Shown here: positions 1-64,000 of the stretch, piece by piece | Layout of the letters: every line of letters begins with the position of its first letter | Position numbering within the stretch: position 1 is the first letter of the stretch | DNA from: Clostridiales bacterium | Lineage (GTDB): Bacteria; Bacillota; Clostridia; Peptostreptococcales; Anaerovoracaceae | Length of the DNA: 64,000 nt | Direction of reading: 5' to 3' | Assembly: GCA_015258265.1 (NCBI GenBank) | Contig: JABZIP010000005.1 | Span: 11,521-75,520, forward strand | Made by a program: the position numbers and the translations under genes | Notes under the pieces: model-generated | What the model was told of the DNA's origin: nothing | Seen by the model: only the letters and a program-made list of their open reading frames with translations | Databases searched by the model: none

Positions 1-594
1 GCTAAACTGTTCAAACAGCCTTTTTACGCTTTCCAAATCGTTATATACAGCTACCAAAGTGTCGCTGACACATCCCTTAGTAACTCCGGCGCTATCCGGA
101 GAACCTCCGCTTGCTATTAGCGCCGAACCCGACTTAACCAAAAGTGAATCGTTATGGCCGTGATAATTTCCCTCAAATTTGATTATCTTATCCCGTTTGG
201 TATAACCGCGTGCAACTCTCAAAGCCGACATGGTCGCCTCTGTTCCGGAATTTACCATTCTAACCATTTCTATGGACGGCACCAAGGAGCAAACAAGCTC
301 CGCCATCTCGGCTTCTTTTGCCGTTGCCGCCCCAAAACTGAGTCCGTCTTTGATTGCCTTCGAAACTGCATCCCTCACTATGTCCGCATTATTTCCAAGT
401 ATCATAGGTCCCCAAGAGCCTATATAATCTATATATTTATTGCCATCGGCATCGTAAATAAACTGTTTATCCGCTCTTTCGATAAATCTCGGTTCTCCAC
501 CAACCGCCGCAAATGCACGCGCAGGGCTGTTTACCCCGCCCGGTATATATTTTTTCGCTTTTGCAAATAATTCCTTTGACTTATTTGTTTGCAT
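1..594 (-). CDS. hemL: glutamate-1-semialdehyde 2,1-aminomutase, N-terminal part (gene runs off the window start)
   Basis: Minus-strand translation starts [28 protein letters not shown]...NSGTEATM, the typical HemL N-terminus. ATG at 592-594. The listed plus-strand ORFs here are antisense shadows. Confidence 0.85.
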
Positions 595-1571
595 TATCCT
601 ATTCTTCCTTCTTTTATCATCTTCGCAATTTCCTTGGCGAAATATGTAATCAAAATATCCGTTCCTGCTCTAAACATGCTAACCGTAGTTTCCGCTATTA
701 TCGCTTCTTCATCCACCATACCCGCCATAGCTGCAGCTTTTATCATCGCATATTCACCGCTCACACTATACGCAGCCACAGGTATATTTACATCTTCTTT
801 AATAGCCTTTATAATATCCAGATACGAAAGAGCCGGCTTTACCATTAGAATATCCGCACCCTCAAGTACATCGAGTCTTGCCTCTTTTAGCGCTTCCCTC
901 TTGTTGTGGTAATCCATCTGATAGGTTCGCCTATGTCCTTTAAAATTGTCCGAACCTGCCGCTTCTCGGAACGGTCCGTAAAAAGCTGATGCATATTTTG
1001 CAGAATACGCCATTATAGGAACATCCTCAAACCCTGCCGCATCCAGTCCTTTCCTTATCTCGAGAACTCTGCCGTCCATCATATCGGACGGCGCAACCAT
1101 ATCCGCACCTGCTTTAGCCTGAGATATTGCCGTCTTTGCAAGTAACGGCAATGTCTTGTCGTTGTCAACGGTATCTCCTTTAGTAATTCCGCAGTGGCCA
1201 TGCGATGTATACTCGCACATACAAACATCGCCTATTACATAAAGCTGCTTATACTCTTTCTTAATCGTCCTTATCGCTTCCTGCACTACACCGGTATCGC
1301 TATATGCACCGCTTCCGACTTCGTCTTTCACTTTTGGAGTTCCGAATACGATAATATTCTTTACCCCTGCCTGCATTATTTCGTCAAGCTCTTTTTTCAC
1401 AGTATCGATGCTGTACCTATACTGACCGGGCATCGTAGAAATAGCCGTACGAATGTTTTCGCCCTCTTCAATAAAGATTGGGTATATCAAACTGTCCGCA
1501 GAAATTCTGGTTTCTCTTGTCAAGTTTCTTACATTGTCCGACAATCTAAGTCTTCTAGGTCTAATTAACAC
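594..1571 (-). CDS. hemB: porphobilinogen synthase (delta-aminolevulinate dehydratase)
   Basis: 325 aa with PRRLR, active-site lysine region and metal-binding Cys cluster typical of HemB. GTG start overlaps the folD stop, with AGGAGTG RBS. Confidence 0.9.
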
Positions 1572-2419
1572 GATTCACTCCTTTCCGCCATAGCGACAAC
1601 ATGCGACATAAGTACAGTCGCAGTTACTGTTCCGACTCCACCCGGAACAGGTGATATTTTTGAAACTACACTTTCAACTTCCTCAAAATTAACATCTCCG
1701 CAAAGTTTTCCGTCCTCGCCCATGTTAATGCCCACATCTATCACGATTTGTCCTTCGCTTACATATTCCTTGTCAATCAGCTTTGCCTTACCGACAGCCG
1801 CAATCAAAATATCGGCTTCTTTGCAAATTTTACTGAGATTTTCCGATTTGCTATGGCAAATTGTAACCGTAGCATTCTCTTTTAAGAGCATCAATGCAAG
1901 TGGCTTGCCTACCACCAAACTTCTGCCGAGCACAACTGCTTTTTTCCCCTGCAATCGTATGTCGTAATGCTTTAAAATTTCCATACATGCCTTTGCAGTG
2001 CATGGCGGATTTCCTACTCCCGTATCCGCATAAATTCCGAGCATCGAAGCATCCGTTACGCCATCGGCATCCTTTTGCGGCGAAATAAGCTCAAGCACCT
2101 TTTTTTCATCAATATGGCTAGGTAGCGGTCTAAAAATTAGTATTCCGTGATTGTTATTGTCCGCATCTATTTTTCTTAATTCGCCTGCAAGTTCCTCTTG
2201 AGTAATGTTTTCATCGTACAGTTTTTTGTTTACTTCAATCCCGAGCTTTTCAGCTTTTTTCAAAAGTCCTCGTTCGTACGACAAATCCTCCGGTTTTTGA
2301 CCGAGTCTAACCACACACAGCGTAGGTTCGGTTCCGCTATTTTTCAATTTTTCAATTTTTCCCTTAAGCTCATCGTCCAGTTTTTGCGCTACTGCCGCTC
2401 CGCTTAAAATTTCAGCCAT
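1565..2419 (-). CDS. folD: bifunctional methylene-THF dehydrogenase / methenyl-THF cyclohydrolase
   Basis: 284 aa, PVPGGVGTVT motif and overall FolD architecture. GGAGGGG RBS. Confidence 0.92.
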   Translation of the reverse strand: MAEILSGAAVAQKLDDELKGKIEKLKNSGTEPTLCVVRLGQKPEDLSYERGLLKKAEKLGIEVNKKLYDENITQEELAGELRKIDADNNNHGILIFRPLPSHIDEKKVLELISPQKDADGVTDASMLGIYADTGVGNPPCTAKACMEILKHYDIRLQGKKAVVLGRSLVVGKPLALMLLKENATVTICHSKSENLSKICKEADILIAAVGKAKLIDKEYVSEGQIVIDVGINMGEDGKLCGDVNFEEVESVVSKISPVPGGVGTVTATVLMSHVVAMAERSESC

Positions 2420-2440
2420 ATCCCCTCCGTAAAATTCTAA

Positions 2441-4111
2441 CTAAAATAATCCGCTAATAGTTCCAAAACTGTCTATATCTATATTTTCAGCAGCAGGTAC
2501 TTTTGGAAGCCCCGGCATAGTCATTATATCGCCTGTGAGCGCAACTACAAATCCCGCCCCCGCACAAATTTTAAGATTTCTTACCGTTATATCAAAACCT
2601 TCCGGTGCTCCCGTTTTCGCAGCGTCATCCGAAAAGCTGTATTGCGTTTTTGCAATACATACAGGCAATCCCGAAAATCCCAATTCCTCTATCTGCTTTA
2701 ATTGTTTTTTGGCATTAGCCGTAAAGCTCACGCTATCCGCTCTATACACTTTTTTTGCAACGCTTTCAATCTTTTTATCTATACTGTCCGTAATTTCATA
2801 TACAAACTTGCAATTATTTTCCGCTTCGCATAATTCAAGCACTTGCTTAGCCAGCGATACTGCACCCTCGCCACCGTTTGCGTGTACATCGCTTAGGCAA
2901 ACATTCGCACCGAGTTTGCGACACTCGTTTTCTATCAGCTCGATTTCCGCCTGTGTATCGGTTGGAAACTTATTGATTGCAACTACGGCATTAAGTCCGT
3001 ATACCGTTTTGATATTCTCAAGATGCCTCAAAAGGTTTGGAATACCCTTTTGCAATGCTTCTAAATTTTCTGTTCCAAGCTCCGCCTTCGGTACGCCGCC
3101 ATGATTCTTGAGCGCCCTAACCGTAGCCACCAAAACCACGCAAGCAGGCTTAATATCTGCACTTCTGCACTTAATGTCAAGAAACTTCTCCGCACCCAAA
3201 TCGGCACCGAATCCCGCCTCGGTTACAACATAATCTGCAAGCGACATCGCCATTTTTGTAGCGATTACGGAATTGCATCCGTGCGCAATATTTGCAAAAG
3301 GTCCACCATGTATAAATACCGGATTATGCTCAAGTGTCTGTACCAGATTGGGTTTCATGGCATCTTTCAAAAGCGCGGCAATCGCCCCTTCCGCTTTCAG
3401 CTCTCCCGCCGTTACAGGCTCGTCTTTACGATTGTAACCGATGATTATCTTTTTTACTCGCTCCTTCAAATCATCTATGCCGTTTGCAAGGCATAAAATA
3501 GCCATTATCTCACTCGCAACCGTAATATCGAAGCCGTCTTCTCTCGGAACTCCGTTTACTTTACCTCCAAGTCCGCATATAATTTGACGAAGCTGACGAT
3601 CGTTCATGTCAAGACATCTTTTCCAAGTAATTTTCCTCACATCTATGTCCAGCGCGTTTCCTTGATAAATGTGGTTGTCAATGAGCGCCGCAAGCAAATT
3701 GTTCGCAGCTGTAATGGCGTGTATGTCCCCTGTAAAGTGCAGATTTATATCTTCCATAGGTACAACCTGTGCATAACCTCCACCTGCCGCACCGCCCTTT
3801 ACTCCGAAAACAGGGCCTAACGACGGCTCTCTAAGCGCAGCAATAGCCTTTTTCCCCAGTTTGCAAAGTCCGTCCAAAAGTCCCACTGTTGTAGTTGTTT
3901 TGCCTTCCCCTGCAGGTGTCGGCGATATTGCAGTTACCAATATCACTTTCCCTTGCTTTGCATCTTTTCTTTCGTGTAAAATATTATAATCTATTTTAGC
4001 CTTACTTTTACCGTAAGGTTCTACATATTTTTCTTCTATCCCTGCATTTTTTGCTATTTCATTTATATCCAGCTTCAATGCTTCCTGAGCTATCTGTATA
4101 TCGCTTTTCAA
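2441..4111 (-). CDS. fhs: formate--tetrahydrofolate ligase
   Basis: P-loop [11 protein letters not shown] and full-length Fhs similarity. Likely TTG start (MKSDIQIAQ...) preceded by GGAGG; the ORF track extends to 4138. Confidence 0.9.
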
Positions 4112-4248
4112 TTCGACCTCCGCTTTTTTTACATACAATTAAACACTCCTATCTAACTTTATAGCATATATCCAAATGTCGAAAAAGTCAAGGTTTTGCG
4201 GTGAATTTGTAACGCTTTTCGTTTTTAATTATCTTTTTCTTTAAAGCG

Positions 4249-4277
4249 CTTGTATTTTAATTCATTTATGTTAAAAT
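4249..4277 (+). promoter_or_regulatory. sigma-A type promoter for argR (TTGTAT-17-TAAAAT)
   Basis: -35 at 4249-4254 and -10 at 4272-4277 with 17-nt spacer. GGGAGGA RBS at 4329-4335. Confidence 0.5.
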
Positions 4278-4340
4278 GTATACAAGAAATCCGCAATAAA
4301 GCATTGCTTAAACTATGCATAATTGCAAGGGAGGATATGT

Positions 4341-4790
4341 ATGAGATACTCAAGACAAAACAAAATCCTGGAACTTATTAACACCATGGATATAGGCACC
4401 CAAGAAAAACTTGCCTCTTTGCTACGCGAGAGCGGCTTTTTGGTAACTCAAGCTACGATTTCAAGAGATATTAAGGATTTGCAGCTCATCAAGATTTTAT
4501 CCGGCGACGGCAAGTATAAATACGTTGTCGGAAATACGGAAAAAATTCCTCTTTCAGCGCGTTTATCCCGAATTTTCAAAGAAACTATCAAGTCTGTAAC
4601 GCCCACGCAGGGAATTATAATCCTAAAGACGCTGCCGGGCTGCGCAAAGGCTGCCGGTGAAGCTATTGATTCTTTGGACTTTTCATACATTATAGGCTCT
4701 ATCGCGGGCGACAATACCATAGCGGTATTCGTAGATGATCAAGACCATGTCGACTATGTCGTTGACATTTTTACAAAAATGATGTCTTAA
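4341..4790 (+). CDS. argR: arginine repressor
   Basis: MRYSRQNKILELI...ATISRDIKDL winged-helix N-domain plus C-terminal oligomerisation/arginine-binding domain. ATG at 4341 is 5 nt after the RBS. Confidence 0.88.
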   Translation: MRYSRQNKILELINTMDIGTQEKLASLLRESGFLVTQATISRDIKDLQLIKILSGDGKYKYVVGNTEKIPLSARLSRIFKETIKSVTPTQGIIILKTLPGCAKAAGEAIDSLDFSYIIGSIAGDNTIAVFVDDQDHVDYVVDIFTKMMS

Positions 4791-4801
4791 CAGGAGGTAT
4801 T

Positions 4802-6469
4802 ATGCTCTCTCACATTCACATAAAGAATTTTGCCATAATTGAAGAAATCGACACTTCATTTGATTCCGGTTTGACCATGATTACAGGGGAAACAGGTTCA
4901 GGTAAGTCTATCATAATTGAAGCTATCAGTTTAGTTTTAGGTAGCCGTGCAGATAACAGTTTCGTTCGCACAGGAGCAGATAAGGCGCTTGTGGAGGTTT
5001 CGTTCGATGATTGTCCAAATTTCATATTTGACGAACTTGGAGAATCCGCCGAAGAATATGAGAATCAGCTTATAATACAAAGAGAATTGACATCTCAAGG
5101 CAAAAGCACTTGCAAAATTAACGGGAAACTGGTCCCTCTTTCAACATTGCGTCAAATTTCTTCGCATCTTGCCGATATACACGGGCAATACGATCATCAA
5201 TCACTGCTAAACGAAGATTTGCATATAAATTTTTTAGATCTTTACGGCAGCGCCGAAGTTAAAAATCTAAAAGAAAAATTGGAAAAGGAGTTCCCCGAAT
5301 ATCAAAAGATTAAAGCTGCATACGAAAAATTGATTGCTGACGAAGATGCGGCAAGAGCTGCTCTCGAACTCAAAACGTTTGAGCTGGCAGAACTTGAAAA
5401 AGCCAACTTGCGTGAGGGCGAGGACGAAGAACTATATGAACAGATAAATCTATTACAAAATTCAGAAAAGATTTTCGGTAATTTTTCAGATAGCTACAAC
5501 TTGCTTTATAGTAGCGCCGGCTCTGTAATAGAAAAACTCGGACAAATCAAAGACCTTCTCATAGAGAATGCGGATTTTAATGAGAAATTTGCAACTTTTG
5601 CTCAAATAAGCGAAGATGCTTACTATAAGCTCGAGGATTTGGCTTCCGAAATTCGGAATTCACGCGACAAAATTGATTTCTCCGAAGGAGAACTTGAAGA
5701 TTTAATCATAAGGGAAACGGAACTCAAAATGCTTATGAGAAAATACCGCAAATCCCTACCCGATTTAATAAAATACCGAGATTCGCTCGCTTTTGAGCTT
5801 GCAGAAAATACCGATATAGATTCGCAAAAAGAAAATTTGTTTAACAAATATACATCTTTCAAACAGGCAGTACTGTCGACTTCGAGCGAGCTTTCCGCTC
5901 TCAGGCAAAAAATCGCAAGCTCGCTCGAGGCGGACATCGAACGAGAGCTCGCAGAGCTCTCGTTCAACAATGCTAAATTTTCCGTCGCTTTTGACACAAG
6001 CGCGGAAAATTTGTCCGCCTGCGGCATAGATAAGGTGCAATTTTTGCTGTCCGCAAATCGCGGAACGCCTGCAAAACCGCTGGCAAAAATTGCTTCCGGT
6101 GGAGAAATGAGCAGAATCATGCTTGCATTTAAAAATATACTTGCCGATTTCGACCAAATTCCTACTATGATTTTCGACGAAATTGATACAGGTATCAGCG
6201 GTATAGCCGCAAGTGTCGTAGCATCCAAGCTAAGACAGATTGCCAAATCTCATCAAATCATATGTATCACACACTTGCCGCAGATTGCCGCATCCGGAGA
6301 TACCAATTTCGAAATACGAAAATCATCGGACGACTCCTCTACAAAAGTTGAGCTGAACAAGCTGTCCGAGGAAGAAAAAATCAATGAAATTGCACGACTT
6401 CTCGGCGGCAAAGCTATTACAGATGTTACTCTAAAAAGCGCCGAGGAGCTTATTTCAGCTTCCCGCTAA
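4802..6469 (+). CDS. recN: DNA repair protein RecN
   Basis: 555 aa SMC-like protein with N-terminal Walker A GETGSGKS, coiled coil, and C-terminal signature/Walker B. Confidence 0.92.
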   Translation: MLSHIHIKNFAIIEEIDTSFDSGLTMITGETGSGKSIIIEAISLVLGSRADNSFVRTGADKALVEVSFDDCPNFIFDELGESAEEYENQLIIQRELTSQGKSTCKINGKLVPLSTLRQISSHLADIHGQYDHQSLLNEDLHINFLDLYGSAEVKNLKEKLEKEFPEYQKIKAAYEKLIADEDAARAALELKTFELAELEKANLREGEDEELYEQINLLQNSEKIFGNFSDSYNLLYSSAGSVIEKLGQIKDLLIENADFNEKFATFAQISEDAYYKLEDLASEIRNSRDKIDFSEGELEDLIIRETELKMLMRKYRKSLPDLIKYRDSLAFELAENTDIDSQKENLFNKYTSFKQAVLSTSSELSALRQKIASSLEADIERELAELSFNNAKFSVAFDTSAENLSACGIDKVQFLLSANRGTPAKPLAKIASGGEMSRIMLAFKNILADFDQIPTMIFDEIDTGISGIAASVVASKLRQIAKSHQIICITHLPQIAASGDTNFEIRKSSDDSSTKVELNKLSEEEKINEIARLLGGKAITDVTLKSAEELISASR

Positions 6470-6962
6470 TCCTAAGTGCTTTCACAATCGCGTCTATGCA
6501 CTCTTCAACCGTCATACCCGCTTCGCTTTTTAATGTCAAATCCGCATATTTTTCATATAGCGGCACTCTTTTATTGTACAAATCTTTTAAAGTTTCTCCT
6601 TTTGCCAAAGTTATTCCGCGCGTGCTGATATTATCCAGTCTGCGCTCTATTTCTTCAAATTCCACATCTATGTATATTATAAGCCCGTCCTTTTTTAGAT
6701 GCTCCATAGCGGAAGGATAGTAAATTGCGCTTCCTCCTGTTGATATTACAGTATCTCGGACATCCATTCCGCACAAAACCTTTTCTTCTACCTGTTTAAA
6801 ATAATCGTTGCCTTTTTTATCGATTATATTTTGGAGCAGTTCTCCTTCTTTTTCCTGTATCAAAATATCTGTATCCACAAAATGCATACCTAAAGTTTTT
6901 GCAAGTATTACTCCGATAGTACTTTTGCCTGCTGCCGGCATTCCTATAAGCGTTAAGTTCAT
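6450..6962 (-). CDS. aroK: shikimate kinase
   Basis: 170 aa, GMPAAGKST P-loop, shikimate kinase fold. Confidence 0.88.
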   Translation of the reverse strand: MNLTLIGMPAAGKSTIGVILAKTLGMHFVDTDILIQEKEGELLQNIIDKKGNDYFKQVEEKVLCGMDVRDTVISTGGSAIYYPSAMEHLKKDGLIIYIDVEFEEIERRLDNISTRGITLAKGETLKDLYNKRVPLYEKYADLTLKSEAGMTVEECIDAIVKALRISGKLK

Positions 6963-7013
6963 ATTTCCTCCTAAAAAAATAGCAGGGACAAGCCCTACTA
7001 TTTTATGTTCTTT

Positions 7014-8996
7014 TTACTCAGCATCTGCTGCTTCCTCTGCCGGCTCTTCCTTAGCAGGTTCTTCCTTAGCCGCTTCCGGTAATGTAGCCTTTATGCTCAA
7101 GCTGATTCTTCTTCTTTCATAGTCAATCGCAAGGATTTCCGCTTCGATTTCCTTATCTACGGACAATACATCCGCTATGTTCTCGATTCTGTTTCTTGCA
7201 ACCTCCGATATATGAACAAGTCCGTCAAGTCCCGGTTCAAGTTCTACAAACGCACCGTATTCCTTGATTTGCACAACTTTTCCTTTTACCCTTTGTCCTA
7301 TTGCATATCTTTCTTCGATATTTGCCCACGGCTCAGGTTTTGTCTGCTTATATCCAAGAGAAATTTTTTCAGTTTCTCTATTCATAGCTAAAATCTTAAC
7401 CGGGATTTTTTCTCCGATTGCCAACATCTGTTCAGGATGCTTAAGTTTACCCCAAGAAATCTCGGATATGTGCAGTAATCCATCAACGCCGCCGATATCA
7501 ACAAACGCACCATAATCTGTAAATCTCATTACGGTACCCTCTACGATATCTCCAACGCTCAATGTTCCCCAAATTTCGTCAAGAGTCTTCTGTCTGATTT
7601 CATGTAGATAAAGCCTATGTGAAAATACCACTCTGCCCTTCTTTATGTCAATTTTAACAACTTTTACTCTAAGCATTTTGCCTATAAAATCGTCGCCTTT
7701 GTCAACATATCTATCCGATAGTCCTGAATAAGGTATGTATCCTGTAATGTCCTTGTACTCTGCCAGTACTCCGCCCTTCACTTCTCTTGTTACCTTAACG
7801 TCAACACTTGTTTTCTCGTCATATGCAACCTTTAATTCGTCCCAATATTTGTCTGCTTCGATTTTCTTTCTTGAAAGCAAAATGTTGCCATCTCCGTCGT
7901 CATGTCGAATCACTCTAGCTCTAATCATGTCGCCGACTTTGAACAGCTCTTTTAAATCACCATTCTCCTCTATAGACATCTCTTCCTTTGGAATGATTGC
8001 GTCTTTCTTGCAACTGATATTTACTATTATCTCTCTATCTCTTACCTCGATAATAGTACCCTCAACGTTTTCTCCGCTTTTTGGCAATTTGCTTGCCTTT
8101 TCAATGTCTGCCATAAACTCATCCATAGGATTTGTCTGTTTGTTTTCAGTGATAATTTCACTCATGTTAGCAATAACCTCCTCAATTAAGTGTTCAGGTG
8201 TAGACGCACCTGCCACAACCCCTATTGTATTATAAAATTCGATTTCTTGCAATGGTAAATTGTCTTTATTTTCTACGAAATATGCTTTTTTGCAATTTTT
8301 TTTCGCAATTTCATATAATTTCCGAGAATTTGAGCTGTTTTTCCCACCAATTACCACTACCGCATCGACCATTCGAGATAGGTCTGCCGTCGAGTTTTGT
8401 CTTTCTTCCGTAACATAACAAATCGTATTTTTAAGCTCTATCTTCGCTGTCTTTTTCGCAATTTCCTTTTGAATTTCCTCAAACACATCTTGTTTTAGTG
8501 TCGTTTGCGCAACCAAAAAAACATCCTTATCTTGCAAATCAAATTCTTTGATTTCTTCAGCGTTTTGAGCTATGATTGCAGTTTTTTCACACCAACCGTT
8601 AATTCCTTGAACTTCCGGATGCAAACTGTTACCTGCGATTACAACCTGTTTTCCTTGCTCATACGCTTCGTTTACCAATTTATGTATTTTACTCACAAAA
8701 GGACATGTCGCATCGACAATTTTTAATCCCTTCTCTGCTGCCCTTTTATAAACATCAGCTTCGGCACCATGTGAACGCACGATAACTATGCTACCGTTCT
8801 CAATATCTTCTATACTATGACGTAAAACAATTCCCGCCTCTTCAAGCTCCATTGTAACTATATCGTTGTGTATCAATTCTCCCAAGCTATATACCGCTTC
8901 GCCGTTATTTTCTTTTGCCGTTCGATATGCCAATTCTATTGCTCTTTTGACTCCAAAACAAAATCCCAAGTGCCCGGCTCTAATTATCGTCTTCAT
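7014..8996 (-). CDS. ispH: 4-hydroxy-3-methylbut-2-enyl diphosphate reductase fused to ribosomal protein S1-like repeats
   Basis: N-terminal approximately 280 aa IspH/LytB (3 conserved Cys, GFCFGVKRA), followed by four S1 RNA-binding repeats and an acidic tail. This fusion is common in Clostridia. Confidence 0.88.
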   Translation of the reverse strand: MKTIIRAGHLGFCFGVKRAIELAYRTAKENNGEAVYSLGELIHNDIVTMELEEAGIVLRHSIEDIENGSIVIVRSHGAEADVYKRAAEKGLKIVDATCPFVSKIHKLVNEAYEQGKQVVIAGNSLHPEVQGINGWCEKTAIIAQNAEEIKEFDLQDKDVFLVAQTTLKQDVFEEIQKEIAKKTAKIELKNTICYVTEERQNSTADLSRMVDAVVVIGGKNSSNSRKLYEIAKKNCKKAYFVENKDNLPLQEIEFYNTIGVVAGASTPEHLIEEVIANMSEIITENKQTNPMDEFMADIEKASKLPKSGENVEGTIIEVRDREIIVNISCKKDAIIPKEEMSIEENGDLKELFKVGDMIRARVIRHDDGDGNILLSRKKIEADKYWDELKVAYDEKTSVDVKVTREVKGGVLAEYKDITGYIPYSGLSDRYVDKGDDFIGKMLRVKVVKIDIKKGRVVFSHRLYLHEIRQKTLDEIWGTLSVGDIVEGTVMRFTDYGAFVDIGGVDGLLHISEISWGKLKHPEQMLAIGEKIPVKILAMNRETEKISLGYKQTKPEPWANIEERYAIGQRVKGKVVQIKEYGAFVELEPGLDGLVHISEVARNRIENIADVLSVDKEIEAEILAIDYERRRISLSIKATLPEAAKEEPAKEEPAEEAADAE

Positions 8997-10263
8997 CTTC
9001 TCTTATTCCTTTTAAATAATTTGAAAATGAAACCTCATGTCCATTTCCTGTGGGTTCGTAGTACCGTATCTTTTCTCGATACAAATTATCAGGCAAGTAC
9101 TGCTGTTTGACATATCCGCCATAATCATGCGGATACTTGTAATCTACACCTCTGCCCAGTTCTTTAGCTCCTGCGTAATGCGAGTCCTTCAAATGATTCG
9201 GTACATCATCTATTTTTTTCTTTCTTAAATCCGACAACGCTCGTTCAATTCCGACATATGCACTATTGGATTTAGGTGCTGCCGACATAGTTACAACCGC
9301 CTGAGCCAGATTTATCCTAGCTTCCGGAAACCCGACAATCAACGCAGCCTGGATGCACGAATTTACTATAACAATTGCATTAGGATATGCCATACCTATG
9401 TCCTCGCTTGCCATAACAAGCAGCCTTCTTGCTATCATTTGCAAGTCCGCTCCTCCGTCTATCAATCGTGCCAAATAATGCAACGCCGCATCCGGATCGC
9501 TACCTCGTACCGACTTTTGAAGAGCAGAAAGCAAGTTGTACTTATCCTCGCTTTTATTATAAAATACAGCTTTTCGTTGAAAGGCTTCTTTCACCTTCGC
9601 CTGTGTAACAGTTTCCCCTTGATTCAAAGAATCCACAATATACGAAACCGTATCCAATGCAACTCTGGCATCCCCTCCCGAAAGTTCTGCTATCAGTCCC
9701 AAGGCATCCTCTTCGTAAGTAATTCCGAGAGTTGAAATCCCCAGCTGTGAATCCGAAAAGGCGCGTCTTAACAATTTTACCAAATCGTCCTCACTAAGTC
9801 GCTTAAACTCATATATATTGCGCACCCTGCTTAAAATAGCGTCATTGATAGAAAAATACGGATTTTCTGTAGTGCTTCCTATAAAGTGCAACACACCTTC
9901 CTCAAGCGCCTTAAGCAAACTGTCTTGCTGTAATTTATTCCATCTATGAACTTCGTCAACATAAAGATATGTGGACTTTGCCTCCAAGCCGTAAAATCTG
10001 AACTCCGCCTCTTCTATTACCGCCTTCAGTTCCTTTACTCCCGATGATACAGCATTGATTTCAACAAAATAGCCATCGCACATGCTCGCTATAATCCTCG
10101 CAAGCGTGGTTTTACCTGTTCCTGACGGTCCAAAAAAAATTGCGGACTCAAATTTCCCATTCATTATCGAATTATACAAAAGAGATCCTTTATATAAAAA
10201 GTGTTCTTGCCCGACAAACTCATCCAGACTCTTTGCTCGCATCCGCGTTGAAAATGGTACCAT
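8980..10263 (-). CDS. rarA: replication-associated recombination protein A (AAA+ ATPase)
   Basis: 427 aa, GPSGTGKTTLARIIA Walker A, MgsA/RarA C-terminal domain. Start overlaps the apbE stop by 1 nt (TAATG). Confidence 0.9.
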   Translation of the reverse strand: MVPFSTRMRAKSLDEFVGQEHFLYKGSLLYNSIMNGKFESAIFFGPSGTGKTTLARIIASMCDGYFVEINAVSSGVKELKAVIEEAEFRFYGLEAKSTYLYVDEVHRWNKLQQDSLLKALEEGVLHFIGSTTENPYFSINDAILSRVRNIYEFKRLSEDDLVKLLRRAFSDSQLGISTLGITYEEDALGLIAELSGGDARVALDTVSYIVDSLNQGETVTQAKVKEAFQRKAVFYNKSEDKYNLLSALQKSVRGSDPDAALHYLARLIDGGADLQMIARRLLVMASEDIGMAYPNAIVIVNSCIQAALIVGFPEARINLAQAVVTMSAAPKSNSAYVGIERALSDLRKKKIDDVPNHLKDSHYAGAKELGRGVDYKYPHDYGGYVKQQYLPDNLYREKIRYYEPTGNGHEVSFSNYLKGIREDEDDN

Positions 10264-11291
10264 TACTTATATTCCTTTAAATTCATATTCTTAGTTGTAA
10301 TTATCTCACCGCTTTTCAGAATAATATCAGCTTCGAATCCTTCCATTTGCTCAATCAAAGCAAGTCCCTTTTCACTGCCGAGCAGCAAACAGATACTGCT
10401 TAGTGCATCTGCATCTACAGAATATCCCTTACTTGCAACTATGCTCACCGATTCCACATCTGTGTCCGCAGGATAGCCTGTAGCAACATCCAGTATATGA
10501 TGATATAACACGCCGTCTTGTTCAAATGCCCTCTCATAAATTCCTGAAGTAACCACTGTGGCATCTGCCACCTCAACATATCCTACAATATCCTTTCTCT
10601 CTGTAAACGGCTTTTCTATTCCTATATTCCAAGGTTTCCCGTCAGACTTAGTTCCGATAGCCACAACATTACCGCCAAGATTTACAAGCGCATGACTTGC
10701 TCCTTGATCTTCTATATACTTTGTTACTTTATCCGCTATGTATCCTTTAGCTATTCCGCCCAAATCAATCGCCACCGCAGTATTCAAAAGACGCGCAAAA
10801 TACAAACCGTTTTCTTCTTTCAACTCTATATTTCGATAATCTATATTTACTAGAGCATTTTCAATCTTTTCCTGCTCAGGCACTTTAGGTTTATCCGCTT
10901 GAAAATCCCAAAGTTCAGCCAGCTTTCCAACCGTTACATCAAACTTTCCTTCAGAAAGCTGCGCATAGTATAAACTTTTTTGTAAAAGTTCATATGTATT
11001 TTCTGTAATTTCAACAAATTCCCCATTAGAGTGATTGACATTATATATATCGCTGCCCTTAACAGTTCTGCTCAATATGTTTTCATAATCCCTGCACAGT
11101 GCAAAAGCTCCCTTTAAAATTTTATTCGCATCTTCTTCCGGCATCCCATAAATACTTATAGAACAAACGGTATCCAAAAGATCGTACTGAGTATCGCTTA
11201 TCACTTCTTCGTCCGCAGACCGGCAAGCACTGAAAGAAAACAACAAAGCCACCAGCAGGCTAAAAGCCAAAGTTTTTCTCAAATTCATCAT
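10263..11291 (-). CDS. apbE: FAD:protein FMN transferase (ApbE family) lipoprotein
   Basis: Signal peptide with lipobox FSAC, DLGGIAKGY motif, ApbE fold. Predicted extracytoplasmic flavinylating enzyme. Confidence 0.85.
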   Translation of the reverse strand: MMNLRKTLAFSLLVALLFSFSACRSADEEVISDTQYDLLDTVCSISIYGMPEEDANKILKGAFALCRDYENILSRTVKGSDIYNVNHSNGEFVEITENTYELLQKSLYYAQLSEGKFDVTVGKLAELWDFQADKPKVPEQEKIENALVNIDYRNIELKEENGLYFARLLNTAVAIDLGGIAKGYIADKVTKYIEDQGASHALVNLGGNVVAIGTKSDGKPWNIGIEKPFTERKDIVGYVEVADATVVTSGIYERAFEQDGVLYHHILDVATGYPADTDVESVSIVASKGYSVDADALSSICLLLGSEKGLALIEQMEGFEADIILKSGEIITTKNMNLKEYK

Positions 11292-11417
11292 TAAATACCT
11301 CCTTAAACGCCTTATTTGTTAGCAATATTTTATCATATTACGCCAAAAAAGTCACTTAAGGAACATTATTTAAACAAAAGTTATTTCAACCGCGCAAATA
11401 CCTTGCTTCAATTCAAA

Positions 11418-11957
11418 TCAATTATACCCGCAATAATACGCTTCTCTTTTCAGTTCTCCTGCTGCCGTCACCAATTTATCTAATGAATAATTCCTATCTA
11501 AATTACCCTTAAATATATTCAGATAGTCAGTACAAGCCGTGCTGTTTAGCGGAATTTCGTTCAAAAGCCGACAAATCTTCTTAGCTATATTTTCCTCGTT
11601 ACTTGCCATTTGATATTTCAATGCTATTTCCATATCATCGTTGATATAAAGCATATTCATTGACAATTCCAATTTTCTCAAATCGAACATATAATTTTCC
11701 GCCCTGCGCAAATTTAAACATAATTTTTCTAAAACTCCCAGTAATTTCAACGGCGTATCTAAATCTTCCGCAGCAACTTTTCTAAAACCTGCATCGTCAA
11801 TAAAGCTGTAAATAGTATCCCCTACGACACTAAAACTTTGCTTTAAAAATACACCATGCTCCCCCTTTGCCAAAATATTCATTTCAAAATCGGCAAGTCG
11901 CTTGCGTTCGTATTGTGCCTCCATATCATACACCCCCACAGATGCTGCAAGGCGCAA
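11418..11957 (-). CDS. hypothetical protein at distal end of Tad pilus operon
   Basis: 179 aa ORF, no recognisable domain and no TM segment. Overlaps the upstream gene by about 30 nt, so the true start may be internal (MEAQYERK...). Confidence 0.45.
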   Translation of the reverse strand: MRLAASVGVYDMEAQYERKRLADFEMNILAKGEHGVFLKQSFSVVGDTIYSFIDDAGFRKVAAEDLDTPLKLLGVLEKLCLNLRRAENYMFDLRKLELSMNMLYINDDMEIALKYQMASNEENIAKKICRLLNEIPLNSTACTDYLNIFKGNLDRNYSLDKLVTAAGELKREAYYCGYN

Positions 11958-12711
11958 ACCCTTTTTTCTCAGCCTCCACCTTTTCCATCTCTATCACATA
12001 TTTATCCACCGCATTGCATGATCCTCTATGATATACATCTCCGCTCTTATAAAAGCAATACACGCATCCTCCCATGCTAACAGATTTTGCGTTACACAAT
12101 TTACACGGTTTAAACCGTGCTCTGACTTTTTTATCTAAAACCGTTCTTGTTGCGTAATTCTGTATGTACCTACAATTCTTGCAATGATATTTTTCACCGG
12201 CTCGTGGAAATACCCAAACTTTTTGCGAGTCTTCCTCTTCTTCAAGTAAATCAAAGCCTTTGGGATTCTCATAATCATCTTGCCCGACAAATGCTCTCGT
12301 AAGCATATGTTCCTTCAAAAATATAGTACCTGCCATAGGCATACCAAGTTTCGGTTCCATAGAATAATCAACATCAAACGAAATCAAATTGTTAATACCG
12401 TGCCTTTTGTATCTATACCAAAATTTTTTTACTGCCACATCGAAAATCTCCGGATTTTCATGCACGATACGCCTTTCCAGTTTTTGCGTAAATGCAAGCG
12501 CCTCAATCTTTCCCACAGCAGTATAAGAATGTATAGCAAGCAGCCTCGCCTCATCCGCTGCACTATGCTCGACCGATTCACTTGCCGAATTTACCTTAAG
12601 CATAAAAGCAAGCGACAATATCGCTATTATTACAATTGGTAACAATATCGCTGTTTCAAGAGTTAAACTACCTTCTTTACACTTAATATATCTATCAATA
12701 ATTCTGAACAT
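11926..12711 (-). CDS. TadE-like pseudopilin with C-terminal tandem Cys4 zinc-ribbon-like modules
   Basis: N-terminus EGSLTLETAILLPIVII matches the TadE/TadG N-terminal motif. C-terminus carries two CxxC-(~25 aa)-CxxC units. Confidence 0.6.
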   Translation of the reverse strand: MFRIIDRYIKCKEGSLTLETAILLPIVIIAILSLAFMLKVNSASESVEHSAADEARLLAIHSYTAVGKIEALAFTQKLERRIVHENPEIFDVAVKKFWYRYKRHGINNLISFDVDYSMEPKLGMPMAGTIFLKEHMLTRAFVGQDDYENPKGFDLLEEEEDSQKVWVFPRAGEKYHCKNCRYIQNYATRTVLDKKVRARFKPCKLCNAKSVSMGGCVYCFYKSGDVYHRGSCNAVDKYVIEMEKVEAEKKGFAPCSICGGV

Positions 12712-13945
12712 TTTGATGCCTTTTCCCGTTCACAAGTACATTGTATGCAAGCCCCGTATAGCAATCCTCTATGAAAAAATCTTCGTCATCACATCCTTGC
12801 AAGTTAATTTGTATTAAATCCATGCTCCTATATATCTTTTTCTCCTCCTTTTGCGCCGCAAGGACCAGCCTCAAATACTCATCATAACTCATCCCGCTTG
12901 TATCCGTAGGAACAATATACCCCCTCGAATCATCCGATTTTTTAGCCACAATACCGTATATTTTATCCTTTATCGCACCAAGTCCCACTGCCCACTGCAT
13001 ATCAGTTTTAGCAAATGCAACATTTTTCTTATCGAGAATCAGCTTTACATCGTTTGAGGTTTCCGCTATTGCCCATGCTTCTGCTATAATTACAGCCGTA
13101 GCAACCGCTGCAACACCCGGCGTGAGAATTTCCGCCAGCTCTGTTATTTCTTGCATTTTTTTCGGATTTGCATAAATATGTGCAGAATTGAGTGCCAATC
13201 GCATTATCCAAAAATCTCGCTTAAAGGCTTCTAAGTTAGCAGCATCACTTAATTTTCCATATATTATATATTCTATTTCGTTTTGGAAAAATGTATAGAT
13301 CTTGCTGCTATTTTTATCGTATGTGTTGAAATTTTTCTCTATATACATATCCATGCAAAAATTCTCAATCGAAATTTTTCCTGTAGGCACAAGTTCCGTT
13401 ACATTGGAAAATATACTCGTTACAGCCTCTTTTCCATAAGTGTTTGACGGCAATTTGCTAATCAAGCGCTTATTTCTAATTACACCTTCACTATCTTCGC
13501 TTTTCCCTTTATTTTCCTTTTTGACAATCGACGGATATTTCAAACTTTCAAGAGCCTCTTTCTTAAAATTATCAGGTTCTATAAGTGCAAATTCATCTAA
13601 AATCACCGTACACGATTCAAGTTTAGGCTTAACCAAAGCAAAACTTTTAGCCTCTTTTTTAGAACGGAAATTTTCCAAAATATAAAATTTTAATTTGTCT
13701 TCCGTATTGTTATAAAAATCTTTAAACGCAAATATCCCATAGTCATCTTTCAATGCAGCATGAAACTCCGACAAAATAGCGCGCCCCGATGTTTGGAGCA
13801 CGCTTTCCTCATATGAATAGTTAGTGAAATTTGCTCCCGCATATACAAACACTACCGTAAGCATTAACATCGCCGAAAAAATCAATGCCAAAAGCACCGA
13901 TGAATTGCCTTTCTTGCTGAAAATACAAATTCCTATACCATTCAT
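12695..13945 (-). CDS. membrane-anchored Tad pilus assembly protein (TadG-like, putative)
   Basis: 416 aa, single N-terminal TM helix, position inside the tad operon. No other recognisable domain. Confidence 0.45.
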   Translation of the reverse strand: MNGIGICIFSKKGNSSVLLALIFSAMLMLTVVFVYAGANFTNYSYEESVLQTSGRAILSEFHAALKDDYGIFAFKDFYNNTEDKLKFYILENFRSKKEAKSFALVKPKLESCTVILDEFALIEPDNFKKEALESLKYPSIVKKENKGKSEDSEGVIRNKRLISKLPSNTYGKEAVTSIFSNVTELVPTGKISIENFCMDMYIEKNFNTYDKNSSKIYTFFQNEIEYIIYGKLSDAANLEAFKRDFWIMRLALNSAHIYANPKKMQEITELAEILTPGVAAVATAVIIAEAWAIAETSNDVKLILDKKNVAFAKTDMQWAVGLGAIKDKIYGIVAKKSDDSRGYIVPTDTSGMSYDEYLRLVLAAQKEEKKIYRSMDLIQINLQGCDDEDFFIEDCYTGLAYNVLVNGKRHQNVQNY

Positions 13946-14364
13946 TTAATCACCATATCCAACTTTCTGATATACTTTTTTTCATCTATGTCATAAAGCA
14001 CCGAATAATGGCTGCGCTTCTTAGTAGAAAACGCTATCCCATAAGAGCTGTACTGTTTTGCCCTTATCCCTTCCAAAACCGTTTCTGTGCCTGTTCGTCC
14101 TCTTTTAATCGTATCGCCATACATGAACACTTGCTTTGAATACTTATCTTGTACCAGCGCCATCGAATTTGAAAATTCAAAACTTCCTATCTTATTGTCA
14201 GTCAAATTTTTTTCCTTCAATTCGATATTAAGTCCGGCTTTTGCCACGCTCGCCATATACATAGATATTATTATGCAAATTACAGTAATCATAGTCAAAA
14301 ATATCAAGGGATATATAAGCGATGCCTCCACAATAGCTCCGCCCTTTTTACATTTAATTTTCAT
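13942..14364 (-). CDS. TadE-like pseudopilin
   Basis: 140 aa, GGAIVEASLIYPLIFLTMITV TadE-family N-terminal motif. Confidence 0.65.
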   Translation of the reverse strand: MKIKCKKGGAIVEASLIYPLIFLTMITVICIIISMYMASVAKAGLNIELKEKNLTDNKIGSFEFSNSMALVQDKYSKQVFMYGDTIKRGRTGTETVLEGIRAKQYSSYGIAFSTKKRSHYSVLYDIDEKKYIRKLDMVIK

Positions 14365-14517
14365 CTAAAAACCCGCATTCATCAATCCTGCAAATATTTT
14401 TTCGACAAAATTGGTTATGTGGCTCTTAAAAAGCAAGCCTACACCGATAGCGATAGCTATAAGTATTCCAACTTGAACCATTTCCATTCCCTTTTTGCTT
14501 CTAAACATTTTCAACAT
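14365..14517 (-). CDS. flp: Flp/Fap family type IVb pilin
   Basis: Approximately 50 aa: MLKMFRSKKGMEMVQVGILIAIAIGVGLLF..., a short leader followed by a hydrophobic helix. GGGAGGA RBS 7 nt upstream. The ORF track's longer N-terminus (to 14562) overlaps tadC. Confidence 0.7.
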   Translation of the reverse strand: MLKMFRSKKGMEMVQVGILIAIAIGVGLLFKSHITNFVEKIFAGLMNAGF

Positions 14518-14536
14518 ACTTTCTTCCTCCCTTCTT

Positions 14537-15703
14537 TCACATATCGAGCATCGCCGGCGCAAGAGTTATTAAAATCAGAGATAAAAGCTGCATCGCAAGC
14601 GGTATGGTCAATTTTGTTTCAGCTACTCTTGCCCGTTCTTCCGCTCGCTTCCTTCTTTGATAAGACAGAAGCTCGCTTTCAGTTTGCATTGCCCGCACAA
14701 GCTCTGTCCCTCTATTGATATTATCGCTTATCACATTAACAACCCTTATAAACTCTTTATTTTCCGTTCGCTTAGAGAATTTTTTCAATTCTACAATTAC
14801 AGAAGCATTGCTTTCCTTAGACTTTTGATTTATTTTCCAAAGTTCATCGTAAAAATACGATTGACAATTTGATATGCTGCCATAAGCAACAGTTTTCTCA
14901 AATGCCGATGTAAATACCATTCCTGCATTTATGAGTAGCACCAATTTATTAAAGAATTCCGACAATTCTCGTTCAACCGATTCTGCTGCCTTTTTTTCCT
15001 CTCTTTTGAACCTTTCGTACCTACCCGCATATACTAACACCAGTCCTAAAATACCTGCAATCAAAATCACTATGTATGTCCTGTCTTTTTTGCTCCTCCA
15101 CGATAGTTGCTTTATACTTCCCGCTTCTTTCGGCAGTTTGATTACATCTCTATCGTCCTTTGCTCCTATAGTATATAATTTAAGTTTAAGTTCATCATCA
15201 GCGCTCTTTCGCCTTGCCGCAAGCAGGCGCTTTTCTTCCTGCTCGCGTTGCTTTTTCACATATCCCTTTGGGTTTACTAAAAGCAATACTTTCTTATCGA
15301 TTTTTTCTTTTTTCGATTTTCCCGATACCACAAGCTCCAAGTTTTTCGGTACTTCTTCCGCAATCTTTCTACTCACATACTGCCTACCGTTTTTCTCAAA
15401 AACTATTTCCTCATCATTTAAAACTATGTTTATGACAAAACAAGTAATTAACATAGTAGCGATAACTAAAATCAGAAAATATCTTTTGCAAATTTCGCTC
15501 CTGTGTCTTTCAATCTTCGAAAAATCCGCTTCATCTCCGCAAACCTTATAAAGTAATCTTCTGAATTCCTCCTCTTGCCCCGTAAACCTCGCGGGTAGGA
15601 CTTTGGATATTTTTTTAGAAATCTCATCCAAACTATTGCTCAATTTTCCGTCATTCGAAATAAAGCTATTATCGTTTTTTAAACTCATTTTAAAGAATTT
15701 CAT
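14537..15703 (-). CDS. tadC: Tad pilus assembly protein TadC (T2SS F domain) with extended N-terminal region
   Basis: C-terminal approximately 150 aa are a GspF/T2SSF-like domain with TM segments. N-terminal approximately 230 aa are Lys/Glu-rich between two TM helices. Confidence 0.7.
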   Translation of the reverse strand: MKFFKMSLKNDNSFISNDGKLSNSLDEISKKISKVLPARFTGQEEEFRRLLYKVCGDEADFSKIERHRSEICKRYFLILVIATMLITCFVINIVLNDEEIVFEKNGRQYVSRKIAEEVPKNLELVVSGKSKKEKIDKKVLLLVNPKGYVKKQREQEEKRLLAARRKSADDELKLKLYTIGAKDDRDVIKLPKEAGSIKQLSWRSKKDRTYIVILIAGILGLVLVYAGRYERFKREEKKAAESVERELSEFFNKLVLLINAGMVFTSAFEKTVAYGSISNCQSYFYDELWKINQKSKESNASVIVELKKFSKRTENKEFIRVVNVISDNINRGTELVRAMQTESELLSYQRRKRAEERARVAETKLTIPLAMQLLSLILITLAPAMLDM

Positions 15704-16470
15704 ATTTCAATATCCATTATCCTTCCCATCACATAATAAGCTGCTGCGGTAATAGCAAGTGCAAGTGTCATTATCAACATTCCTATTCCCGTATGATACA
15801 GCTTGTCCAAATACCCGGGAGACATCAAGTTAAGAAAAACTATTATCACAAGCGGCATTAAACTGATAATTTTTCCCTCAACACGCTTTTGCGCTGTCAA
15901 TGTTTGAATTTCTCTTGATACATTTAATCTATTAACCAAAATTTGCGTTGTATTCAAAATCACCTGTTTCACATCAGCCCCCGTACTTCTACAAATGGAA
16001 TAAGTTTCAGCAAAACTGATTATTTCGGCAATCCTACTCCTATACGCAAAATCCTTTAATAGTTCCTCCTCATTGGCATGACTTTCTTTTATAGCATTTA
16101 TCATTAAAGAAAGCTCCTGCATGATAGGCTCGCTATCGTTATAAATCAAACTCAAACTGCCTTCAGCTTCTAACAGCGCCTCCGCCATTTGTCTCCCCGA
16201 GCTTATAGATGCATCCAGCGCATATAGCAAGTCCCGAAAACTATACCTAAGCCTTTCTGAAATTTGCCGCAACCTATAAGCCTCGTAAAATCTCTTAAGC
16301 GGTACAGAAAGCAAAGAAAAAACTACAGACACGATAATGTTTCCATAAAAAATCACTCCGACCACCATAAATGCGGATATGCATTTCATATAATAATCTA
16401 CCGTTTCCTTTTTAGATAACCTGTAAACCGTATAATTCGGTTTCTTATTATCTAACTCTCCTTCGCCCAT
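15700..16470 (-). CDS. tadB: Tad pilus assembly protein TadB (T2SS F domain)
   Basis: 256 aa polytopic protein with T2SSF-like domain. Alternative start at about 16389 (MKCISAF...) would remove the overlap with cpaF. Confidence 0.7.
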   Translation of the reverse strand: MGEGELDNKKPNYTVYRLSKKETVDYYMKCISAFMVVGVIFYGNIIVSVVFSLLSVPLKRFYEAYRLRQISERLRYSFRDLLYALDASISSGRQMAEALLEAEGSLSLIYNDSEPIMQELSLMINAIKESHANEEELLKDFAYRSRIAEIISFAETYSICRSTGADVKQVILNTTQILVNRLNVSREIQTLTAQKRVEGKIISLMPLVIIVFLNLMSPGYLDKLYHTGIGMLIMTLALAITAAAYYVMGRIMDIEI

Positions 16471-17828
16471 AATTCCTCCTCTTTAAGCCCACGAAGTATC
16501 ATTTTTCTGATATTTTTCATCTTATTTCCCGTTCGCTGCAGCCCTTTTTCCTTATCATACAGGAATATTTCGTTCAACACATAATCGGAGCCGTCATGTC
16601 CCAGTATCTCTGTAATTTCAAGCACTTTTCTACTTTTATCCGCCATTCGGCTCAAATGCACCATTACATCTATCCCTTCAACAATCTGTCCTCTTATCGC
16701 GTCTATTGGAAAATCCGCCGCTTGCATTACCATAGTTTCAAGTCTTTTCAACATTCCCTTTACAGAATTACCATGTCCTGTAGAAAGTGAACCGTCATGC
16801 CCGGTATTAAAAGCATTCAGCATATCAAGCACTTCCTTGCCTCTCACTTCACCGACAATTATCCTGTTAGGTCGCATCCTCAGACTGCTTCTTATAAGCT
16901 GCTGCATATCGACCTCGCCCATACCCTGAACATTAGATTGTTTGCATTCCATTCGCACCAAATTCTCAATGCCGATAATTTGAAGCTCCGCAGCATCTTC
17001 TATAGTTATCACTCGCTCATCCTTCGGAATATACGACGAAAGCACATTAAGCATGCTCGTTTTGCCGCTTCCTGTTCCTCCACTTATAAAAACATTCGAA
17101 CCGAACCTCACCAATTTTTCCAAAAAATCAGCAGCCTCTTCCGTAATGCTTCCAAACCCTATCATATCTTTCATATCATAGGCTTTCTCAGGAAATCTCC
17201 TAATCGTAAGCGCAGGTCCGTTCAGCGCCACATTCTTATAAACGGCATTCACCCTTGATCCGTCTAAAAGTCTGGCATCTACTATAGGATTTAATTCGTT
17301 TATCTCTCTGTGGACTCTCGCCGCTATCCTCCTAATGATTTCCTCGAGCTCCTCAACATTCGAAAAACTTTTCCCCGTATTTATAAGAGTACCGTCGCGC
17401 TCCACAAAAATGTTTTCCGTGCCGTTCACCATTATCTCCGTAACTTTCTTATCTTCCGTAAATGGATACAATAGTCCGACATCGCAGCGAACCGAAAAGT
17501 AAACTTGCCTAATCAGATTGTCTTTTTCTCGAAAATTCAAATCTTTCGTAAGCTCACTGTCAAGCAATAATCTTTCGATAAATTCAAATGCCGCTTCTTC
17601 GCTTTCAAAACTTTCGCCGACACTCATGGCTTTCCTCACAAAAGAGAGTGCCTCAGTCCTGACCTCATTATCAAGTTTCACCATTCCGTAATCCAAATCC
17701 ATAATTGCGTTTTCTTCCTTTGCTTGCAATTTATTCCTGTTATATACATAATAAAACAGCTGCAATAGAATTGCAACTGTTTTAATTCGACTTTTTTCGA
17801 CATGCCTGTGGATAACTTCCTCCGGCAT
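16452..17828 (-). CDS. cpaF: CpaF/TadA family pilus assembly ATPase
   Basis: 458 aa, Walker A GGTGSGKTS, VirB11/CpaF signature ITIEDAAEL, His box. Confidence 0.88.
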   Translation of the reverse strand: MPEEVIHRHVEKSRIKTVAILLQLFYYVYNRNKLQAKEENAIMDLDYGMVKLDNEVRTEALSFVRKAMSVGESFESEEAAFEFIERLLLDSELTKDLNFREKDNLIRQVYFSVRCDVGLLYPFTEDKKVTEIMVNGTENIFVERDGTLINTGKSFSNVEELEEIIRRIAARVHREINELNPIVDARLLDGSRVNAVYKNVALNGPALTIRRFPEKAYDMKDMIGFGSITEEAADFLEKLVRFGSNVFISGGTGSGKTSMLNVLSSYIPKDERVITIEDAAELQIIGIENLVRMECKQSNVQGMGEVDMQQLIRSSLRMRPNRIIVGEVRGKEVLDMLNAFNTGHDGSLSTGHGNSVKGMLKRLETMVMQAADFPIDAIRGQIVEGIDVMVHLSRMADKSRKVLEITEILGHDGSDYVLNEIFLYDKEKGLQRTGNKMKNIRKMILRGLKEEELWAKES

Positions 17829-17858
17829 ACCATTTTGGGCCTACCTTAAATCGGTAAA

Positions 17859-18242
17859 CTATTTGATTTCAGTTTTCCAAAGACCGTGCAAATTGCAGTA
17901 TTCATAAACTGCCAGCGGCTTTTCACCTTCGCTTAGTAGGAACTCTGCGCACGGTTTTTCGCCGGGTTTAAGATCCTTTCTATAAGCCCCTTTGCTAGTT
18001 TCCAAATAGATGAACATAATATAATGCTCCTCAAGCATAGGATGCTCAACCTCTCCAACAACTGCTGTAACTTTGTTACCCTCAACTGTTACTACCGGTG
18101 TGTGCTTTTCCAAAGCGGCATCTACCGTATTTGCAACAAGCTCCTTCATTTCCTCACCGCAACAGACAAGTTTGTCGTTGAACTCTCCAAAAACTTCCAA
18201 TATATGTCCACCGTTTGCACATTTAAAAAATTTATTTGCCAT
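17859..18242 (-). CDS. dfx: desulfoferrodoxin-type superoxide reductase with degenerate N-terminal centre I
   Basis: 127 aa; SOR centre II ligands present (EKHTP, HxxxxH, CNLH). N-terminal domain has C-x4-H...CC instead of CxxC...CC. Confidence 0.75.
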   Translation of the reverse strand: MANKFFKCANGGHILEVFGEFNDKLVCCGEEMKELVANTVDAALEKHTPVVTVEGNKVTAVVGEVEHPMLEEHYIMFIYLETSKGAYRKDLKPGEKPCAEFLLSEGEKPLAVYEYCNLHGLWKTEIK

Positions 18243-18332
18243 TTTAAACCTCCATATTATCTAATGTGTTGTAACTAGTTTATACACCAATTTTCTGCAC
18301 TAATAACACTAATAACGGAAGTTAATTTTTTG

Positions 18333-18962
18333 TCAATTTTGCGCACCGGCAAGAGCAGCTTTAACCGCTCCTTTGATGCCGTTTGAACTGTAAGTAGCTC
18401 CGGCAACCGCATCCACATCCGCACTTTGTGCTGCCAAGATTTTACCGATTACCGCCTTTGCATCATCGATATACGGAGAATCCTCTTTGTGCGAAATAAT
18501 ACTTATTGACTTGATTGCATCCGCCTTCAATACAACCGATACCGTAATATTATCGACATATCCTTTGGCACTTCCCGTAAAAGTTCCGTCTTTGTACTTT
18601 TGCGCAGGAACTGTAGGTTCCGCCTTTTCCGGTTCGGTTTTCAATATTTCTTTCTTTTCAGGCTCTGCTTTAGCAGTTGCCGTTTTTTCCGATTCCGCCT
18701 TTACGGATTTTGATTTTTCAGCTTCATCCGCCGGCTTTGCTTCCTGTTTTTCTACCGGTTTGTCTGCAGTTTTTTCTTCCGATTTTTTTGCTTCTGCCGT
18801 AGGTTCCTCCTCTTTTTTTTGCGTTTCGCTTTCCTGCTTTTCGGAAACTGCCTTCACAGTCTCACTTTTATCCCCTTCGATTTTATCAGTTTTTTCACAA
18901 CCCGACAAAAATACGCTTACACAGATTGCCAGCACAAATACCAACAACTTGACTTTTTTCAT
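18333..18962 (-). CDS. FMN-binding domain lipoprotein (ApbE substrate type)
   Basis: Lipobox FLSGC, Lys/Glu/Ala-rich linker, C-terminal FMN_bind domain with flavinylation motif DAVAGATYSS. Start taken at MKKVKLL. Confidence 0.8.
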   Translation of the reverse strand: MKKVKLLVFVLAICVSVFLSGCEKTDKIEGDKSETVKAVSEKQESETQKKEEEPTAEAKKSEEKTADKPVEKQEAKPADEAEKSKSVKAESEKTATAKAEPEKKEILKTEPEKAEPTVPAQKYKDGTFTGSAKGYVDNITVSVVLKADAIKSISIISHKEDSPYIDDAKAVIGKILAAQSADVDAVAGATYSSNGIKGAVKAALAGAQN

Positions 18963-19047
18963 AATCTCCTCCATATACATTTTTTAATTTCATCCACGTT
19001 TATATTTTTTATTTCATTCTTTTGCTCGCATACTTGCTTCAGAGCAC

Positions 19048-19752
19048 CTAATGTTTTTCGCTTTTTTGCCCTAGCGCCTTTCTGATTCTCAAAAATGCGT
19101 ACATACCGAATACAACCGTATAAATGGCAGAGTCGATAACATAATGCCAAAATACGTCGTAATGCTCAAGTTGCCGCATTTGCAGAGCTATTGATACAAA
19201 AATCAACATTACATGAATATATATGAGCATATAGAACGGATACGCCAATCTTTGCAGTTTTTTCCAACTTTTCGCTTTCATCTTTTTCCTTACGCTCTTA
19301 AATGATGTGATCATCAAAGGCAACATAACAGCATCCAAAACTATCGTCAGGATAGTAGCAATTACAAAAGGTGTACTCAAGCGCTCTCTTGATGTAAAAA
19401 GCCACACTATATAATTTTTCCCATAGAAAAAATTGTGCACAAGTGTCAATATACAAGCTATAATCGAAAGCTCTGCACGAACCGACATCAGCCGTATCTT
19501 GATTTGTGTACCGTTTTTAAATATAGCAGCCCACATCACAAGTGTAAAAAGTGCAGTCGCCACTATTCCCCGTTCAAACAGCATAGATATCTCATGAAGC
19601 AGGGCATTTGTACGCATAATCTCAAAGCCTGCCGCCGATATGCAAAATATGACAAATGCACCTATGTAGTAAACAGGTGCGTATTTTTTAATAGATTTGT
19701 GCAAAAACATCACAACGGCAAGTAAAACCACCGTAGTTAAAATAAATTTCAT
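19048..19752 (-). CDS. ferric-reductase-like transmembrane (MsrQ/YedZ-type, di-heme b) protein
   Basis: 234 aa, 6 predicted TM helices with conserved His in TM helices (HNFFYG, YIHVML). Lies immediately upstream of the FMN-binding lipoprotein. Confidence 0.6.
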   Translation of the reverse strand: MKFILTTVVLLAVVMFLHKSIKKYAPVYYIGAFVIFCISAAGFEIMRTNALLHEISMLFERGIVATALFTLVMWAAIFKNGTQIKIRLMSVRAELSIIACILTLVHNFFYGKNYIVWLFTSRERLSTPFVIATILTIVLDAVMLPLMITSFKSVRKKMKAKSWKKLQRLAYPFYMLIYIHVMLIFVSIALQMRQLEHYDVFWHYVIDSAIYTVVFGMYAFLRIRKALGQKSEKH

Positions 19753-19849
19753 AGTACATCCTTATTTGTTTTATATACTTTAACTTTATAATCTTTAAAT
19801 ACTATAATAAAAAATTAAACTTTTTAAATTTTTGTGTTTAGTCTGCAAT

Positions 19850-19873
19850 AGGAGTGGCTGAAAAGCCACTCCT
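19850..19873 (-). terminator. 10-bp perfect stem-loop (AGGAGTGGCT-GAAA-AGCCACTCCT) 8 nt downstream of the SLH gene stop; weak U-tract
   Basis: Seen directly in the sequence; there is no strong T-run on the minus strand. Confidence 0.4.
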
Positions 19874-19880
19874 AAATTTG

Positions 19881-22094
19881 TTAAGGTTTAGAAATCCATA
19901 AATCATTTTTTTCACCCAATAATTTTCTGAGTTCACCATTACCATTTAGCATGTCATCAAAGTTTTCTATATTAATACTAATAACTATATTAGTTCCTCC
20001 TATAACTCTAACCCTTTTTATCTTTAAATCTGTATGACTTATTGCTTGCCCAGACTTATTATAAAACTGAATGTTATCGGCATTTATGCCACTTAAACTT
20101 GAACCCAAAGTTTGAAAATCTTCTTGTTTAAGTTGATATCTGGCTTTATTTTTTACTAATGTAATTTTTACTTTTTTCCCATCCTTAGAAATTTCCAAAT
20201 AATCAGGTACATTATTAGCATTCGACACATCAGCTGCCTCTATCGTTATTTTGTGTTCATAAAATACACTGTCATCTTCTTTATATGCGATTTTTAAGCT
20301 TATCTGTTTGCCTGCATCATTCGGATCATCTGTTATAACATCTCCTATATTCAAAGGTGAACCATTTTTCGTTATAGTCAAATAATTTGTGTAATTTAAC
20401 TTGTTCACATTTTCGCTATATTTATCCTCATTTTCAGCAATCAATTTTACAGCAAAATCATCACCAATTTCAAATTTATCGCCTACCTTAACTTTGTTTT
20501 TTATTCCGGTAATATATTCAATGCCTATAATTTTCCTCTGCTCTTCCTCCGTAACATTCGTAAAATCTTTTTTATAATCGATACGATATGTTTCAAATTC
20601 AAACATTTTTTCTGCATTTAAATTGTGTGTGTTTTCTTGCAACAAGGTGTCTTTCTCCGATTGTGCAACATCTATATATAGACTTCCGCTTTTTTTATGC
20701 GCATCACCTCTATAATGCTTATCGCCTACCTCTTTCAGCGTTACCCTGCTACCGTCGCTCTTGATAAGCTCGATATCCTGCAATTCTTTGTGCGCTAAAT
20801 CAATTCCCACCTCGTATCGGAACTCCGAATTTTTTCCGTGGCTCACAACTATGTCTTGATAAGTAATTTCTTGCGGTGATTTTTTATCCTTCAAAACAAG
20901 CCTTATTTTCTCAATTTGCACATATATCGGTTTTACCGAAAATTGCACTTCTTTCAAAAGCTCCATGCCGGATTCTTTGTGTTTCCAATGTATTTTATAA
21001 TTTGCACGATAATTTGTATTGTCAGTTCTATTTATCGGTTTTGTAATATCTATTTTTTCGCCGTTTTTGTCGGTTACGAATACTTCAATCCCCTCGCTGT
21101 CAAAGTCCTTGGCTTGTATCTCGCGCCCTAATTTCAGTACCGAGTTGCGATTTGATTTTGTAACGGGATTTGGTAGAGAAGTGTGCACCGGAATCAATCT
21201 GATACTTGCCGGCAAAAGCTCAATTTTCTCACCGAAATATTGCGGAACGCTCTCATACGCATGATCTGCCAAGAATTTTTCTTTTTCCTTTTCATCCGAT
21301 AATGCAGCCAGCGCTTTCTTTTGCTCCGCAGTAAGCTCATGCTTTTCAAATTTACCCGGTGCATTTATCAACCAAAAGCCCTTGTATTTTTGCTGTTTTC
21401 CACTTTTCGCATCATTGAGCGCATTTTTGAAGCCTTTTCTAAAACCTTCCGCACTTTTTGTCGAACCGCTAACAGCATCAACAATAGCACCAACACCCTT
21501 TTTCTCATTAAATTGCTCATAAATTTTCTTTAATGGTGTTTTCTTTACATAATCTACTACTCTTTCCGAACCGCCTGTATATTTCCAATCATCATCATCG
21601 TCCACGAAAAACTCAAGCGCCGCGTCTACAACGGTCCCCCTTGCTATGGATATTTTCGCTATATTCTTTTTAGGGAAATCGAATCCTTTATCTCCATTTT
21701 TGCTTTGTCTTTCCGCACTCGAAAATCCATACCCCTCACCGTAATATGTGCCATCTTTAAAAGTCGAATCTATTTCCGATTCTTGCGGTGCATGATACTC
21801 TCCCAGTTTTAAATTCATAGCCTTTAATTGAGAGCCTGTTTTAACCTCAATTTCGTATTTAATTGAAGGTTCGAATATATACTCCCCGTTTTCATTTTTA
21901 GCTGCAAAATTTATTTTGCTCGAATCTGTATTTATTATTCGTTTTGCTATTTCACCTCTATATACAGCTTCTTTTCCTGTATCAACCGGCTTGGCTTTTA
22001 TTTTTACCTCTTCTACACTGCTCACAAGCATTTTTAGAAGTCCGGAATTTTGATCGCCTGCAACCGCCAAATCTCCCTTTTGGTTCATAGTCAA
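19881..22094 (-). CDS. SLH/FMN-binding surface protein paralog 1, C-terminal segment after frameshift
   Basis: 737 aa. The +1 frame continues the interrupted FMN_bind domain (SNGLVRAVENAVIAGN), then a third FMN_bind (VSGSTKSAEGF) and Ig-like repeats. TTG/ATG start overlaps the upstream stop. Confidence 0.6.
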   Translation of the reverse strand: MTMNQKGDLAVAGDQNSGLLKMLVSSVEEVKIKAKPVDTGKEAVYRGEIAKRIINTDSSKINFAAKNENGEYIFEPSIKYEIEVKTGSQLKAMNLKLGEYHAPQESEIDSTFKDGTYYGEGYGFSSAERQSKNGDKGFDFPKKNIAKISIARGTVVDAALEFFVDDDDDWKYTGGSERVVDYVKKTPLKKIYEQFNEKKGVGAIVDAVSGSTKSAEGFRKGFKNALNDAKSGKQQKYKGFWLINAPGKFEKHELTAEQKKALAALSDEKEKEKFLADHAYESVPQYFGEKIELLPASIRLIPVHTSLPNPVTKSNRNSVLKLGREIQAKDFDSEGIEVFVTDKNGEKIDITKPINRTDNTNYRANYKIHWKHKESGMELLKEVQFSVKPIYVQIEKIRLVLKDKKSPQEITYQDIVVSHGKNSEFRYEVGIDLAHKELQDIELIKSDGSRVTLKEVGDKHYRGDAHKKSGSLYIDVAQSEKDTLLQENTHNLNAEKMFEFETYRIDYKKDFTNVTEEEQRKIIGIEYITGIKNKVKVGDKFEIGDDFAVKLIAENEDKYSENVNKLNYTNYLTITKNGSPLNIGDVITDDPNDAGKQISLKIAYKEDDSVFYEHKITIEAADVSNANNVPDYLEISKDGKKVKITLVKNKARYQLKQEDFQTLGSSLSGINADNIQFYNKSGQAISHTDLKIKRVRVIGGTNIVISINIENFDDMLNGNGELRKLLGEKNDLWISKP

Positions 22095-23380
22095 AGATGA
22101 TTCGTCGATATTACCTGCGATAACCGCATTCTCAACAGCTCTAACCAGTCCGTTGCTCCTGATACCGCAGATATTTTCTCTGTCGATGTTATATCTGCAA
22201 ATTGTTTCAATATGGAGCTTTTCACACTCGCCAAATAGCTTACATCCTCGCTATTTTCCTCTATAACAACATTTTTTATCACATTGTCTTTTACGGTTAC
22301 CTTTACATTCATCTGCCCCCTATATCCTTGCGCAGAACCTGAATACTCCTTATCCGACAATTTTTTCAGATATCTTGAAAGGTCAATACCGCTATAAAGC
22401 GCTGTCGAATGTTTTCTATTGGCGCCTGTACTTCCTACCGTTCCGATGCTCCCCTCTCCTTTTTGCTGTGATATGCAATCCTTTACAGCGTCCTTGATTG
22501 CATTGCACGAAAGAGTTGCTCCGGAAATATTGTCTATTCCTTCCACGCTTTGTTTTTCAATAATTTGTGCTATAATAGCTTTTGCTCTGCTTAAATACGA
22601 GCCTGTTTCATTGTCGGAAATTATCTTAATATCAACTATTTTCCCTTTATCAAAAAGCACCTTCAGCTTCATCGTACCGCCGTAGCCGGCTCCCGTGCCT
22701 TCAAATGCCTGCTCGTTGATATTTTTGAGTACCTCTGCCATTTTTCTTTCGCTCTTTGAAAGAATCAGAACCGCTTGTGCCCTACTTATGCCTTTCTTCG
22801 GATTCAATCTGTTAAATTCTCCGCTAATTACACCTGCTGCTACCAGTACCGATATAGCTTCCCTCGCATAATCCGATATAGCTCCCGCATCGGAAAATTT
22901 CGATATATCCGCGACTTTTTGTCCTTCTTTACCCTTTGGATAAGTGAGCCTATAAAGCATTACGAAAGCCTGTTCTCTGGTAATTGCAACTTCCGGCGAC
23001 ATAGTGTTCGCACCTGTCCCCTTCATGTACCCCGCCTGTAACGCCTTCGCCATGTCGGATCTGTACCATGCATTGCTACTTACATCCGTAAAATCGGATA
23101 TCTTGCTGCTTTCTTCAGAAAATTGCATGATTCTGTTGATTACCGCAGCATATTCAGCTCTGCTCATATTTTTATCAGGGAATACCCTCCCGCTTTCATC
23201 TCCTTTTAGATAGCCTTTTTTGTTAAAATCTTTAAGCGTATTTACCATCCAGTGTCCATCTATGTCCGACGGCATTATACCTTTGGCTTCCTCTGCATTT
23301 GCAGCTGTAAAAAATCCGGTCATTGATACAAATCCGAATACAAATGCAAAAGTCAAAATGGAAAGTCGTCTAATATTCAA
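22091..23380 (-). CDS. SLH/FMN-binding surface protein paralog 1, N-terminal segment (signal peptide, 3 SLH, FMN_bind 1, truncated FMN_bind 2)
   Basis: 429 aa. First approximately 220 aa are identical to the 24853..28551 protein. Ends ISAVSGAT followed by out-of-frame residues. Confidence 0.65.
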   Translation of the reverse strand: MNIRRLSILTFAFVFGFVSMTGFFTAANAEEAKGIMPSDIDGHWMVNTLKDFNKKGYLKGDESGRVFPDKNMSRAEYAAVINRIMQFSEESSKISDFTDVSSNAWYRSDMAKALQAGYMKGTGANTMSPEVAITREQAFVMLYRLTYPKGKEGQKVADISKFSDAGAISDYAREAISVLVAAGVISGEFNRLNPKKGISRAQAVLILSKSERKMAEVLKNINEQAFEGTGAGYGGTMKLKVLFDKGKIVDIKIISDNETGSYLSRAKAIIAQIIEKQSVEGIDNISGATLSCNAIKDAVKDCISQQKGEGSIGTVGSTGANRKHSTALYSGIDLSRYLKKLSDKEYSGSAQGYRGQMNVKVTVKDNVIKNVVIEENSEDVSYLASVKSSILKQFADITSTEKISAVSGATDWLELLRMRLSQVISTNHL

Positions 23381-23508
23381 TTTTGTTCCTCCTCAATATT
23401 TCATGTATTTTAGTTGTACTTTGTTAGCATATGCTAACTATACGAAGGGAATTATATCATTAGCCATAGGCAACTGTCAATATTTTGAACACAAAAAAAC
23501 ATTTGTGT

Positions 23509-23562
23509 CCAAATGAATTTATACATGTGTAAAAAAACAGGCTTGAATAAAATTCAAACCTG
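23509..23562. repeat. 54-bp direct repeat copy A, containing a bidirectional rho-independent terminator (A7-stem-T7)
   Basis: CCAAATGAATTTATACATGTGTAAAAAAACAGGCTTGAATAAAATTCAAACCTG; copy B at 24754-24806 has 3 differences. Confidence 0.8.
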
Positions 23563-23582
23563 TTTTTTTAATGCGTTTACGC

Positions 23583-24650
23583 TCACTCCAGCTCGCGCCT
23601 GGTTCTACGCATAAACTCAACTAATTGCTCTTTGGTCGGTAAATGGAGCATATATGTCGATACAAACAACTGATTATCCATACCTGATAAAGCATACTCG
23701 ACCATCTCAGTTCCCTTATCTGTACAAAGCAGAATACCTATCGGCAAATTGTCGCCTTCTACCATTTCATTCTTTTTATAGTACGCCACATAGGAATTCA
23801 ATTGCCCAAGATCCTCATGCTTGAATTCATCGTTCTTCAGTTCAATGATGACATTACAATGAAGCAACTTGTTATAGAAAACCATATCTATGAAATAATA
23901 CTTATCGTCTATTACAATTCTCTTTTGTCTGGCTTCAAAGCAGAAACCTTCACCTAGTTCAAGTATGAACTCTTGCAGATGATCTATTAAAGCCTGTTCC
24001 AGAACTGATTCAGATACCGCATCACCCGGATTCAGTCCAAGGAATTCAAATGTAAACGGATCTTTTATTGATAATGCTGTGCTTCTGGCATTATCCTCTG
24101 ACAGCTTCATCAACAACTCTGGCTTCTTACTGATTCCAGCTCGCACGAATAAATTCGTCTTAATCTGTCTGCGCAGTTCTCTAACGCTCCAATTACATTT
24201 AATCGCCTCTGCTTCATAGAAGTATCTTTCCATCGGGTCATCAAGAATCATAATTTCCCTTATGTGTGAAAACGAAAGATTGTCAACCAGCAATTCCGGT
24301 TCCATAATAAATTCGTGCGACAATGTCGCACTTTTTTGAAAATCAAGCAACCCCAATTGGTGCGACACTGTCGCACCAATCTGCGGATACATAACATAAA
24401 ACTGTCTGCACCACTTGAATAGCGTAGAATTTAATCCCTTTTGATCGATCTGCCTCTCCAGATTGTTTAAAAGATTAGTTCCATACTCTGCTCGATCACT
24501 ACCACCTTGCTCATACTCAACTATATAGTAGCCAATAGCCCAGTTCCTAAGTGTCATCAGTTTGTTAACGGCATGCTTTGCCACGTTGCCCGCCTCGTCA
24601 TTGAGCTTTTTTATGCTGTCTGCAAGCGTCATGAATTTGATATCCGACAT
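23583..24650 (-). CDS. yhcG: YhcG/DUF1016 family PD-(D/E)XK nuclease
   Basis: 355 aa. C-terminal IDMVFYNKLLHCNVIIELK...GQLNSYVAYY matches the YhcG_C PD-(D/E)XK core (D...ELK); N-terminal YhcG_N-like domain. Confidence 0.75.
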   Translation of the reverse strand: MSDIKFMTLADSIKKLNDEAGNVAKHAVNKLMTLRNWAIGYYIVEYEQGGSDRAEYGTNLLNNLERQIDQKGLNSTLFKWCRQFYVMYPQIGATVSHQLGLLDFQKSATLSHEFIMEPELLVDNLSFSHIREIMILDDPMERYFYEAEAIKCNWSVRELRRQIKTNLFVRAGISKKPELLMKLSEDNARSTALSIKDPFTFEFLGLNPGDAVSESVLEQALIDHLQEFILELGEGFCFEARQKRIVIDDKYYFIDMVFYNKLLHCNVIIELKNDEFKHEDLGQLNSYVAYYKKNEMVEGDNLPIGILLCTDKGTEMVEYALSGMDNQLFVSTYMLHLPTKEQLVEFMRRTRRELE

Positions 24651-24753
24651 AATGATTCCTCTCGTTTCTAATAAGAAATTTCCCTATTTCGTTTATATTT
24701 TGATTATATCTTATTAGCACTCCTGTTACAACTACATTATCTCACGACAATCT

Positions 24754-24806
24754 CCAAATAAATTTGTACATGTGTAAAAAACAGGCTTGAATAAAATTCA
24801 AACCTG
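24754..24806. repeat. 54-bp direct repeat copy B, acting as terminator of the upstream SLH gene
   Basis: CCAAATAAATTTGTACATGTGTAAAAAACAGGCTTGAATAAAATTCAAACCTG; hairpin followed by a T6 run on the minus strand. Confidence 0.8.
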
Positions 24807-24852
24807 CTCTTTAATTTTAGTTTACTGCAATTTGCTTATTGGGATTGCGCTA

Positions 24853-27800
24853 TTAATCTTCGTCATGTCCTTCTTCGCCGCCGTTATTTTCGCCATCCTG
24901 ACTGTCATCATCACCCTCTTGGTCATCACCCTGATCATCGCCGTCATCCTGATTGCCCTGCTCATCCTCGTTATCCTTTTGGTCGTCTTCGTTTGCAGGT
25001 GGATTTGGCTGTTCACCCGGAGTGCCCGGGTTAGCAGGCTCTTGTGGCTTTTCAGGTACAGTTGATTGTTCGCTATCCGACGATTTTTTTACCATAAGAT
25101 ATTCCTTGGACTTAATCTCCAATCTTAAATCTCCATACTCAAATGTTACCTTTAAATTCTTTAAAAATGCATTTAACGGTGTCAATACAGTCTCATTTTC
25201 AGGATCTGTAGATATTCCATAATCATCAAAGAATTCAGGAGTTACATCTTTTACCTTTCCATCACTACTTTTCAATGTAACAATCATGCCCGCAACATCA
25301 AATTTTTCTCCAATAAAGTACTGCATTTTGGGTAGTTTTTTGATTTCTATAGAAGTTGTTTTCTCAATATCATAATCATCTTGAGGCTCTTGCGACTCTT
25401 CTTTTTCTACATCAAAAGTGATTTTGTAGAAAAAGTTTACATTAAGGTCTTTTTCGTGATCCTTCTCATCCATAGAAAATTTTAATTCTTTGTTTTCATC
25501 ATTTTTATCTATTTTCAATTCATCTTTTGCGATGATATACTTAGAATCCGAATTCGCTGAATCTGTAGGATTTTTTCTAACAATTCTTAACTTAAGATTT
25601 TTTCCTACAAAATTATCGTTCCATTTAGCTCTGCTAATAGCTACTTTTTGATGAACATTTATGTTATTTTCATCGTACGGTGCACCCGGAGTTGGCTTTG
25701 CCTTTTCAGGATTATCTACGTCTTTCCAATCCTCATTTCCAATTTTATATTGCATCCCCACAGTCCAATTTTCATTATATTCATCATTGACTACTATCGA
25801 AAATACATCTTCCCTAAGTGAAGGTCCATGCTCTATCAATATAGGTACTGCATATGTAGGAAAATCTTTGAGCTTCATACCATCAGTTATAAGCGTTCCG
25901 TTTTTCGTTTTCATGGTTATGCCATTTCCTGCAAATTGGTCAATCCCGATTTCACTTATAGTGCCGTTTTTGTTTATAAGTTTTACTTTTAGTTTGCTCA
26001 AGTTTAAAGGTAATATCCTATTTGTGAAAACTTTTTTGTCCAAAATTCCTGTAACTTCAATCTCATTAATTTCATTATTGGTTTCATTATCATGAGCTGA
26101 AAGTTCAAGCGCATTACCAACAGAATTTGCAATACCGCCTGCCGTCAATGTCGCTCCCGAAACGCTGTCAAACAGATCGTCTTTATCATACTCTCCTGCA
26201 AGATATGTCTTTACCGCTTTTGAAATTTCTCGAACCACATCAGTTGAAGAAGCCGAGTTTGAAATTTCTTGAACTATTTTTGCACAATTTTTACCTAAAA
26301 GTTCTGTAGCTTTTGCATTTCTTTCAGAATTGATCTTAATATTTTCAATTTCACCGGTATATTTATAACAACACCTAACGACAGCAATATTTTTGCGAGC
26401 ATTTTCACCGGAAATAAAATTTAATAATCCTTCTGCTTTTTCTATATAGCCCGGATCTTCACTTATTAAGCTATCGCCCGGAAGTATCTCAATGCTCTTA
26501 ACCACTCCATTTGTAATTTTTACCTTTGTCTTTACCGTTGCTGTATCATTAAAACCTTTACCAACTCCTATAAATATGCCATCCTTAAGTTTTCTATCCA
26601 CAGTCAGTTCTTTTATAAGTTTGTCCGATGCAGTTTTAGCCGCCTTTTCACTTGCCTCAAGTGTTGATGCAGCATCATTTGAGCCGTTTTTAACTACATT
26701 AGGAGATTGTAAAACAAGTTTAAATCCATCACTTTTATATTCTTTTTGTTCTTTGTTAAATTCACTTACCGATTTAGGCAATCTTAAATTTTCAACCTTA
26801 CTTGTTGAAGTAATGGTTACATTTCCATTCTTTGCCTTTGCACGCAACGTTTTTACATTGGCAGCTATGGTAACTTCCTTATCTCCGGTTTCTAAATCTT
26901 TTGCTAATTCTATTTGCTTTATTTTAGCATTTTCAAGCGTTTTGATAATTGCGGGTGTTTTAACAAGTACATTTTCCAGCTTCGTCGAACTGTCTACTAC
27001 AAGTCTTGGTCTTTTGCCATTATTCTTAGCTATTATAACATCTCCCTCGACTTTCGTATTTTTCAAATATATACCATGCGATCCTCCACCATTTATTATC
27101 AGTTTCCCGCTTATTGTAACATTCTCCAATATTACATCGCCATCGGCAACTTTTTCTGATACTGTAATATCCTTTTCTATTGTCACATTTTTTACTGCAA
27201 CTTTATTACCTACTAAGTTGGCCGATATGATTTTTTTCCCATTTCCATCATACTGCCCGCTTATTGATTTTTTACCACCGGCGTTTTCAAGAGCATTTAC
27301 AACCGCATTAATAAGTCCTATGCTGCTTTTTGTTGCTCCGGATACCGTATCCACTTTAGTTGATTGTGTATTTATTATTTTTTGTATAATACCTTTTGCG
27401 CCTTCATCTCTTAAATAGCCTGCATCATCATGGTTCGCATATTCAATTTTGCTTATCTTTCCATCCTGCACAGTAACTTTCACACTCATAGAGTTTCTAC
27501 GGTATCCATCTGCCCTTCCCTCATACGTTCCATTATTCAGCTCTGCAAAATCAACTTCCTGTTTAGCTACAGCCACGCCACCACCTTTACTGCTTCCTGT
27601 GCTTCCGACAGTACCTATGCTGCCCTCCCCTTTTTGCTGAGATATGCAATCCTTGACAGCATCTTTTATTGCATTACAAGAAAGAGTTGCACCTGAAACA
27701 TTGTCTATGCCCTCTACGCTTTGTTTTGCGATTATCTGCGCTATGATTTTCTTTGCCCTTTCAAGATACGAGCCTGTTTCATTATCGGAAACTATCTTAA

Positions 27801-28551
27801 TATCAACTATTTTCCCTTTATCGAAAAGCACCTTCAGCTTCATCGTGCCGCCGTAGCCGGCTCCCGTGCCTTCAAATTCCTGCTCATTGATATTTTTGAG
27901 TACCTCTGCCATTTTTCTTTCGCTCTTTGAAAGAATCAGAACCGCTTGTGCCCTACTTATGCCTTTCTTCGGATTCAATCTGTTAAATTCTCCGCTAATT
28001 ACACCTGCTGCTACCAGTACCGATATAGCTTCCCTCGCATAATCCGATATAGCTCCCGCATCGGAAAATTTCGATATATCCGCGACTTTTTGTCCTTCTT
28101 TACCCTTTGGATAAGTGAGCCTATAAAGCATTACGAAAGCCTGTTCTCTGGTAATTGCAACTTCCGGCGACATAGTGTTCGCACCTGTCCCCTTCATGTA
28201 CCCCGCCTGTAACGCCTTCGCCATGTCGGATCTGTACCATGCATTGCTACTTACATCCGTAAAATCGGATATCTTGCTGCTTTCTTCAGAAAATTGCATG
28301 ATTCTGTTGATTACCGCAGCATATTCAGCTCTGCTCATATTTTTATCAGGGAATACCCTCCCGCTTTCATCTCCTTTTAGATAGCCTTTTTTGTTAAAAT
28401 CTTTAAGCGTATTTACCATCCAGTGTCCATCTATGTCCGACGGCATTATACCTTTGGCTTCCTCTGCATTTGCAGCTGTAAAAAATCCGGTCATTGATAC
28501 AAATCCGAATACAAATGCAAAAGTCAAAATGGAAAGTCGTCTAATATTCAA
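24853..28551 (-). CDS. giant SLH-anchored multi-FMN-binding surface protein (paralog 2)
   Basis: 1232 aa. Signal peptide, 3 SLH repeats, FMN_bind x2 (VSGATLSCN, VSGATKSS), a right-handed beta-helix-like repeat region, FMN_bind 3 (VSGATLTAGG), Ig-like repeats, and a 50-aa acidic D/E/Q/G C-terminal tail. Confidence 0.8.
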   Translation of the reverse strand: MNIRRLSILTFAFVFGFVSMTGFFTAANAEEAKGIMPSDIDGHWMVNTLKDFNKKGYLKGDESGRVFPDKNMSRAEYAAVINRIMQFSEESSKISDFTDVSSNAWYRSDMAKALQAGYMKGTGANTMSPEVAITREQAFVMLYRLTYPKGKEGQKVADISKFSDAGAISDYAREAISVLVAAGVISGEFNRLNPKKGISRAQAVLILSKSERKMAEVLKNINEQEFEGTGAGYGGTMKLKVLFDKGKIVDIKIVSDNETGSYLERAKKIIAQIIAKQSVEGIDNVSGATLSCNAIKDAVKDCISQQKGEGSIGTVGSTGSSKGGGVAVAKQEVDFAELNNGTYEGRADGYRRNSMSVKVTVQDGKISKIEYANHDDAGYLRDEGAKGIIQKIINTQSTKVDTVSGATKSSIGLINAVVNALENAGGKKSISGQYDGNGKKIISANLVGNKVAVKNVTIEKDITVSEKVADGDVILENVTISGKLIINGGGSHGIYLKNTKVEGDVIIAKNNGKRPRLVVDSSTKLENVLVKTPAIIKTLENAKIKQIELAKDLETGDKEVTIAANVKTLRAKAKNGNVTITSTSKVENLRLPKSVSEFNKEQKEYKSDGFKLVLQSPNVVKNGSNDAASTLEASEKAAKTASDKLIKELTVDRKLKDGIFIGVGKGFNDTATVKTKVKITNGVVKSIEILPGDSLISEDPGYIEKAEGLLNFISGENARKNIAVVRCCYKYTGEIENIKINSERNAKATELLGKNCAKIVQEISNSASSTDVVREISKAVKTYLAGEYDKDDLFDSVSGATLTAGGIANSVGNALELSAHDNETNNEINEIEVTGILDKKVFTNRILPLNLSKLKVKLINKNGTISEIGIDQFAGNGITMKTKNGTLITDGMKLKDFPTYAVPILIEHGPSLREDVFSIVVNDEYNENWTVGMQYKIGNEDWKDVDNPEKAKPTPGAPYDENNINVHQKVAISRAKWNDNFVGKNLKLRIVRKNPTDSANSDSKYIIAKDELKIDKNDENKELKFSMDEKDHEKDLNVNFFYKITFDVEKEESQEPQDDYDIEKTTSIEIKKLPKMQYFIGEKFDVAGMIVTLKSSDGKVKDVTPEFFDDYGISTDPENETVLTPLNAFLKNLKVTFEYGDLRLEIKSKEYLMVKKSSDSEQSTVPEKPQEPANPGTPGEQPNPPANEDDQKDNEDEQGNQDDGDDQGDDQEGDDDSQDGENNGGEEGHDED

Positions 28552-28777
28552 TTTTGTTCCTCCTCAATATTTCATGTATTTTAGTTGTACTTTGTTAGCA
28601 TATGCTAACCACACGAAGGGAATTATATCATTAGCCATCGGCAACTGTCAATATTTTGAACACAAAAAAACATTAATTTTTTCGAAAGAACAATATGTGT
28701 ATTTACAAAAAATAAGGAGATACCGTAGTTTCTCCCTATTTTTAAATTTAATACCCTATATACCATAAAGCGGTCTA

Positions 28778-29644
28778 TTATTTACCTGCTAAAGTTCTGA
28801 TGTAATAAAAAAGATACTGCTGCGCTATTCCGCCGTTATCCCCAAAATGAGTTGCCGCATATTCATTCATCCCTTTTGTATCCTTCTCATCAAAGCCATA
28901 AACATCGTGCATCACGCGCTTCACCCAGACATCTATGGGAAACGCCTCAAATTTGCCGAGTCCAAATAACAATATGCAATCCGCTACCTTCGGTCCTATA
29001 CCGGAAAGTCCCAAAAGAAATTCACGTGCCGTTTTGTAATCCATTTCTCCTATTCGTGCAAATTCCTCGTGATTTCTTGCAAGCTGCGCACTTGTAACAG
29101 CTATGTACTCAGCCCTATATCCCAATTTCAGTATTTTTAAATCTTCGACACCGGCTTTTTGAAGTTCAAAAACTGTCGGAAACGCATAATGCGCTTCGCC
29201 ATTTTCACATACAATTCGCTCGCCGAATTTCTCTGCAATTGCGTTTATACATTTCTTTATTCGCGGTATATTGCTGTTTTGTGAAACTATAAACGAAATT
29301 ATCGTTTCAAATATGTCCTGTTTCAAAATTCGTATTCCCTCGCCATAGGAAATTGCTACAGCGAGTTTTTTGTCTTTCGCAGCAAGTTTTTCTTTAATCT
29401 TCCCATAATCTCTGCTAAGATCAAAATAACTTTCCCAAAATGCCCTATCTGCTACTGCATTTTTTGCCTCAATCGTAAGTACACCCGAGTAATTATCTCG
29501 GTTCTCAAGCGAAATATACGCGGCTTTGTTGGAAACTATCCCGAAATATCTACCGTCCGCCTGCCTTTCCCACCGAAAACACTGCCCACATTCAAATATT
29601 TGCACCAAGTCAAAGTCGCGGACCTGCAATTCTAATTTTTCCAT
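28778..29644 (-). CDS. ogg: 8-oxoguanine DNA glycosylase / AP lyase (Ogg family, HhH-GPD)
   Basis: 288 aa, HhH-GPD motif LSGIGPKVADCILLFGLG with catalytic Lys/Asp, Ogg N-domain. Confidence 0.75.
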   Translation of the reverse strand: MEKLELQVRDFDLVQIFECGQCFRWERQADGRYFGIVSNKAAYISLENRDNYSGVLTIEAKNAVADRAFWESYFDLSRDYGKIKEKLAAKDKKLAVAISYGEGIRILKQDIFETIISFIVSQNSNIPRIKKCINAIAEKFGERIVCENGEAHYAFPTVFELQKAGVEDLKILKLGYRAEYIAVTSAQLARNHEEFARIGEMDYKTAREFLLGLSGIGPKVADCILLFGLGKFEAFPIDVWVKRVMHDVYGFDEKDTKGMNEYAATHFGDNGGIAQQYLFYYIRTLAGK

Positions 29645-29645
29645 A

Positions 29646-30458
29646 CTATATCAGTCCTTTTATTTCTATATTTACGCACGCTATGTTAAATGCCGTAATG
29701 TCCTCAACTGCCCGTGCAATCTCACTTTGCAGCATTTCCGCCTGTTCTATTATGTTAAATCCATAAACCATATTTAGTATAACAGTAAGCTCTACTCCAT
29801 CTTTTGAATTGTTAGATATTACCGAAACGACTTCCGACACCGCACTGTTTTTCATACCCAGATACGACACCAAATCTCTAACTACTTTTTTCGAAACAAA
29901 AAAATCTCCAAGATAGCTATATGTCGGGCGCACAACCGTCCTCTCCGCCTGAATTGCCTTGTGCTTAGACAGTCCGAACCGCTTTACCATTCTAAGCGGA
30001 TGTAAAAAATATCCTGAAAAATCGTTTTTGAGCGACACCGCCGGCGCCGGTATTATGTGCTTTCCAAGCTCGTTTCGCTCCTTTTGTGCGATGTCCCTTT
30101 CCTTTTGCGTCGTAATGTCTTCTATATAGGTAGTTTCCTGTATTTCAGGTAGTCCAAGCCTACTTGCAATTTGCTCAACCATTCTATCGGATGTACCCAA
30201 AATCAGTATTGCCTCAGGATTTATTTCTTTAATTTTTTCAACTACCTGTCCTTGATGCTCATCTTTTGTAAAAAGTGCAGCCTTGATAGCTCCCAGCTTT
30301 GTTTGCTCCCTTTTTGCGGAGCTTCCTGCTATTACCTGACCTGCCAATATAAAAAGTCCGTCATCTATTATGGCATTTATATTTTTAGCAGCTGCAAGAC
30401 TCATCGCCCTGTAACTTTTACCTGTTCCACTTTTTCCTACTAAGGCATAAACTTTCAT
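29646..30458 (-). CDS. P-loop NTPase fused to Asp23/Gls24-family domain (function unknown)
   Basis: N-terminal VGKSGTGKS Walker A. C-terminal approximately 110 aa resemble the Asp23/DUF322 family (VILNMVYGFNI...). Confidence 0.5.
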   Translation of the reverse strand: MKVYALVGKSGTGKSYRAMSLAAAKNINAIIDDGLFILAGQVIAGSSAKREQTKLGAIKAALFTKDEHQGQVVEKIKEINPEAILILGTSDRMVEQIASRLGLPEIQETTYIEDITTQKERDIAQKERNELGKHIIPAPAVSLKNDFSGYFLHPLRMVKRFGLSKHKAIQAERTVVRPTYSYLGDFFVSKKVVRDLVSYLGMKNSAVSEVVSVISNNSKDGVELTVILNMVYGFNIIEQAEMLQSEIARAVEDITAFNIACVNIEIKGLI

Positions 30459-30525
30459 CTTTACTTATCCATTTCTTTTTGTTATACTATTAGTGAAATT
30501 TATAAATACGAAAGGAGATCTGACA

Positions 30526-30696
30526 ATGGCATATAAAATTATCGAAGATGCTTGCATCAACTGCGGAGCTTGTGAACCTGAATGTCCGGTTGAAGCTATC
30601 AAAGAAGATGGTGGAGTAAGAGTAATCAACGCTGATCTTTGCATCGATTGTGGCGCTTGCGCTGGTGTCTGTCCTACAGATGCTATCGAAGGTTAA
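30526..30696 (+). CDS. fdx: 2x[4Fe-4S] clostridial-type ferredoxin
   Basis: 56 aa with two CxxCxxCxxxCP motifs. AAGGAGA RBS 7 nt upstream of ATG. Confidence 0.9.
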   Translation: MAYKIIEDACINCGACEPECPVEAIKEDGGVRVINADLCIDCGACAGVCPTDAIEG

Positions 30697-30718
30697 TTCA
30701 CTTTCTAATATCAGTTAC

Positions 30719-30757
30719 TAAAAAAATAACCGTTTTTAATTACGGTTATTTTTTATT
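30719..30757. terminator. bidirectional rho-independent terminator (AATAACCGT-loop-ACGGTTATT flanked by A7/T7) serving fdx and rex
   Basis: Perfect 9-bp stem with A/T runs on both sides; overlaps the rex stop codon. Confidence 0.7.
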
Positions 30758-31393
30758 TCTCTTTTCGTGATTTTTATTTATATGGTATGCAAGCGAATGG
30801 AGCCCGTCACTCAAATGCACATTCTCAATCGCAACCGACACCGGCACTTCCAAATCAACCGGTGCAAAATTCCAAATACCTTTCACTCCGGCAAAAGTGA
30901 GCTTGTCGGCAACTTCTTGCGCAGCCTCCTTGGTTGTGCAAATAATTCCGATATCAATTTTATTATTCTCTACGTATTCAACTAAATTTTCATAATCTAA
31001 AACATTCTTATCGTTGATTTTCAAGCCTATCAATCTTGGATTTACCTCAAACAGGGCATCAACAACAAATCCGGCTTTGTAATAAGAGGTGTAATTCGCT
31101 ATGGCTTGACCAAGATTTCCTGCACCGACTATAACCATCTTATATTGCTTATCCAATCCCAATATAATGCTAATCTCCTGATGAAGCGCCTTAACATTAT
31201 AGCCATACCCCTGCTGACCGAATCCGCCGAATGTATTTAAATCCTGACGAATCTGAGAAGCGGTATATCCCATAAGTTCGCTTAATTCCCTCGAAGACAC
31301 TTTGTCTACGCCTTTTCGTGCAAGCTCGCTCAAATAGCGTCTATATCTCGGTAACCTCTTAATCACCGCATTTGATATTCTTGTTTTATTCAT
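30746..31393 (-). CDS. rex: redox-sensing transcriptional repressor Rex
   Basis: 215 aa, N-terminal winged helix (RLPRYRRYL), Rossmann GAGNLG NADH-binding motif. Confidence 0.9.
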   Translation of the reverse strand: MNKTRISNAVIKRLPRYRRYLSELARKGVDKVSSRELSELMGYTASQIRQDLNTFGGFGQQGYGYNVKALHQEISIILGLDKQYKMVIVGAGNLGQAIANYTSYYKAGFVVDALFEVNPRLIGLKINDKNVLDYENLVEYVENNKIDIGIICTTKEAAQEVADKLTFAGVKGIWNFAPVDLEVPVSVAIENVHLSDGLHSLAYHINKNHEKRNKK

Positions 31394-31629
31394 TACTTTA
31401 TCTTTTCTTCAACATATCTAACTATATCGCCGATAGATTCGAAATTGTCCGCAGCTTCTTCAGGAATTTCAATATCAAATTCGTCTTCAATAGTCATAAT
31501 TATTTCCACAGCCTCTATCGAATCCGCTTCCAAATCCTTCATCAAATGCGTGTCCATAGTTACCTGAGCCTCAGATACTCTAAGTTCTTCCATTATTATG
31601 TTTTTGATTTTATCGAATACCATATCCAA
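31393..31629 (-). CDS. acyl carrier protein (second copy, outside the fab cluster)
   Basis: 78 aa, LEADSIEAVE phosphopantetheine attachment motif. Confidence 0.75.
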   Translation of the reverse strand: MDMVFDKIKNIIMEELRVSEAQVTMDTHLMKDLEADSIEAVEIIMTIEDEFDIEIPEEAADNFESIGDIVRYVEEKIK

Positions 31630-31756
31630 CCTCCAAGTTTTTTAATCTCTAATTGTTACAGTCCCATTATAAAATAGACACGCAATATATGCAATATGAT
31701 TTTCAAATTTTTTAATTTTTTCTTATTTGCATTTTATGTAAAGTAAAGCCCGTTGC

Positions 31757-31785
31757 TTGACGAATCTGCCCGAAATTAGTACAAT
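31757..31785 (+). promoter_or_regulatory. sigma-A promoter TTGACG-17-TACAAT upstream of the addB-like gene
   Basis: Near-consensus -35/-10 with 17-nt spacer, 57 nt upstream of ATG at 31842. Confidence 0.55.
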
Positions 31786-31841
31786 AAACTCAATCAACAA
31801 CTACTTTTAATAATATATTATTTGATACAAAGTGAGGAATT

Positions 31842-34800
31842 ATGCTGAACATTTATCTGGTGCGAGAAAACATCGACAAAAACAAAGTCATATTCGAACA
31901 AATCAAAGAAACAAGCGGCAACAAAGTTCTAATCGTTCCCGACCAATACACCCTTGAATCCGAAAAAAACGCTTTCAAGTATTTGGGTAAATCTGCCGTT
32001 ATAGACCTTGAAATTCTCAGTCCTACGCGTTTAGGATACAAAATACTCAAAGAAACGGGAAAACCGAAAGAAATTTTGCTCGACAAATATGGCAGGCAGA
32101 TGCTCATTTATAACATAATTAAGCAAAATGTCGATAAACTTACACACTTTACTAAATTGGCAGGTAAATCCGGTTTTATAGAATTGGTTGACGAACAGAT
32201 TGGCGAATTTCAACAATATTACATAGATAGTGCAAAATTGGCAGAGCTTATCAAAACCGTTGACGACAAATCGGTTTTATACCAAAAACTTGCGGACCTT
32301 TTGACAATATACAGCGAATACGAATCACAAATAGCTAAGAAATACATAGATACTAAGGACATAAACGAAATTTTCATAGAGCGCGCCGAACAAAGCACCT
32401 CAATCGCAGGCACCGATTTTTGGATAAGCGAATATGACTATATGGCTCCTAAAAATTTAGAATTTATAGTGAGGCTCATCGCAAGAGGAAAATCTGTGAA
32501 CCTATTTTTGACCGGTGATATTGATAGCACTGCCCGCGACTACGAGCTTTTCGATATTACACGCAAATTCATTTACAAGCTGCAAAAGTCTTGCGACACG
32601 ATAGGTCAAAAATGTGTAATTTCGCAAATTTCAGACTCAATTTACGCTGTAACGGATAAATCTCATGCGCTCTCGATAATCGAAAAGGAAATTTTCTCAT
32701 ACCCGCCAATACCATATAGCTCCTCCGCAAGCGATATTGTTTTGCACCACACAAAAAACATATATACCGAAGCGGAAACTGCAGCCGTTTTCGTACGAAA
32801 TTTACTATCTGAATCAAACTACAAATTAAATGACATAGCCGTTATATGTAACGATATAGACAATATGGGCCCTGTTATAAAGCGCACATTTGAAGAATAT
32901 GGCATTAAGTGCTTTCTGGATAAAAATCGTGATGTTCTCCACAATTCGCTTATTTCACTGAATCTGACCTTAATGCAAGCTGCACAACCTAAACTCACAA
33001 CCGCCGCCGTTATCAGCTTCCTCAAAAGCGGATTTTCCGACCTATCCCGCGCGGACATCGAAAAACTTGAAAATTACGTTAGGAAGTACAAAATCAAAGG
33101 TAATATGTGGCTAAAGGAATTTTATAAAACTGATTTAAACGCCAAACTCGAACCTGAAATCGCTGAAATAAATGTGCTTCGAGATATGGCAATTTCACCG
33201 CTTATAAAATTTAGAGCCGCGATAAACTCCGTAAAATCGGCAAGGGAAAAAATCGAAATTCTCTATAATTTTTTGAAACTGGATCTTGGTGTACCGGACA
33301 AACTGAAAGCAAATATAAGAGAATACGAAAATATGGGATTGACGGAAATCGCACTGGAAAATTCTCAAATCTGGAATATTATCATCAATTTATACGAACA
33401 GCTTGCACTAATTCTAAAAGACGAAGAAGTCGAAAATGAGGTAATAGAAGAAATTTTAAAATCCGGATTTGCTTCTATCAAAATGGGTATGATTCCTTCC
33501 ACAAGCGATCAGGTACTAATCGGCAATATTCAGCGAAGCAGAATAGGGCAAATTCCCGTGTTGTTAATTCTTGCCGCAAACGACGGAATTTTACCCCTGT
33601 CGGCAACAAACGAAACTCTTATAAGTAACGACGAGAAAACCCAAATACTGAATGTAACAAATATTGAATTTGGAGAACTTGCACAAGCTAAAATTGCAGA
33701 AGAAAACCTTGCAATTTACCGCATGCTCGCCGCGCCTTTGCACAAGCTCTTCGTGAGTTACGAAGAATCAACGCTTGCAGGTGATAGCATGAAACCGGCT
33801 CAAATATTTTTGCGTCTAGCCGAAATATTTGCAAAGAATAGAATCAAAGGCGATATATACTCAAGTGGCGAAAATTTAAATCTTCTCTCTATTCCCACAA
33901 AAACAATGCTCCACATAGCTTCAAAGCTGCGTAATGACGACACCCTCACAGACGCTGAAACTGCCGCACTTTTTTGGTGCATTAAACACGAAAAAGACGT
34001 ATACGAAAAACTTGCATCTGCACTGAAATTCGAAGTAAAAGCCGCAAAGTTATCAAAAGATGATGCGCACAAGTTATATCTCGGTGATAAAATCAATATG
34101 CGTCTAAGCCCAAGCAGGCTGGAAAAATATGCAGCCTGCCCATTCGCTTATTTCCTAACATACGGAATAAAAGTAGCAGATATCTCCCCTTTTGCGCTTT
34201 CGGGCAGACATTTTGGAGATATATATCACAGTGTAGCACAAAAAATTTCAGAAAATTTAAATAGTGATAATATTCCTGTATCCAGTCCCGATTCAAGGTG
34301 GATGAATATTACGAGCGATGAATTGTCAGCTATAATTGACGAAACAATAGAGTTCGAAACTAAAAATTATCAAAACGGTTTTTTGTTCGATGAAGCTGAC
34401 GGTCCCTACAAAATCGAGCGAATAAGAAACGTTTGCTTACAAGTTATTTGTGCCGTAATCGCTCAAATACGTTCGGGACAAATAGAAAAAATGCTTTGCG
34501 AAACAACCTTCGGAAACAGCATTACTGCAACATTCCCTGCTATAAAGATAGATGCAAACATCCCTATAAGTATAGAAGGCAAAATAGATAGAGTCGATAT
34601 AATAAACGGCGCATGCGCAAAATATTGCAAAATCGTCGATTACAAATCAGGCTTCACAAAATTTGACAAAGACTCCGTACTCGCAGGCTTTCAACTGCAA
34701 CTGGCTATATACCTTAAAGCCGCTACATCGGGTTCGAAAGCGACAAAACCTGCCGGAATGTTTTATTTTCATTTCTCTGACAAAAGCATATCACTTCAGA

Positions 34801-35198
34801 GCGGTGCTACAAACGAATTATCCGATGATGATTTACTAAAAGAATACAAACTTGACGGAATCTTCCTAAACTCGGAGGAAATCGTAAATTCGCTTGATTC
34901 CGATTTCTCAAGATTTTCAAAAGTTGCAAGTATACAAAAGACCAAAGACGGAATAAAGAAAAACGATAAATATATGCTTGATGAAATCGAATTTGATGAT
35001 TTTCTAAGCTCTGTTAACGCTGTAATATCCAAGCTGTGCGAAAGATTGAGCGACGGCAATATCGAGATATACCCCGGCAAAACGGGAAACGGCGACGCTT
35101 GCGAATTTTGTCATTTCAATTCAATATGCAAATTTGACAAAGGTCTGCCAAACTGCACCTACCGTAAGTCGTGGTCATCGAACCAAACAAAAAAATAG
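31842..35198 (+). CDS. addB: ATP-dependent helicase/nuclease subunit B-like (AddB/RexB), PD-(D/E)XK nuclease with Fe-S Cys cluster
   Basis: 1118 aa. C-terminal RecB-type nuclease motifs (IVDYKSG, QLQLAIY) and Cys cluster (CPFAYF ... CEFCHFNSIC). N-terminus lacks Walker A (RexB-like). Confidence 0.75.
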   Translation: MLNIYLVRENIDKNKVIFEQIKETSGNKVLIVPDQYTLESEKNAFKYLGKSAVIDLEILSPTRLGYKILKETGKPKEILLDKYGRQMLIYNIIKQNVDKLTHFTKLAGKSGFIELVDEQIGEFQQYYIDSAKLAELIKTVDDKSVLYQKLADLLTIYSEYESQIAKKYIDTKDINEIFIERAEQSTSIAGTDFWISEYDYMAPKNLEFIVRLIARGKSVNLFLTGDIDSTARDYELFDITRKFIYKLQKSCDTIGQKCVISQISDSIYAVTDKSHALSIIEKEIFSYPPIPYSSSASDIVLHHTKNIYTEAETAAVFVRNLLSESNYKLNDIAVICNDIDNMGPVIKRTFEEYGIKCFLDKNRDVLHNSLISLNLTLMQAAQPKLTTAAVISFLKSGFSDLSRADIEKLENYVRKYKIKGNMWLKEFYKTDLNAKLEPEIAEINVLRDMAISPLIKFRAAINSVKSAREKIEILYNFLKLDLGVPDKLKANIREYENMGLTEIALENSQIWNIIINLYEQLALILKDEEVENEVIEEILKSGFASIKMGMIPSTSDQVLIGNIQRSRIGQIPVLLILAANDGILPLSATNETLISNDEKTQILNVTNIEFGELAQAKIAEENLAIYRMLAAPLHKLFVSYEESTLAGDSMKPAQIFLRLAEIFAKNRIKGDIYSSGENLNLLSIPTKTMLHIASKLRNDDTLTDAETAALFWCIKHEKDVYEKLASALKFEVKAAKLSKDDAHKLYLGDKINMRLSPSRLEKYAACPFAYFLTYGIKVADISPFALSGRHFGDIYHSVAQKISENLNSDNIPVSSPDSRWMNITSDELSAIIDETIEFETKNYQNGFLFDEADGPYKIERIRNVCLQVICAVIAQIRSGQIEKMLCETTFGNSITATFPAIKIDANIPISIEGKIDRVDIINGACAKYCKIVDYKSGFTKFDKDSVLAGFQLQLAIYLKAATSGSKATKPAGMFYFHFSDKSISLQSGATNELSDDDLLKEYKLDGIFLNSEEIVNSLDSDFSRFSKVASIQKTKDGIKKNDKYMLDEIEFDDFLSSVNAVISKLCERLSDGNIEIYPGKTGNGDACEFCHFNSICKFDKGLPNCTYRKSWSSNQTKK

Positions 35199-35208
35199 TA
35201 CAATCTCA

Positions 35209-35240
35209 AAAACGGGATGCAGAGCATTCCGTTTTTTATT
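35209..35240 (+). terminator. rho-independent terminator after addB (AACGGGATGC-AGA-GCATTCCGTT + T6)
   Basis: 10-bp stem with one G-U pair followed by TTTTTTATTT. Confidence 0.65.
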
Positions 35241-35333
35241 TCATATTTCTCAAAATCCTCTTGACAAATTCTATTTTAAGTATATAATTACATATATTGT
35301 AAAATAAATTCAAACATAATTTAGGAGAATTAA

Positions 35334-36047
35334 ATGCTTAACATACTGATATTTATAATGATGCCGCTTTCAATTTTGAGTATTTGCGCACAAATGTTTG
35401 AAATGCTGCCGTCTAAAATATTCTTGGATTTCGATGAAAACGAGCGACTTTTTGTGAAGCCTTATATAATGAAAAATAGTAATTACTGTATTGCTTGTCT
35501 AGGCTTTTTGCTTGCCTTTTTCGTAGCAATGTCTACACAATTTTGTTGTCCAAGCAGCCACTTCTCGCTGCAAATAGTGCAAAATATTATAATTTCAATT
35601 TTGCTTGGCCATATATTCATATCCGACTTTCTATTTCAAATAATCCCCGACGAACATTTACTGCTACTACTTATAGCAAATTTGGGGAATTTTTCTATGG
35701 CATCACTTGTAGGCGGATTGCTGGGATTTTTGCCGTTCTTTTCGCTTTCACTTCTATTTTACCTACTGCTCGGCACTTTGCCTGTCGGCTTTGGAGATAT
35801 CAAACTTCTGAGCGTGCTGGGCATGCTCGCAGGCCCTACCGCAATTCTTGCGGTGCAAGTACTTGCATGCACGCTCAGCGGAATATTCTGTGCGGCAATC
35901 GTACTGTCAAATAGCTTACGCAAAATGAAAAAAGACAAAGCCGATATAACTTTATACGGCTTTGTCCCCCTTGCTCCATTTATAATTTTTGCTTTCGGCA
36001 TAATCGTCGGATTGATGCCGAAAGCATACCTATATAACATTTTTTGA
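35334..36047 (+). CDS. A24-family prepilin peptidase (TadV/CpaA-like)
   Basis: 237 aa polytopic membrane protein with catalytic Asp motifs incl. GFGDIKLLSVLG. Likely processes the Flp pilin encoded at 14.4 kb. Confidence 0.75.
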   Translation: MLNILIFIMMPLSILSICAQMFEMLPSKIFLDFDENERLFVKPYIMKNSNYCIACLGFLLAFFVAMSTQFCCPSSHFSLQIVQNIIISILLGHIFISDFLFQIIPDEHLLLLLIANLGNFSMASLVGGLLGFLPFFSLSLLFYLLLGTLPVGFGDIKLLSVLGMLAGPTAILAVQVLACTLSGIFCAAIVLSNSLRKMKKDKADITLYGFVPLAPFIIFAFGIIVGLMPKAYLYNIF

Positions 36048-36773
36048 ATGTCTTTGCCTTGCGGCTTCGCTCATTATGATTGCCGCTGCATTCGAAGCAT
36101 TAAGCGAATTGATGCTGCCATACATAGGAATCGAAATCACAAAATCGCATTTTTCCTTAATTAAACGCCCTATACCTTTGCCCTCATTTCCGACAACTAT
36201 GGCTATATTACCCGATAAATCTTCATCGTAATACGCTTTTGCTCCCATATCGGAAGCATATATCCAGACACCTTTTGCTTTCAGCTCGTCAATAGTAGCG
36301 CTCAAGTTTGCCACGCGCACGCACAGCAGATATTCGGATGCCCCTGCTGCTGTTTTGCACACCACTTCGTTTACTTGTGCAGCTCGGCGCTTCGGTATGA
36401 TTATTCCATGTGCGCCGAGCGCGTGCGCGCTTCGCATTATCGCACCCAGATTATGCGGATCTTCGATTTCATCCAAAATCACTACAAACAGCGGTTCTTT
36501 CTTGCTTCTCGCAAGTTCGAAAACATCATCAAGCTCTGCATACTCAAACTCCGAGGTATATGCTATGACACCTTGATGATTTTTACCTTCCGCTTTTTTA
36601 TCGAGCGCAGCCTTGTCAAGCATAGCAACGGGTATATTTCTATCTCTTGCGATTGCAAAAATCTTTTTCGCAGAACCCTCCGCACTTTTCAGCATCAAAA
36701 TCTTTTCAATTTGCTTGCCGGAATTGAGTGCTTCTTCCACAGGCTTCCTTCCAATCAACAAATTTGAAGCCAT
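36030..36773 (-). CDS. rlmB: 23S rRNA (guanosine-2'-O)-methyltransferase RlmB (SpoU/TrmH family)
   Basis: 247 aa, SpoU motifs ILDEIEDPHNLGAIMRSA and IVVGNEGKGI. Confidence 0.85.
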   Translation of the reverse strand: MASNLLIGRKPVEEALNSGKQIEKILMLKSAEGSAKKIFAIARDRNIPVAMLDKAALDKKAEGKNHQGVIAYTSEFEYAELDDVFELARSKKEPLFVVILDEIEDPHNLGAIMRSAHALGAHGIIIPKRRAAQVNEVVCKTAAGASEYLLCVRVANLSATIDELKAKGVWIYASDMGAKAYYDEDLSGNIAIVVGNEGKGIGRLIKEKCDFVISIPMYGSINSLNASNAAAIIMSEAARQRHSKNVI

Positions 36774-36774
36774 A

Positions 36775-37257
36775 CTACCTCCTAAAATGAGTGAACCTGT
36801 AATTCACTCCGTTCTCCGTAATCATTTCACTTTCCCAGACCTTTTTAACTCCGGGAATCTTAGGTATATCCGTAATAAATTTATCCGCACCAAAATCAGC
36901 ATACATAAATGTCAAATAAAAGTCCGTACATTCAGGAATCATATCGTTATATACCTTTGCACCGCCTATTATAAAAACATCGTTTGTATCGTACTTCTTT
37001 AATTCAGCATCAAGTTCTTCCCTATTTTTACACACTGTATAGCCTTCGGCTTCGGCAAGGCTTTCACTTAACACTATATTCGTTCTGTTTGGCAGAGGCT
37101 TTCCTCCCGGTAATGATTCTAACGTCTTTCGTCCCATTACCACCACCTTTCCCTGAGTTTTCTCTTTGAAATACTTCAAATCGTTTGAAAGGTGCGTAAG
37201 CAAGCCTCCATTTTTGCCTATTCCACATTTTTCATCGACTGCCACTATTAAATTCAT
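36775..37257 (-). CDS. folA: dihydrofolate reductase
   Basis: 160 aa, MNLIVAVDEKCGIGKNGGL...GRKT motif. Confidence 0.88.
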   Translation of the reverse strand: MNLIVAVDEKCGIGKNGGLLTHLSNDLKYFKEKTQGKVVVMGRKTLESLPGGKPLPNRTNIVLSESLAEAEGYTVCKNREELDAELKKYDTNDVFIIGGAKVYNDMIPECTDFYLTFMYADFGADKFITDIPKIPGVKKVWESEMITENGVNYRFTHFRR

Positions 37258-37269
37258 ACATTCACCTCA

Positions 37270-38100
37270 TTAAATAGCAACAGGTATATTCTTTACCTGC
37301 GGATTTTTCTCATAGTTTTCAATTATTACATCGTCAACTGTAAAGTCGTAAAAATCCTTTACATCCGGATTTAACTTGAATGTTGCCGCCGGATATTGCG
37401 GCCTTGTGATAAGTTCCTTTACAATCTCAACATGTCTGTCGTAAATATGCGCATCCGATATTACATGAATAAGCTCGCCCGCCTCAAAACCGCTAACTTG
37501 CGCGAGCATATGCAAAAGTACCGAGTATTGAACCACATTCCAGTTATTTGCAGTCAATATGTCTTGCGACCTCTGATTTAGTATTCCGTTGAGAGTATTT
37601 CCGGTAACATTAAATGTCATACTGTATGCGCACGGCTCCAAATTCATCTCCGTTAAATCCGCAAAATTAAATATATTCGTGAGTATGCGTCTTGAATACG
37701 GAGTGTTTTTCAGCTGCCAAATTACATTGTCCACCTGATCCATCTCTCCTTGGGTAAACTTGTATTTTTTACCAAGCTGATATCCGTAAGCCTTGCCTAT
37801 TGTTCCGTCTGCTCCTGCCCACGAATCCCAAATATGGCTGTTCAAATCGGATATTCGATTCGATTTTTTTTGCCAAATCCACAGCATTTCATCCACGCAT
37901 GAACGAACAGCCGTAGGCCTTAGCGTTAGGAGAGGAAATTCCTCTTTCAAATTGTACCTGTTAACAATTCCGAACATTTTAATCGTATGCGCTTCCGTTC
38001 CGTCTTCCCAACGGGCTCTTACAGTTTGGCCCTCTGACGAATAACCGTTTTCCAATATATTTTTGCACATATTCACAAATATTCCGTCTGCTTTACTCAT
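37270..38100 (-). CDS. thyA: thymidylate synthase
   Basis: 276 aa, ThyA signature including catalytic Cys region (LEPCAYSMTFNV) and RSxD motifs. Confidence 0.9.
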   Translation of the reverse strand: MSKADGIFVNMCKNILENGYSSEGQTVRARWEDGTEAHTIKMFGIVNRYNLKEEFPLLTLRPTAVRSCVDEMLWIWQKKSNRISDLNSHIWDSWAGADGTIGKAYGYQLGKKYKFTQGEMDQVDNVIWQLKNTPYSRRILTNIFNFADLTEMNLEPCAYSMTFNVTGNTLNGILNQRSQDILTANNWNVVQYSVLLHMLAQVSGFEAGELIHVISDAHIYDRHVEIVKELITRPQYPAATFKLNPDVKDFYDFTVDDVIIENYEKNPQVKNIPVAI

Positions 38101-38521
38101 GCCTTGTCCTCATTTCTATTTTTTTCGCTTCAAACCCGCTATCAATTATATTTACAGCATCGTCTATTACTTCGGAAAGTCTTTCGTCTTTCGACAAATA
38201 CAAATAACCGATATACGCCTCAAACGCCGTAGCAAGTTTATAAACCATAGGATTTAAATTTTGCGGTTTTGATGTTATCTTGTGATTTCTCGCTCTTTTG
38301 ACTAAATGTAGCTCAACCTCAGGTAGCTTCTTCATGATCTCTTTGACAGCATATGCTTGAGATTCCGCCTTTACATACCTTACACTCAACTTGTTTTGCA
38401 AATCCATGCTGCGCGTTTTAACATCCAAGAACCGTTCCCTTATGTATAGTTCGTATACCGCATCCCCTATATACGCCAATTTAGAAACATCCATCATTCT
38501 GATTTTTTCTTGGTTATTCAC
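38093..38521 (-). CDS. mrnC: Mini-ribonuclease 3 (Mini-III)
   Basis: 142 aa, RNase III catalytic motif [13 protein letters not shown], lacks dsRBD. Confidence 0.85.
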
Positions 38522-39914
38522 GAATTATCTGTACTCCTTGTGGCGTATCTTTCAAAGTTATTCCCTTTTCCTTGAGTAAATCACGAATTTCATCGGCTCT
38601 TGCAAAATTCTTTTCTTTTCGGGCATTCTGCCTTTCTTCTATAAGATTTTTAATTTCATCCGAAATTTCTTCTTCCTTAGAATCCGCTTCCAGCAATCCA
38701 AGTACATTTGAAAATTTCAAAAGTACCTTCAGTGCCTCCTCTGCAAATGCTGACGAGCAATCATTTCGGATATAAGTGTTAATTGCTGTAACCATTTCAA
38801 ATATAGCTGTTATAGCATCTGCCGTATTCAAATCGTCTTCCATCGCAGCGACAAATTCATCCTGATACTTGGAAAGTGAATCTAAGAATTCCTTTTCTTG
38901 TGCTGTAAGTTCACCTTTTTTTAATCCCGCAAGATACTTGAGGTTATCTCTTAAATTTGTAATTCTCTCCAGTCCCGCCTTAGCCTGCTCCATAAGCAAA
39001 TCGCTAAAATTGATTGGATTCCTATAATGTCCCGACAACAAGAAAAATCTGATTACCTCTCCGTCATACTCGTTTAGTATATCTCTCACGGTGAAAAAAT
39101 TTCCCTTTGATTTTGACATTTTCTCGTTGTTTATCGTAATATAGCCGTTGTGCATCCAATAATTTGCAAAGGTTGCGCCGTTGCACGCTTCCGACTGAGC
39201 TATTTCATTTTCATGATGCGGGAACGATAAGTCCTGTCCTCCTGCATGAATATCAATCGTATCGCCTAAATACTTTTTAGCCATCGTAGAACACTCAATA
39301 TGCCAACCCGGTCTGCCCATTCCCCACGGCGACTCCCATGCTATTTCACTATCTTCTTTGCGTGCTTTCCAAAGCGCAAAATCCATAGGATCTTTTTTCT
39401 TTTCCTCGATGTTGATTCTTGCGCCTGCTTCCAGCTCTTCAATATCTTGATTGGAAAGTTTACCGTACTCATCAAACTTTCTTGTGCTGTAATACACATC
39501 TCCGTCTATCTCGTACGCATATCCCTTATCAATAAGTGTTTTCACAAATGCTATGATATCGTCTATGGTTTGCGTAACCTTAGGATGCACTGTCGCTTTT
39601 TTTACATTTAGTGCCTTGGCATCCTTAAAGTATTCCTCAATATACTTCTCACTTACTTCCCCCGCGGTCAGTCCTTCCTCTTTTGCCCTATTTATTATTT
39701 TGTCATCCACATCGGTGAAATTTTGAACAAACTTAACATTTTTACCCGTGAACTCCAAATACCTCCTAAGTGTATCGAAAACCACAAACGGTCTTGCATT
39801 ACCTATGTGAAAATAATTGTATACGGTCGGTCCGCATACATAAATCTTAATTTCCTTATCATCTATTGGAATAAATTCCTCTTTTTTACCCGTCATAGTA
39901 TTATATACTTTCAT
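38514..39914 (-). CDS. cysS: cysteine--tRNA ligase
   Basis: HIGN (HIGH) motif, KMSKS motif, full-length CysS similarity. Start taken at MKVYNTMTG. Confidence 0.92.
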
Positions 39915-39983
39915 ATCTGCCTCCAACAAAATCAAATTTATACAAAAATATAGGGCAGGAAAACCCGCCCTTTTCTTTTTCTT

Positions 39984-41408
39984 TTAGAGATAATTTAATG
40001 GATTTTTAGCAACGCCGTTCACCCTTACCTCAAAGTGGCAATGCGCTCCTGTTGTATATCCTGTAAGCCCTACTGTCGCAATAGTTTGACCTCTCACAAC
40101 ACGAGTTCCAGGTGTAACAAGAAGCTGGTCGCAATGCGCATACCATGTTTGATATCCGTTTCCGTGGTCTATCTTTACTATATTTCCGTAAGCACCTCGT
40201 CTGCTCGCATCAACAACAACTCCGTCCGCTGCAGCTCCTATAGGTGTTCCAACAGGATTTCTAAAGTCAACACCCGTATGTCTTGCGGATCCTCGACTTG
40301 TTCCGAAGCCCGACGATATTTCGATATGGCTCATCGGCATAGCGAACATGCCGTTTTTGGCGGTATCTATACTTCCAACCACATTGTACGACATAGCCTT
40401 AGTACCTTTGAGTGCAACCTGCGCTTGAGGCTCCATTGTAACGGTCTCCGATAAAGTCTCCGCTGCAACCAGTACTCCGTTAATCTTTGTAATTTTTTTC
40501 ACAACATCTTTGCTTCCATTTTGACCGGCTTTCGAAACCTTCGTCTGTCCATTGTACAAAGTGTTTGTATTTTCGTAAACCGTTTCGTACGGTATACTCT
40601 CTGTCGCCGCTATTTGCTGTACGGTTGTAACCTGCATATACGGTTTGTATTCCGTTAGATTTATATTTTGTCCTATCATCAAACTGTCTTCTGTAAGTCC
40701 CGGATTGATAGCCAAAAGTTCATCTACCGTAGTGCTGTTCGCTATTGCGATATCCCAAAGGGTATCGCCTCCAACCACAGTGTGCACTTTGGTTTCGCCC
40801 TTCCCCTTCAATATGTAATTAACCGCATCGACAGGTGTCATAATCCACGCATTTTCACCGTGCTGTTTTTTCGGATTGTAAACATGCCACTCGAAGGCTT
40901 TGTCGAACTCAACTACAGCCGTCGGATCGTCTACCTTGCCGTCCAAATAATAGTATTTGATTCCCTCGTATACAGCTTCTGCATCTTCTTTACTTGCAAC
41001 CGCAAGAATTTTCTCTCCGCCTATACTGATAATGTACTGATCCTGATCGAGCGGTGCTTCCATTCCGGCTTTCGCTAATAAAGATGCCTCCGCATCAGTT
41101 CCTGCAAGCTGCGGAACCGGCGCAAACGCAACTGCAAAAGATAAAACAACCGCAACTCCTGCCGCTACAGCCGATTTCTGTTCAAAACTCGCCGCCTTTA
41201 CCCCACTTACAATAATATTTTTAATCTTAACAGTATTTTCTTTTATCTTTATAAATTCATTTTCCAGCTTAGTGCGAATTTCTTGCAATTTGTCTGAATC
41301 AATGATGCTCTTCATCTTGTCAATATAATTTTTTTGACTCCGCTCAGTATCGTTTTTACTACCCATCATGCTCCTTTCATTTCTTAATTTATTCTGCACA
41401 TAATTCAA
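39984..41408 (-). CDS. LysM-domain M23 family peptidoglycan metalloendopeptidase
   Basis: LysM (HTVVGGDTLWDIAIAN...LLAINPGL) and M23 catalytic motifs HTGVDF...GYTTGAHCHFEV. Confidence 0.85.
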   Translation of the reverse strand: MNYVQNKLRNERSMMGSKNDTERSQKNYIDKMKSIIDSDKLQEIRTKLENEFIKIKENTVKIKNIIVSGVKAASFEQKSAVAAGVAVVLSFAVAFAPVPQLAGTDAEASLLAKAGMEAPLDQDQYIISIGGEKILAVASKEDAEAVYEGIKYYYLDGKVDDPTAVVEFDKAFEWHVYNPKKQHGENAWIMTPVDAVNYILKGKGETKVHTVVGGDTLWDIAIANSTTVDELLAINPGLTEDSLMIGQNINLTEYKPYMQVTTVQQIAATESIPYETVYENTNTLYNGQTKVSKAGQNGSKDVVKKITKINGVLVAAETLSETVTMEPQAQVALKGTKAMSYNVVGSIDTAKNGMFAMPMSHIEISSGFGTSRGSARHTGVDFRNPVGTPIGAAADGVVVDASRRGAYGNIVKIDHGNGYQTWYAHCDQLLVTPGTRVVRGQTIATVGLTGYTTGAHCHFEVRVNGVAKNPLNYL

Positions 41409-41483
41409 CTAACAGTAAAATATTACAGGATTGTTACAAAAAAGTCAAGTGAAATTTATGTGTTTTTGAAAGTACGCTGCTTT

Positions 41484-41840
41484 TTAATCGCGGTTGCGTT
41501 TTGTAATTTCTACGATTTCCGAGAATTTACTCATAATATATCCGTATTTGCTTTTCGTATGCGGAATCATACAATTACTGCAATCTTTGATACCGTCATC
41601 GCTAAATTTAAAATTGCCTCCGCACTTGTCGCCTAATGCATACAGCGGACAATAGCAAAACAAGCAGTTAAACTCCTCCGGCTTTTTTGTCTTATGACAT
41701 GGAAAAAATTCACATTCGCTGTGATTAAAAAATGCGTATTTCTTACCTTCCCAATATGGAAATTCCTCTACGCTCTTTGCTTTTTCCTCTTCAGATGCGT
41801 TTGAACTCGTTTCTACATTTTCATTTTCCAAATTTTCCAT
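41484..41840 (-). CDS. cysteine-rich small domain protein (putative metal-binding)
   Basis: Multiple CxxC/CxC motifs (FPCHKTKKPEEFNCLFCYCP...CSNC). Start taken at MENLENEN; lies downstream of murI. Confidence 0.5.
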   Translation of the reverse strand: MENLENENVETSSNASEEEKAKSVEEFPYWEGKKYAFFNHSECEFFPCHKTKKPEEFNCLFCYCPLYALGDKCGGNFKFSDDGIKDCSNCMIPHTKSKYGYIMSKFSEIVEITKRNRD

Positions 41841-41850
41841 AACACCCTCC

Positions 41851-42633
41851 TTAAATTTCCTTGCCAAGCAGCATATATGAACGCTTGACAAATTCATCCG
41901 ATTTGGAATTCATTATCGTAAGCTCCTGCTTTCCGTCACTTGAAAGCAGATTTCGTTCCTTCAAAACACAAGCAAGCTGTCTTGCCGTTCCGATACTGCC
42001 GTCGTATATCTTGATATGTTTTCCGACAACATTCGATATGGCATCTTTGATAAACGGATAATGCGTACAGCCCAATACCACCGCAGCTAAATTTTCATCC
42101 GCTTCCGACAGCAATTTGCTTCGTAAGTATTCGTTCAAGGCTTCGCTCTCAAGTTCTCCTCTTTCGACAAACTCCATAAGTCCGGGACACGCTACAGGCA
42201 CCAAGTCTGCAACATCTCTAAATCGCCTTGCCAGATTTACAAATTGCTTGCCCCTGACCGTCGCAGGCGTAGCCAGCATCAGTACTTTTTTTCCCTCGTT
42301 TTCCAGTGCTGCCGGTTTTATTGCAGGTTCCACACCTATTATAGGGATTTCCTTGTATTTTTGTCTAAGAGTACTTGCCGCCATACTAGTTGCCGTATTA
42401 CAAGCAAGTACAATTGCTTTCGCTCCCATGTTTATAAACATTTCCAGGCTTTTTTCGGTTAATGCCAGAATCTCGTCTTGTCCTTTTGTTCCGTAAGGTG
42501 CATTCGCCGAATCGCCAAAATATATATATTTCTCTTGCGGTAATATCTTGAGCATCGCTTTCAAAACACTCAAACCGCCAAGTCCCGAATCGAAAACTCC
42601 TACAAATTTTTCGCTATTTTCTATCTTGTACAT
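41851..42633 (-). CDS. murI: glutamate racemase
   Basis: 260 aa; both catalytic Cys motifs (ACNTA and GCTHYP) present. Confidence 0.9.
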   Translation of the reverse strand: MYKIENSEKFVGVFDSGLGGLSVLKAMLKILPQEKYIYFGDSANAPYGTKGQDEILALTEKSLEMFINMGAKAIVLACNTATSMAASTLRQKYKEIPIIGVEPAIKPAALENEGKKVLMLATPATVRGKQFVNLARRFRDVADLVPVACPGLMEFVERGELESEALNEYLRSKLLSEADENLAAVVLGCTHYPFIKDAISNVVGKHIKIYDGSIGTARQLACVLKERNLLSSDGKQELTIMNSKSDEFVKRSYMLLGKEI

Positions 42634-42681
42634 CGCTCGCCTCTACTTAGTCAACATATCTAAGTTTTTGTTGTTTCGTAT

Positions 42682-44361
42682 CTATCTTCTCTCTGCCTTT
42701 GATTTATTTTGATACATTTTTTCATCTGCAATTGCTAAAATCTTTTCGTATTCTTCATTCTGCGCCTCTGCGCTTGATGCTATACCATACGCAAAGCCCA
42801 TTTTCCACAAACGTTCGTCTTGCATATTAGATTGTTCAACCAGCTTTCCAAGTTCATCTACCTTTTGTTGTAACAACGCTTTATCTTCCATTCGTGCAAT
42901 CGTTACAAATTCATCTCCTCCGTGCCGTACATTCATATATTCGTCGCCGGCAAAAGTCTGTTTGAGGAAATCGGCAAATCGCCTAATCAGCTTATCACCG
43001 GCTTCATGTCCATATGTATCGTTCACCTCTTTTAAATTATTCAGGTCAAACATTATGAGACTGTATGGTATGTGGTTTTTTACAATTTGAAGCACATACG
43101 CAATACCGCCGTATCTGTTATCAAGTCCGGTAAGTTGATCTTTGTGGGCGATTTCCTTGAATATTGCAATTTGTTTCTCGTATTTTTCTATTTCAATCGC
43201 CTTGAAAATATAGGTGAAAATCGGAGCGGCAACTACCATACATACCGCCAGCATAGTTGTCATATTGCTTATCTGCATGTACTTGCCCGCTGTTACCATG
43301 TCTTTGAAATCCAGATTTATCAAGATTACGCGTATAACAAGCAGGAATATGGCTATGCCGTTACATATGCTCAATATCCTCTCGTATTTATCCTGTTTTT
43401 GGTAATCTGCTAAGAATATGAATGCTATTGCGCTCATCATTATAACAATCATCACTCTGAAAAACGAAATAGTCTGAGAAATCCAAATTATTCCTGTTAT
43501 ATGAAAAACGAATATCCCGCTCAAATACGCAAGATATATGAATCTCATAGCTCGTATCAGCTGTTCGTATTTTGTGTTTTTCTTTATAATTTCTATTGTC
43601 GACAAGTATGTAAACACTGCAATATACGCCGATGCATACTCGAGTACGGATGTGCTTTCATAATTATTGGTCATAAATTGAAGGAAGCTGAACGTACATA
43701 TAATCCAAAGTCCCAAGAAGAAAGCCGTTGCAAATGCGTATATCTGATAATAGCTGTCCGCCTTGTGCTTTAGATATGCTATAATTGATGCTATATATCC
43801 ACCAATTCCGGCAAAGAATACAAAAAAGCTGAGCATTAGAGCAAACAAATTGTCTTTGATTAAATCTCGCCATATGGTATCACTGCTGCTGAATCTCAAA
43901 AAATCAATCCAGTCGTACTCCATCTTTTCCGCCGGTTTTATCTTAATTTCCAAATACGGATTGAATCCCTCTATGCTGTTTATCTTTACAATATGATATC
44001 CGCGTCCGAGCATTTTCCCTTCTTTGTATAGACGCTCACCGTATGAATAGAGATATTTATCTGAAACATATACCTCGACAGCCGAACCGTAAGTTCGAAA
44101 AACCAGATTTTTTCCCTCGTAATCTTTTTTATTCAGTTTTTTCATCAAGATTACTTCATCGCCTTGCTTAACGGAAGGCAGCTGTTTTTTCGATATCTCA
44201 AATTTACCGTAATACTCATCGTTTATAGTAAGCTCAAACGGTTCTTCCTTCCAGTTAATGCTTTTAATATCGCTGAAATTCAACTCCAAAAACATCAGGC
44301 ACATAAATATCGCCATGCCCGCGAATGCAAGGATTTCCAAATATTTTTTGATATTGTTCAT
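42682..44361 (-). CDS. membrane sensor diguanylate cyclase (GGDEF domain)
   Basis: N-terminal periplasmic region plus about 7 TM helices. C-terminal GGDEF domain with RHGGDEF active site and I-site-like RxxD. Start taken at MNNIKKYLEI (ORF track start 44448). Confidence 0.8.
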   Translation of the reverse strand: MNNIKKYLEILAFAGMAIFMCLMFLELNFSDIKSINWKEEPFELTINDEYYGKFEISKKQLPSVKQGDEVILMKKLNKKDYEGKNLVFRTYGSAVEVYVSDKYLYSYGERLYKEGKMLGRGYHIVKINSIEGFNPYLEIKIKPAEKMEYDWIDFLRFSSSDTIWRDLIKDNLFALMLSFFVFFAGIGGYIASIIAYLKHKADSYYQIYAFATAFFLGLWIICTFSFLQFMTNNYESTSVLEYASAYIAVFTYLSTIEIIKKNTKYEQLIRAMRFIYLAYLSGIFVFHITGIIWISQTISFFRVMIVIMMSAIAFIFLADYQKQDKYERILSICNGIAIFLLVIRVILINLDFKDMVTAGKYMQISNMTTMLAVCMVVAAPIFTYIFKAIEIEKYEKQIAIFKEIAHKDQLTGLDNRYGGIAYVLQIVKNHIPYSLIMFDLNNLKEVNDTYGHEAGDKLIRRFADFLKQTFAGDEYMNVRHGGDEFVTIARMEDKALLQQKVDELGKLVEQSNMQDERLWKMGFAYGIASSAEAQNEEYEKILAIADEKMYQNKSKAERR

Positions 44362-44549
44362 ATTGTATCGCGCTCCCCAAAATAAGTATTTTGTAAAACT
44401 CGGTAGCTTTTTATAGTCTACCACATTCACACAAAAAACACAAACCAATATATAACATATCGGTGTATTTTAGGACCTGTACGGGTATAAATTAAATCGA
44501 TATGTACATATAAAAAGCGACTTTTAAAGTTGCGAAAGGCGGTCTAAAT

Positions 44550-45431
44550 ATGAAAAAAGTAGTTGTGGTGGGTAATGGCCCTGCCGGTATAAGCTCGGCT
44601 ATCTACACGGCAAGAGCAAATATAGATACAACGGTAATCGGTAGCGGATACGGTTCTTTGGAAACTGCAAATGTAGAAAATTATTACGGTTTCGACGAAG
44701 CAATCAGCGGGAAGGAATTGATTGAGCGCGGTATCAGACAAGCAAAGCGTATAGGTGCAAGTGTAATTGACAGCGAAGTTCTCGAAATTTCATTCTCACA
44801 TAACGATGATAACGGAAAACCGATATATTCAGTCAAAACAACAAGCGGTGAATTTCAAGCAAACGCAGTTACCATTGCCGTCGGACAAAAAAGGAAAAAA
44901 AGTCCTATAAAAAATTTAGCCGAACTCGAAGGGCACGGTGTAAGTTACTGCTCTATATGCGACGGTTTTTTCTACAAAGGAAAAGATGTTTGTGTAATAG
45001 GCTCAGGTAGATACGCCCTAAACGAAGTAGAATCATTACTGCCTATAGTTAAAAGCGTTACACTGCTTACAAACGGAGTCGATACCACGGCTGACTTCCC
45101 CAAATCTGTTGACATAGTTAGAACTCAAATTGCATCGTTAAATAGCGATGTAGCTACAGGAGCATTGAAATCCATAACCTTTGTAGACGGTATTTCCGTT
45201 GATTTCGCAGGAGCGTTCGTAGCTGAAGGTGTAGCGGACACTATCGCACTTGCAAAAAAACTTGGTTTATTGACAGAAAAAAATAAAATCGTTGTTTCCG
45301 ATCGAAAAGAAACAAATCTTCTGGGAATTTATGCAGCAGGGGATTGCATCGGCGGAATCTTGCAAGTGGCAAAAGCCGTAAGCGACGGCGCCATCGCAGG
45401 TATTTCGATTACACAATACCTGAAAGATTAA
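44550..45431 (+). CDS. thioredoxin reductase-like flavoprotein lacking the NADPH HRRD motif (possible ferredoxin-dependent FFTR type)
   Basis: FAD GxGxxG (GNGPAG) and redox CSIC(DG) present. The HRRxxxR NADPH-binding motif is replaced by TNGVDTT. Confidence 0.65.
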   Translation: MKKVVVVGNGPAGISSAIYTARANIDTTVIGSGYGSLETANVENYYGFDEAISGKELIERGIRQAKRIGASVIDSEVLEISFSHNDDNGKPIYSVKTTSGEFQANAVTIAVGQKRKKSPIKNLAELEGHGVSYCSICDGFFYKGKDVCVIGSGRYALNEVESLLPIVKSVTLLTNGVDTTADFPKSVDIVRTQIASLNSDVATGALKSITFVDGISVDFAGAFVAEGVADTIALAKKLGLLTEKNKIVVSDRKETNLLGIYAAGDCIGGILQVAKAVSDGAIAGISITQYLKD

Positions 45432-45513
45432 ATGTGTAAAAAAATATTTTTGTGGTATCTATTACAATTATAGCTTATGATACAAAATATTAGGCTTAAA
45501 TAAGGAGGTTTTT

Positions 45514-45822
45514 ATGGCAGCATTAACTATAACAAAAGAAAATTTCGAATCAGAGGTTGTAAACGCAGGTACTAAAGTGCTTGTTGATTTTTGGGCATCA
45601 TGGTGTGCTCCATGTAGAATGGTATCCCCTATAATAGATGAAATTGCAAATGAAGCGACTGACTTTAAAGTAGGAAAAATCAATGTTGACGAGCAGCCTG
45701 AGCTTGCCGCTCAATTCGGCGTAATGACTATCCCGACACTAATGATATTTGATAAAGGACAAGTCGTAAACAAGAGCATTGGAGCACAACCAAAAGAAAA
45801 TATACTGGCGCTCCTAAAATAA
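45514..45822 (+). CDS. trxA: thioredoxin
   Basis: 102 aa, WCAPC active site. Confidence 0.92.
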   Translation: MAALTITKENFESEVVNAGTKVLVDFWASWCAPCRMVSPIIDEIANEATDFKVGKINVDEQPELAAQFGVMTIPTLMIFDKGQVVNKSIGAQPKENILALLK

Positions 45823-45837
45823 CAAATACGAAAAGAA

Positions 45838-45876
45838 ACAAAAAGACCTGATTATATAATCAGGTCTTTTTGTTTT
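45838..45876. terminator. bidirectional rho-independent terminator (AAAAGACCTGAT-TATA-ATCAGGTCTTTT)
   Basis: Perfect 12-bp stem flanked by A-run and T-run; sits between convergent trxA and the cofE-like gene. Confidence 0.75.
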
Positions 45877-45880
45877 TCAT

Positions 45881-47071
45881 TTATTTTATATAGCTGTCAA
45901 AATAGCCCTGAATGTACACTATAGGAGTTCCCTTATCTCCGCTGCCGGAAGTAAGGTCGCAAAGCGAACCTATGAGATCGGTCAATCTTCGTGGTGTCGT
46001 ACCTTGCGCCACCATAGAATTTTTGAGATCGGCATCCTTATTTTTGATGTATTCCGAGATCGCAGCTTTCAGTTCATCCCCTCGCAAGTGAGCAAAATCA
46101 TTATCAGCCAAGTACTTAATTTTTACTTCGTTTGGAGTTCCCTCAAGACCGCTTGTATATCCCGGCGATACCACAGGATCTGCAAGTTCCCAAATCTTTC
46201 CTGCCGGATCTTTGAATGCTCCGTCGCCATATACCATTACTTCTATTGTTTTTCCTGTTTTTTCCAATATCTTCTTTTGTATGCTGTTCACAAAATCAGT
46301 ACAGTCGTTCGGGAAAAGTTTGACCGTATCTTCAGTCGCTTTGTTCGAACCGAGTATTCCATACTTTTCGTTATAACCGCTGCCGTCTACACTTGCTGTC
46401 ATTATATCGTCAAGTCCAAGTACCGCCTTTGCTCCTGCCTCTTTCAAAAGTCGCTTACTTCTTGCTCTTGTATGTATATCGCAAGTTAGCACCCTGTCTG
46501 TATATTTAAGTATTGCTTTTGGATTATTTGCAAATATTATCTCAACTTGAGTTCCCACGCCCTCGATTAAGTCCTTATAATATCCTACATAATCCATTCC
46601 TGTAAACGGATGTTTAGATTTACCGAAAAGTTTCTCAAATTCTTCGAGCGTCAACACATCGGAATACGGATTTACATTTTTTTCATCGAGCAAATCCATA
46701 TCAACAAGTCCGTTTCCCACTTCATCACTTGGATAGCTGAGCATCAGGACAACCTTTTTTGCTCCCTTTGCAATCCCTTTTAGACAAATTGCAAATCGGT
46801 TTCTGCTGAGTATAGGGAATATTACACCGATAGTTTCGCCGCCCAATTTATTTTTGACATCTGAAGCTATCTGGTCTATGCTTGCGTAGTTTCCCTGCGC
46901 TCTTGCAACTACAGCTTCCGTAATTGCAAGCACATCCTTATCTCTTATCTCAAATTCGCCTGCCTTATTTGCATTAAGCACGGTTTCTACAACTATCTTT
47001 TCTAAATCGTCTCCCTGTCTTATGATAGGAGCTCTAAGTCCCCTTGAAACTGTTCCTACTAATCTTTCCAT
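45881..47071 (-). CDS. CofE-like (F420-0:gamma-glutamyl ligase family) protein
   Basis: 396 aa, N-terminal RAPIIRQGDDL motif typical of the CofE/FbiB-N family. Function in a non-F420 organism unknown. Confidence 0.55.
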   Translation of the reverse strand: MERLVGTVSRGLRAPIIRQGDDLEKIVVETVLNANKAGEFEIRDKDVLAITEAVVARAQGNYASIDQIASDVKNKLGGETIGVIFPILSRNRFAICLKGIAKGAKKVVLMLSYPSDEVGNGLVDMDLLDEKNVNPYSDVLTLEEFEKLFGKSKHPFTGMDYVGYYKDLIEGVGTQVEIIFANNPKAILKYTDRVLTCDIHTRARSKRLLKEAGAKAVLGLDDIMTASVDGSGYNEKYGILGSNKATEDTVKLFPNDCTDFVNSIQKKILEKTGKTIEVMVYGDGAFKDPAGKIWELADPVVSPGYTSGLEGTPNEVKIKYLADNDFAHLRGDELKAAISEYIKNKDADLKNSMVAQGTTPRRLTDLIGSLCDLTSGSGDKGTPIVYIQGYFDSYIK

Positions 47072-47086
47072 ATCTTTTCCCTCACA

Positions 47087-47920
47087 TTATAGATTTTTTA
47101 ACATTGCCAGTATTGAGGCACGCTCCAGATCCAAGCTGTTAACAGCATTAGTATCTTGTTCTTTTTCATCTGAAAAAATCGGTCTCATATTGATTTGCTG
47201 TATCGACAAAGCAATTTTTGCTTTTAGGTATTCGTCGCTTACACCCTGCAATTCATTTGATATCTGAGTTTTCGACTTTACATTTTCAGATGCGCTTTGC
47301 ACCGCCTGTATGTTTTGTGCTCCCTTATGAATGCTGCCCGGTATACTGAGATCGCCCATCATAAAGTTCGTAACTTTTTTGATGTGATTTATAGTTTCTT
47401 TGAACGGTGGCACACCACCATACTTTTTCACAGCTCCGGAACCCGCACTATACGCTGCAAGCGCAAGTTTGATATCGCCTCCGTACATTTTCAACTTATC
47501 GCCAATGTACTTAGCTCCTCCCATAATGTTCTCATACGGATCAAAAGCATCGGTTACTCCAAGTGCTTTTGCAGTGTTCGGCATCAGTTGCATTACTCCC
47601 ATAGCTCCCGCCGATGAAACAACATGCGGTTTAAATTGTGATTCCGCTTTTGCCATCGCCTTGAGCAATTTTAAAGGCACATTGTTTTTCTTCGCTGCCG
47701 CCTCAAAAATTTCTTCCATTTCGTCAGGAGTTATATCTTTCTTTCCTTTTAACCTTTCTACAGGTTTTTCATTTTCTTTTGATTGTGAAACAAGTTTGGT
47801 AAGTGCTACATCAAAGCTACTATCTTTGATAGGAATCTGCTCACTTGTCTGCCCAAGTCCCGCATTCTTTGCCATAAAATAATTCCTTTCATTTAAGCGT
47901 GCGATTTCGTACAAATCCAT
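47087..47920 (-). CDS. lytic transglycosylase (SLT domain)
   Basis: AESQF...GAMGVMQLMP...AYSAG SLT catalytic motifs. Confidence 0.8.
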   Translation of the reverse strand: MDLYEIARLNERNYFMAKNAGLGQTSEQIPIKDSSFDVALTKLVSQSKENEKPVERLKGKKDITPDEMEEIFEAAAKKNNVPLKLLKAMAKAESQFKPHVVSSAGAMGVMQLMPNTAKALGVTDAFDPYENIMGGAKYIGDKLKMYGGDIKLALAAYSAGSGAVKKYGGVPPFKETINHIKKVTNFMMGDLSIPGSIHKGAQNIQAVQSASENVKSKTQISNELQGVSDEYLKAKIALSIQQINMRPIFSDEKEQDTNAVNSLDLERASILAMLKNL

Positions 47921-47970
47921 ACTCCCCCACCTTCTTCTTATTTTGATACAGTCTTATTTTACCACATTTT

Positions 47971-48462
47971 TTACTTTGTGTCACTTACATTTTGTCTTTC
48001 TGCGACAATTCGTAAAATATTTGTTTCTTTCATCAATTCGTGAGCTATTATTCCAAGCATCACATCCAATTTTTCTACGTCTTCTTCAGGGAACCTTTCT
48101 CGTATTCTGGCACTTACTTTATTGATATAACTAAATATATCACCATATTTTTCGGTGTACTTATCGGTTACCTTAAGGTGAAATTCTCTTTTGTCCTTAT
48201 CGCTTTGAATCTTTGATATGTAACCTTTTTTTACAAGCTGGTTTATCCTATATGCCGCATTCGGTGCAGATAATGTTGACATACTGGCAAATTCGTTGAC
48301 TGTAGGTTCGCCAAGAGCCAATATTATCTCCATAAGAATTACTTCCATAGCGGAAAGTCCCTCTTCCTCTTTTGAGCCGAACTCTTTGAAAACTCTGGAA
48401 TAAAGAGACAACTTAAATCTATTATATACCTTTTGAAAATTTCGTTCCAGCATAGCAGCCAC
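47971..48462 (-). CDS. MarR-family transcriptional regulator (FabT-like, at end of fab cluster)
   Basis: 163 aa winged-helix MarR fold. Location immediately downstream of fabZ is the basis for the FabT-like call. Confidence 0.65.
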   Translation of the reverse strand: MAAMLERNFQKVYNRFKLSLYSRVFKEFGSKEEEGLSAMEVILMEIILALGEPTVNEFASMSTLSAPNAAYRINQLVKKGYISKIQSDKDKREFHLKVTDKYTEKYGDIFSYINKVSARIRERFPEEDVEKLDVMLGIIAHELMKETNILRIVAERQNVSDTK

Positions 48463-48467
48463 CTCAT

Positions 48468-48899
48468 TTAAGCATCTATTATAGCAAACGAAATTTCGCC
48501 GCTTGCTGCAATTTCTCCGTCAACCGACGCAGTAACATTTCCGAAACCTATACCGCCACGCATATTTGTCAGTTCACATTCCAATGTCAACACATCGCCC
48601 GGCACCACAGGTCTTTTAAATCTGCAATTTTTAACACCGCCGAATACTGCCAATTTCCCTTTGTTTTCGGGCATGGAAAGTATCGCTATTGCACCCGTCT
48701 GTGCAAGAGCCTCGAGTATCAACACCCCCGGCATTATAGCTTTTTGAGGGAAATGTCCTAAAAACTGCATCTCATTTGCGCTCACGCATTTCTTCCCTTT
48801 TGCATATTTCCCCACTTCCATATCGGTAATCCTATCCACAAACAGGAATGGATACCGATGCGGTAAAATTTCCTTTATCTGCTCAATGTCGAGTTGCAT
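48468..48899 (-). CDS. fabZ: 3-hydroxyacyl-ACP dehydratase
   Basis: 143 aa hotdog fold, [14 protein letters not shown] and HFP motif. Confidence 0.92.
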
Positions 48900-48911
48900 A
48901 ACTCTCCTCCT

Positions 48912-50147
48912 CTATTTGTATTTTTTGAATATAAGACTTGCATTGTGCCCGCCAAATCCAAGCGAATTTGACATAGCATATTCTACATCTACATTCTTAC
49001 CCTCATTTGGGCAAATATCTAAATCACAATTTTCATCTTTTACTTCAAAATTTATTGTAGGCGGTACGAAGCCGTCTGCAATCGCATTCACACAAATAAC
49101 CGCTTCTATTCCTCCGCTTGCTCCAAGCAAATGTCCGGTCATAGATTTCGTAGACGACATCACAAGTTTATTTGCATGTTCACCGAATGCGAGCTTCACA
49201 GCTTTCGTTTCTCCACTGTCATTTAAAGGCGTTCCCGTTCCGTGCGCATTTATATACATAACTGACTTCGGACTGATTCCGGCATCGTAAATTGCCATAC
49301 TCATACAAGCCGCTGCACCGCTTCCGTCTTCAAGAGGGGCAGTCATATGATTTGCATCGCAAGTTGCCCCGTATCCCACTATTTCACCAATTATATTTGC
49401 ACCTCGCTTTTGCGCATGCTCATATTCTTCCAGTATCAATATGCCTGCTCCCTCGCCCATTACAAATCCTTCTCGCTCTTTATCAAACGGTATGCAGGCT
49501 CTTTTGGGATTTTTAGCTGTCGATAATGCACGCATCGAAGTGAACCCGCCTATTCCCAAGTGGCTGATACACGCTTCCGAACCGCCTGCCGCCATTACAT
49601 CAAGATACCCGTCTCTTATATTTCGGAACGCTTCACCTATTGCATTTGTAGCAGATGCGCACGCAGTAACGCAGCAGGTGCAACTACCTTTGAATCCCAG
49701 TCTTATAGCAACTGCCCCTGCCGCCATATTAACTATAGTAGTCGGTATGAAAAGCGGTGAAAGTCTGTCAAACCCTCGTTTAAGCCCCTTGCTGTATTCT
49801 TCTTCTATTATGCTTAGAGCGCCTATTCCGCTGGCAATATTTACTCCGCAACGCAAAGCATCTATTTTTTCCATATCTATGCCGCTTTGTTCGAACGCTT
49901 CAATTGCAGACTTCAGCGCAAATTGCGTGAATCGCGCAGTTCTTCTTGCCTCCATTTTATCCATAAAGATTTCCGGATCGAAATTTTTAACCTCACCCGC
50001 CACTTTTACTTCGTGATTTTCAGTATCTATAGAACTTATGAAATCTATACCGCAAACACCTTTTTTGGCATTTCCCCACATTTCCTCGGCGCTGTTTCCG
50101 ATAGGCGAAATTGCTCCCACCCCTGTAATTACAACTCTTCTTTTCAT
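48912..50147 (-). CDS. fabF: beta-ketoacyl-ACP synthase II
   Basis: 411 aa, active-site Cys (ACASATNAIG), His-His, C-terminal NSLGFGGHN. Confidence 0.92.
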   Translation of the reverse strand: MKRRVVITGVGAISPIGNSAEEMWGNAKKGVCGIDFISSIDTENHEVKVAGEVKNFDPEIFMDKMEARRTARFTQFALKSAIEAFEQSGIDMEKIDALRCGVNIASGIGALSIIEEEYSKGLKRGFDRLSPLFIPTTIVNMAAGAVAIRLGFKGSCTCCVTACASATNAIGEAFRNIRDGYLDVMAAGGSEACISHLGIGGFTSMRALSTAKNPKRACIPFDKEREGFVMGEGAGILILEEYEHAQKRGANIIGEIVGYGATCDANHMTAPLEDGSGAAACMSMAIYDAGISPKSVMYINAHGTGTPLNDSGETKAVKLAFGEHANKLVMSSTKSMTGHLLGASGGIEAVICVNAIADGFVPPTINFEVKDENCDLDICPNEGKNVDVEYAMSNSLGFGGHNASLIFKKYK

Positions 50148-50166
50148 CGTTTTCTCCTATTATATG

Positions 50167-50904
50167 TTACATCGCTATGCCGCCGTCGACTCTAAGTACT
50201 TCCCCTGTAATATACGCTGCACTTTCGCTTGCAAGAAAACACACTGCATTTGCGATATCTTCCACATCTCCAAATCTTCCTGCAGGTATGGTTTTCAGCG
50301 CCGCTTCCACAACTTCACTTGGCAGCTTTTCAGTCATATCCGTCTTTACAAATCCCGGTGCCACTGCATTTACTGTAATATTTCTTGATGCGACCTCGCG
50401 CGCATAAGATTTTGTAAGACCTATAACACCCGCCTTGGCAGCCGAATAGTTCGCCTGTCCCGCGTTTCCTATTAACCCCGATACCGACGATATGTTTACA
50501 ATTCTTCCATACCTTTGCTTCATCATAACTCTTGCCGTTGCTTTCATCATATTGAAAACTCCCACAAGATTAGTGTTGATAACATCGCAAAATGCTTCCG
50601 TACTCATACGCATTAAAACATCATCTCTGGTAATTCCGGCATTATTCACAAGTATGTCAACTCCGCCAAAGTTTTCCACCGCTGCATCAACTATATCTTT
50701 ACATGCGGCTTCATCTGCAACATCCGCCTTTTTGATGCACACTTTCGCACCTTTTTCCTCGCAAATCGACTTGGTCTTTTGAGCTTCTTCGTCATTTCCT
50801 TTATATGTTATCACTATATTCGCTCCCGCTTCAGCCAGTTTGATTGCAATAGCTTTCCCTATGCCTCTGCTAGCTCCTGTTACAATTGCGGTCTTTCCTC
50901 TCAT
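50167..50904 (-). CDS. fabG: 3-oxoacyl-ACP reductase
   Basis: SDR, TGASRGIG cofactor motif, YSAAK catalytic motif. Confidence 0.9.
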   Translation of the reverse strand: MRGKTAIVTGASRGIGKAIAIKLAEAGANIVITYKGNDEEAQKTKSICEEKGAKVCIKKADVADEAACKDIVDAAVENFGGVDILVNNAGITRDDVLMRMSTEAFCDVINTNLVGVFNMMKATARVMMKQRYGRIVNISSVSGLIGNAGQANYSAAKAGVIGLTKSYAREVASRNITVNAVAPGFVKTDMTEKLPSEVVEAALKTIPAGRFGDVEDIANAVCFLASESAAYITGEVLRVDGGIAM

Positions 50905-50930
50905 TTGTACCTCCCGTTGCAAAATACAAC

Positions 50931-51854
50931 TTATCCTTTCAATGCTTTTACTGCCGCTTCAAAATCTGAAACATTGCTTATCGAAATGCAATTTACATCC
51001 CTATCTATTTTTCTTACAAATCCCGAAAGCACTTTTCCCGGTCCTATCTCAACTATACATTCAACGCCCGTTTTAATGATATTTTTGATAATATCTTCCA
51101 TTAGAACCCCCGTCGATACTTGCCTTACAAGCAGCTCCGCAATTTCTTCATCGCTTGTCTTTTCTCTACCTACGCAATTAAACAGTATCGGGAAAGTCAT
51201 ATCGCCAAATTCCAATTTAGCAAACTCCCGTTCCAATGCATCACCGGCTTTTTCCATATATCTTGTATGAAACGGTCCGCTCACATCAAGCGGTAAACAT
51301 CTTTTTGCTCCAAGCTCGCCCGCAAGCTCCGCAGCTTTGAGTACTGCGCTTTTTTCACCTGAAATCACAATTTGATCGGGGCAGTTGATGTTTGTTATAC
51401 TTACATATCCGTTTTCCGAACTTGCCCTCTTGCAACACTCCTCTATATTTGCTTTATCAAGTCCGATTACAGCGCACATCCCTGCGTCAATTCCTTTCGC
51501 CGCATCTTTCATACTTTTCGCCCTAAATCTGACTAAATCGACTGCTGTTTCAACATCCCACACATTCGCCGAACAAAGTGCGGTATATTCACCAAGGCTA
51601 AGCCCTGCTCCCATATCGAATTTTATACCGGCATCTTGTAACAATCCATATACTCCCATGCCGTATGCAAGCAAGATCGGCTGCGTATATACTGTATCTG
51701 CGAGTACATCAGCAGGTCCGTACCAAGCCGCGTTTTTTTCTTTTTCACTTAAATAGTCGAATACTCTGCGAAACGCGTCGTAATTTTCGTAAAAATCCTG
51801 TCCCATTCCTACCGCCTGACTACCTTGTCCTGCAAATATTACAGCTGTTTTCAT
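50931..51854 (-). CDS. fabD: ACP S-malonyltransferase
   Basis: 307 aa, GLSLGEYTAL active-site Ser motif. Confidence 0.9.
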   Translation of the reverse strand: MKTAVIFAGQGSQAVGMGQDFYENYDAFRRVFDYLSEKEKNAAWYGPADVLADTVYTQPILLAYGMGVYGLLQDAGIKFDMGAGLSLGEYTALCSANVWDVETAVDLVRFRAKSMKDAAKGIDAGMCAVIGLDKANIEECCKRASSENGYVSITNINCPDQIVISGEKSAVLKAAELAGELGAKRCLPLDVSGPFHTRYMEKAGDALEREFAKLEFGDMTFPILFNCVGREKTSDEEIAELLVRQVSTGVLMEDIIKNIIKTGVECIVEIGPGKVLSGFVRKIDRDVNCISISNVSDFEAAVKALKG

Positions 51855-51875
51855 AGATTTTCCCCTTTCAATTCT

Positions 51876-52892
51876 TTACTCGAAAGCCTTTTTCAACTCT
51901 CCCATAAGCTCGGGCACGGTTGTCATCTCGTTTACACGCCCGACATTCGCACCGGCAAAAAATAAACCCTCTTCCCAATTTCCGTAATATCCCTCGATAA
52001 GTGCCCTACTTATGCAGTAAGGCGTAGAGGCCGGATTGCAGGTGCTTATACAATTCAAACAGTGCTTGATTTTTCGCATTTCTCCGTTCAACTTACTTAT
52101 GAGCGGCGTTTTAACAGCTCTGCCCGGAAGCCCTACCGGACTTTGTATTATCTGTATGTCCTCGGCTTTAGCCTGTAAAATCACCTTTTTAAATTCATCC
52201 GTCGCATCACATTCCTTAGTTGCAATAAATCTGGTGGCAATCTGAACTCCGCTTGCACCTGCTTTCATCACCGCTTTAATATCCTCAGCATCGAATACGC
52301 TTCCTGCTGCAAAGACGGGAATACCGTCAGCAGCTTCAAGTACCCCTTTCACCGTTTCCTGTAAATTCGGCGCTGTCCCGTCTACAAGTTCTTCCCCGCG
52401 AAAGCCCAGATGTCCTCCTGCGTCTTTTCCTTCCGCCACTATGAAATCCGGTTTCCTGTTATAACGGCTCCATGCCTTTATTATAAGCTCTGCCGCTCGC
52501 TTACCCGACACTATCGGCGCAATCATTACACTATGATTTCCCACCAGCTTTGGAAGCTCCAGCGGCATTCCCGCCCCCGAAATTATCGCATCTATTCCAC
52601 AACTCAAGGCTTCCTTTATCATTTCCTTGTAATCTGTCGTTACAACCATCGCGTTTATAGCTATTTTCCCTCTACCTTGCGCATAACTTTTCGCCTTTTC
52701 TATCTCTTTTCTAAGCGCTCTCTTTGCCGCTTCAAGCGGTGCTTTCACCGCATCTTGTTCTCTGAAACCGATTAGAGCAGTTGAAATTACTCCCATGCCG
52801 CCCTCTCTTGCTACCGCTCCCGCAAGGCCGCCCATGGAAATTCCAACTCCCATTCCGCCTTGAATTATGGGTATTTGCCATTTACTATACAT
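51876..52892 (-). CDS. fabK: enoyl-ACP reductase II (FMN-dependent, NPD family)
   Basis: 338 aa, IIQGGMGVGIS motif, TIM-barrel FabK with C-terminal Cys-rich extension. Confidence 0.8.
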   Translation of the reverse strand: MYSKWQIPIIQGGMGVGISMGGLAGAVAREGGMGVISTALIGFREQDAVKAPLEAAKRALRKEIEKAKSYAQGRGKIAINAMVVTTDYKEMIKEALSCGIDAIISGAGMPLELPKLVGNHSVMIAPIVSGKRAAELIIKAWSRYNRKPDFIVAEGKDAGGHLGFRGEELVDGTAPNLQETVKGVLEAADGIPVFAAGSVFDAEDIKAVMKAGASGVQIATRFIATKECDATDEFKKVILQAKAEDIQIIQSPVGLPGRAVKTPLISKLNGEMRKIKHCLNCISTCNPASTPYCISRALIEGYYGNWEEGLFFAGANVGRVNEMTTVPELMGELKKAFE

Positions 52893-52911
52893 TTCGCTTT
52901 ACCTCCGCATC

Positions 52912-53820
52912 TCAAAAGGACTCGTATTCTTTCATCAATTCTTCAAAAATTGTCCTAAGCGGTTTTATTTCCTTTGCGAATGCCGCCGCTTGTCCTGCCA
53001 TAAGCGAGCCGTTTTCAACATCTCCTTCTTCTACAGCTTTTCGAAGAGCTCCAAGCGTGAATTTTTCAAGCTCAAGTTTATCATCCGTCATCTGTTCCAA
53101 TCTTAAATATTCTCGCGTCATAGCGTTTCTAAGACACCTTACCGGAACTCCCAACTTGTTTCCCGTTACTACGGTAGATCTGTCTTTTGCGAGCAATATT
53201 TCGTTTTTGTAATTTTGATGTATCGGACATTCAACACTTGCCAGTAATATGGTAGCAATTTGAACTCCAGCCGCACCAAGTATCTCTGCCGCTTTCATCT
53301 GCCTTCCGAGTGCTATTCCCCCGGCAGCCACGACAGGAACCTTGACACTTTCTACTATCTGCGGAATCAGCACCATACTGGTGAGCTCCCCTATATGTCC
53401 GCCGCTTTCCATTCCCTCAGCTATTACCCCGTCTACACCTTCTTTTTCCAACCTTCGTGCAAGTGCAACCGACGATACCACAGGAAACACCTTGATGCCC
53501 GCATTTTTCCACTTTTCTATGTAAACTCCCGGATTTCCGGCACCTGTCGTAATGAGTGAAGGCTTTTCATCTTCCAGTAACTTCGCCATTTTCTCCACAT
53601 CAGGATTCATCATCATCAGGTTTACACCAAATGGTTTATTCGTCAAAGCTCTTGCCTTTGCTATTTCTTCTTTCAACTTTTCAGCATTCATAGCCCCTGT
53701 TCCTATTATTCCCATAGCGCCTGCATTGGATACTGCCGCTGCAAATTCTCCTGTTGCCACCTGCGCCATTCCTCCTTGAAAAATAGGAAATTCAATGCCA
53801 AATATATCGTTTAAATTCAT
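52912..53820 (-). CDS. second FabK-like NPD-family enoyl-ACP reductase / nitronate monooxygenase paralog
   Basis: PIFQGGMAQV motif; about 35% identical to the adjacent fabK. Confidence 0.7.
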   Translation of the reverse strand: MNLNDIFGIEFPIFQGGMAQVATGEFAAAVSNAGAMGIIGTGAMNAEKLKEEIAKARALTNKPFGVNLMMMNPDVEKMAKLLEDEKPSLITTGAGNPGVYIEKWKNAGIKVFPVVSSVALARRLEKEGVDGVIAEGMESGGHIGELTSMVLIPQIVESVKVPVVAAGGIALGRQMKAAEILGAAGVQIATILLASVECPIHQNYKNEILLAKDRSTVVTGNKLGVPVRCLRNAMTREYLRLEQMTDDKLELEKFTLGALRKAVEEGDVENGSLMAGQAAAFAKEIKPLRTIFEELMKEYESF

Positions 53821-53833
53821 AATCTCTCCCACA

Positions 53834-54757
53834 CTATATACTCATAAAAATTCCACCGTAGCTGAGTCCTGCACCAAACCCGACCGCTACAATTTTATCG
53901 CCGCTTTTAATAATTCCTTTTTCCAAACATTCACTCATGGCAACCGCCACGCTTGCCGCCGATGTATTTCCGTATTTTTCAACATCCACAAAATATTTTT
54001 CTTCGGATATTTTTAATTTTCGTGCCGCACTTTCTATTATGCGCAAGTTTGCCTGATGGAATATGAACATATCAACATCGTCGACGCTCACCTTTGCGCT
54101 ATCCAGCAATTTTGTAACACACTCCGGTATCTTTGAAACCGCAAACCTGTATACTTCCTGTCCCGACATTTGAATTTTACCGCCAAATCCTCTGCATTCC
54201 AAGATTTCCTTGTTTGCTTCAAGACCGGCAATATTAAAGCAAACTCCGTCTTTATCTTGCTCTAATATCAAAGCTCCGGCGGCATCGCCGAACAGTACAC
54301 AAGTTTTCCTGTCATCCATATCCAAATGTGGGTGAATTTTTTCACTGCCTATAAGCAGAATTCTTTTATATCCCTTAGACAGCAACGCATTTGATACCGT
54401 AAGACCGAAAACAAATCCTGCACATGCACCGTTTATATCAAAGCAAAGCGTTTCTCCGTCAAGTCCAAGTCTGCCTGCTACCTCCGCAGCCATAGACGGC
54501 GCCGCATTATCCGGCGTAAATGTTGCAACTATTACCGCATCTATTTTTATATCATCTTCTTGCATTTTGAGAGCTTTTTCAGCTGCTGAAACCGCCATAT
54601 CCACATTTGTTAATTTTTTTGCAAAATATCTGTTTTTTATTCCCGTCTTTTCCTGTATCCACTCATCATTCGTATCTACATATCTTTGTAAATCCTCATT
54701 GCTCACAGAGCATTCTCCATGTTCATGCCCATAACCGGTAATTTTTATTCCAGCCAT
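53834..54757 (-). CDS. fabH: 3-oxoacyl-ACP synthase III
   Basis: Catalytic Cys (NGACAGF), His-Asn triad motifs (FIFHQAN, GFGAGLS). Confidence 0.9.
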   Translation of the reverse strand: MAGIKITGYGHEHGECSVSNEDLQRYVDTNDEWIQEKTGIKNRYFAKKLTNVDMAVSAAEKALKMQEDDIKIDAVIVATFTPDNAAPSMAAEVAGRLGLDGETLCFDINGACAGFVFGLTVSNALLSKGYKRILLIGSEKIHPHLDMDDRKTCVLFGDAAGALILEQDKDGVCFNIAGLEANKEILECRGFGGKIQMSGQEVYRFAVSKIPECVTKLLDSAKVSVDDVDMFIFHQANLRIIESAARKLKISEEKYFVDVEKYGNTSAASVAVAMSECLEKGIIKSGDKIVAVGFGAGLSYGGIFMSI

Positions 54758-54772
54758 ATTTTCTCCCACATC

Positions 54773-55600
54773 CTAAACTACATTCGCTTGATTCTTCGCC
54801 AGCTCTTCTCCAACTCTACGCAATTTTTTGTAACGATGCTCCGCTACATTTTTTCCGCTTTTTTTAATTTCACTAAGCATTTGCTCAATTTCCATACTAA
54901 CCGCATCGAAAATATACTCTCGCGCAACACCCGCACCCAGCTCAGGCTCTTTGATTATTTTGTCGCAAATCCCCATTTTGTATAAATCTTCCGCTGTCAT
55001 TTTCATTACATCACAGGCTTCTTCCCAACGAGCAGCGTCTTTCCACAATATGCTTGCAAAACCCTCGGGCGACAGTATAGAAAAAACTGCATTTTCGAGC
55101 ATCAGCATCCTATCGCATACCCCGAGTGCAAGAGCACCTCCGCTACCGCCTTCACCTATAAAAACCGATATTACCGGAACATTTACTCTGGCAAGCTCTG
55201 CTATGCACTGTGCAATCGCAATCCCCGCTCCGCGTTCCTCCGCTTCCTTCCCTGGATAAGCTCCCGGAGTATCTACAAATGTTATTATAGGTCTTTTAAA
55301 TTTTTCCGCCTGTTTTATCAAACGAATTGCTTTTCTATATCCATCGGGATTAGGCATTCCGAAGCGATATTTTAAGTTTTCCTCTAAATTTCGCCCTTTC
55401 TGCTGTCCAATCACCGTTACACTCGTCCCTTTAAAAGATGCAACTCCACCTATGATACTTGCATCTTCACCATACAATCTGTCGCCTGCAAGTTCGATAA
55501 AATCATCAAATATATATTTGATATATTCTTTTGCAGTAGGCCTCCCCGCCATTCTGGCTAATTTAATTTTCTGTGCGGCGCTTATCCCTTTACTTTCCAT
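54773..55600 (-). CDS. accA: acetyl-CoA carboxylase carboxyltransferase subunit alpha
   Basis: 275 aa, AccA crotonase-fold motifs (FVDTPGAYPG, GEGGSGGALA). Confidence 0.9.
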   Translation of the reverse strand: MESKGISAAQKIKLARMAGRPTAKEYIKYIFDDFIELAGDRLYGEDASIIGGVASFKGTSVTVIGQQKGRNLEENLKYRFGMPNPDGYRKAIRLIKQAEKFKRPIITFVDTPGAYPGKEAEERGAGIAIAQCIAELARVNVPVISVFIGEGGSGGALALGVCDRMLMLENAVFSILSPEGFASILWKDAARWEEACDVMKMTAEDLYKMGICDKIIKEPELGAGVAREYIFDAVSMEIEQMLSEIKKSGKNVAEHRYKKLRRVGEELAKNQANVV

Positions 55601-55617
55601 ATATATACCTCATACGC

Positions 55618-56364
55618 TTAATGTCTCGAATGAAGCTCGATTAACTTCGAAAGCATATTTCGCATATCCTTTCTTTCAACTATCATATCAACCATACCGT
55701 GCTCATACTGAAAATTTGCACGCTGAAATCCTTCCGGCAGCTTTTCTCCTATCGTCTGCTCTATCACTCGCGGTCCTGCGAAACCTATAAGCGCATCAGG
55801 CTCTGCGATGTTAATATCGCCAAGTCCTGCAAAACTTGCAAATACTCCGCCTGTTGTCGGATTCGTCATAACGCATATATATAAAAGACCTGCCTCACTA
55901 TGCTTCTCCACAGCCGCAGCAGTTTTCGCCATCTGCATAAGCGACATTATTCCCTCCTGCATTCTGGCTCCTCCCGATGTTGCAAAGACAACTATCGGCA
56001 ATCTTTTCTTGGTCGCATACTCGAAGGCTCTCGTTATTTTTTCTCCTACAACCATACCCATGCTCGCCATCATAAAGCGATTATCCATCACTGCAATTAC
56101 AATTTTTTTACCGTCCAATTTTGCCGTTCCCATTACAACAGCATCCTTTAGTCCAGTTTTTTCTCTAGCCTCTCGCAGCTTTTCACTATATCCCGGAAAA
56201 TCTAACGGGTTCAGTACCTTTAAGTTCTTACCTATTTCACGAAACGATCCTCGATCTACGGTTTCCTTAATTCTTAAAGCCGCCCCTTCATCGCTCGGCT
56301 CTTCACTTCGAACCATCGCTTTCATCATTTTCAAAATACTTTTCTTTTCCCGAAACGGATTCAT
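55618..56364 (-). CDS. accD: acetyl-CoA carboxylase carboxyltransferase subunit beta (lacks N-terminal Zn ribbon)
   Basis: 248 aa AccD core; no CxxC-CxxC zinc finger at the N-terminus. Confidence 0.85.
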
Positions 56365-56367
56365 AAA

Positions 56368-57777
56368 TTATTCCTCTTTGCTGTCTTTGCGTTTTCGCTT
56401 TCCTACATCCTCAGTTGTTTGTAACAATTTTAGCAACTTGTCAAGCTCGTTATCTATAAACGCCGTAGTGTACTTTCCGCGCAAGAACCTCCTGTTATAC
56501 ATTACCAAATGATTGAATTGCAATGTAGTATCAACTCCGCTTATAATCGTTTCGCTAAGAGCTCTTCGCATTTTTCTAATTGCCTGTAACCTGCTGTTTC
56601 CCCATGTAATGATTTTGGCAGCCATAGAATCATAAAACGGACTTATTTCCGCACCACCGTATAGCGCACTGTCCGTTCTAACTCCAAATCCTGCCGAAAA
56701 ATGAACGAAATCAATCTTTCCCGGACATGGCGAAAAATTTTTGAGCGGATCTTCACAACATACTCTGCACTCAATCGCATATCCGCGAAACTCGATATCT
56801 TTTTGTCTATACATAAGCGGTAATCCGCTCGCAATTCTAAGCTGTTCCGCTACTATATTTACTCCCGTAACCATTTCCGTTACCGGATGCTCTACCTGAA
56901 GCCTTGTGTTCATCTCGATAAAATAAAAATTTTCTTCATCATCAAGTATAAATTCGACCGTCCCTGCCCCCTCATAACCTGAAATTTGAGCTGCTTTAAC
57001 CGCCGCTTCACAAAGTTTTTCTCTGGTTTTTTGATGTAATGCGGATGCCGGCGCTTCCTCTATCATTTTTTGATTGCGCCTTTGTATTGAGCAGTTTCGT
57101 TCCCCCAAATGGATTACATTTCCGTGCGCATCGGCAAGTATTTGTACTTCTATATGTCTTGGATTTACAACAAGTTTTTCTATGTAAACAGAATCATCGC
57201 CAAATGCCGCATCCGCTTCAAGCCTTGCCTGCTCAAAAGCGTTCTTTAGTTCATCCTCGCTTTTGGCTATACGCATACCCTTTCCGCCACCGCCGGCAGA
57301 AGCCTTGACTAGTATCGGATATCCTATTGCGCCTGCAATTTTGAGTGCCGCTTGAATATTTGCCACCGCTCCGTCAGATCCCGGCACTACAGGGACACTC
57401 GACTCTTTCATCATTTCTCTTGCTGCCGCTTTGTTCCCCATAAGCTCTATCACTTTTGCAGAAGGACCTATAAATTTAATCCCGTTATCTTCACAAAGCC
57501 GTGCAAATTCCGCGTTTTCCGAAAGAAATCCAAACCCCGGATGTATAGCATCACATCCGGTTCCCAATGCCGCCTCGATAATGTTGCTCATTTTTAAGTA
57601 ACTTTTTTGCGGACTTGCTTCTCCTATACATACCGCCTCATCCGCCGTCATTACATGAAGCGCATCTTTATCTGCGGTAGAATATACGCTTACAGTTTCA
57701 ATCCCCTGATCCAGACATTCTCTCACAACTCTGAGTGCAATTTCACCTCTATTGGCAATCAAAACTTTTCTCAGCAT
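56368..57777 (-). CDS. accC: biotin carboxylase
   Basis: 469 aa ATP-grasp biotin carboxylase motifs. Confidence 0.92.
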   Translation of the reverse strand: MLRKVLIANRGEIALRVVRECLDQGIETVSVYSTADKDALHVMTADEAVCIGEASPQKSYLKMSNIIEAALGTGCDAIHPGFGFLSENAEFARLCEDNGIKFIGPSAKVIELMGNKAAAREMMKESSVPVVPGSDGAVANIQAALKIAGAIGYPILVKASAGGGGKGMRIAKSEDELKNAFEQARLEADAAFGDDSVYIEKLVVNPRHIEVQILADAHGNVIHLGERNCSIQRRNQKMIEEAPASALHQKTREKLCEAAVKAAQISGYEGAGTVEFILDDEENFYFIEMNTRLQVEHPVTEMVTGVNIVAEQLRIASGLPLMYRQKDIEFRGYAIECRVCCEDPLKNFSPCPGKIDFVHFSAGFGVRTDSALYGGAEISPFYDSMAAKIITWGNSRLQAIRKMRRALSETIISGVDTTLQFNHLVMYNRRFLRGKYTTAFIDNELDKLLKLLQTTEDVGKRKRKDSKEE

Positions 57778-58205
57778 CTTTCTACCTCAAACAGTACTTC
57801 ATCAAATTGAACCATTTTACCATTTTGGCAACATACATTTTTCACTATCAAATCGTATGGTGCGCATAGTTCATTCATTATTTTCATAGCTTCGATAATG
57901 CACATAGTATCTCCTTTTGCCACGCGTTTCCCGATTACAGCAAAATCTTCCGCGTCCGGCGCAGGCGCAAGATAAACGGTTCCTACCAATATCGCTCGTA
58001 TTTCCTCGCCGTTTTTTTCAGTTTTATCAGCCTTATCGCCTGTACTCACAGGTATTTCTTCCCTTTCGATGTATACACGCGGTTCGCTTTTCGCCTCACC
58101 CTTTGATAATCGGAGTTTGAAATCGGGGATTTCAAACTCCAATTCTGTCAAAGAATGTTCGCTAAATTGTGTGATTATCTCATGCAATCTTTTTTGTGCA
58201 TCCAT
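57771..58205 (-). CDS. accB: biotin carboxyl carrier protein
   Basis: 144 aa, biotinylation motif EAMKIMNEL. Confidence 0.9.
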   Translation of the reverse strand: MDAQKRLHEIITQFSEHSLTELEFEIPDFKLRLSKGEAKSEPRVYIEREEIPVSTGDKADKTEKNGEEIRAILVGTVYLAPAPDAEDFAVIGKRVAKGDTMCIIEAMKIMNELCAPYDLIVKNVCCQNGKMVQFDEVLFEVERC

Positions 58206-58208
58206 ATC

Positions 58209-58442
58209 CTACTCCTGCTGGTATTTCTCAACACAAGCAACTATATCTCCCACCGTTTTCATAGCAAACAGCTCATTATCAGGAATTTTAATATCGAATT
58301 CATCCTCAAGCGACATTACCAGTTCTACCGCATCAAGAGAATCTATTTTTAAGTCGTCCCCTATCAAAGCCTCCGGTGATATTTTATCTGCATCACATCT
58401 CAAAGTTTCTACCATTACCTTTTTTACTGTCTCAAAAATCAT
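58209..58442 (-). CDS. acpP: acyl carrier protein
   Basis: 77 aa, DSLDAVEL motif; first gene of the fab/acc operon. Confidence 0.9.
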   Translation of the reverse strand: MIFETVKKVMVETLRCDADKISPEALIGDDLKIDSLDAVELVMSLEDEFDIKIPDNELFAMKTVGDIVACVEKYQQE

Positions 58443-58554
58443 ATTTAACCTCCAATTTAAATTAAAATATTTTATTTAAATTTTTTTATTTAAAAAATTT
58501 TAAATAATTCTATGTAATAATACTACCGTTTATCCAAAATGTCAACTATTTTTT

Positions 58555-58593
58555 TACAAAAAAACTGCTTGGAATTTTCCAAGCAGTTTTTTA
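58555..58593. terminator. bidirectional rho-independent terminator downstream of PFOR (CTGCTTGGA-ATTT-TCCAAGCAG flanked by A7/T6)
   Basis: Perfect 9-bp stem; lies in the AT-rich 200-bp spacer that also holds the acpP promoter. Confidence 0.7.
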
Positions 58594-58642
58594 TATTAAC
58601 TTTTGAATATCGGAGTTAAGATTTTTAGTATATAAACTAACT

Positions 58643-62239
<3,597 letters not shown>

Positions 62240-62324
62240 CTACATTATTATATACATTAAAAAAATGCTATTCTACACAAAAATAATACTACACCATATA
62301 AAGAGCATTGTCAAGATGTATCCA

Positions 62325-62365
62325 CAAAAATACAAAACCCTTTGGGTTTATTTCCAAAGGGTTTA
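62325..62365 (-). terminator. rho-independent terminator of the LPXTG protein gene (AAACCCTTTGG-loop-CCAAAGGGTTT)
   Basis: 11-bp perfect stem; T-run follows on the minus strand. Confidence 0.6.
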
Positions 62366-62384
62366 AATTTTTAATTAGCCCGAC

Positions 62385-64000
62385 TTACTCTTCGTCTTTT
62401 CTTCTACCAATAATCATTACCGCTCCCGCAGCTGTCAGCAAAAGACCAAACGCAAAATAAACTTTAAAGCCGTATCCTCCTGTTTTAGGCAAGATAGCCG
62501 CTAGCGGCACATCTTCGTCAATCAAGACATATTCCATAGTTCCGTCAGGTTTCATATGCTTTACATAATTTCCAAGAGGTACTCCATTTTCATCTATTAC
62601 GGTTATCTCGTTTGGACTAGTCGAATCGTTAGGATTCGGAATACTGTTTCTCGAAACCGACGGCCTTGAAGGCGTAGATGGTGTACTTGGCGTACTTGGC
62701 GTAGGCGTTGTATTTGGAGTTACAGTATCAGGATTTGTAGTATTAGGTTTATCGGCTTCAGGAGTAGTATTATTCGGTTTATCATTTCCTGCCGTATTCC
62801 CCGGTGTTTTAGGCTCTGAACTTGCAGTGAGTGTAATTGTAAAGCCCTTTTCCTGATTGCCGCTTACCTCAACTTTGTAACCTTCCAAAGATGCTTTTAC
62901 AATATATTTGTTCTCTTCTCCATAGCTATCCACCTTAGGTAAAGTTTCTTTGATTTTCCAAAGTCCCGCTTTAGTCAATTCCAGATCTTTTAGCTTTACT
63001 TCCTTATATTTAGGTATCAACTCACCGTCATCGTTATACTCTTCATTTTCTCTATCTCTTACAACTTGTATCAATGTTGCGTTTATCTTTTCCGGCTGCT
63101 TATCTGCTGCCAAATCGGAATTGTCGGCATTTTTCCATACTGCATTGACATTTGCATCTATCATTTGTCTTTTGTATACAAATGTAACTTCAGTCTTTTT
63201 GTAGCCGACATCGTACCCGTTGTAATACTCACCATTATACGAAACCTCTTTTACCAGTTCAGTATTTTTAGGATCCAGAGTGATTTTGTATGTATTATCC
63301 GTAGCTGCAAGGTTCTCAGGTGTAGATACTTTAACAAAATCATATCCTGAAACAGTAGGCGGTGTGAATGTTACCCTATCTGCCAGCTTTAGTTTTGCGA
63401 CCTCAAACCACTTCGAAACCTCTCCGTTATAATGTCTTGGAGCAAAATAATCTCCGTTCTTTTCACCGCTCGGTGTGTTTCTTGTCCATGTTCCTCTTAC
63501 GATACTATCGTTCAAATAATCGCCGTCCGGTAAAGCGCTTCCTTGTTCATCCACAAATTTGAATTCAAGAAATACAGGGTTAAATGTGTGCGCAGTTGCT
63601 TCACTATCGTCTACTGCATTGTCCGTAACATAATTTCCGTCTTTGTCTACCCTGTACAAAGCCACCTTTTGTACACCATACTCCGGATACCAGCCTGTAT
63701 TATCTAAGAAAGTATCCTGATTATACATCCATAGAAGATACTCAGCTTTTCCATAAAGGTATCGTTTTTTGTTCGGATCGTATATATGAAACTTTGTTAT
63801 CTGCGACGGAAAATTCAAACTTTTCAATAATCCGCCTGCAAATGTTCGGTTAGCCAAATTATCTAAACTTGCATCGAAATTTTTATAATCAAAGTTCACA
63901 TTTTTTAGAGCGGACCTACATACGGAATTGGTTACAGCAAAAACATGGCTGTTATCTTCTTTGAACATTGCATCTTCTCTGGTGTTATTCTTTACATTGA
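62385..64000 (-). CDS. LPXTG-anchored surface adhesin-like protein, C-terminal part (gene runs off the window end)
   Basis: C-terminal LPKTGG sorting signal, hydrophobic segment and RRKDEE tail. TPTPSTPSTPSTPS linker and Ig-like repeat domains upstream. Confidence 0.8.
   Translation of the reverse strand, partial: NVKNNTREDAMFKEDNSHVFAVTNSVCRSALKNVNFDYKNFDASLDNLANRTFAGGLLKSLNFPSQITKFHIYDPNKKRYLYGKAEYLLWMYNQDTFLDNTGWYPEYGVQKVALYRVDKDGNYVTDNAVDDSEATAHTFNPVFLEFKFVDEQGSALPDGDYLNDSIVRGTWTRNTPSGEKNGDYFAPRHYNGEVSKWFEVAKLKLADRVTFTPPTVSGYDFVKVSTPENLAATDNTYKITLDPKNTELVKEVSYNGEYYNGYDVGYKKTEVTFVYKRQMIDANVNAVWKNADNSDLAADKQPEKINATLIQVVRDRENEEYNDDGELIPKYKEVKLKDLELTKAGLWKIKETLPKVDSYGEENKYIVKASLEGYKVEVSGNQEKGFTITLTASSEPKTPGNTAGNDKPNNTTPEADKPNTTNPDTVTPNTTPTPSTPSTPSTPSRPSVSRNSIPNPNDSTSPNEITVIDENGVPLGNYVKHMKPDGTMEYVLIDEDVPLAAILPKTGGYGFKVYFAFGLLLTAAGAVMIIGRRKDEE

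Follow-up and report, generated by a model that had tools for sequence, protein, structure and literature searches.

The window analysed here is a stretch of 64,000 nucleotides from a Clostridiales contig, in which a cluster of minus-strand genes encodes an FRD-superfamily membrane protein, an FMN_bind lipoprotein and two large proteins, A and B, that combine S-layer homology (SLH) and FMN_bind domains. The features considered are as follows.

594-1571, strand not given: hemB, confirmed by Pfam
10263-11291, minus strand: ApbE FAD:protein FMN transferase, lipoprotein, 342 aa (Pfam E=3e-85; NCBIfam ApbE)
17859-18242, minus strand: desulfoferrodoxin (superoxide reductase), cytoplasmic (Pfam and NCBIfam)
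18333-18962, minus strand: lipoprotein of 209 aa with one FMN_bind domain (Pfam E=1.2e-14)
19048-19752, minus strand: FRD-superfamily membrane protein of the STEAP/MsrQ single-haem type, 234 aa (homologues, fold, motifs)
19881-22094, minus strand: protein B, C-terminal ORF, 737 aa; spacer, expanded FMN_bind 3, beta-rich region
22091-23380, minus strand: protein B, N-terminal ORF, 429 aa; signal peptide, three SLH domains, FMN_bind 1 (T289), partial FMN_bind 2
22151-22156, minus strand: site of a 13-bp deletion, AACTTTTACGAGA, with AAC microhomology flanks (alignment with contig L004)
23451-23480, minus strand: promoter of gene B, with a consensus identical to that of gene A, in a duplicated 123-bp upstream segment
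23583-24650, minus strand: YhcG/DUF1016 PD-(D/E)XK nuclease gene, between A and B (Pfam)
24853-28551, minus strand: protein A, 1232 aa, three SLH and three FMN_bind domains (Pfam)
28622-28651, minus strand: consensus sigma-70 promoter of gene A (TTGACA, 18-nt spacer, TATAAT, TG extension; 12/12)
28778-29644, strand not given: OGG 8-oxoguanine glycosylase, on the other flank of the cluster

The desulfoferrodoxin gene follows the lipoprotein gene downstream, at a distance of 90 bp, and, together with OGG, brackets the cluster, an arrangement shared by the close clade and L090, the nearest other species with both A-like and B-like genes. At the start of the window, hemB is accompanied by the N-terminal part of hemL, identified by motif, the gene running off the window. 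A sequence-only reading of this DNA had suggested that these two genes supply haem to the membrane protein; they are present, but the link is weak and they would equally serve corrinoid synthesis. Rex, ferredoxin and PFOR were found in the neighbourhood as described. No gene for an acceptor, a donor, quinone metabolism, quinone biosynthesis or an NADH:quinone oxidoreductase was found in the window, and no CxxCH motif occurs in any protein of the cluster or the window.

Flavin-binding proteins and ApbE

Protein A starts with a Sec signal peptide, followed by three SLH domains, FMN_bind 1 (T289), FMN_bind 2 (T407), a right-handed beta-helix (residues ~431-625) and an expanded FMN_bind 3 (T801), and ends in a beta-rich module without an assigned function, a weak Big_3-like Ig module and an acidic tail. 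FMN_bind 3 is divided by a helical insertion of ~75 aa (24.5 bits), also seen in the structure model. Each of the three flavinylation threonines lies in a D-x-V-S-G-A-T motif, and the description of A as an SLH-anchored protein with three SGAT-bearing FMN_bind domains was upheld by Pfam and by these motifs. The gene A promoter is conserved in L090 and L005.

Positions 19881-23380 had been taken for a single gene, but comprise two ORFs in different frames because of the 13-bp deletion, which is situated at about nt 22154, directly past the Thr410 codon, and cuts FMN_bind 2 of protein B just past that residue. In the reference contig, L004, gene B is intact (1170 aa); the contig of the window measures 89405 bp and L004 89418 bp, a difference of exactly 13, and the two are otherwise identical save for 2x10 substitutions in the A/B repeat. 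Records of the truncated product are confined to this NCBI MAG (MBF0980295.1), whereas some 50 related sequences are unbroken, with lengths of 1159-1170 aa (intact orthologues, 1158-1256 aa), so that the break is either private to this record or an artefact. FMN_bind 3 of protein B carries SGST (T645 in the intact protein), and with this third motif and the split at Thr410 the proposal of three [S/T]GAT domains in B holds only in part. The beta-helix attributed to both paralogues is present in A but not in B, whose beta-rich C-terminal region of ~500 aa matched no recognisable family.

The two paralogues are near-identical in their 5' third (95.8% at the nucleotide level) and unrelated in their C-terminal parts. 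They are not adjacent tandem genes, as had been supposed, since the YhcG/DUF1016 gene intervenes; this gene is outside the redox system, is absent from between the A-like and B-like genes of L090, and is flanked by a duplicated terminator-like palindrome (23532-23568 and 24776-24812).

The lipoprotein gene has a GGAGG ribosome-binding site ahead of its ATG (18962), and its product was recognised correctly from the outset as a lipoprotein with one FMN_bind domain. Between the lipobox (LSGC) and this domain lies a disordered tether of 96 residues rich in E/K/A/T/S/P. The expected flavinylation threonine is present, Thr190 being the predicted site, within DAVAGAT; the motif thus reads AGAT. The annotation of ApbE as a lipoprotein also stands (lipobox FSAC). 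It was the only ApbE detected in a window-wide HMM scan, and is presumed to be the flavinylating enzyme. Its linkage is less secure: it shares the window, but it is absent from the corresponding position in L090.

A membrane protein of the STEAP/MsrQ branch

A Pfam scan of the membrane protein returned no match even at E<=10, PF01794 failing outright, and a profile search of PDB sequences also gave no match. NCBIfam matched it to the C-terminal YedZ-like region of MamZ (E=7e-6), and 164 homologues were found, named ferric reductase-like or YedYZ haem subunit, many with PF01794 and many as FMN_bind fusions. For the AlphaFold (AF2) model (pLDDT 92), the best PDB folds in Foldseek were STEAP1/2/4 and NOX5, with weak E-values of 0.02-0.5. 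The ferric-reductase-like identity suggested earlier is therefore carried by homologues, fold and motifs, but not by the PF01794 check. Hydropathy and the model agree on seven transmembrane helices, in place of the six first counted, owing to an extra N-terminal helix.

The only invariant histidines of the family are H106 and H180, and R92, W163 and Q167 are also invariant. In hhalign (E about 0.01), W163, Q167 and H180 align with W147, H151 and H164 of Escherichia coli MsrQ, and R92 with R77, the roles of the MsrQ residues being taken from PMC12525009. H106 and H180 are the predicted bis-His ligands of an outer haem, and R92, W163 and Q167 a predicted inner flavin site. As Arg92 and Gln167 occupy the inner-haem positions and only two histidines are invariant, the protein bears the STEAP/MsrQ signature of a single haem with an inner flavin, and the di-haem protein originally envisaged is unsupported. 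Homologues, model and motifs together place it in the single-haem STEAP/MsrQ branch.

With E. coli MsrPQ and human STEAP1-4 the protein has in common the fold and the predicted single outer bis-His haem, and with MsrQ and the STEAPs an Arg that precedes the His by 14 residues on the haem helix and a W-x3-(H/Q)-x12-H motif. It differs in lacking both an MsrP molybdoenzyme partner and the N-terminal NADPH domain of STEAP, in its extra helix, in its predicted acceptor, a covalently flavinylated protein, and in its marginal sequence similarity to these proteins (hhalign E about 0.01).

Gene linkage among homologues

Homologues of the membrane protein were surveyed across 80 species, counting neighbours within 10 kb. 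FMN_bind was fused to the homologue in 42 of the 80 species and encoded by a separate gene in eight, whilst ApbE was found within this distance in 38. In the fused homologues, an extra helix puts FMN_bind outside the membrane, and the lipoprotein is collinear with the FMN_bind part; as most relatives carry such a fusion through one extra helix, the pair in the window represents a split version. A multi-FMN gene was near the FRD gene in 12/80 species, and immediately upstream on the same strand, as here, in nine. An A-type module (two FMN_bind domains, an expanded FMN_bind 3 and the domain without an assigned function) is located directly upstream of FRD in Eubacterium brachy, L077 and L082, and the order A-like, B-like, FRD, FMN_bind is preserved in a species only ~60-65% identical.

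Several observations count against a conduit. In 26/80 species the FRD gene has neither FMN_bind nor ApbE within 10 kb, so that the family must have other settings too, and only 12/80 have a multi-FMN neighbour; ApbE is 8 kb off, on the far side of a Tad/Flp pilus operon; genes A and B are each equipped with a separate promoter and terminator and so may not be co-regulated with the FRD gene; and gene B is disrupted in this record. The desulfoferrodoxin adjoins the cluster in the close clade, yet is near the FRD gene in only 3/80 species; thus, although it does lie directly downstream as described, its membership of the system is doubtful.

A putative outward electron path

Comparative genomics makes an outward path from the FRD protein through the lipoprotein to the SLH proteins, with ApbE, plausible; of the path first proposed, the di-haem protein, the quinol donor and the novelty did not survive. 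Domain content, motifs, signals for export and anchoring, fold and conserved gene linkage were established directly; cofactor occupancy, donor, direction and order of transfer, and acceptor we infer as follows. The membrane protein would hold one bis-His haem b near its outer face (H106/H180) and a flavin in the inner pocket (R92, W163, Q167), and would draw not on quinol but on a cytoplasmic reductant, for example reduced flavin, ferredoxin/flavodoxin or an NAD(P)H:flavin reductase. The outer haem would reduce FMN held covalently on Thr190 of the lipoprotein, whose FMN_bind domain may act as a swinging arm on its disordered tether of ~96 residues, handing electrons through collisions to the corresponding domains of A and B. 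These proteins, whose genes each have a consensus promoter of their own, would present three FMN domains apiece, strung like beads, and deliver the electrons to an oxidant that is outside the cell or associated with the wall; all the flavins would be attached outside the membrane by the lipoprotein ApbE. No recognisable catalytic domain was found in A or B, only adhesin-like beta-helix and Ig-like modules. As the flexible domain arrangement provides no fixed cofactor chain, 'wire' is only a metaphor.

The cluster had been thought to represent no characterised system, but MsrQ-like clusters and SLH-bearing multi-flavin clusters spanning the cell wall, with the analogy to multihaem cytochromes, were published by Méheust et al. 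(eLife 2021, PMC8238504) and by Huang et al. (mSystems 2024, PMC11334425), and an AlphaFold model in which an MsrQ-like protein is complexed with a flavinylated protein anchored in the membrane has also been published. Common to those MsrQ-like clusters and the present one are an FRD cytochrome beside an FMN_bind protein that is exported or anchored, together with ApbE, and a predicted route from cytosol to haem to covalent flavin; the window protein differs in having no PF01794 match and no NAD domain, in its STEAP-like Gln at the inner site, and in its FMN_bind partner being a separate lipoprotein and not a fusion. The multi-flavinylated wall proteins (PMC8238504 Fig. 6; SaFMN3/CbFMN4, Tong et al. 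2023, PMC10339131) likewise have two or more FMN_bind domains bearing [S/T]GA[S/T] as beads on a string, SLH anchoring is listed among them, and their clusters contain several FMN_bind proteins and a transmembrane module. Such multi-FMN proteins are flavinylated by ApbE and have a potential of -184 mV (PMC10339131). Peculiar to the window are the two paralogues with a shared 5' third and unrelated C-terminal parts, the beta-helix in one of them, and an FMN_bind 3 that a helical insertion divides and that precedes a conserved domain without an assigned function. The flavin-based electron transfer locus of Listeria monocytogenes (Light et al. 2018: Ndh2, EetA/B, DmkA/B, PplA, FmnB) also has a lipoprotein with covalent FMN (PplA-like) that is matured outside the cytoplasm by FmnB, an enzyme of the ApbE type, and an outward path across a Gram-positive envelope. 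Its membrane step, however, is Ndh2 with demethylmenaquinone and EetA/B, none of whose genes occur in the window, as against an FRD haem protein here, and PplA carries a pair of FMN_bind domains and is without SLH partners. In multihaem conduits (Mtr/Omc; Thermincola wall cytochromes), several envelope cofactors similarly bridge membrane and exterior, but the present proteins lack CxxCH, and flexibly linked flavins are predicted here, not a fixed stacked chain.

The same components could instead manage O2 and reactive oxygen species, the wall flavoproteins burning O2 at the surface of a strict anaerobe with cytoplasmic reductant delivered through the FRD protein, as part of an oxidative-stress neighbourhood to which the bracketing desulfoferrodoxin and OGG genes would belong. 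An extracellular flavin shuttle to O2 is used by Faecalibacterium. A multi-FMN protein, once reduced, reacts in vitro with O2 (PMC10339131), and MsrQ serves in the repair of oxidative damage (PMC12525009). We nonetheless regard this explanation as rather unlikely, given the rarity of desulfoferrodoxin at FRD loci; moreover, O2 reduction by free-standing flavins yields superoxide or H2O2 outside the cell with no extracellular peroxidase or SOD nearby, and neither a PerR nor a Rex site was found, the Rex-operator search being at chance level. An assimilatory reductase, acting at the wall on Fe(III) or on haem or siderophore iron for uptake, as do STEAP and fungal FRE, seems improbable. The STEAPs, the best structural matches, are ferric reductases, some MsrQ-like clusters are linked to VIT1 iron transport (PMC8238504), and a Paraclostridium sordellii FRD homologue adjoins an SLH protein, a Shr-like haem-binding protein and ApbE; but the annotated window contains no Feo, VIT1, ABC iron or haem transporter, NEAT/Shr domain or Fur box, A and B have no recognisable metal- or haem-binding module, and the consensus promoters look constitutive, not iron-regulated.

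A slightly more remote prospect is that there is no pathway, the FRD protein and lipoprotein being self-contained and A and B being S-layer flavoproteins that are simply neighbours, with an unrelated purpose such as adhesion or flavin storage. The separate promoters and terminators and the adhesin-like C-terminal parts would suit this, as would the lack of a multi-FMN neighbour at 68/80 FRD loci and the complete absence of A from contigs L002 and L003. Against it, the nine species with a multi-FMN gene directly 5' of FRD are distant and differ in their anchoring domains, and exported covalent FMN needs an electron source to be of use, for which no candidate other than the FRD unit is encoded nearby. 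The least probable explanation is the di-haem protein of MsrQ/YedZ type oxidising membrane quinol and passing electrons onward to the flavins. Older FRD/MsrQ-like descriptions do predict two haem sites (quoted in PMC8238504), and ubiquinone and menaquinone co-purify with MsrQ (PMC12525009), but besides the residues at the inner-haem positions and the missing quinone genes, the potentials of MsrQ, the closest studied relative (haem -256 mV, FMN -340 mV), are too low and exclude quinol as donor, the electron source of MsrQ being a cytosolic flavin reductase (PMC12525009).

The cluster is a new case of two classes predicted in PMC8238504, the MsrQ-like flavinylation systems and the SLH-anchored multi-flavinylated proteins. 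On balance, we lean towards placing it, as a clostridial representative, among the MsrQ-like transmembrane electron-transfer systems associated with flavinylation, one that would be coupled to two SLH-anchored multi-flavinylated proteins.

The membrane protein and its flavin partners

The genes under consideration occupy the following positions in the window:

10263-11291 (gene start at 11291): ApbE lipoprotein
11418-17828: Tad/Flp pilus operon
17859-18242: desulfoferrodoxin (Dfx)
18333-18962 (-): FMN_bind lipoprotein
19048-19752 (-): 234-amino acid ferric-reductase-domain (FRD) membrane protein
19881-23380 (-): gene B, a paralogue of gene A, split here into two ORFs
23583-24650: YhcG/DUF1016 nuclease
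24853-28551 (-): gene A, encoding an SLH and FMN_bind protein
28778-29644: 8-oxoguanine glycosylase (OGG)

Searches of Pfam with the membrane protein, PF01794 included, returned no real match at E<=10 (a sole WLS-like match was meaningless), which is formally the outcome that the sequence-only reading had named as refuting its ferric-reductase-like assignment. The identity nonetheless survives on NCBIfam, homologues, a structural model and conserved residues. NCBIfam matched the protein to the YedZ-like C-terminus of MamZ (E=7e-6), and 164 homologues were retrieved, many of which carry PF01794 or are named as ferric reductase-like proteins or YedYZ haem subunits, with precomputed PF01794 matches present in homologues approximately 40% identical to the window protein. 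A profile of a 31-sequence family alignment matched no PDB sequence at E<=1. An AlphaFold (AF2) model generated with the same alignment (pLDDT 92, pTM 0.87) displayed the FRD transmembrane fold, its best Foldseek matches in the PDB being STEAP1, STEAP2, STEAP4 and the transmembrane domain of NOX5 (probability 0.9-1.0, TM-score 0.4-0.54, E only 0.02-0.5).

MsrQ and STEAP constitute an FRD subgroup in which the outer haem (H91/H164 in MsrQ) is the only one and a flavin replaces the inner haem, the inner flavin of MsrQ being held by R77, W147 and H151, the last of which is replaced by Gln in STEAP (PMC12525009). Across the 31-sequence alignment, the only invariant histidines were H106 and H180, and R92, W163 and Q167 were likewise invariant. 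Alignment with E. coli MsrQ (sequence from NC_000913) utilizing hhalign paired W163/Q167/H180 with W147/H151/H164, and the 14-residue spacing from R92 to H106 is the same as that from R77 to H91 of MsrQ; the outer His pair is present, and Arg and Gln stand in place of the inner pair, where single-haem proteins have Arg and His/Gln. These residues argue for membership of the single-haem STEAP/MsrQ branch with a STEAP-like signature, for which a haem b and an inner flavin are predicted. The di-haem protein proposed previously is unsupported, there being only two invariant histidines and no His at the inner-haem positions. In MsrQ, the potentials of the haem (-256 mV) and FMN (-340 mV) exclude quinol donation as too low, and the electron donor is a cytosolic flavin reductase (PMC12525009). 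By analogy, the STEAP-type single-haem and inner-flavin signature argues for a cytoplasmic donor, which is more likely than the quinol donor of the sequence-only reading.

The nearest species of the GTDB set encodes a membrane protein 81% identical to that of the window, and every other species was at or below 50%, hence the lineage is poorly sampled. As it is partly invisible to Pfam, this Clostridial FRD subfamily was probably under-counted in the published survey.

The gene for the FMN_bind lipoprotein begins 85 bp 3' of the FRD gene on the same strand, placing an MsrQ-like and an FMN_bind gene in one cluster, as in MsrQ-like systems. Pfam and sequence inspection bore out several earlier assignments, namely the single FMN_bind domain of this lipoprotein, the ApbE lipoprotein, the desulfoferrodoxin (Pfam and NCBIfam) and hemB at the window start, where the N-terminal part of hemL was also recognized by motif and runs off the window. 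Gathering scores of PF04205 were exceeded by the lipoprotein (55 bits), A (113 bits, three domains) and the N-terminal ORF of B (84 bits, two domains); the third domain of A alone scored 24.5 bits across the full profile, and that of B was sub-threshold at 17-18 bits. The flavinylation motif [S/T]GA[S/T] is defined in Méheust et al. 2021 (PMC8238504). An [S/T]GAT motif had been claimed for all three domains of both A and B, which holds for five predicted acceptor threonines within SGAT (T289, T407 and T801 of A, T289 and T410 of B) but not for the third site of B, which is SGST (T645); the lipoprotein carries another variant, AGAT (T190). Lipoboxes (LSGC in the FMN_bind lipoprotein, FSAC in ApbE), Sec signal peptides ending ANA/EE in A and B, and SLH domains place both substrates and ApbE outside the cytoplasm by inspection. 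The 96-residue tether of the lipoprotein is rich in E, K, A, T, S and P.

ApbE is separated from the lipoprotein stop (18333) by 10 genes and ~7 kb that include the Tad pilus operon; the typical spacing in Méheust et al. 2021 places apbE within ~5 genes of the cluster. When every window ORF was searched with purpose-built HMMs, no further FMN_bind, ApbE or FRD genes were found. The intervening Tad/Flp operon appears complete, encoding a CpaF-type ATPase, TadB/C-like proteins, a 50-amino acid Flp1-like pilin, DUF5702 and others, and a type IV prepilin peptidase gene is located 18 kb from it on the opposite strand (35334-36047). Elsewhere in the window, a 396-amino acid CofE-like F420-0:gamma-glutamyl ligase family protein (45881-47071) carries a large insertion when compared with the profile of 218 positions, and a 527-amino acid ORF upstream of the PFOR gene (62385-63968) matched no Pfam family at E<=1e-5.

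Proteins A and B and the history of their repeat

Protein A (1232 amino acids) contains three SLH and three FMN_bind domains according to Pfam, as anticipated, and intact B contains the same complement; both carry export signals, and hence have the composition of multi-flavinylated proteins. The two genes have in common 123 bp of upstream sequence and 318 codons at 95.8% nucleotide identity. Profile alignment extended their homology through the third FMN_bind domain, the remaining C-terminal parts being unrelated; the beta-helix attributed to both paralogues is present in A and missing from B. In L090, the nearest other species with A-like and B-like genes, the shared part is longer and the A-like gene has no beta-helix. 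On this pattern, together with near-identical 5' parts set against unrelated C-termini, A and B are mosaics whose 5' parts appear to have been homogenized by mutual recombination.

A model of A residues 431-1135 (705 residues, pLDDT 86) contained an FMN_bind fold with a helical insertion inside it, followed by beta-rich modules, the last of which is weakly Big_3-like. No catalytic fold was apparent in the model, which had no Foldseek match in the PDB at E<=0.001 and only weak Ig-like and S-layer matches, leaving the domain C-terminal to FMN_bind 3 without an assignment. A word-indexed protein search retrieved five relatives each for the A-specific and B-specific regions; only exhaustive HMMER searches revealed that three modules of the A-specific region recur across 1328 proteins. 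The arrangement of two FMN_bind domains, an expanded third and this unassigned domain was found to occur with SLH, Rib or other wall modules.

Gene B had been described as a single gene; here it consists of two ORFs in different frames. Alignment with L004, a near-identical twin contig, identified a 13-bp deletion, AACTTTTACGAGA, directly 3' of the Thr410 codon with AAC microhomology. L004 is 89,418 bp in length relative to 89,405 bp for the NCBI contig, an excess of exactly 13, and over 12.7 kb the two differ only by this deletion and two sets of ten substitutions in the A/B repeat. The 429-amino acid truncated product is recorded for this MAG alone, and approximately 50 related sequences have lengths of 1159-1170 amino acids. 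Given these intact relatives and the intact copy in L004, gene B is intact in the species, the break here being either a variant peculiar to this record or an artefact of assembly or polishing. A programmed frameshift and a real pseudogene were both considered; the former was rejected, since a deletion of 13 bp is responsible, no other record shows it, and L004 is longer by exactly that length. The ten substitutions relative to L004 lie at equivalent sites of B (22790-22913) and A (27961-28084), both copies reading ‘GAI...NPKKG’ in the window and ‘ATV...NSKKD’ in L004, which points to gene conversion between the two genes or to mis-resolution of the repeat during assembly or polishing.

A and B are not adjacent as had been stated, since the YhcG nuclease gene lies between them. 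This gene is missing in L090, where the A-like and B-like genes are directly tandem, and two further contigs (L002 and L003) have neither A nor YhcG, the outcome expected of recombination, or of assembly collapse, across the repeat. A 37-nt element composed of an A-run, a palindrome and a T-run, AAAAAACAGGCTTGAATAAAATTCAAACCTGTTTTTT, was observed at 23532-23568 and 24776-24812 within a ~61-bp direct repeat, one copy being directly 3' of gene A and the other directly 3' of the YhcG gene. It looks like a bidirectional terminator duplicated upon insertion of YhcG between A and B.

Each of A and B is preceded by a perfect extended sigma-70 promoter that is kept in L090 and in another comparison contig, L005. 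A perfect 16-bp palindrome, GTTAGCATATGCTAAC, follows the -10 box by ~10 nt in both leaders (23423-23438 and 28594-28609); its half-sites, GTTAG...CTAAC, are kept in the distant L090, where the flanks diverge, and it could act as an operator or form a stem-loop in the 5' mRNA. Redox control by Rex was unsupported, as the operator TTGTGAAN4TTCACAA with up to three mismatches gave 10 matches relative to 5.8 expected, none of which were in the relevant promoters, and an Rfam scan of the window returned zero RNA families. A GC-rich hairpin with an 11-bp stem (19849-19874) lies directly 3' of the gene B stop, without a clear coding-strand T-run, and a weak promoter-like site lies 5' of the FRD gene; on these features, the FRD and lipoprotein genes may be transcribed apart from B.

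Linkage across genomes

A genome collection was scanned for FRD genes, and the 80 species loci retrieved were annotated with HMMs built for this analysis. Exact protein matches assign the window to an NCBI metagenome-assembled genome (MAG; proteins MBF0980282-MBF0980331, locus tag HXK71_), and contigs near-identical to that of the window were also found in many ENA and Logan metagenomes.

Gene content at the 80 species loci with an FRD gene
FRD fused to a C-terminal FMN_bind domain: 42/80
Separate single FMN_bind gene <=10 kb from the FRD gene: 8/80
ApbE <=10 kb from the FRD gene: 38/80
Protein with at least two FMN_bind domains near the FRD gene: 12/80 (8 of them with SLH)
Multi-FMN_bind gene directly upstream of the FRD gene, same strand: 9 of these 12
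Desulfoferrodoxin near the FRD gene: 3/80
FRD alone, no FMN_bind or ApbE <=10 kb: 26/80

In the fusions, the FRD core is joined to the FMN_bind domain through an additional transmembrane helix and an acidic linker, which places the flavin domain outside the membrane. Judged from these fused relatives, the FRD and lipoprotein genes of the window represent a split, lipid-anchored version of one conserved unit. A-type modules were found immediately 5' of the FRD gene in the cultured Eubacterium brachy ATCC 33089, which has two copies, and at loci L077 and L082; several oral and gut Clostridia share this placement. L090 keeps the order A-like, B-like, FRD, FMN_bind lipoprotein, Dfx and Tad pilus, with ApbE absent.

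Several other gene associations were observed. In many genomes of Oscillospiraceae and Ruminococcus, the gene immediately 5' of FRD-FMN_bind-ApbE encodes an exported protein of ~490 amino acids without a Pfam family (L007 4194-5663 and ~25 other loci, e.g. L027, L034, L063 and L067). A lipobox is present in the L007 member, a hydrophobic anchor forms the C-terminus of the family consensus, and a conserved N-terminal ‘VDAV(S/T)SATTSKW’ is similar to a flavinylation site. Some giant SLH multi-FMN proteins (L017, L050 and L052) also contain this domain; a relationship to A and B was rejected, as the family HMM had no significant similarity to either. At 24 loci (L011-L074; e.g. L007 7888-8780), genes for a NusG_II-domain protein and a PF07456 ‘Gx transporter’ membrane protein come after ApbE; the two could act together in flavin export or maturation, and the 64-kb window encodes neither. 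In Paraclostridium sordellii (L093 1-5684), an FRD homologue is divergent from genes for an SLH protein, an 875-amino acid Shr-like haem-interacting-domain protein and ApbE, which hints that some family members handle haem or iron at the wall.

A proposed outward electron relay and its alternatives

The best-supported reading of the cluster is an outward electron relay. The sequence-only observations are confirmed in part and their interpretation is supported in part. A cytoplasmic reductant would reduce the inner flavin site of the FRD protein, from which electrons would pass to the outer haem b, then to the FMN of the tethered lipoprotein and on to the FMN domains that A and B hold in the wall. 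These would finally reduce an external oxidant. With flexible links between the FMN domains, transfer would proceed by collision and not along a fixed wire. Multi-FMN proteins are flavinylated by ApbE, have a potential of -184 mV and react with O2 once reduced (PMC10339131).

The main alternative is that the acceptor is O2 itself and that the cluster scavenges it, with which the flanking positions of Dfx and OGG are consistent. A weaker alternative, that the purpose is reduction of iron or haem, draws on the STEAP analogy and the P. sordellii locus with its Shr-like protein. Within the preferred reading of an outward relay, we tentatively consider a complete conduit with a single haem b and no cytochrome c, a proposition that is more doubtful than probable. 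In such a conduit, a cytoplasm-fed STEAP-like protein would deliver electrons to a flavin on a ~100-residue tether, and thence to S-layer-anchored, adhesin-shaped tri-flavin proteins and an attached surface or oxidant, with the A-type module, in which two FMN_bind domains precede a split third and a beta-domain, as a dedicated terminal reductase or contact module.

The cluster was compared with known electron transfer systems. Unlike MsrPQ, in which the partner is the periplasmic molybdoenzyme MsrP, the window has no molybdopterin oxidoreductase among its annotated genes. By Pfam annotation of the window's genes, the Listeria-type flavin-based EET locus (Ndh2, EetA, EetB, DmkA/B, PplA and FmnB) shares with the window the PplA-like and FmnB-like (ApbE) functions alone, neither Ndh2 nor a prenyltransferase being present. 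Conduits of multihaem c-type cytochromes contain multiple CxxCH motifs, whereas A, B, the lipoprotein, the FRD protein and ApbE contain zero, and no window ORF of at least 100 amino acids contains two or more.

The sequence-only reading described the combination as uncharacterized; its hypothesis is essentially that of Méheust et al. 2021 (PMC8238504), by which systems of this kind were predicted. That study defined MsrQ-like flavinylation clusters and multi-flavinylated proteins, some clustered with SLH-bearing proteins, and proposed wall-spanning multi-step pathways likened to multihaem cytochromes. Huang et al. 2024 (PMC11334425) subsequently presented models of an MsrQ-like protein together with an anchored flavoprotein, and of multi-FMN proteins as beads on a string. 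No paper in the later searchable literature assigns a function to such systems. Relative to the text of the 2021 study, the additions made here are modest: a Pfam-invisible Clostridial FRD subfamily, its STEAP-type signature, split versus fused organization, and the repeated occurrence of the A-type module beside FRD.

Multi-flavinylated wall proteins and MsrQ-like flavinylation systems have been catalogued from genomes with no demonstrated function; how electrons might pass through the thick wall of Gram-positive fermenters that lack multihaem cytochromes is a further question. The locus is a compact, well-resolved example, with an FRD/FMN unit split over two genes, two SLH-anchored tri-flavin paralogues under strong promoters and a lipoprotein ApbE, and the pairing of an A-type protein with FRD in cultured Eubacterium brachy provides an experimental entry point. 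Current thinking is not overturned; rather, a published hypothesis is refined and extended. If true, the complete conduit would be the first function assigned to multi-flavinylated proteins, and would provide a wall-spanning mechanism for monoderm anaerobes that are probably without quinones.

Follow-up and report, generated by a model that had tools for sequence, protein, structure and literature searches.

A very recent 13-bp deletion probably disrupts one of two tandem genes for predicted SLH-anchored multi-flavin surface proteins in an uncultured Clostridiales bacterium

Within the 64,000-nt stretch of contig JABZIP010000005.1 analysed here (the window, to which all coordinates refer), the first of two tandem paralogs appears to have been disrupted by a real and very recent 13-bp deletion, a reading to which we assign a probability of roughly three in four. 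Its sequence predicts a secreted, SLH-anchored protein of roughly 1170 aa with three FMN-binding domains, that is, a 'multi-flavinylated' surface electron-transfer protein. We infer a true mutation with loss of function, for which the intact second paralog provides redundancy. The disruption is an ordinary one and not a new gene architecture, and an assembly artefact is the less likely account.

Six-frame translation of the minus strand, on which all features described below lie, reproduced the split reported by the first-pass annotation: a 429-aa ORF (23380..22091) and a 737-aa ORF (22094..19881) that overlap as TTGA, with the stop TGA of the former at 22093..22091, the TTG of the latter at 22094..22092, and an ATG at 22088..22086, 2 nt past the upstream stop. 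In the upstream frame the 429-aa ORF ends in KISAVSGATDWLELLRMRLSQVISTNHL followed by the stop, and in the other frame the same DNA reads IRSNGLVRAVENAVIAGNIDESSLTMNQKGD, continuing the second FMN_bind domain into the 737-aa ORF, as had been proposed. The downstream frame, previously called +1, is in fact -1 (equivalently +2) relative to the 429-aa ORF, since (23380-22094) mod 3 = 2. Pfam assigned three SLH repeats (89 bits) and two FMN_bind stretches to the 429-aa ORF; in the 737-aa ORF it recognised no more than the C-terminal end of another FMN_bind. The 5' fragment of the gene (22091..23380, 429 aa) carries a putative signal peptide, three SLH repeats and an intact FMN_bind domain 1, with domain 2 in frame only up to SGAT, and closes with an out-of-frame tail (22091..22150) of 19 codons, DWLELLRMRLSQVISTNHL, and the premature TGA. 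The 3' fragment (19881..22094) is open for 737 aa, or 735 aa counted from the ATG at 22088; it contains the remainder of domain 2, a third FMN_bind domain (VSGST) and some 500 aa that Pfam does not match. Both products are deposited at NCBI in identical form, as MBF0980295.1 (the 429-aa ORF, labelled 'S-layer homology domain-containing protein') and MBF0980294.1 (the 735-aa product, labelled 'hypothetical protein').

Comparison with related contigs located the lesion precisely. DNA alignment with three of them (L001-L003) left one AAC-flanked gap of 13 nt in the window, at a junction (22151..22155) that reads GGAGCAAC joined directly to GGACTG; the missing segment, AACTTTTACGAGA (equivalently TTTTACGAGAAAC), is present in all orthologs and was found in seven related contigs. 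When the full gene was aligned globally with L005 and L001 (3500 nt in the window versus 3513 nt), this gap was the sole indel. The AAC...AAC pair of the intact allele is the only repeat at the site; these 3-nt direct repeats flanked the lost segment, and one copy is retained at 22154..22152. Replication slippage and microhomology-mediated deletion typically leave this pattern. The first-pass annotation had suspected an indel near GCAACGGAC, at about 22150-22160: the site holds (22151-22155, in the second FMN_bind domain), but the supposed size of 1 nt does not, as the alignments show a 13-nt difference that rules out a 1-nt sequencing indel, and no 1-nt error accounts for the change of frame. 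Its remark that the site lacks a homopolymer is correct (no A/T run of at least 5 nt and no G/C run of at least 4 nt at the frameshift).

The site is intact in all 24 same-species proteins that span it, each reading SGAT-FTR-NGLVRAV (SGATFTRNGLVRAV) in one frame. None of the 24 is split; the orthologs are single ORFs of 1159-1170 aa, or of 1140-1170 aa among the proteins with both ends complete, which supports the earlier proposal of a single ancestral ORF of about 1160 aa. A pattern search of JGI metagenome contigs found the intact sequence in three further contigs (L007-L009) and the deletion junction in none, and exact-protein look-ups with the 429-aa product and the 1232-aa product of the second paralog returned nothing besides the source record, both being searches with small denominators. 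A scan of a genome collection with the intact ortholog P0001 gave a sole, distant match, with FMN_bind at 33% identity.

The disrupted copy shows no further decay: it has no extra stops, no excess of private amino-acid substitutions (1, versus 0-4 in most intact orthologs) and no lost expression signals. A single lesion with one private amino-acid change and no other decay indicates that the event was very recent. An artefact would also show such an absence of secondary decay. We weighed an assembly or consensus error, or a minority allele in the MAG, under which the dominant genotype would encode the intact 1170-aa protein and the deposited proteins would be annotation fragments. The window is an NCBI MAG contig, the lesion is private to it (absent from the 24 other proteins and from the JGI contigs), and a near-identical 1.08-kb repeat about 270 nt upstream of the site could complicate assembly. 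However, the sequence here is neither repetitive nor homopolymeric, and loss of 13 nt from it between direct repeats of 3 nt is to our knowledge not a typical short-read or long-read error. The duplicated block ends at 22425 and does not include the site. Moreover, across 23.7 kb collinear with L005 all other coding indels are compensated within a few bases or are multiples of three; the absence of any other net frame-breaking coding indel indicates that the window assembly is not indel-prone. We regard an artefact or minority allele as unlikely, although it deserves more weight than any other alternative discussed below.

The position of the deletion bears directly on the flavin chemistry predicted for the protein. 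P0001 contains three FMN_bind (PF04205) stretches (107.5 bits), and the translations carry one flavinylation motif per domain (NISGAT, AVSGAT and AVSGST), [S/T]GA[S/T] being the flavinylation motif of multi-flavinylated extracytosolic FMN_bind proteins (PMC8238504). The 13 nt removed codons F-T-R plus one base directly after the flavin-accepting Thr of domain 2 (SGAT, then FTR, then NGL), shifting the frame by -1; the domain-2 motif is kept in the window, and everything after its Thr, including the last helix of the domain, is out of frame. [quoted passage not shown]

The product of paralog 1 resembles the multi-flavinylated extracytosolic proteins with cell-wall-binding domains described by Meheust et al. 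(2021, eLife, PMC8238504), of which CbFMN4 and SaFMN3 are structurally characterised examples (PMC10339131; PDB 8P2B and 8P2A), in having several FMN_bind (PF04205) domains with ISGAT, VSGAT and VSGST motifs, SLH anchoring and a signal peptide. The last is putative, assigned by inspection of the N-terminus MNIRRLSILTFAFVFGFVSMTGFFTAANA-EE, where a hydrophobic core and an AxA site would place cleavage before EE. The gene also has the expected kind of neighbours: an FMN_bind lipoprotein with an LSGC lipobox (18333..18980), a gene for an ApbE flavin transferase (10263..11291; Pfam 286 bits) that lies about 8.6 kb downstream of the disrupted gene and is syntenic in L002, and a conserved 234-aa polytopic membrane protein encoded just beyond the 3' fragment (19048..19752). 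In L001 the lipoprotein gene only looks truncated, because the scaffold has a gap of Ns there. In contrast to the known systems, Pfam does not recognise the membrane partner here as an MsrQ-like, PepSY, NapH or DsbD protein, both paralogs carry long C-terminal regions without a Pfam match, and paralog 1 of the window is cut inside domain 2 by the 13-nt deletion; flavinylation and redox function of the window proteins are predicted. The 234-aa protein has no Pfam match and resembles the MamZ model no more than faintly, in its C-terminal region (profile positions 526-593 of 633). MamZ is ferric-reductase-like, and the 234-aa protein would, by inference, serve as a membrane electron conduit.

The signals for expression of the 5' fragment remain in place. 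A perfect match to a sigma-70-like promoter (TTGACA-18-TATAAT with extended TG, 23451..23480; a consensus match only) lies upstream of the disrupted gene, within the 5' block common to both paralogs, and the Shine-Dalgarno (SD) sequence is likewise intact. In the sequence of events that we favour, a 13-bp deletion arose between the two AAC triplets directly after the flavin-accepting Thr of domain 2, so that translation would run 19 codons out of frame and end at the TGA at 22091-22093. The expected product would be a 429-aa SLH-anchored stub with one intact and one crippled flavin domain; the 3' two-thirds (737 codons) stay open, and we expect their product neither to be synthesised nor to leave the cell, as they lack a ribosome-binding site and an export signal. 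Since promoter and ribosome-binding site are intact, the stub may well be made and may keep some function. A pseudogene, one of three options listed by the first-pass annotation, is the best supported of them, although given such a stub the term may overstate the loss. The case is otherwise like that of ordinary single-lesion pseudogenes mis-annotated as two CDS: a single deletion that breaks the frame seen in intact orthologs, two halves that are each still open, an intact paralog and two deposited products. It differs in showing no other decay and in retaining a promoter and ribosome-binding site from which the 5' stub may be expressed.

Could the two frames instead be functional together, either fused by -1 ribosomal frameshifting or transcriptional slippage, or as a split gene with cooperating products? 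Neither ORF is interrupted, the upstream stop overlaps the TTG start (TTGA) and is followed after 2 nt by the ATG, and the downstream ORF is in the -1 frame, as in programmed frameshift genes such as dnaX and IS3-family transposases. However, no slippery X XXY YYZ heptamer occurs between 22260 and 22091 and the overlap contains no homopolymer, and programmed frameshifting and transcriptional slippage are rejected on these grounds; in contrast to the known examples, the overlap is not conserved (every ortholog is a single frame) and the frame change stems from missing DNA. A frameshift product would, moreover, still miss F-T-R beside the flavinylation site. An independent second gene is rejected as well: no Shine-Dalgarno sequence precedes the 737-aa ORF (dG +0.1 versus -5.5 to -11.5 kcal/mol at called starts of neighbouring genes), the ORF has, by inspection, no signal peptide, and a weak promoter-like match at 22135..22108 belongs to a class found at chance frequency (18 found versus 16.8 expected). 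Because it lacks a signal peptide, the FMN_bind domain of this ORF could not reach the extracytosolic ApbE. These features, together with the absence of splits among the 24 orthologs, dispose of the 'two-piece gene' option raised earlier and leave functional two-part expression very improbable. Low-level termination-reinitiation at the closely spaced TGA and ATG may nonetheless occur, and counts against complete loss of the 3' product as our main explanation has it.

Reversible phase variation might be entertained because the locus is polymorphic and the surface protein that the gene specifies is variable and mosaic. Yet the site has no simple-sequence repeat of the kind found in contingency loci, loss of 13 nt of unique sequence cannot revert by slippage, and no other assembly has an off state at this position; we consider it the most far-fetched of the alternatives.

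The deletion in paralog 1 is probably tolerated because a second, undamaged paralog that shares its anchor module lies in tandem with it. Paralog 2 (24853..28551) lies upstream of the broken gene and encodes 1232 aa with three SLH repeats and three FMN_bind domains; its residues 325-1232, used as a 908-aa query, are 97% identical to the 1232-aa protein P0030. The two genes, separated by a YhcG/DUF1016 gene of the PD-(D/E)XK nuclease family (23583..24650), share a 1079-nt 5' block that spans promoter, RBS, signal peptide, SLH repeats and FMN_bind domain 1 (22425..23503 in paralog 1 and 27596..28674 in paralog 2; 95.8% identity). Metagenomic mis-assembly of the pair was rejected: L005, an independent contig of 263 kb, has the same order with an intact 1170-aa paralog 1, and a sister species (L006) likewise has a tandem pair.

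The locus itself varies: L001-L003, L007 and L009 have paralog 1 only, L005 has both paralogs intact, and the window has paralog 2 intact and paralog 1 broken. A broader reading, which we hold to be quite doubtful, is that the break is one snapshot of a locus swapping its surface flavoprotein, the deletion having been selected as loss of an exposed variant and not as neutral decay. Gene conversion would keep the 1.08-kb promoter-SLH-FMN1 block uniform within each genome, the C-terminal portions are mosaic between alleles and between species, and recombination could use the conserved anchor module as a handle to exchange, delete or silence variable outer modules. If true, this would amount to a system resembling antigenic or phage-receptor variation that acts on a redox protein.

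The split gene itself reveals no new mechanism. Its value is foremost one of annotation: MBF0980295.1 and MBF0980294.1 are pieces of one 1170-aa gene, and a frameshift flag is warranted. For the organism, the disruption suggests that a strain retaining the tandem paralog can do without this SLH-anchored multi-flavin surface protein, and this fits a variable, partly redundant family.

The ORF listing and the six-frame translation of the window agree that all relevant genes of the locus lie on the minus strand and that paralog 1, a surface flavoprotein gene with SLH and FMN_bind domains, is divided into two ORFs, as the first-pass annotation had described. The upstream ORF (429 aa, 23380..22091) ends in ...KISAVSGATDWLELLRMRLSQVISTNHL*, and its TGA stop (22093..22091) overlaps the TTG (22094..22092) of a 737-aa downstream ORF (22094..19881), which also has an ATG at 22088..22086. 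The other frame over the junction reads ...IRSNGLVRAVENAVIAGNIDESSLTMNQKGD... and runs on into the 737-aa ORF; relative to the upstream ORF this frame is -1 (equivalent to +2), and not +1 as annotated at first. According to Pfam, the 429-aa ORF carries SLH in three repeats and FMN_bind in two stretches; the sole match in the 737-aa ORF is to a further FMN_bind, of which it holds just the C-terminal end.

When the reconstructed junction and C-terminal sequence were used as a query, we found single-ORF orthologs of 1170, 1158, 1159 and 1195 aa (97, 85, 80 and 62% identity, respectively), all four reading ...AVSGAT-FTR-NGLVRAVENA... over the junction, so the proposal of a single ancestral gene was right. 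DNA alignment with three ortholog loci revealed one gap in the window, where 13 nt are absent: the orthologs have GGAGC-AAC-TTTTACGAGA-AAC-GGACT and the window has GGAGC-AAC-GGACT (junction at 22151-22155), which leaves the suggested 1-nt indel unsupported. Global alignment over the full gene (3500 nt in the window against 3513 nt in the related contigs L005 and L001) shows no other indel; 76 substitutions separate the window from L005 and 102 from L001. The 13 lost nt are framed by a 3-nt direct repeat (AAC), extended by an imperfect 5-nt repeat (GCAAC/GAAAC). Short direct repeats flanking a loss are typical of slippage or microhomology-mediated deletion, and the pattern seen here points to such an event.

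The lesion appears to be private to this copy. The protein clusters around the orthologs have 51, 11 and 3 members, and 26 family proteins covering the deletion site were retrieved; in each of the 24 that belong to the same species, one frame runs through the site and reads SGATFTRNGLVRAV. The only split versions among the retrieved family proteins are P0020 (429 aa, MBF0980295.1) and P0006 (735 aa, MBF0980294.1), which are identical to the window ORFs and lie on one 89,405-bp NCBI contig, 'MAG: Clostridiales bacterium' (HXK71_03130); the public record mis-annotates the disrupted gene as two proteins. In JGI metagenome contigs the deletion junction had no match and the intact sequence had three. 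Shorter cluster members end at contig ends, one member starts with an apparently non-native leader sequence, and an apparently truncated 74-aa FMN_bind lipoprotein call in L001 (~14640-14652) reflects a scaffold gap of Ns, with no mutation; short cluster members in this family are mostly assembly artefacts.

Since the window comes from this MAG, the gap might itself be an assembly artefact or a minority allele instead of a fixed deletion. We consider this unlikely: in the 23.7 kb over which the window is collinear with L005 (97.8% identity), every other indel is intergenic, a multiple of 3, or part of a +/- pair cancelling within a few bases, and therefore the assembly is not generally indel-prone, while the deletion site lies 270 nt outside the 5' block duplicated between the paralogs. 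A real mutation is favoured. Of the 1143 positions that can be compared, window paralog 1 has a private amino acid at one (0-4 in most intact orthologs), namely G for D in KK[G/D]ISRAQ, the same G as in the window's own paralog 2; given this single change, the lesion is very recent. The best explanation is thus that a very recent, private microhomology deletion of 13 bp has disrupted one member of the tandem paralog pair.

The closest solved structures, 8P2B (E = 0.007) and 8P2A (E = 0.086), each represent one FMN-binding domain from a multi-flavinylated protein. In these structures the last alpha-helix begins at the flavinylated Thr, and the next two residues form hydrogen bonds with the isoalloxazine (PMC10339131). 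What the deletion takes out of domain 2 is precisely the F-T-R that follows the Thr; the last helix of the domain gives way to 19 unrelated residues, and domain 2 is almost certainly non-functional. The secreted product would lose everything distal, including domain 3 and ~500 aa without a Pfam match. In the sister-species protein P0004 (L006 10001-13588), domain 2 has VSNAT in place of VSGAT, a departure from the [S/T]GA[S/T] flavinylation consensus, and its flavinylation may not occur in every lineage.

Expression of a two-piece gene, another early suggestion, is unsupported, as the orthologs are unsplit and the second ORF has neither an SD nor a signal sequence. The overlap of the two ORFs contains no X XXY YYZ heptamer and, as first noted, no homopolymer. 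Neither start of the second ORF (TTG or ATG) has anti-SD complementarity in the 20 nt ahead of it: dG is +0.1 kcal/mol there, whereas neighbouring genes reach -5.5 to -11.5 at their called starts. A hydrophobic signal sequence is absent from the N-terminus (MTMNQKGDLAVAGDQNSG...), and the promoter-like match at 22135..22108 is of a type that turns up at chance frequency. A 735/737-aa product, should one arise at all, would therefore be cytoplasmic, and its FMN_bind domain, kept from the extracytosolic ApbE, would probably not be flavinylated. Because the promoter of paralog 1 (a perfect TTGACA-18-TATAAT, 23480..23451, minus strand) and its RBS are intact, with GAGGAGG preceding both paralog starts, the cell may still make an SLH-anchored stub that has one good flavin domain.

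Paralog 2 (28551..24853, minus strand), upstream of paralog 1, is intact at 1232 aa and separated from it by a YhcG/DUF1016 nuclease-family gene. The paralogs share a 1079-nt block of 95.8% identity (22425-23503 and 27596-28674) covering promoter, RBS, signal peptide, SLH repeats and first flavin domain. The tandem arrangement is real: L005, an independent 263-kb contig, has the same gene order with paralog 1 intact at 1170 aa, and a sister species (L006) carries tandem paralogs of 1218 and 1195 aa but lacks YhcG. Only one such gene, of the paralog-1 type, is present in L001, L002, L003, L007 and L009. Gene content is thus polymorphic, with paralog 2, YhcG and paralog 1 together in the window (18333-29644) and L005, which is compatible with loss or gain via recombination between the 1.08-kb direct repeats.

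The 5' blocks (promoter, SLH, FMN1) are homogenised within each genome: the two window copies agree at most variable sites over the first ~780 alignment columns, those of L005 (9879-10956 and 15049-16125) are identical over a different, middle stretch, and those of L006 (~6030-7780 and 9890-11650) are 85% identical over 1.77 kb, which indicates ongoing gene conversion. The YhcG gene is flanked by a 61-nt direct repeat (92% identical; 24753-24812 and 23508-23568), in which a strong rho-independent terminator hairpin (CAGGTTTGAATTTTATTCAAGCCTG with a T-run, dG ~ -19 kcal/mol) precedes ~24 nt of flanking sequence. The first copy comes after paralog 2; the second comes after YhcG and borders immediately on the paralog 1 5' block. 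This arrangement suggests that the terminator was duplicated when YhcG inserted into the spacer between the genes. Paralog 1 alleles are also mosaic. The last ~190 aa of P0002/P0003 (L002/L003 13195-13480) are unrelated to the intact ortholog P0001 and the window (19881-20190), their extreme C-terminal ~90 aa matching P0004 instead, and P0005 joins a paralog-2-like N-terminal half to a paralog-1-like C-terminal half, indicating module shuffling in the family.

In all loci, the flavoprotein gene is immediately followed by a conserved gene for a 234-aa polytopic membrane protein (19048-19752, minus strand) with no Pfam family at E ≤ 0.01 and no credible match even at E ≤ 1. It weakly matches (E = 6.8e-6) positions 526-593 of 633 in the MamZ model, a C-terminal region we take to be ferric-reductase/YedZ-like, and is a candidate for an unrecognised membrane electron-transfer partner of the flavinylated proteins. 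Further neighbours are genes for an FMN_bind lipoprotein, a desulfoferrodoxin and ApbE (10263..11291, minus strand, 286 bits). A Tad/Flp-type pilus cluster (11418-17828, minus strand), with T2SSE ATPases, DUF5702 and a Flp1_like pilin (the last by synteny with L002), sits between ApbE and the flavoprotein locus.

By class, paralog 1 fits the multi-flavinylated extracytosolic proteins carrying cell-wall-binding domains that Meheust et al. 2021 described (PMC8238504). Its disruption is an ordinary event, and the protein class is a known one; the presence of an intact neighbour sharing its anchor module plausibly explains why the loss is tolerated.

Follow-up and report, generated by a model that had tools for sequence, protein, structure and literature searches.

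The 64,000-nucleotide stretch of DNA analysed here (the window) carries two neighbouring genes for predicted surface proteins, A and B, which share an almost identical promoter and 5' third and are unalignable in the remainder. This pattern is best explained, with a probability of roughly 0.8, by recurrent homologous recombination (gene conversion with occasional deletion) at the front end of an old tandem pair.

Gene A (24853-28551, minus strand) was a single open reading frame of 1232 aa, comprising a signal peptide, three SLH domains, three FMN_bind domains and an acidic C-terminal tail. Domain matches were obtained to FMN_bind (PF04205, three copies, E = 1e-32) and SLH (PF00395, three copies, E = 6e-24), and an exact database look-up of the protein returned no record. 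Gene B was found on the same strand as two open reading frames: a 5' frame (22091-23380, 429 aa) with the signal peptide, three SLH domains, FMN_bind 1 and a truncated FMN_bind 2 (domain matches: three SLH, two FMN_bind), and a 3' frame (19881-22094, 737 aa) that is in frame with the first in all relatives, where gene B encodes 1159 or 1170 aa. The frame is shifted by a 13-bp deletion at 22155 (22154-22156, minus strand), just past the SGAT flavinylation motif of FMN_bind 2. The missing bases, TTTTACGAGAAAC (between AAC...AAC), were present in 8/8 compared loci, including the twin contig L006. The two giant genes described in the initial annotation therefore stand for A, but B is split in the window. 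Related loci (designated by L numbers) were reached through yhcG, OGG and Dfx.

Flavinylation motifs of the form [S/T]GA[S/T] were read as SGAT in every FMN_bind domain of gene A and as SGAT or SGST in gene B. An ApbE flavin transferase gene lies at 10263-11291 of the window (E = 3e-85), and the N-terminus MNIRRLSILTFAFVFGFVSMTGFFTAANA/EE reads, by inspection of the translation, as a putative Sec signal. A and B are predicted to be exported and anchored to the wall by SLH domains, and their several FMN_bind domains may carry covalently bound FMN. Past the shared module, similarity of the two proteins was weak and confined to the FMN_bind domains; the genes are there unrelated in sequence and alike in domain content (three SLH domains and FMN_bind in both), as had been described. 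A neighbouring 234-aa membrane protein bears the NCBI name ferric-reductase-like; Pfam did not bear out a ferric-reductase or MsrQ assignment for it, and beyond the NCBI name there is only weak similarity, to the C-terminal section of the MamZ model.

The shared part is a direct repeat of 1,079 bp (copy B, 22425-23503; copy A, 27596-28674; both minus strand; offset 5171) with 95.9% identity. Each copy is a front-end module, running in gene A from 123 bp 5' of the start codon to codon ~319, and contains a sigma-70 promoter, the RBS, a TTG start, the signal peptide, three SLH domains and the first FMN_bind domain. In the pairwise check (ungapped comparison at offset 5171), background identity outside the two copies was 24-40%, which confirms the near-identical front ends of the initial annotation as lying far above background. 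Over the first 960 nt, within-genome identity of the window copies was 95.3%, and it was 100% over a core of 723 bp with 0 mismatches (22716-23438 in copy B, 27887-28609 in copy A, minus strand). When 45 mismatches were permuted 200,000 times, the longest identical run was at most 318 bp, versus the 723 bp found, which places the pattern well outside chance. The 909 bp of 22595-23503 contained 9 mismatches to copy A, and the stretch 22690-23504, previously called nucleotide-identical, is essentially but not strictly so (6 mismatches in 815 bp). The identity of shadow open reading frames that had been offered as confirmation holds, but adds nothing over the DNA identity. Where 120 bp of upstream non-coding sequence had been included in the repeat, 123 bp before the TTG start (23381-23503) were found, with 3 mismatches between copies. 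The following ~250 bp, estimated earlier at 85-90%, were 85% identical (22425-22689, 40 mismatches in 265 bp), and the amino-acid differences between copies were E225A, V254I, E264S, K268A, A275E and V285I, the first four corresponding to the substitutions already reported.

The 3' end of the module (22425-22594, minus strand; ~170 bp, ~80% identity) is an old, unconverted tail, covering codons 263-319 with the end of FMN_bind 1 and a linker. Of the codons that differ here, 28 carry synonymous and 4 non-synonymous changes, nearly all at third positions. Third-codon-position differences numbered 1/222 in codons 1-222 versus 30/57 in codons 263-319 (Fisher p = 2e-23), and the tract edge is sharp: identity at synonymous and non-coding sites directly adjoins a stretch near-saturated at synonymous sites. 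The spacer and the gene bodies retain no similarity beyond a 65-bp terminator copy, and a search within 18-32 kb of the window returned no inverted repeats of at least 40 bp, the repeats being direct only.

Both copies carry the same promoter-like site (TTGACA-18-TATAAT with TG, 12/12) at 28622-28651 for gene A and 23451-23480 for gene B (minus strand), conserved in three species. The palindrome GTTAGCATATGCTAAC follows the -10 hexamer and precedes the RBS (28594-28609 in gene A and, with the same sequence, 23423-23438 in gene B; no strand assigned). It may serve as an operator or form a 5'-UTR hairpin, and its arms are conserved in L012 (sister species) and L011 (third species). The palindrome was rejected as the mark of a wider regulon: its window matches were these two only, no more than chance would give with so degenerate a pattern. 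The Rfam scan of the whole window at the gathering threshold gave 0 matches, so no known RNA element accounts for the conserved upstream region.

Between the two copies lies yhcG (23583-24650, minus strand; 355 aa), a YhcG/DUF1016 PDDEXK-nuclease gene; a gene of E. minutum with unrelated surroundings matches it at 90% nucleotide identity. The intrinsic terminator 3' of gene A (24753-24815, minus strand) is copy 1 of the 65-bp direct repeat, and the duplicate terminator 3' of yhcG (23508-23572, minus strand) abuts repeat copy B. Because L012, with no yhcG between its genes A' and B', is equally homogenised, homogenisation needs no special element and yhcG is not necessary for conversion. The gene is an inserted cassette, dispensable for homogenisation, and its nuclease was rejected as a necessary conversion driver. 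No recombinase genes were present in the flanks. Switching by a dedicated recombinase or inverted repeats was likewise rejected: the repeats are direct, the flanks hold no recombinase, and the homogenised L012 is without yhcG.

The 3' end of the homogenised tract fell into at least 4 junction classes among the copy-A sequences of strains. The column where A-type sequence resumes in copy A was ~823 in the window, L005, L006 and L018, ~1006 in L002-4, L007 and L009, and ~1054 in L008, and L010 was a mosaic. These junctions are reliably phased by short reads because the surrounding sequence is densely polymorphic. Copy number varied as well. The architecture recurred across more than 10 independent assemblies and was also seen in the second species, and a one-gene hybrid allele without exactly 5,171 bp was found in L016, L025, L014, L020, L023, L027 and L028. 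L016 is a 1.2-Mb metaFlye PromethION contig from saliva and L025 is a MEGAHIT contig; some of the one-gene contigs built from short reads could be mis-joins. In the comparison with related loci suggested in the initial annotation, copy number and junctions both varied among strains.

The window itself derives from a short-read MAG (NCBI MAG contig of 89,405 bp; its twin L006 is an ENA contig of 89,418 bp), and an assembly or polishing artefact has to be weighed: the paralogous front ends would be real, but their exact identity and the strain SNPs they share would come from short-read repeat collapse, with a true identity of roughly 98-99%. This is possible, though on balance unlikely. The window and L006 are identical over 21 kb except for the 13-bp indel and 10 repeat sites, all inside the exact core (22790-22913 in copy B, 27961-28084 in copy A) and changed alike in both copies, as collapse would produce; at these sites the window haplotype differs from that of each other assembly by 5 or more substitutions. 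The contigs of L009, L010 and L019 break within the repeat, and in L001 a 100-N gap interrupts it. Every locus with both copies was assembled from short-read metagenomes, in which an identical core of at least 700 bp is beyond phasing and sparse copy differences may collapse, and short-read graphs give no formal linkage of 5' flank to gene body across the core. Among long-read and isolate sequences, no locus with both copies was found; the complete genome of E. minutum ATCC 700079, sought as a long-read control, contained the yhcG homologue only, in an unrelated context, and the locus was absent. The caution about assembly expressed earlier was therefore justified, and the exactness of the 723-bp core identity, which is not trustworthy from a short-read MAG, is uncertain and is given here "as assembled". 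Copies A and B agreed at all 34 strain-variable core sites in the 9 assemblies with both copies, which is weak evidence alone because the window and L006 differ identically in both copies. Collapse hides sparse differences only, however, so that identity would still lie far above the neighbouring ~80%; it does not account for an architecture recurring across independent assemblies and a second species, nor for junction variation in densely polymorphic, phaseable sequence. An artefact would alter the number and leave the conclusion unchanged.

That reciprocal recombination (unequal crossover and between-strain allele replacement that shift entire front ends or bodies, a form of cassette swapping) was the main process, instead of non-reciprocal conversion, is improbable. 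Such exchange would fit the one-gene hybrid alleles, which occur on several flank haplotype backgrounds, and the 1159- and 1170-aa variants of gene B, each of which was found with both allele types. It would also fit the middle and C-terminal modules, which are paired differently in three species (A = alpha + a, B = beta + b, A' = beta + a, L011 = alpha + b). Crossover between direct repeats, however, only deletes or duplicates and does not homogenise two retained copies, and the nested 3' tract ends in retained two-copy loci are a conversion signature. Conversion and reciprocal exchange use the same machinery, and both probably occur. The cassette-like swapping envisaged in the initial annotation survives only on a deeper time scale, in these module combinations, but there was no sign of a programmed cassette system. 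Programmed cassette variation of the sap or pilE-pilS type was rejected, both copies having an identical 12/12 promoter and RBS, so that neither is a promoterless silent cassette.

The age of the pair was read from the sister species. Gene order in L012 is as in the window (OGG-A'-B'-236 aa-FMN_bind-Dfx-Tad), and flanking orthologues share 53-92% protein identity with those of the window. Residues 621-1232 of gene A match A' alone (60%, C-terminal 530 aa of the L012 orthologue), and residues 561-1170 of gene B match B' alone (72%). Judged from these matches, the tandem pair is older than the split of the species compared. Within L012, A' and B' share a front end of 1,037 bp without a mismatch (9965-11001 vs 13827-14863). 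Nucleotide identity of the module between the window species and L012 is 72-73%, and 69% to the third species L011. Concerted evolution, with paralogues alike within a genome and modules ~27% different between species, is well supported by these comparisons. A scan of genome contigs with the 320-aa module gave L011 as the sole relative (71% identity), the window's own species not being among the matches. In the distant same-contig paralogue pairs P0014/P0041, P0021/P0059 and P0031/P0037 the N-terminal modules were, by eye, similar and clearly non-identical, so homogenisation does not look general to the family.

The recent tandem duplication proposed in the initial annotation, here taken as the copying of one gene (or of its 5' section) with downstream parts that then diverged quickly or were replaced, would explain a direct repeat with copies near each other in the same orientation, but is very unlikely: a pair with orthologous A and B bodies already exists in a sister species as distant as the flanking proteins indicate, the adjacent codons are near-saturated at synonymous sites, and similarity is limited to the 1,079 bp and the 65-bp terminator copy instead of spanning the whole unit. 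Purifying selection alone, without recombination, is the least credible explanation: functional constraint does act on the SLH triad and the signal peptide, and amino acids are conserved in the diverged tail, but selection on the protein cannot fix 221/222 third positions and 120/123 upstream non-coding bases, and the same module is ~27% different between species.

Recurrent recombination in an old pair would operate as follows. Non-crossover events (gene conversion) would copy one front end onto the other, resetting synonymous and non-coding differences to zero, with tract ends that vary by event. Crossover or single-strand annealing would delete the 5,171 bp between copies, that is, the body of gene A and yhcG, and would leave a single hybrid gene in which the module joins the upstream flank of A to the body of B. 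The 5' tract boundary would be the end of homology. At the 3' boundary, older divergence (~20% or more) would block strand exchange, so that downstream modules escape and diverge. The enzymology is presumably a RecA-type pathway. Direction, rate and recency of conversion have to be read from the patterns described, which suggest that most 3' extensions ran from B to A. Ongoing gene conversion of the anchor and promoter module, one of the two processes suggested in the initial annotation, is well supported by within-species identity, silent-site identity, variable 3' ends and the hybrid allele.

A selective benefit may exist, possibly SLH anchors matched to a single cell-wall polymer or co-regulation from one promoter type. 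More speculatively, and doubtful at present, the shared front end could be a recombination handle and the locus a contingency locus, with two-gene, one-gene and null states reached via conversion, deletion and re-import, anchor, middle and C-terminal modules re-paired, and the polymorphism maintained by selection as opposed to being recombinational noise; the selecting pressure could then be host immunity, phage or redox niche. The content of the locus varies among strains of one uncultured human oral species of the class Clostridia, which bears on linking wall-anchored multi-flavin proteins, a still uncharacterised class, to phenotype. For annotators and users of MAGs, the repeat is a warning, since short-read assemblies break or are mis-joined at it.

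Concerted evolution by ectopic gene conversion has textbook cases in tufA/tufB and the rRNA operons. The present locus resembles them in that within-genome paralogues are closer than between-species orthologues, tracts are bounded, silent sites are identical and homologous recombination is involved. It differs in that only the 5' third of the genes and the promoter are homogenised, the remainder being unalignable, and in that surface-protein genes are concerned, as opposed to core machinery.

Among bacterial surface antigens, the Campylobacter fetus sap genes combine a conserved 5' surface-anchoring region with variable 3' parts, and recombination occurs within the 5' region. The likeness lies in this joining of a conserved anchor-encoding region to variable 3' parts. 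In sap, however, one promoter is inverted among silent cassettes, whereas the copies described here are direct, each with a consensus promoter, and no invertase lies near the window genes. The mechanism of ectopic gene conversion is reviewed in PMC3966226 and in a section of PMC8223754, and the sap S-layer gene family is discussed in PMC4943207 and PMC4232325.

In Helicobacter pylori, intragenomic conversion among babA, babB and babC generates chimeras, and strains vary in locus gene content (PMC4552749). These too are paralogous genes for surface proteins, variable in the middle and homologous towards both ends. The bab genes, however, lie at dispersed loci and their conversion is coupled to CT-repeat phase variation, whereas A and B are direct neighbours, crossover removes one gene and there is no slippage tract. 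Multi-flavinylated extracytosolic proteins with cell-wall-binding domains, and their gene clusters, were described by Meheust et al. (2021; PMC8238504). The window genes resemble this class in their several FMN_bind domains with SGAT-type motifs, signal peptide, SLH anchor, the ApbE gene in the window and the neighbour with the NCBI name ferric-reductase-like; they differ in the homogenised paralogue front ends and copy-number polymorphism, which do not feature in PMC8238504. Overall, the locus shows partial concerted evolution in a clean but otherwise ordinary form, by a mechanism that is not new, and it brings together four features in one place: an old tandem pair with a homogenised module and escaping bodies, replication in a sister species, variable tract ends and a common one-gene allele.

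The copies of the front end shared by genes A and B, two neighbouring genes for SLH-anchored multi-FMN_bind surface proteins, were compared ungapped at an offset of 5171 along the window. Identity was at background (~0.2-0.4) outside 22425-23503 versus 27596-28674. Within these limits, 909 bp (22595-23503) carried 9 mismatches to the other copy, including an exact match of 723 bp (22716-23438 = 27887-28609), and 22425-22594 was ~80% identical. The near-identity of the two front ends claimed in the initial annotation was confirmed, its amino-acid substitutions were correct, and its term 'nucleotide-identical' holds within the 723-bp core but not strictly for the rest of the repeat, whose 5' limit lies 123 bp upstream of the TTG start codon. 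Self-BLAST of the whole window yielded no third copy, and a single further piece (65 bp) was shared beyond the main repeat. The same search returned a perfect 40-bp palindrome at 45836-45875.

When the 45 mismatches were shuffled over 1,079 sites (200,000 trials), the longest identical run in any permutation was 318 bp. Codons 1-222 contained one third-position difference versus 30/57 in codons 263-319 (Fisher p = 2e-23), where only 4 amino acids were changed. The identity of the repeat exceeds what chance or selection gives: the tail, with many altered third positions and few altered amino acids, therefore keeps a record of old divergence under purifying selection, and this divergence was erased by some process in the core and the non-coding leader. 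The G+C content of the homogenised module was 0.41-0.44 (22000-23000, 27500-28500) versus 0.30-0.36 in the gene bodies (20000-20500, 25000-27000); amino-acid content or GC-biased conversion may account for the difference.

A recent tandem duplication, as originally proposed, was ruled out by the sister-species locus L012 (170-kb contig). There, the gene order is that of the window: OGG (the gene flanking gene A upstream), A' (1218 aa), B' (1195 aa), 236-aa protein, FMN_bind protein, desulfoferrodoxin, Tad pilus. The C-terminal 600 aa of A matched A' only (60%), those of B matched B' only (72%), and the flanking orthologues were 53-92% identical; the tandem pair is thus older than the species split. 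A' and B' were identical over 1,037 bp (9965-11001 vs 13827-14863), with ~60-70% identity beyond. Gene conversion homogenising the anchor/promoter module, also suggested at the outset, was well supported: the copies are alike within species, and module nucleotide identity falls to 72-73% across the two species, with 69% for L011, a third species. Assembly collapse can mask sparse differences, never 27% divergence, so the homogenisation within each lineage indicated by these alignments is robust. In more distant relatives with two paralogues per contig, inspection by eye found no identical N-terminal modules, only similar ones.

The exact identity of the core holds 'as assembled' only. The contig of the window (89,405 bp, from an NCBI MAG labelled 'Clostridiales bacterium'; proteins MBF0980291-303) and its twin L006 (ENA ERZ2610424 NODE_48, 89,418 bp) are the same assembly, and over 21 kb they differed solely at 10 repeat-interior sites and by a 13-bp deletion. 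The 10 sites (27961-28084 and 22790-22913) were changed identically in both copies, and the window haplotype was at least 5 substitutions away from every other assembly. The reads of one sample therefore hold two haplotypes of the repeat interior, from two copies or two strains; the 10-site haplotype may stem from a collapsed copy difference, a strain mix or polishing.

The 13-bp deletion (TTTTACGAGAAAC, flanked AAC...AAC) lies at 22155 (22154-22156), immediately 3' of the SGAT motif in the second FMN_bind domain of gene B. The resulting frameshift splits the gene into a 5' ORF (22091-23380, minus strand, 429 aa) and a 3' ORF (19881-22094, minus strand, 737 aa). Each of the eight loci aligned here, L006 included, retained the 13 bp, and gene B is one ORF (1159 or 1170 aa) in nearly all relatives; the deletion may be genuine, arise from polishing or come from a minority strain. 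Of the 'two giant genes' first described, gene A (24853-28551, minus strand; 1232 aa, three SLH and three FMN_bind domains) stands and gene B is disrupted in the window. An acidic low-complexity C-terminal tail (~60 aa) was found in gene A alone and is missing from A'. Both products belong to an already described class of extracytosolic proteins that are multi-flavinylated and have wall-binding domains (PMC8238504).

Same-species loci were retrieved via yhcG (the nuclease gene between A and B), OGG and desulfoferrodoxin, and comparison with them revealed variation in both junctions and copy number. In nine assemblies with both copies, 34/34 strain-variable core sites were alike in A and B, which fits conversion, weakly when taken alone given the collapse caveat. 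The 3' junctions are stronger evidence: polymorphisms are dense around them, and reads can phase this sequence. In copy A, A-type sequence resumed at alignment column ~823 (window, L005, L006, L018), ~1006 (L002, L003, L004, L007, L009) or ~1054 (L008), L010 was mosaic, and copy B was uniform among strains. The 5' edges varied too (columns 35, 52, 100 and 126). These alignments indicate several independent tracts, chiefly B-type sequence reaching further into copy A.

Seven loci carried OGG, one module and the B body, were A-type in the 5' flank and B-type on the 3' side, and were missing exactly 5,171 bp (A body and yhcG). Such an outcome is expected when direct repeats recombine by crossover or single-strand annealing. 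One-gene alleles were spread over several flank backgrounds, mixed among two-gene alleles, and occurred with both B length variants. Part of the short-read cases could be mis-joins. One of the seven (L025) is a MEGAHIT contig crossing the repeat unbroken, and such a contig implies an assembly graph without a branch there; another (L016; 1.2 Mb) was assembled with metaFlye from human saliva sequenced on PromethION, with reads averaging 13 kb (PMC7782811). A single locus (L029; Logan ERR15464603, 9001-10001) was missing window 19564-28718, which takes in genes A and B, yhcG and part of the gene for the 234-aa membrane protein. This locus also had a second, small deletion (18898-19254) and is possibly a null allele or a misassembly.

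The yhcG gene (DUF1016/PDDEXK; 23583-24650) is missing from L012, which is homogenised nonetheless, and a role in the mechanism was therefore rejected. A 1,097-bp segment (24671-23575; L013 9962-11058) was 90% identical in nucleotides to a Eubacterium minutum ATCC 700079 gene that follows the ATP synthase operon and has UPF0236 transposase-like genes next to it; yhcG thus appears to be a single-gene cassette that moved laterally. It is bracketed by directly repeated 65-bp intrinsic terminators (24753-24815 and 23508-23572; stem CAGGTTTGAATTTTATTCAAGCCTG plus T run; z -5.4 and -7.0), both homologous to the lone terminator of the A'-B' spacer; the insertion duplicated the terminator of gene A.

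Both copies carry a sigma-70 promoter (gene A, 28651..28622; gene B, 23480..23451; minus strand) with 12/12 consensus and extended -10, and the leader contains a palindrome (GTTAGCATATGCTAAC). The upstream layout is kept in three species (window, 23381-23503 and 28552-28674; L012, 9850-10012 and 13712-13874; L011, 9760-9925): T-rich stretch, TTGACA-18-TGATATAAT, inverted repeat (GTTAG-N6-CTAAC) shortly 3' of the -10, RBS AGGAGGAAC, TTG start. An operator or a leader hairpin is a possible role for this inverted repeat; no regulator was identified. Downstream of B (10263-19752) lie genes for a 234-aa membrane protein (ferric reductase-like by NCBI name, which Pfam did not confirm), an FMN_bind protein of 215 aa whose N-terminal half is of low complexity, and desulfoferrodoxin, together with a Tad/Flp pilus operon and, at 10263-11291, the ApbE gene. 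These genes may form a module for extracytosolic electron transfer or oxygen detoxification.

Ordinary homologous recombination between direct repeats is the best-supported mechanism: non-crossover events would make copies A and B alike, crossover events would remove the interval between them, and tracts would be bounded 5' by the end of homology and 3' by divergence. Its pathway, its rate and any selective value (matched SLH anchor, common regulation) are what we infer. The alternative raised initially, cassette-like swapping, has limited support over long times, from re-paired middle and C-terminal parts (gene A, 24853-27590; gene B, 19881-22420; homologues in L012 and L011): A combines an alpha-middle with an a-end, B beta with b, A' beta with a, B' beta with b, and the L011 gene alpha with b. 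The hallmarks of programmed cassettes are missing: unlike such systems, the locus has promoters on both copies, direct repeats and no recombinase. The pattern at the A/B locus matches concerted evolution by gene conversion in other bacterial paralogues, and the locus resembles the H. pylori bab (PMC4552749) and C. fetus sap (PMC4943207) surface-protein families. It is a further example of a known phenomenon, well documented across strains and species.

Follow-up and report, generated by a model that had tools for sequence, protein, structure and literature searches.

The window is a 64-kb stretch of DNA from an uncultured oral 'Clostridiales bacterium' MAG, in which the gene yhcG lies between two genes encoding SLH and FMN_bind paralogs. 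On the minus strand, ogg is followed in turn by a promoter, SLH_B, a terminator repeat copy (T2), an 81-nt segment with a promoter-like site, yhcG, a second repeat copy (T1), a promoter and SLH_A, which bears out the preliminary description of yhcG as sitting alone between the SLH paralogs. The paralogs have a 1.08-kb repeat in common that forms the 5' end of both genes and comprises the promoter, the leader and the first ~318 codons; each copy includes a perfect promoter TTGACA-18-TGnTATAAT (23480-23451 and 28651-28622). SLH_A is followed by a terminator of its own (19849-19874), a hairpin unrelated to T1 and T2. Within 10 kb on either side, the genes encode AddB, ACP, a Rex-like protein, ferredoxin, an Asp23-like protein, Ogg, the SLH flavoproteins, a ferric-reductase-like protein, an FMN lipoprotein, desulfoferrodoxin and Tad pilus components. 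In other samples SLH_A is intact (1159-1170 aa), and the 13-nt frameshifting deletion near 22154 is not present there.

Table. Features of the yhcG locus, with positions in the window.
Feature	Coordinates	Strand	Description
SLH_A	19881..23380	minus	in the window, a 13-nt deletion near 22154 leaves two ORFs of 429 aa and 737 aa
1.08-kb repeat, copy A	22425..23503	minus	1,079 nt; 96% identical to copy B at 27596-28674
Repeat copy T1, putative terminator of yhcG	23508..23572	minus	hairpin 23538-23562 between A7 and T7, then 22 conserved nt
GTAAAC hexamer	23575..23580	minus	at the 3' junction of the putatively imported unit; also upstream of T2 at 24820-24825
Putatively imported unit	23575..24671	minus	ribosome-binding site, CDS and 8 nt downstream; homology to [Eubacterium] minutum ends sharply on both sides
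yhcG CDS, 355 aa	23583..24650	minus	DUF1016_N helical domain, linker, YhcG_C PD-(D/E)XK nuclease domain
Palindrome unit 2	24315..24331		GTGCGACA-N-TGTCGCAC; 8-nt arms; same core as unit 1, codes SATLSH; 45 nt from unit 1
Palindrome unit 1	24356..24380		ATTGGTGCGACA-N-TGTCGCACCAAT; 12-nt arms; codes IGATVSHQL; the 26-nt conserved stretch
81-nt segment between T2 and the putatively imported unit	24672..24752	minus	yhcG promoter-like site TTGTAA-17-TATAAT (24731-24703)
Repeat copy T2, putative terminator of SLH_B	24753..24815	minus	hairpin 24782-24806; T6 downstream, on the minus strand only
SLH_B, 1232 aa	24853..28551	minus	two SLH and three FMN_bind domains; predicted to be terminated by T2

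The 355-aa protein matched both Pfam domains of its family far above the curated cut-offs, YhcG_C with E=1.8e-53 (181 bits, cut-off 32.5) and DUF1016_N with E=3.3e-25 (89 bits, cut-off 32.8), and it contains the motif IDMVFYNKLLHCNVIIELK. The catalytic residues were located in an alignment of the window protein with 20 family representatives at 35-50% identity, a range that holds for most representatives of the family, using the PD-(D/E)XK criterion E...D...E-x-K taken from Kosinski 2005. The E-D-ExK family columns correspond to E214, D255, E270 and K272 of the window protein; across this alignment, E214 and K272 do not vary, the conservation of D255 is at least 90% and E270 falls in an E/D column. 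With both domains and these residues present, the YhcG/DUF1016 nuclease identity given in the preliminary description holds. As judged from its sequence, the protein is a bona fide member of the family (PF06250 and PF17761; COG4804; E. coli K-12 YhcG, b3220) with the same two-domain architecture and an intact E-D-ExK active site, and the gene is an additional member of a known, uncharacterised family. Because the active site is intact, the window YhcG is probably an active DNA nuclease. The window gene also has the linker motif ...L-S-[WF]-S-H and the in-frame palindromic units of the family, and its subfamily differs in having A-T-[VL]-S-H units and a longer linker, in contrast to the Q-T-x-S units of the YhcG family. 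No biochemical characterisation of any YhcG/DUF1016 member was found in the searchable literature.

A search by sequence for a solved YhcG structure found none, and no solved relative of the 200-aa helical N-terminal domain was found. In the AlphaFold model (mean pLDDT 75.8), a linker that is poorly defined joins this helical domain to an alpha/beta nuclease core. The closest solved folds to the core were NucS/EndoMS, Cas4 SSO0001 and MGME1, all with weak scores. The modelled C-terminal domain superposes on EndoMS/NucS (5gke, 2vld) with an rmsd of 3.5-3.7 A over 93 columns at 22-24% identity, and on Cas4 and MGME1 as well; the likeness of YhcG to NucS/EndoMS, Cas4 and enzymes of the Holliday-junction-resolvase type is weak (E about 0.01) and confined to the nuclease core. 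These fold neighbours agree with the profile comparison of Kosinski et al. 2005 (PMC1189080), which placed the family with Holliday-junction-resolvase/YraN/DUF91-like nucleases. YhcG may target DNA that is foreign or structured, in the course of conflicts with mobile elements.

PADLOC matched the protein over its full length (residues 5-354) to the PDC-S02 model PDLC04807 with E=2.9e-119, and about 28 other PDC-S02 models also matched, making the window gene a candidate for the single-gene defence system PDC-S02. In the only reported test, described in a preprint (bioRxiv 10.1101/2024.09.26.614923), a PDC-S02 representative did not protect E. coli from T4, T5 or T7. Unlike the location in islands expected of PDC-S02, the window gene lies outside any defence island or mobile element, and no defence or mobility gene was found within 10 kb of it. 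The association with defence islands and mobile DNA, which the preliminary description had given for the family, is thus inapplicable at this locus.

T1 and T2 are copies of a 65-nt repeat and are 91% identical (BLAST). The direct repeats described earlier around yhcG had a 54-nt core with 51/54 identical positions, a figure that we reproduced, and the repeat proved to be longer. Both copies contain an 11-bp hairpin, CAGGTTTGAAT-TTT-ATTCAAGCCTG. On the minus strand, where every local gene lies, T6-7 comes directly after the hairpin, and 22 nt that are conserved in both copies come after the T-run. The fold z-scores of the T1 and T2 hairpins are -6.7 and -5.3, and the stable hairpin directly adjoining a U-run that defines an intrinsic terminator is predicted in both T1 (T7) and T2 (T6). 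T2 lies 38 nt after the stop codon of SLH_B and T1 lies 10 nt after that of yhcG, so T2 would terminate SLH_B and T1 would terminate yhcG; 4 nt separate the end of T1 from the repeat upstream of SLH_A. A consensus terminator scan listed neither T1 nor T2, perhaps because the A and T runs lengthen the stem, and Rfam gave nothing above thresholds for the repeat. Both copies had been described as bidirectional terminators. This may apply to T1 (core 23509-23562), which, alone of the two, looks bidirectional because A7 and T7 flank its hairpin on the two sides. It does not appear to extend to T2 (core 24754-24806), where A6 is present but CTCTTT comes next on the plus strand and the plus-strand fold is no better than that of shuffled sequences (z=-1.7).

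Every difference between T1 and T2 falls outside the 25-nt hairpin. Both copies were present in 10/10 other samples of the same species, in all of which the copy-specific differences were the same and the hairpin was identical. The sparing of the hairpin fits selection for termination in both copies, and thereby fits the idea, raised in the preliminary description, that the terminators insulate yhcG transcriptionally. The identity of the hairpin between the copies and across all samples makes such insulation by T1 and T2 plausible.

The same description had allowed for the repeat being a common terminator found throughout the genome, and further copies were therefore sought. The 64-kb window contains two copies, compared with none in 100 shuffles. 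A degenerate hairpin pattern returned nothing relevant across 185,579 species-representative genomes, and the JGI metagenomes yielded a single 2.9-kb contig, which represents the same locus with both copies present. A dispersed element or common terminator family was rejected, as the other pattern matches were chance hits or tRNA-like palindromes and the remainder came from the locus itself. The repeat is confined to this locus in the sequences searched, so the objection of a genome-wide terminator falls away; within the species, this specificity refers to the 64-kb window and the contigs seen rather than to a closed genome.

The nearest yhcG was found in [Eubacterium] minutum ATCC 700079, an oral member of the Anaerovoracaceae, with 95% protein identity and 90.2% DNA identity over 1097 nt. 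This homology is confined to 24671-23575, beginning 21 nt before the ATG and ending 8 nt after the stop codon, and the E. minutum gene occupies an unrelated locus downstream of the ATP synthase operon. For the adjacent Ogg, no relative outside the species exceeds 68% identity, and named Anaerovoracaceae reach about 50%. Further yhcG relatives are 79-84% identical, with homology to the window limited to the CDS. The closest of them, at 79-81% identity and annotated 'MULTISPECIES Bacillota', lie in a conjugative element with ParB, a SpaA/TED adhesin, sortase, YhcG, ArdC, primase and RelB/ParE, and the others are solitary genes at unrelated chromosomal sites. YhcG relatives are also common on viral contigs, with 161 confirmed in IMG/VR. 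Because yhcG matches so closely a gene that E. minutum carries at an unrelated locus, and Ogg is far more divergent, the most likely reading of these comparisons is that yhcG was acquired horizontally as a bare single gene.

If the gene was inserted, an empty site might be found in relatives, as the preliminary description had proposed. Such a site was found in one related species, L031, whose Ogg is 64% identical to that of the window. Its gene order is ogg, SLH_B, SLH_A, a 236-aa protein, the FMN lipoprotein and desulfoferrodoxin, and yhcG is missing. The SLH_B-SLH_A spacer of L031 measures 205 nt and carries a single terminator, which aligns with T1 and T2 and then runs into a region homologous to the SLH_A promoter. 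By this alignment, L031 represents the empty site of the yhcG insertion (SLH_B, one terminator, promoter, SLH_A), and the insertion cassette of the preliminary description gains support from the one related species with an assembled SLH_B-SLH_A junction. L031 has both SLH paralogs without yhcG, and the two-paralog arrangement therefore predates yhcG.

The same comparison could be read in the opposite direction, with yhcG and both repeat copies ancestral to the clade and the cassette lost from L031 by recombination between T1 and T2. This event would leave exactly one terminator, as is found in L031, and larger deletions between repeats may occur within the species. However, a long vertical history sits poorly with yhcG DNA that is 90% identical to E. 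minutum at an unrelated locus when Ogg shows at most 68% protein identity to any relative. In addition, the L031 terminator has strongly diverged from the window repeat while T1 and T2 are 91% alike, which suggests that the duplication is younger than the species split. We consider an ancestral cassette unlikely; the polarity, gain here as opposed to loss in L031, is drawn from the argument for transfer and not from phylogeny.

A further proposal had been that the repeats were duplicated together with the 3' end of the SLH gene, with yhcG arriving separately. The SLH paralogs do have a common segment of 1.08 kb that is 96% identical, but this segment is the 5' end with the promoter and not the 3' end. 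The terminator at the 3' end of SLH_A is a different hairpin, which is kept in L031, and T1 follows yhcG and not an SLH gene. Moreover, both paralogs are already present in L031, separated by one terminator, and the DNA upstream of T1 and of T2 has nothing in common except a GTAAAC hexamer. Co-duplication with the SLH gene is accordingly so improbable that we give it hardly any weight.

We therefore return to insertion of an acquired gene and infer the following course. The ancestral order would have been SLH_B, terminator, promoter and SLH_A, and yhcG would have entered the short spacer that separates the intrinsic terminator of the first gene from the promoter of the second. The insert would have consisted of the 81-nt promoter-bearing segment and a 1.1-kb unit running from the ribosome-binding site through the CDS to 8 nt beyond it, and a terminator segment of ~65 nt would have been duplicated along with the insertion. 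As a result, SLH_B would have retained T2, and yhcG would end at T1, the copy that closely precedes the SLH_A promoter. Illegitimate, microhomology-mediated repair or template switching in which the target was copied would be the most likely route, and a GTAAAC hexamer is present at the junction. The occurrence of GTAAAC at both 23575-23580 and 24820-24825 is compatible with microhomology-mediated template switching in which the terminator was copied a second time; it is a candidate junction microhomology, although six nucleotides in AT-rich DNA could match by chance. The 9% divergence between T1 and T2 is similar to the 10% between the yhcG genes of the window and E. minutum.

Import of the repeat together with yhcG was rejected, as BLAST of the cassette against about four to five other contexts (E. 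minutum, the conjugative element and two chromosomal sites among them) matched the CDS alone. The absence of the repeat from every other yhcG locus examined points to the duplicated terminator being local DNA that was copied at insertion. Long flanking direct repeats are not a general signature of yhcG insertion, since none were seen at four other loci. Insertion as a transposon or IS, for which a transposase, terminal inverted repeats and a duplication of 2-15 bp were taken as the criterion, was also rejected: no transposase lies within 10 kb, terminal inverted repeats are absent, and at 65 nt the duplication far exceeds the target duplications that transposases make.

Another route to the same structure is a Campbell-type integration. 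Here, circular DNA with the repeat, a promoter and yhcG would have undergone homologous or site-specific recombination at the chromosomal terminator, leaving a copy on both sides. Direct repeats around a 1245-bp unit are the expected product of such an event, and the unit has a discrete length (start-to-start spacing 1244-1245 nt). Both this scheme and the recombination between terminator copies suggested in the preliminary description need a donor that carries the repeat, yet no other yhcG locus examined has it, the homology there ending at the CDS, and it is absent from the 185,579 species genomes. No integrase or recombinase was found within 10 kb of yhcG, and 65 bp is a short substrate for RecA-dependent recombination. 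Recombination between terminator copies is thus doubtful, and we give Campbell-type integration even less credence than an ancestral cassette lost from L031. In our view, microhomology-mediated copying is a more likely route than a transposase, an integrase or recombination between terminators that already existed. The explanation as a whole, in which a single acquired gene entered the spacer and the terminator was duplicated by microhomology-mediated copying, appears likely.

Morons and other free-standing single-gene insertions bring in a foreign gene that comes with a promoter and a terminator and leaves the resident transcription units undisturbed, and the yhcG cassette resembles them in this respect. 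It differs in that the terminator of a moron is imported and its host is a prophage, whereas here the terminator appears to be a copy of the resident one and the locus is chromosomal. The cassette is a clean and datable case of a bare nuclease gene placed between two highly expressed genes without disturbing its neighbours, which would have been achieved by copying the resident terminator. It can help to explain the spread of single accessory genes, although it is unsurprising and of modest interest alone.

Of greater consequence than the cassette is a set of palindromes within the coding sequences of the family. In BLAST comparisons with homologues, conservation reached 92-96% over a 26-nt stretch of the window gene, against 74-76% identity elsewhere. 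This stretch is a palindrome, and a second, shorter unit with the same core lies nearby (table). YhcG genes, including E. coli K-12 yhcG, carry in the inter-domain linker an in-frame array of one to three perfect palindromes of ~27 nt, of the form (A/G)ATT-N9-N-N9'-AAT(T/C). We surveyed 85 genes, 80 from viral contigs together with those of the window, E. minutum, three others and E. coli K-12. Perfect palindromes with arms of at least 10 nt were present in 34/85 genes, and with arms of at least 8 nt in 55/85. The centre almost always falls at codon position 1, and the final unit abuts the conserved L-S-W-S-H motif in most subfamilies. The sequences vary widely by lineage while the symmetry is kept, as in CAATTTGCCAGACA-C-TGTCTGGCAAATTG, CAATTGCGTCCGCA-G-TGCGGACGCAATTG and CAGATTGTGAACGCATGCGTTCACAATCTG.

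The palindromes might be a by-product of the amino-acid sequence. This was rejected individually for 30/85 genes, each of which exceeded all 200 synonymous-codon shuffles of its own sequence. In an ungapped alignment of 51 distinct 41-mers, 88% of cells pair, compared with 64% in shuffles and 26-40% with slid partner columns, the paired fraction being inflated because the 41-mers were selected for at least 10/14 pairs; the synonymous-codon shuffle test is free of that bias. Changes on both sides were seen in 13/14 pairs of the same 41-mers, suggesting that self-complementarity is maintained by compensatory substitutions that alter the encoded amino acids. We are highly confident that the palindromes exist and are under selection. 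A sense-strand RNA hairpin that tolerates G:U pairs was unsupported, as the mismatches comprise 7 G:T and 15 A:C; the lack of a G:T excess is more in line with a palindrome at the DNA level than with such a hairpin, with the caveat that these numbers are small.

In E. coli K-12, yhcG has three units with a 39-nt period, the last of which is a 33-nt perfect palindrome. This 33-mer occurs in 3408/5426 complete E. coli genomes, once per genome and always in yhcG, and the palindrome of the window gene likewise occurs once in the window; a dispersed REP-like element was rejected on these counts. The three E. coli hairpins fold with -61 kcal/mol (z=-11), and the two units of the window gene fold as DNA with -24 kcal/mol (z=-6.4). 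No Rfam family scored above thresholds over the palindromes, and no description of them was found in the searchable literature.

Since palindromic DNA is able to form a four-way junction by extrusion and the YhcG nuclease fold resembles junction resolvases, we hypothesize that the DNA of the gene is linked to its product in cis. The palindromes would then be cis-acting DNA hairpins or cruciforms (four-way junctions) recognised by the encoded Holliday-junction-resolvase-like nuclease, a tentative proposal that we rate as possible but more likely wrong than right. Such elements could serve in self-regulation, in detecting DNA that is single-stranded or supercoiled, or in the mobility of the gene itself, and alternatives are mRNA processing or translation control, or a recombination site. 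The YhcG/DUF1016 family is very large (~15,000 clusters at 50% identity), uncharacterised and a defence candidate, and its genes are frequent at R-M loci and on phages and conjugative elements. In the gene of a junction-resolvase-like nuclease, a conserved hairpin or cruciform would give a testable handle on YhcG function, and yhcG is native to E. coli K-12.

Two minor observations concern the SLH genes. In six contigs of the same species, ogg is joined directly to SLH_A without SLH_B or yhcG, reflecting either deletion between the repeats or assembly collapse. The A/B mosaics of the 1.08-kb SLH repeats vary by sample, which indicates ongoing gene conversion between them.

The inter-domain linker of YhcG/DUF1016 genes was found to carry one to three perfect, in-frame palindromes of ~27 nt, in the yhcG of the window as in E. 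coli K-12 (L119) and in yhcG genes from viral contigs (L039-L118). The palindromes exceed every synonymous shuffle in 30 of 85 YhcG genes, and comparison across lineages revealed covariation at 13 of the 14 paired positions. The palindromes are kept across lineages through compensatory changes. Of the three palindrome units in the E. coli K-12 gene, the last is perfect over 33 nt and is present as a single copy in each of 3408 genomes. No description of the intragenic palindromes of YhcG was found in the searchable literature.

In [Eubacterium] minutum, whose yhcG DNA is 90% identical, the imported unit starts directly after a hairpin (TTTTCGAC-gcaacga-GTCGAAAA, L027 9920-9945), and in the window it likewise follows a hairpin. 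These two cases may hint that yhcG insertions occur next to hairpins, or they may be a coincidence. Among non-self homologues of YhcG, the closest, at 79-81% identity, are MULTISPECIES Bacillota proteins encoded inside a conjugative element (L011-L016), with an adhesin-sortase pair on one side and ArdC, primase and RelB/ParE on the other. Cell-surface protein genes adjoin yhcG in this element, as at the window locus.

The paralogs SLH_A and SLH_B, which flank yhcG, have in common a 1.08-kb repeat (22425-23503 and 27596-28674) comprising the promoter and the first ~318 codons. The A/B mosaic pattern of this repeat varies between same-species samples (L001-L005, L120-L125), which indicates that gene conversion between the two genes is ongoing. 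The 5' ends of the paralogs are homogenised in the related species L031 too. In three same-species loci (L121, L122, L125) and three similar contigs, ogg, the gene next to SLH_B, is joined straight to one SLH_A-type gene, and SLH_B and yhcG are absent; the same-species contigs with this junction are 125-171 kb long. Either some strains lost the 5.17-kb segment holding SLH_B and yhcG when their 1.08-kb repeats recombined with each other, or the repeat was collapsed by the assemblers.

Compared with three other samples, SLH_A of the window (19881-23380) has a 13-nt deletion at ~22154 that breaks it into ORFs of 429 aa and 737 aa. Either the gene is a pseudogene in the strain sequenced here, or the deletion is an error of assembly. 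In one sample, a 957-aa FMN_bind protein with a later start occupies the SLH_B position (L001 6925-9798). Its later start, and the finding of no match to the SLH domain, suggest an SLH_B whose N terminus is variant or truncated. The surrounding region (10263-30458), with the genes listed below, resembles an extracellular flavin or electron-transfer cluster.

Coordinates of the surrounding cluster and of the yhcG palindromes
Feature	Position
ApbE flavin transferase, farther along the locus	10263-11291
Desulfoferrodoxin	17859-18242
FMN_bind lipoprotein	18333-18980
Ferric-reductase-like membrane protein	19048-19752
Two SLH-anchored proteins with multiple FMN_bind	SLH_A 19881-23380, SLH_B 24853-28551
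In-frame palindromes, window yhcG	24356-24380 and 24315-24331
In-frame palindromes, E. coli K-12 yhcG	L119 8130-8240
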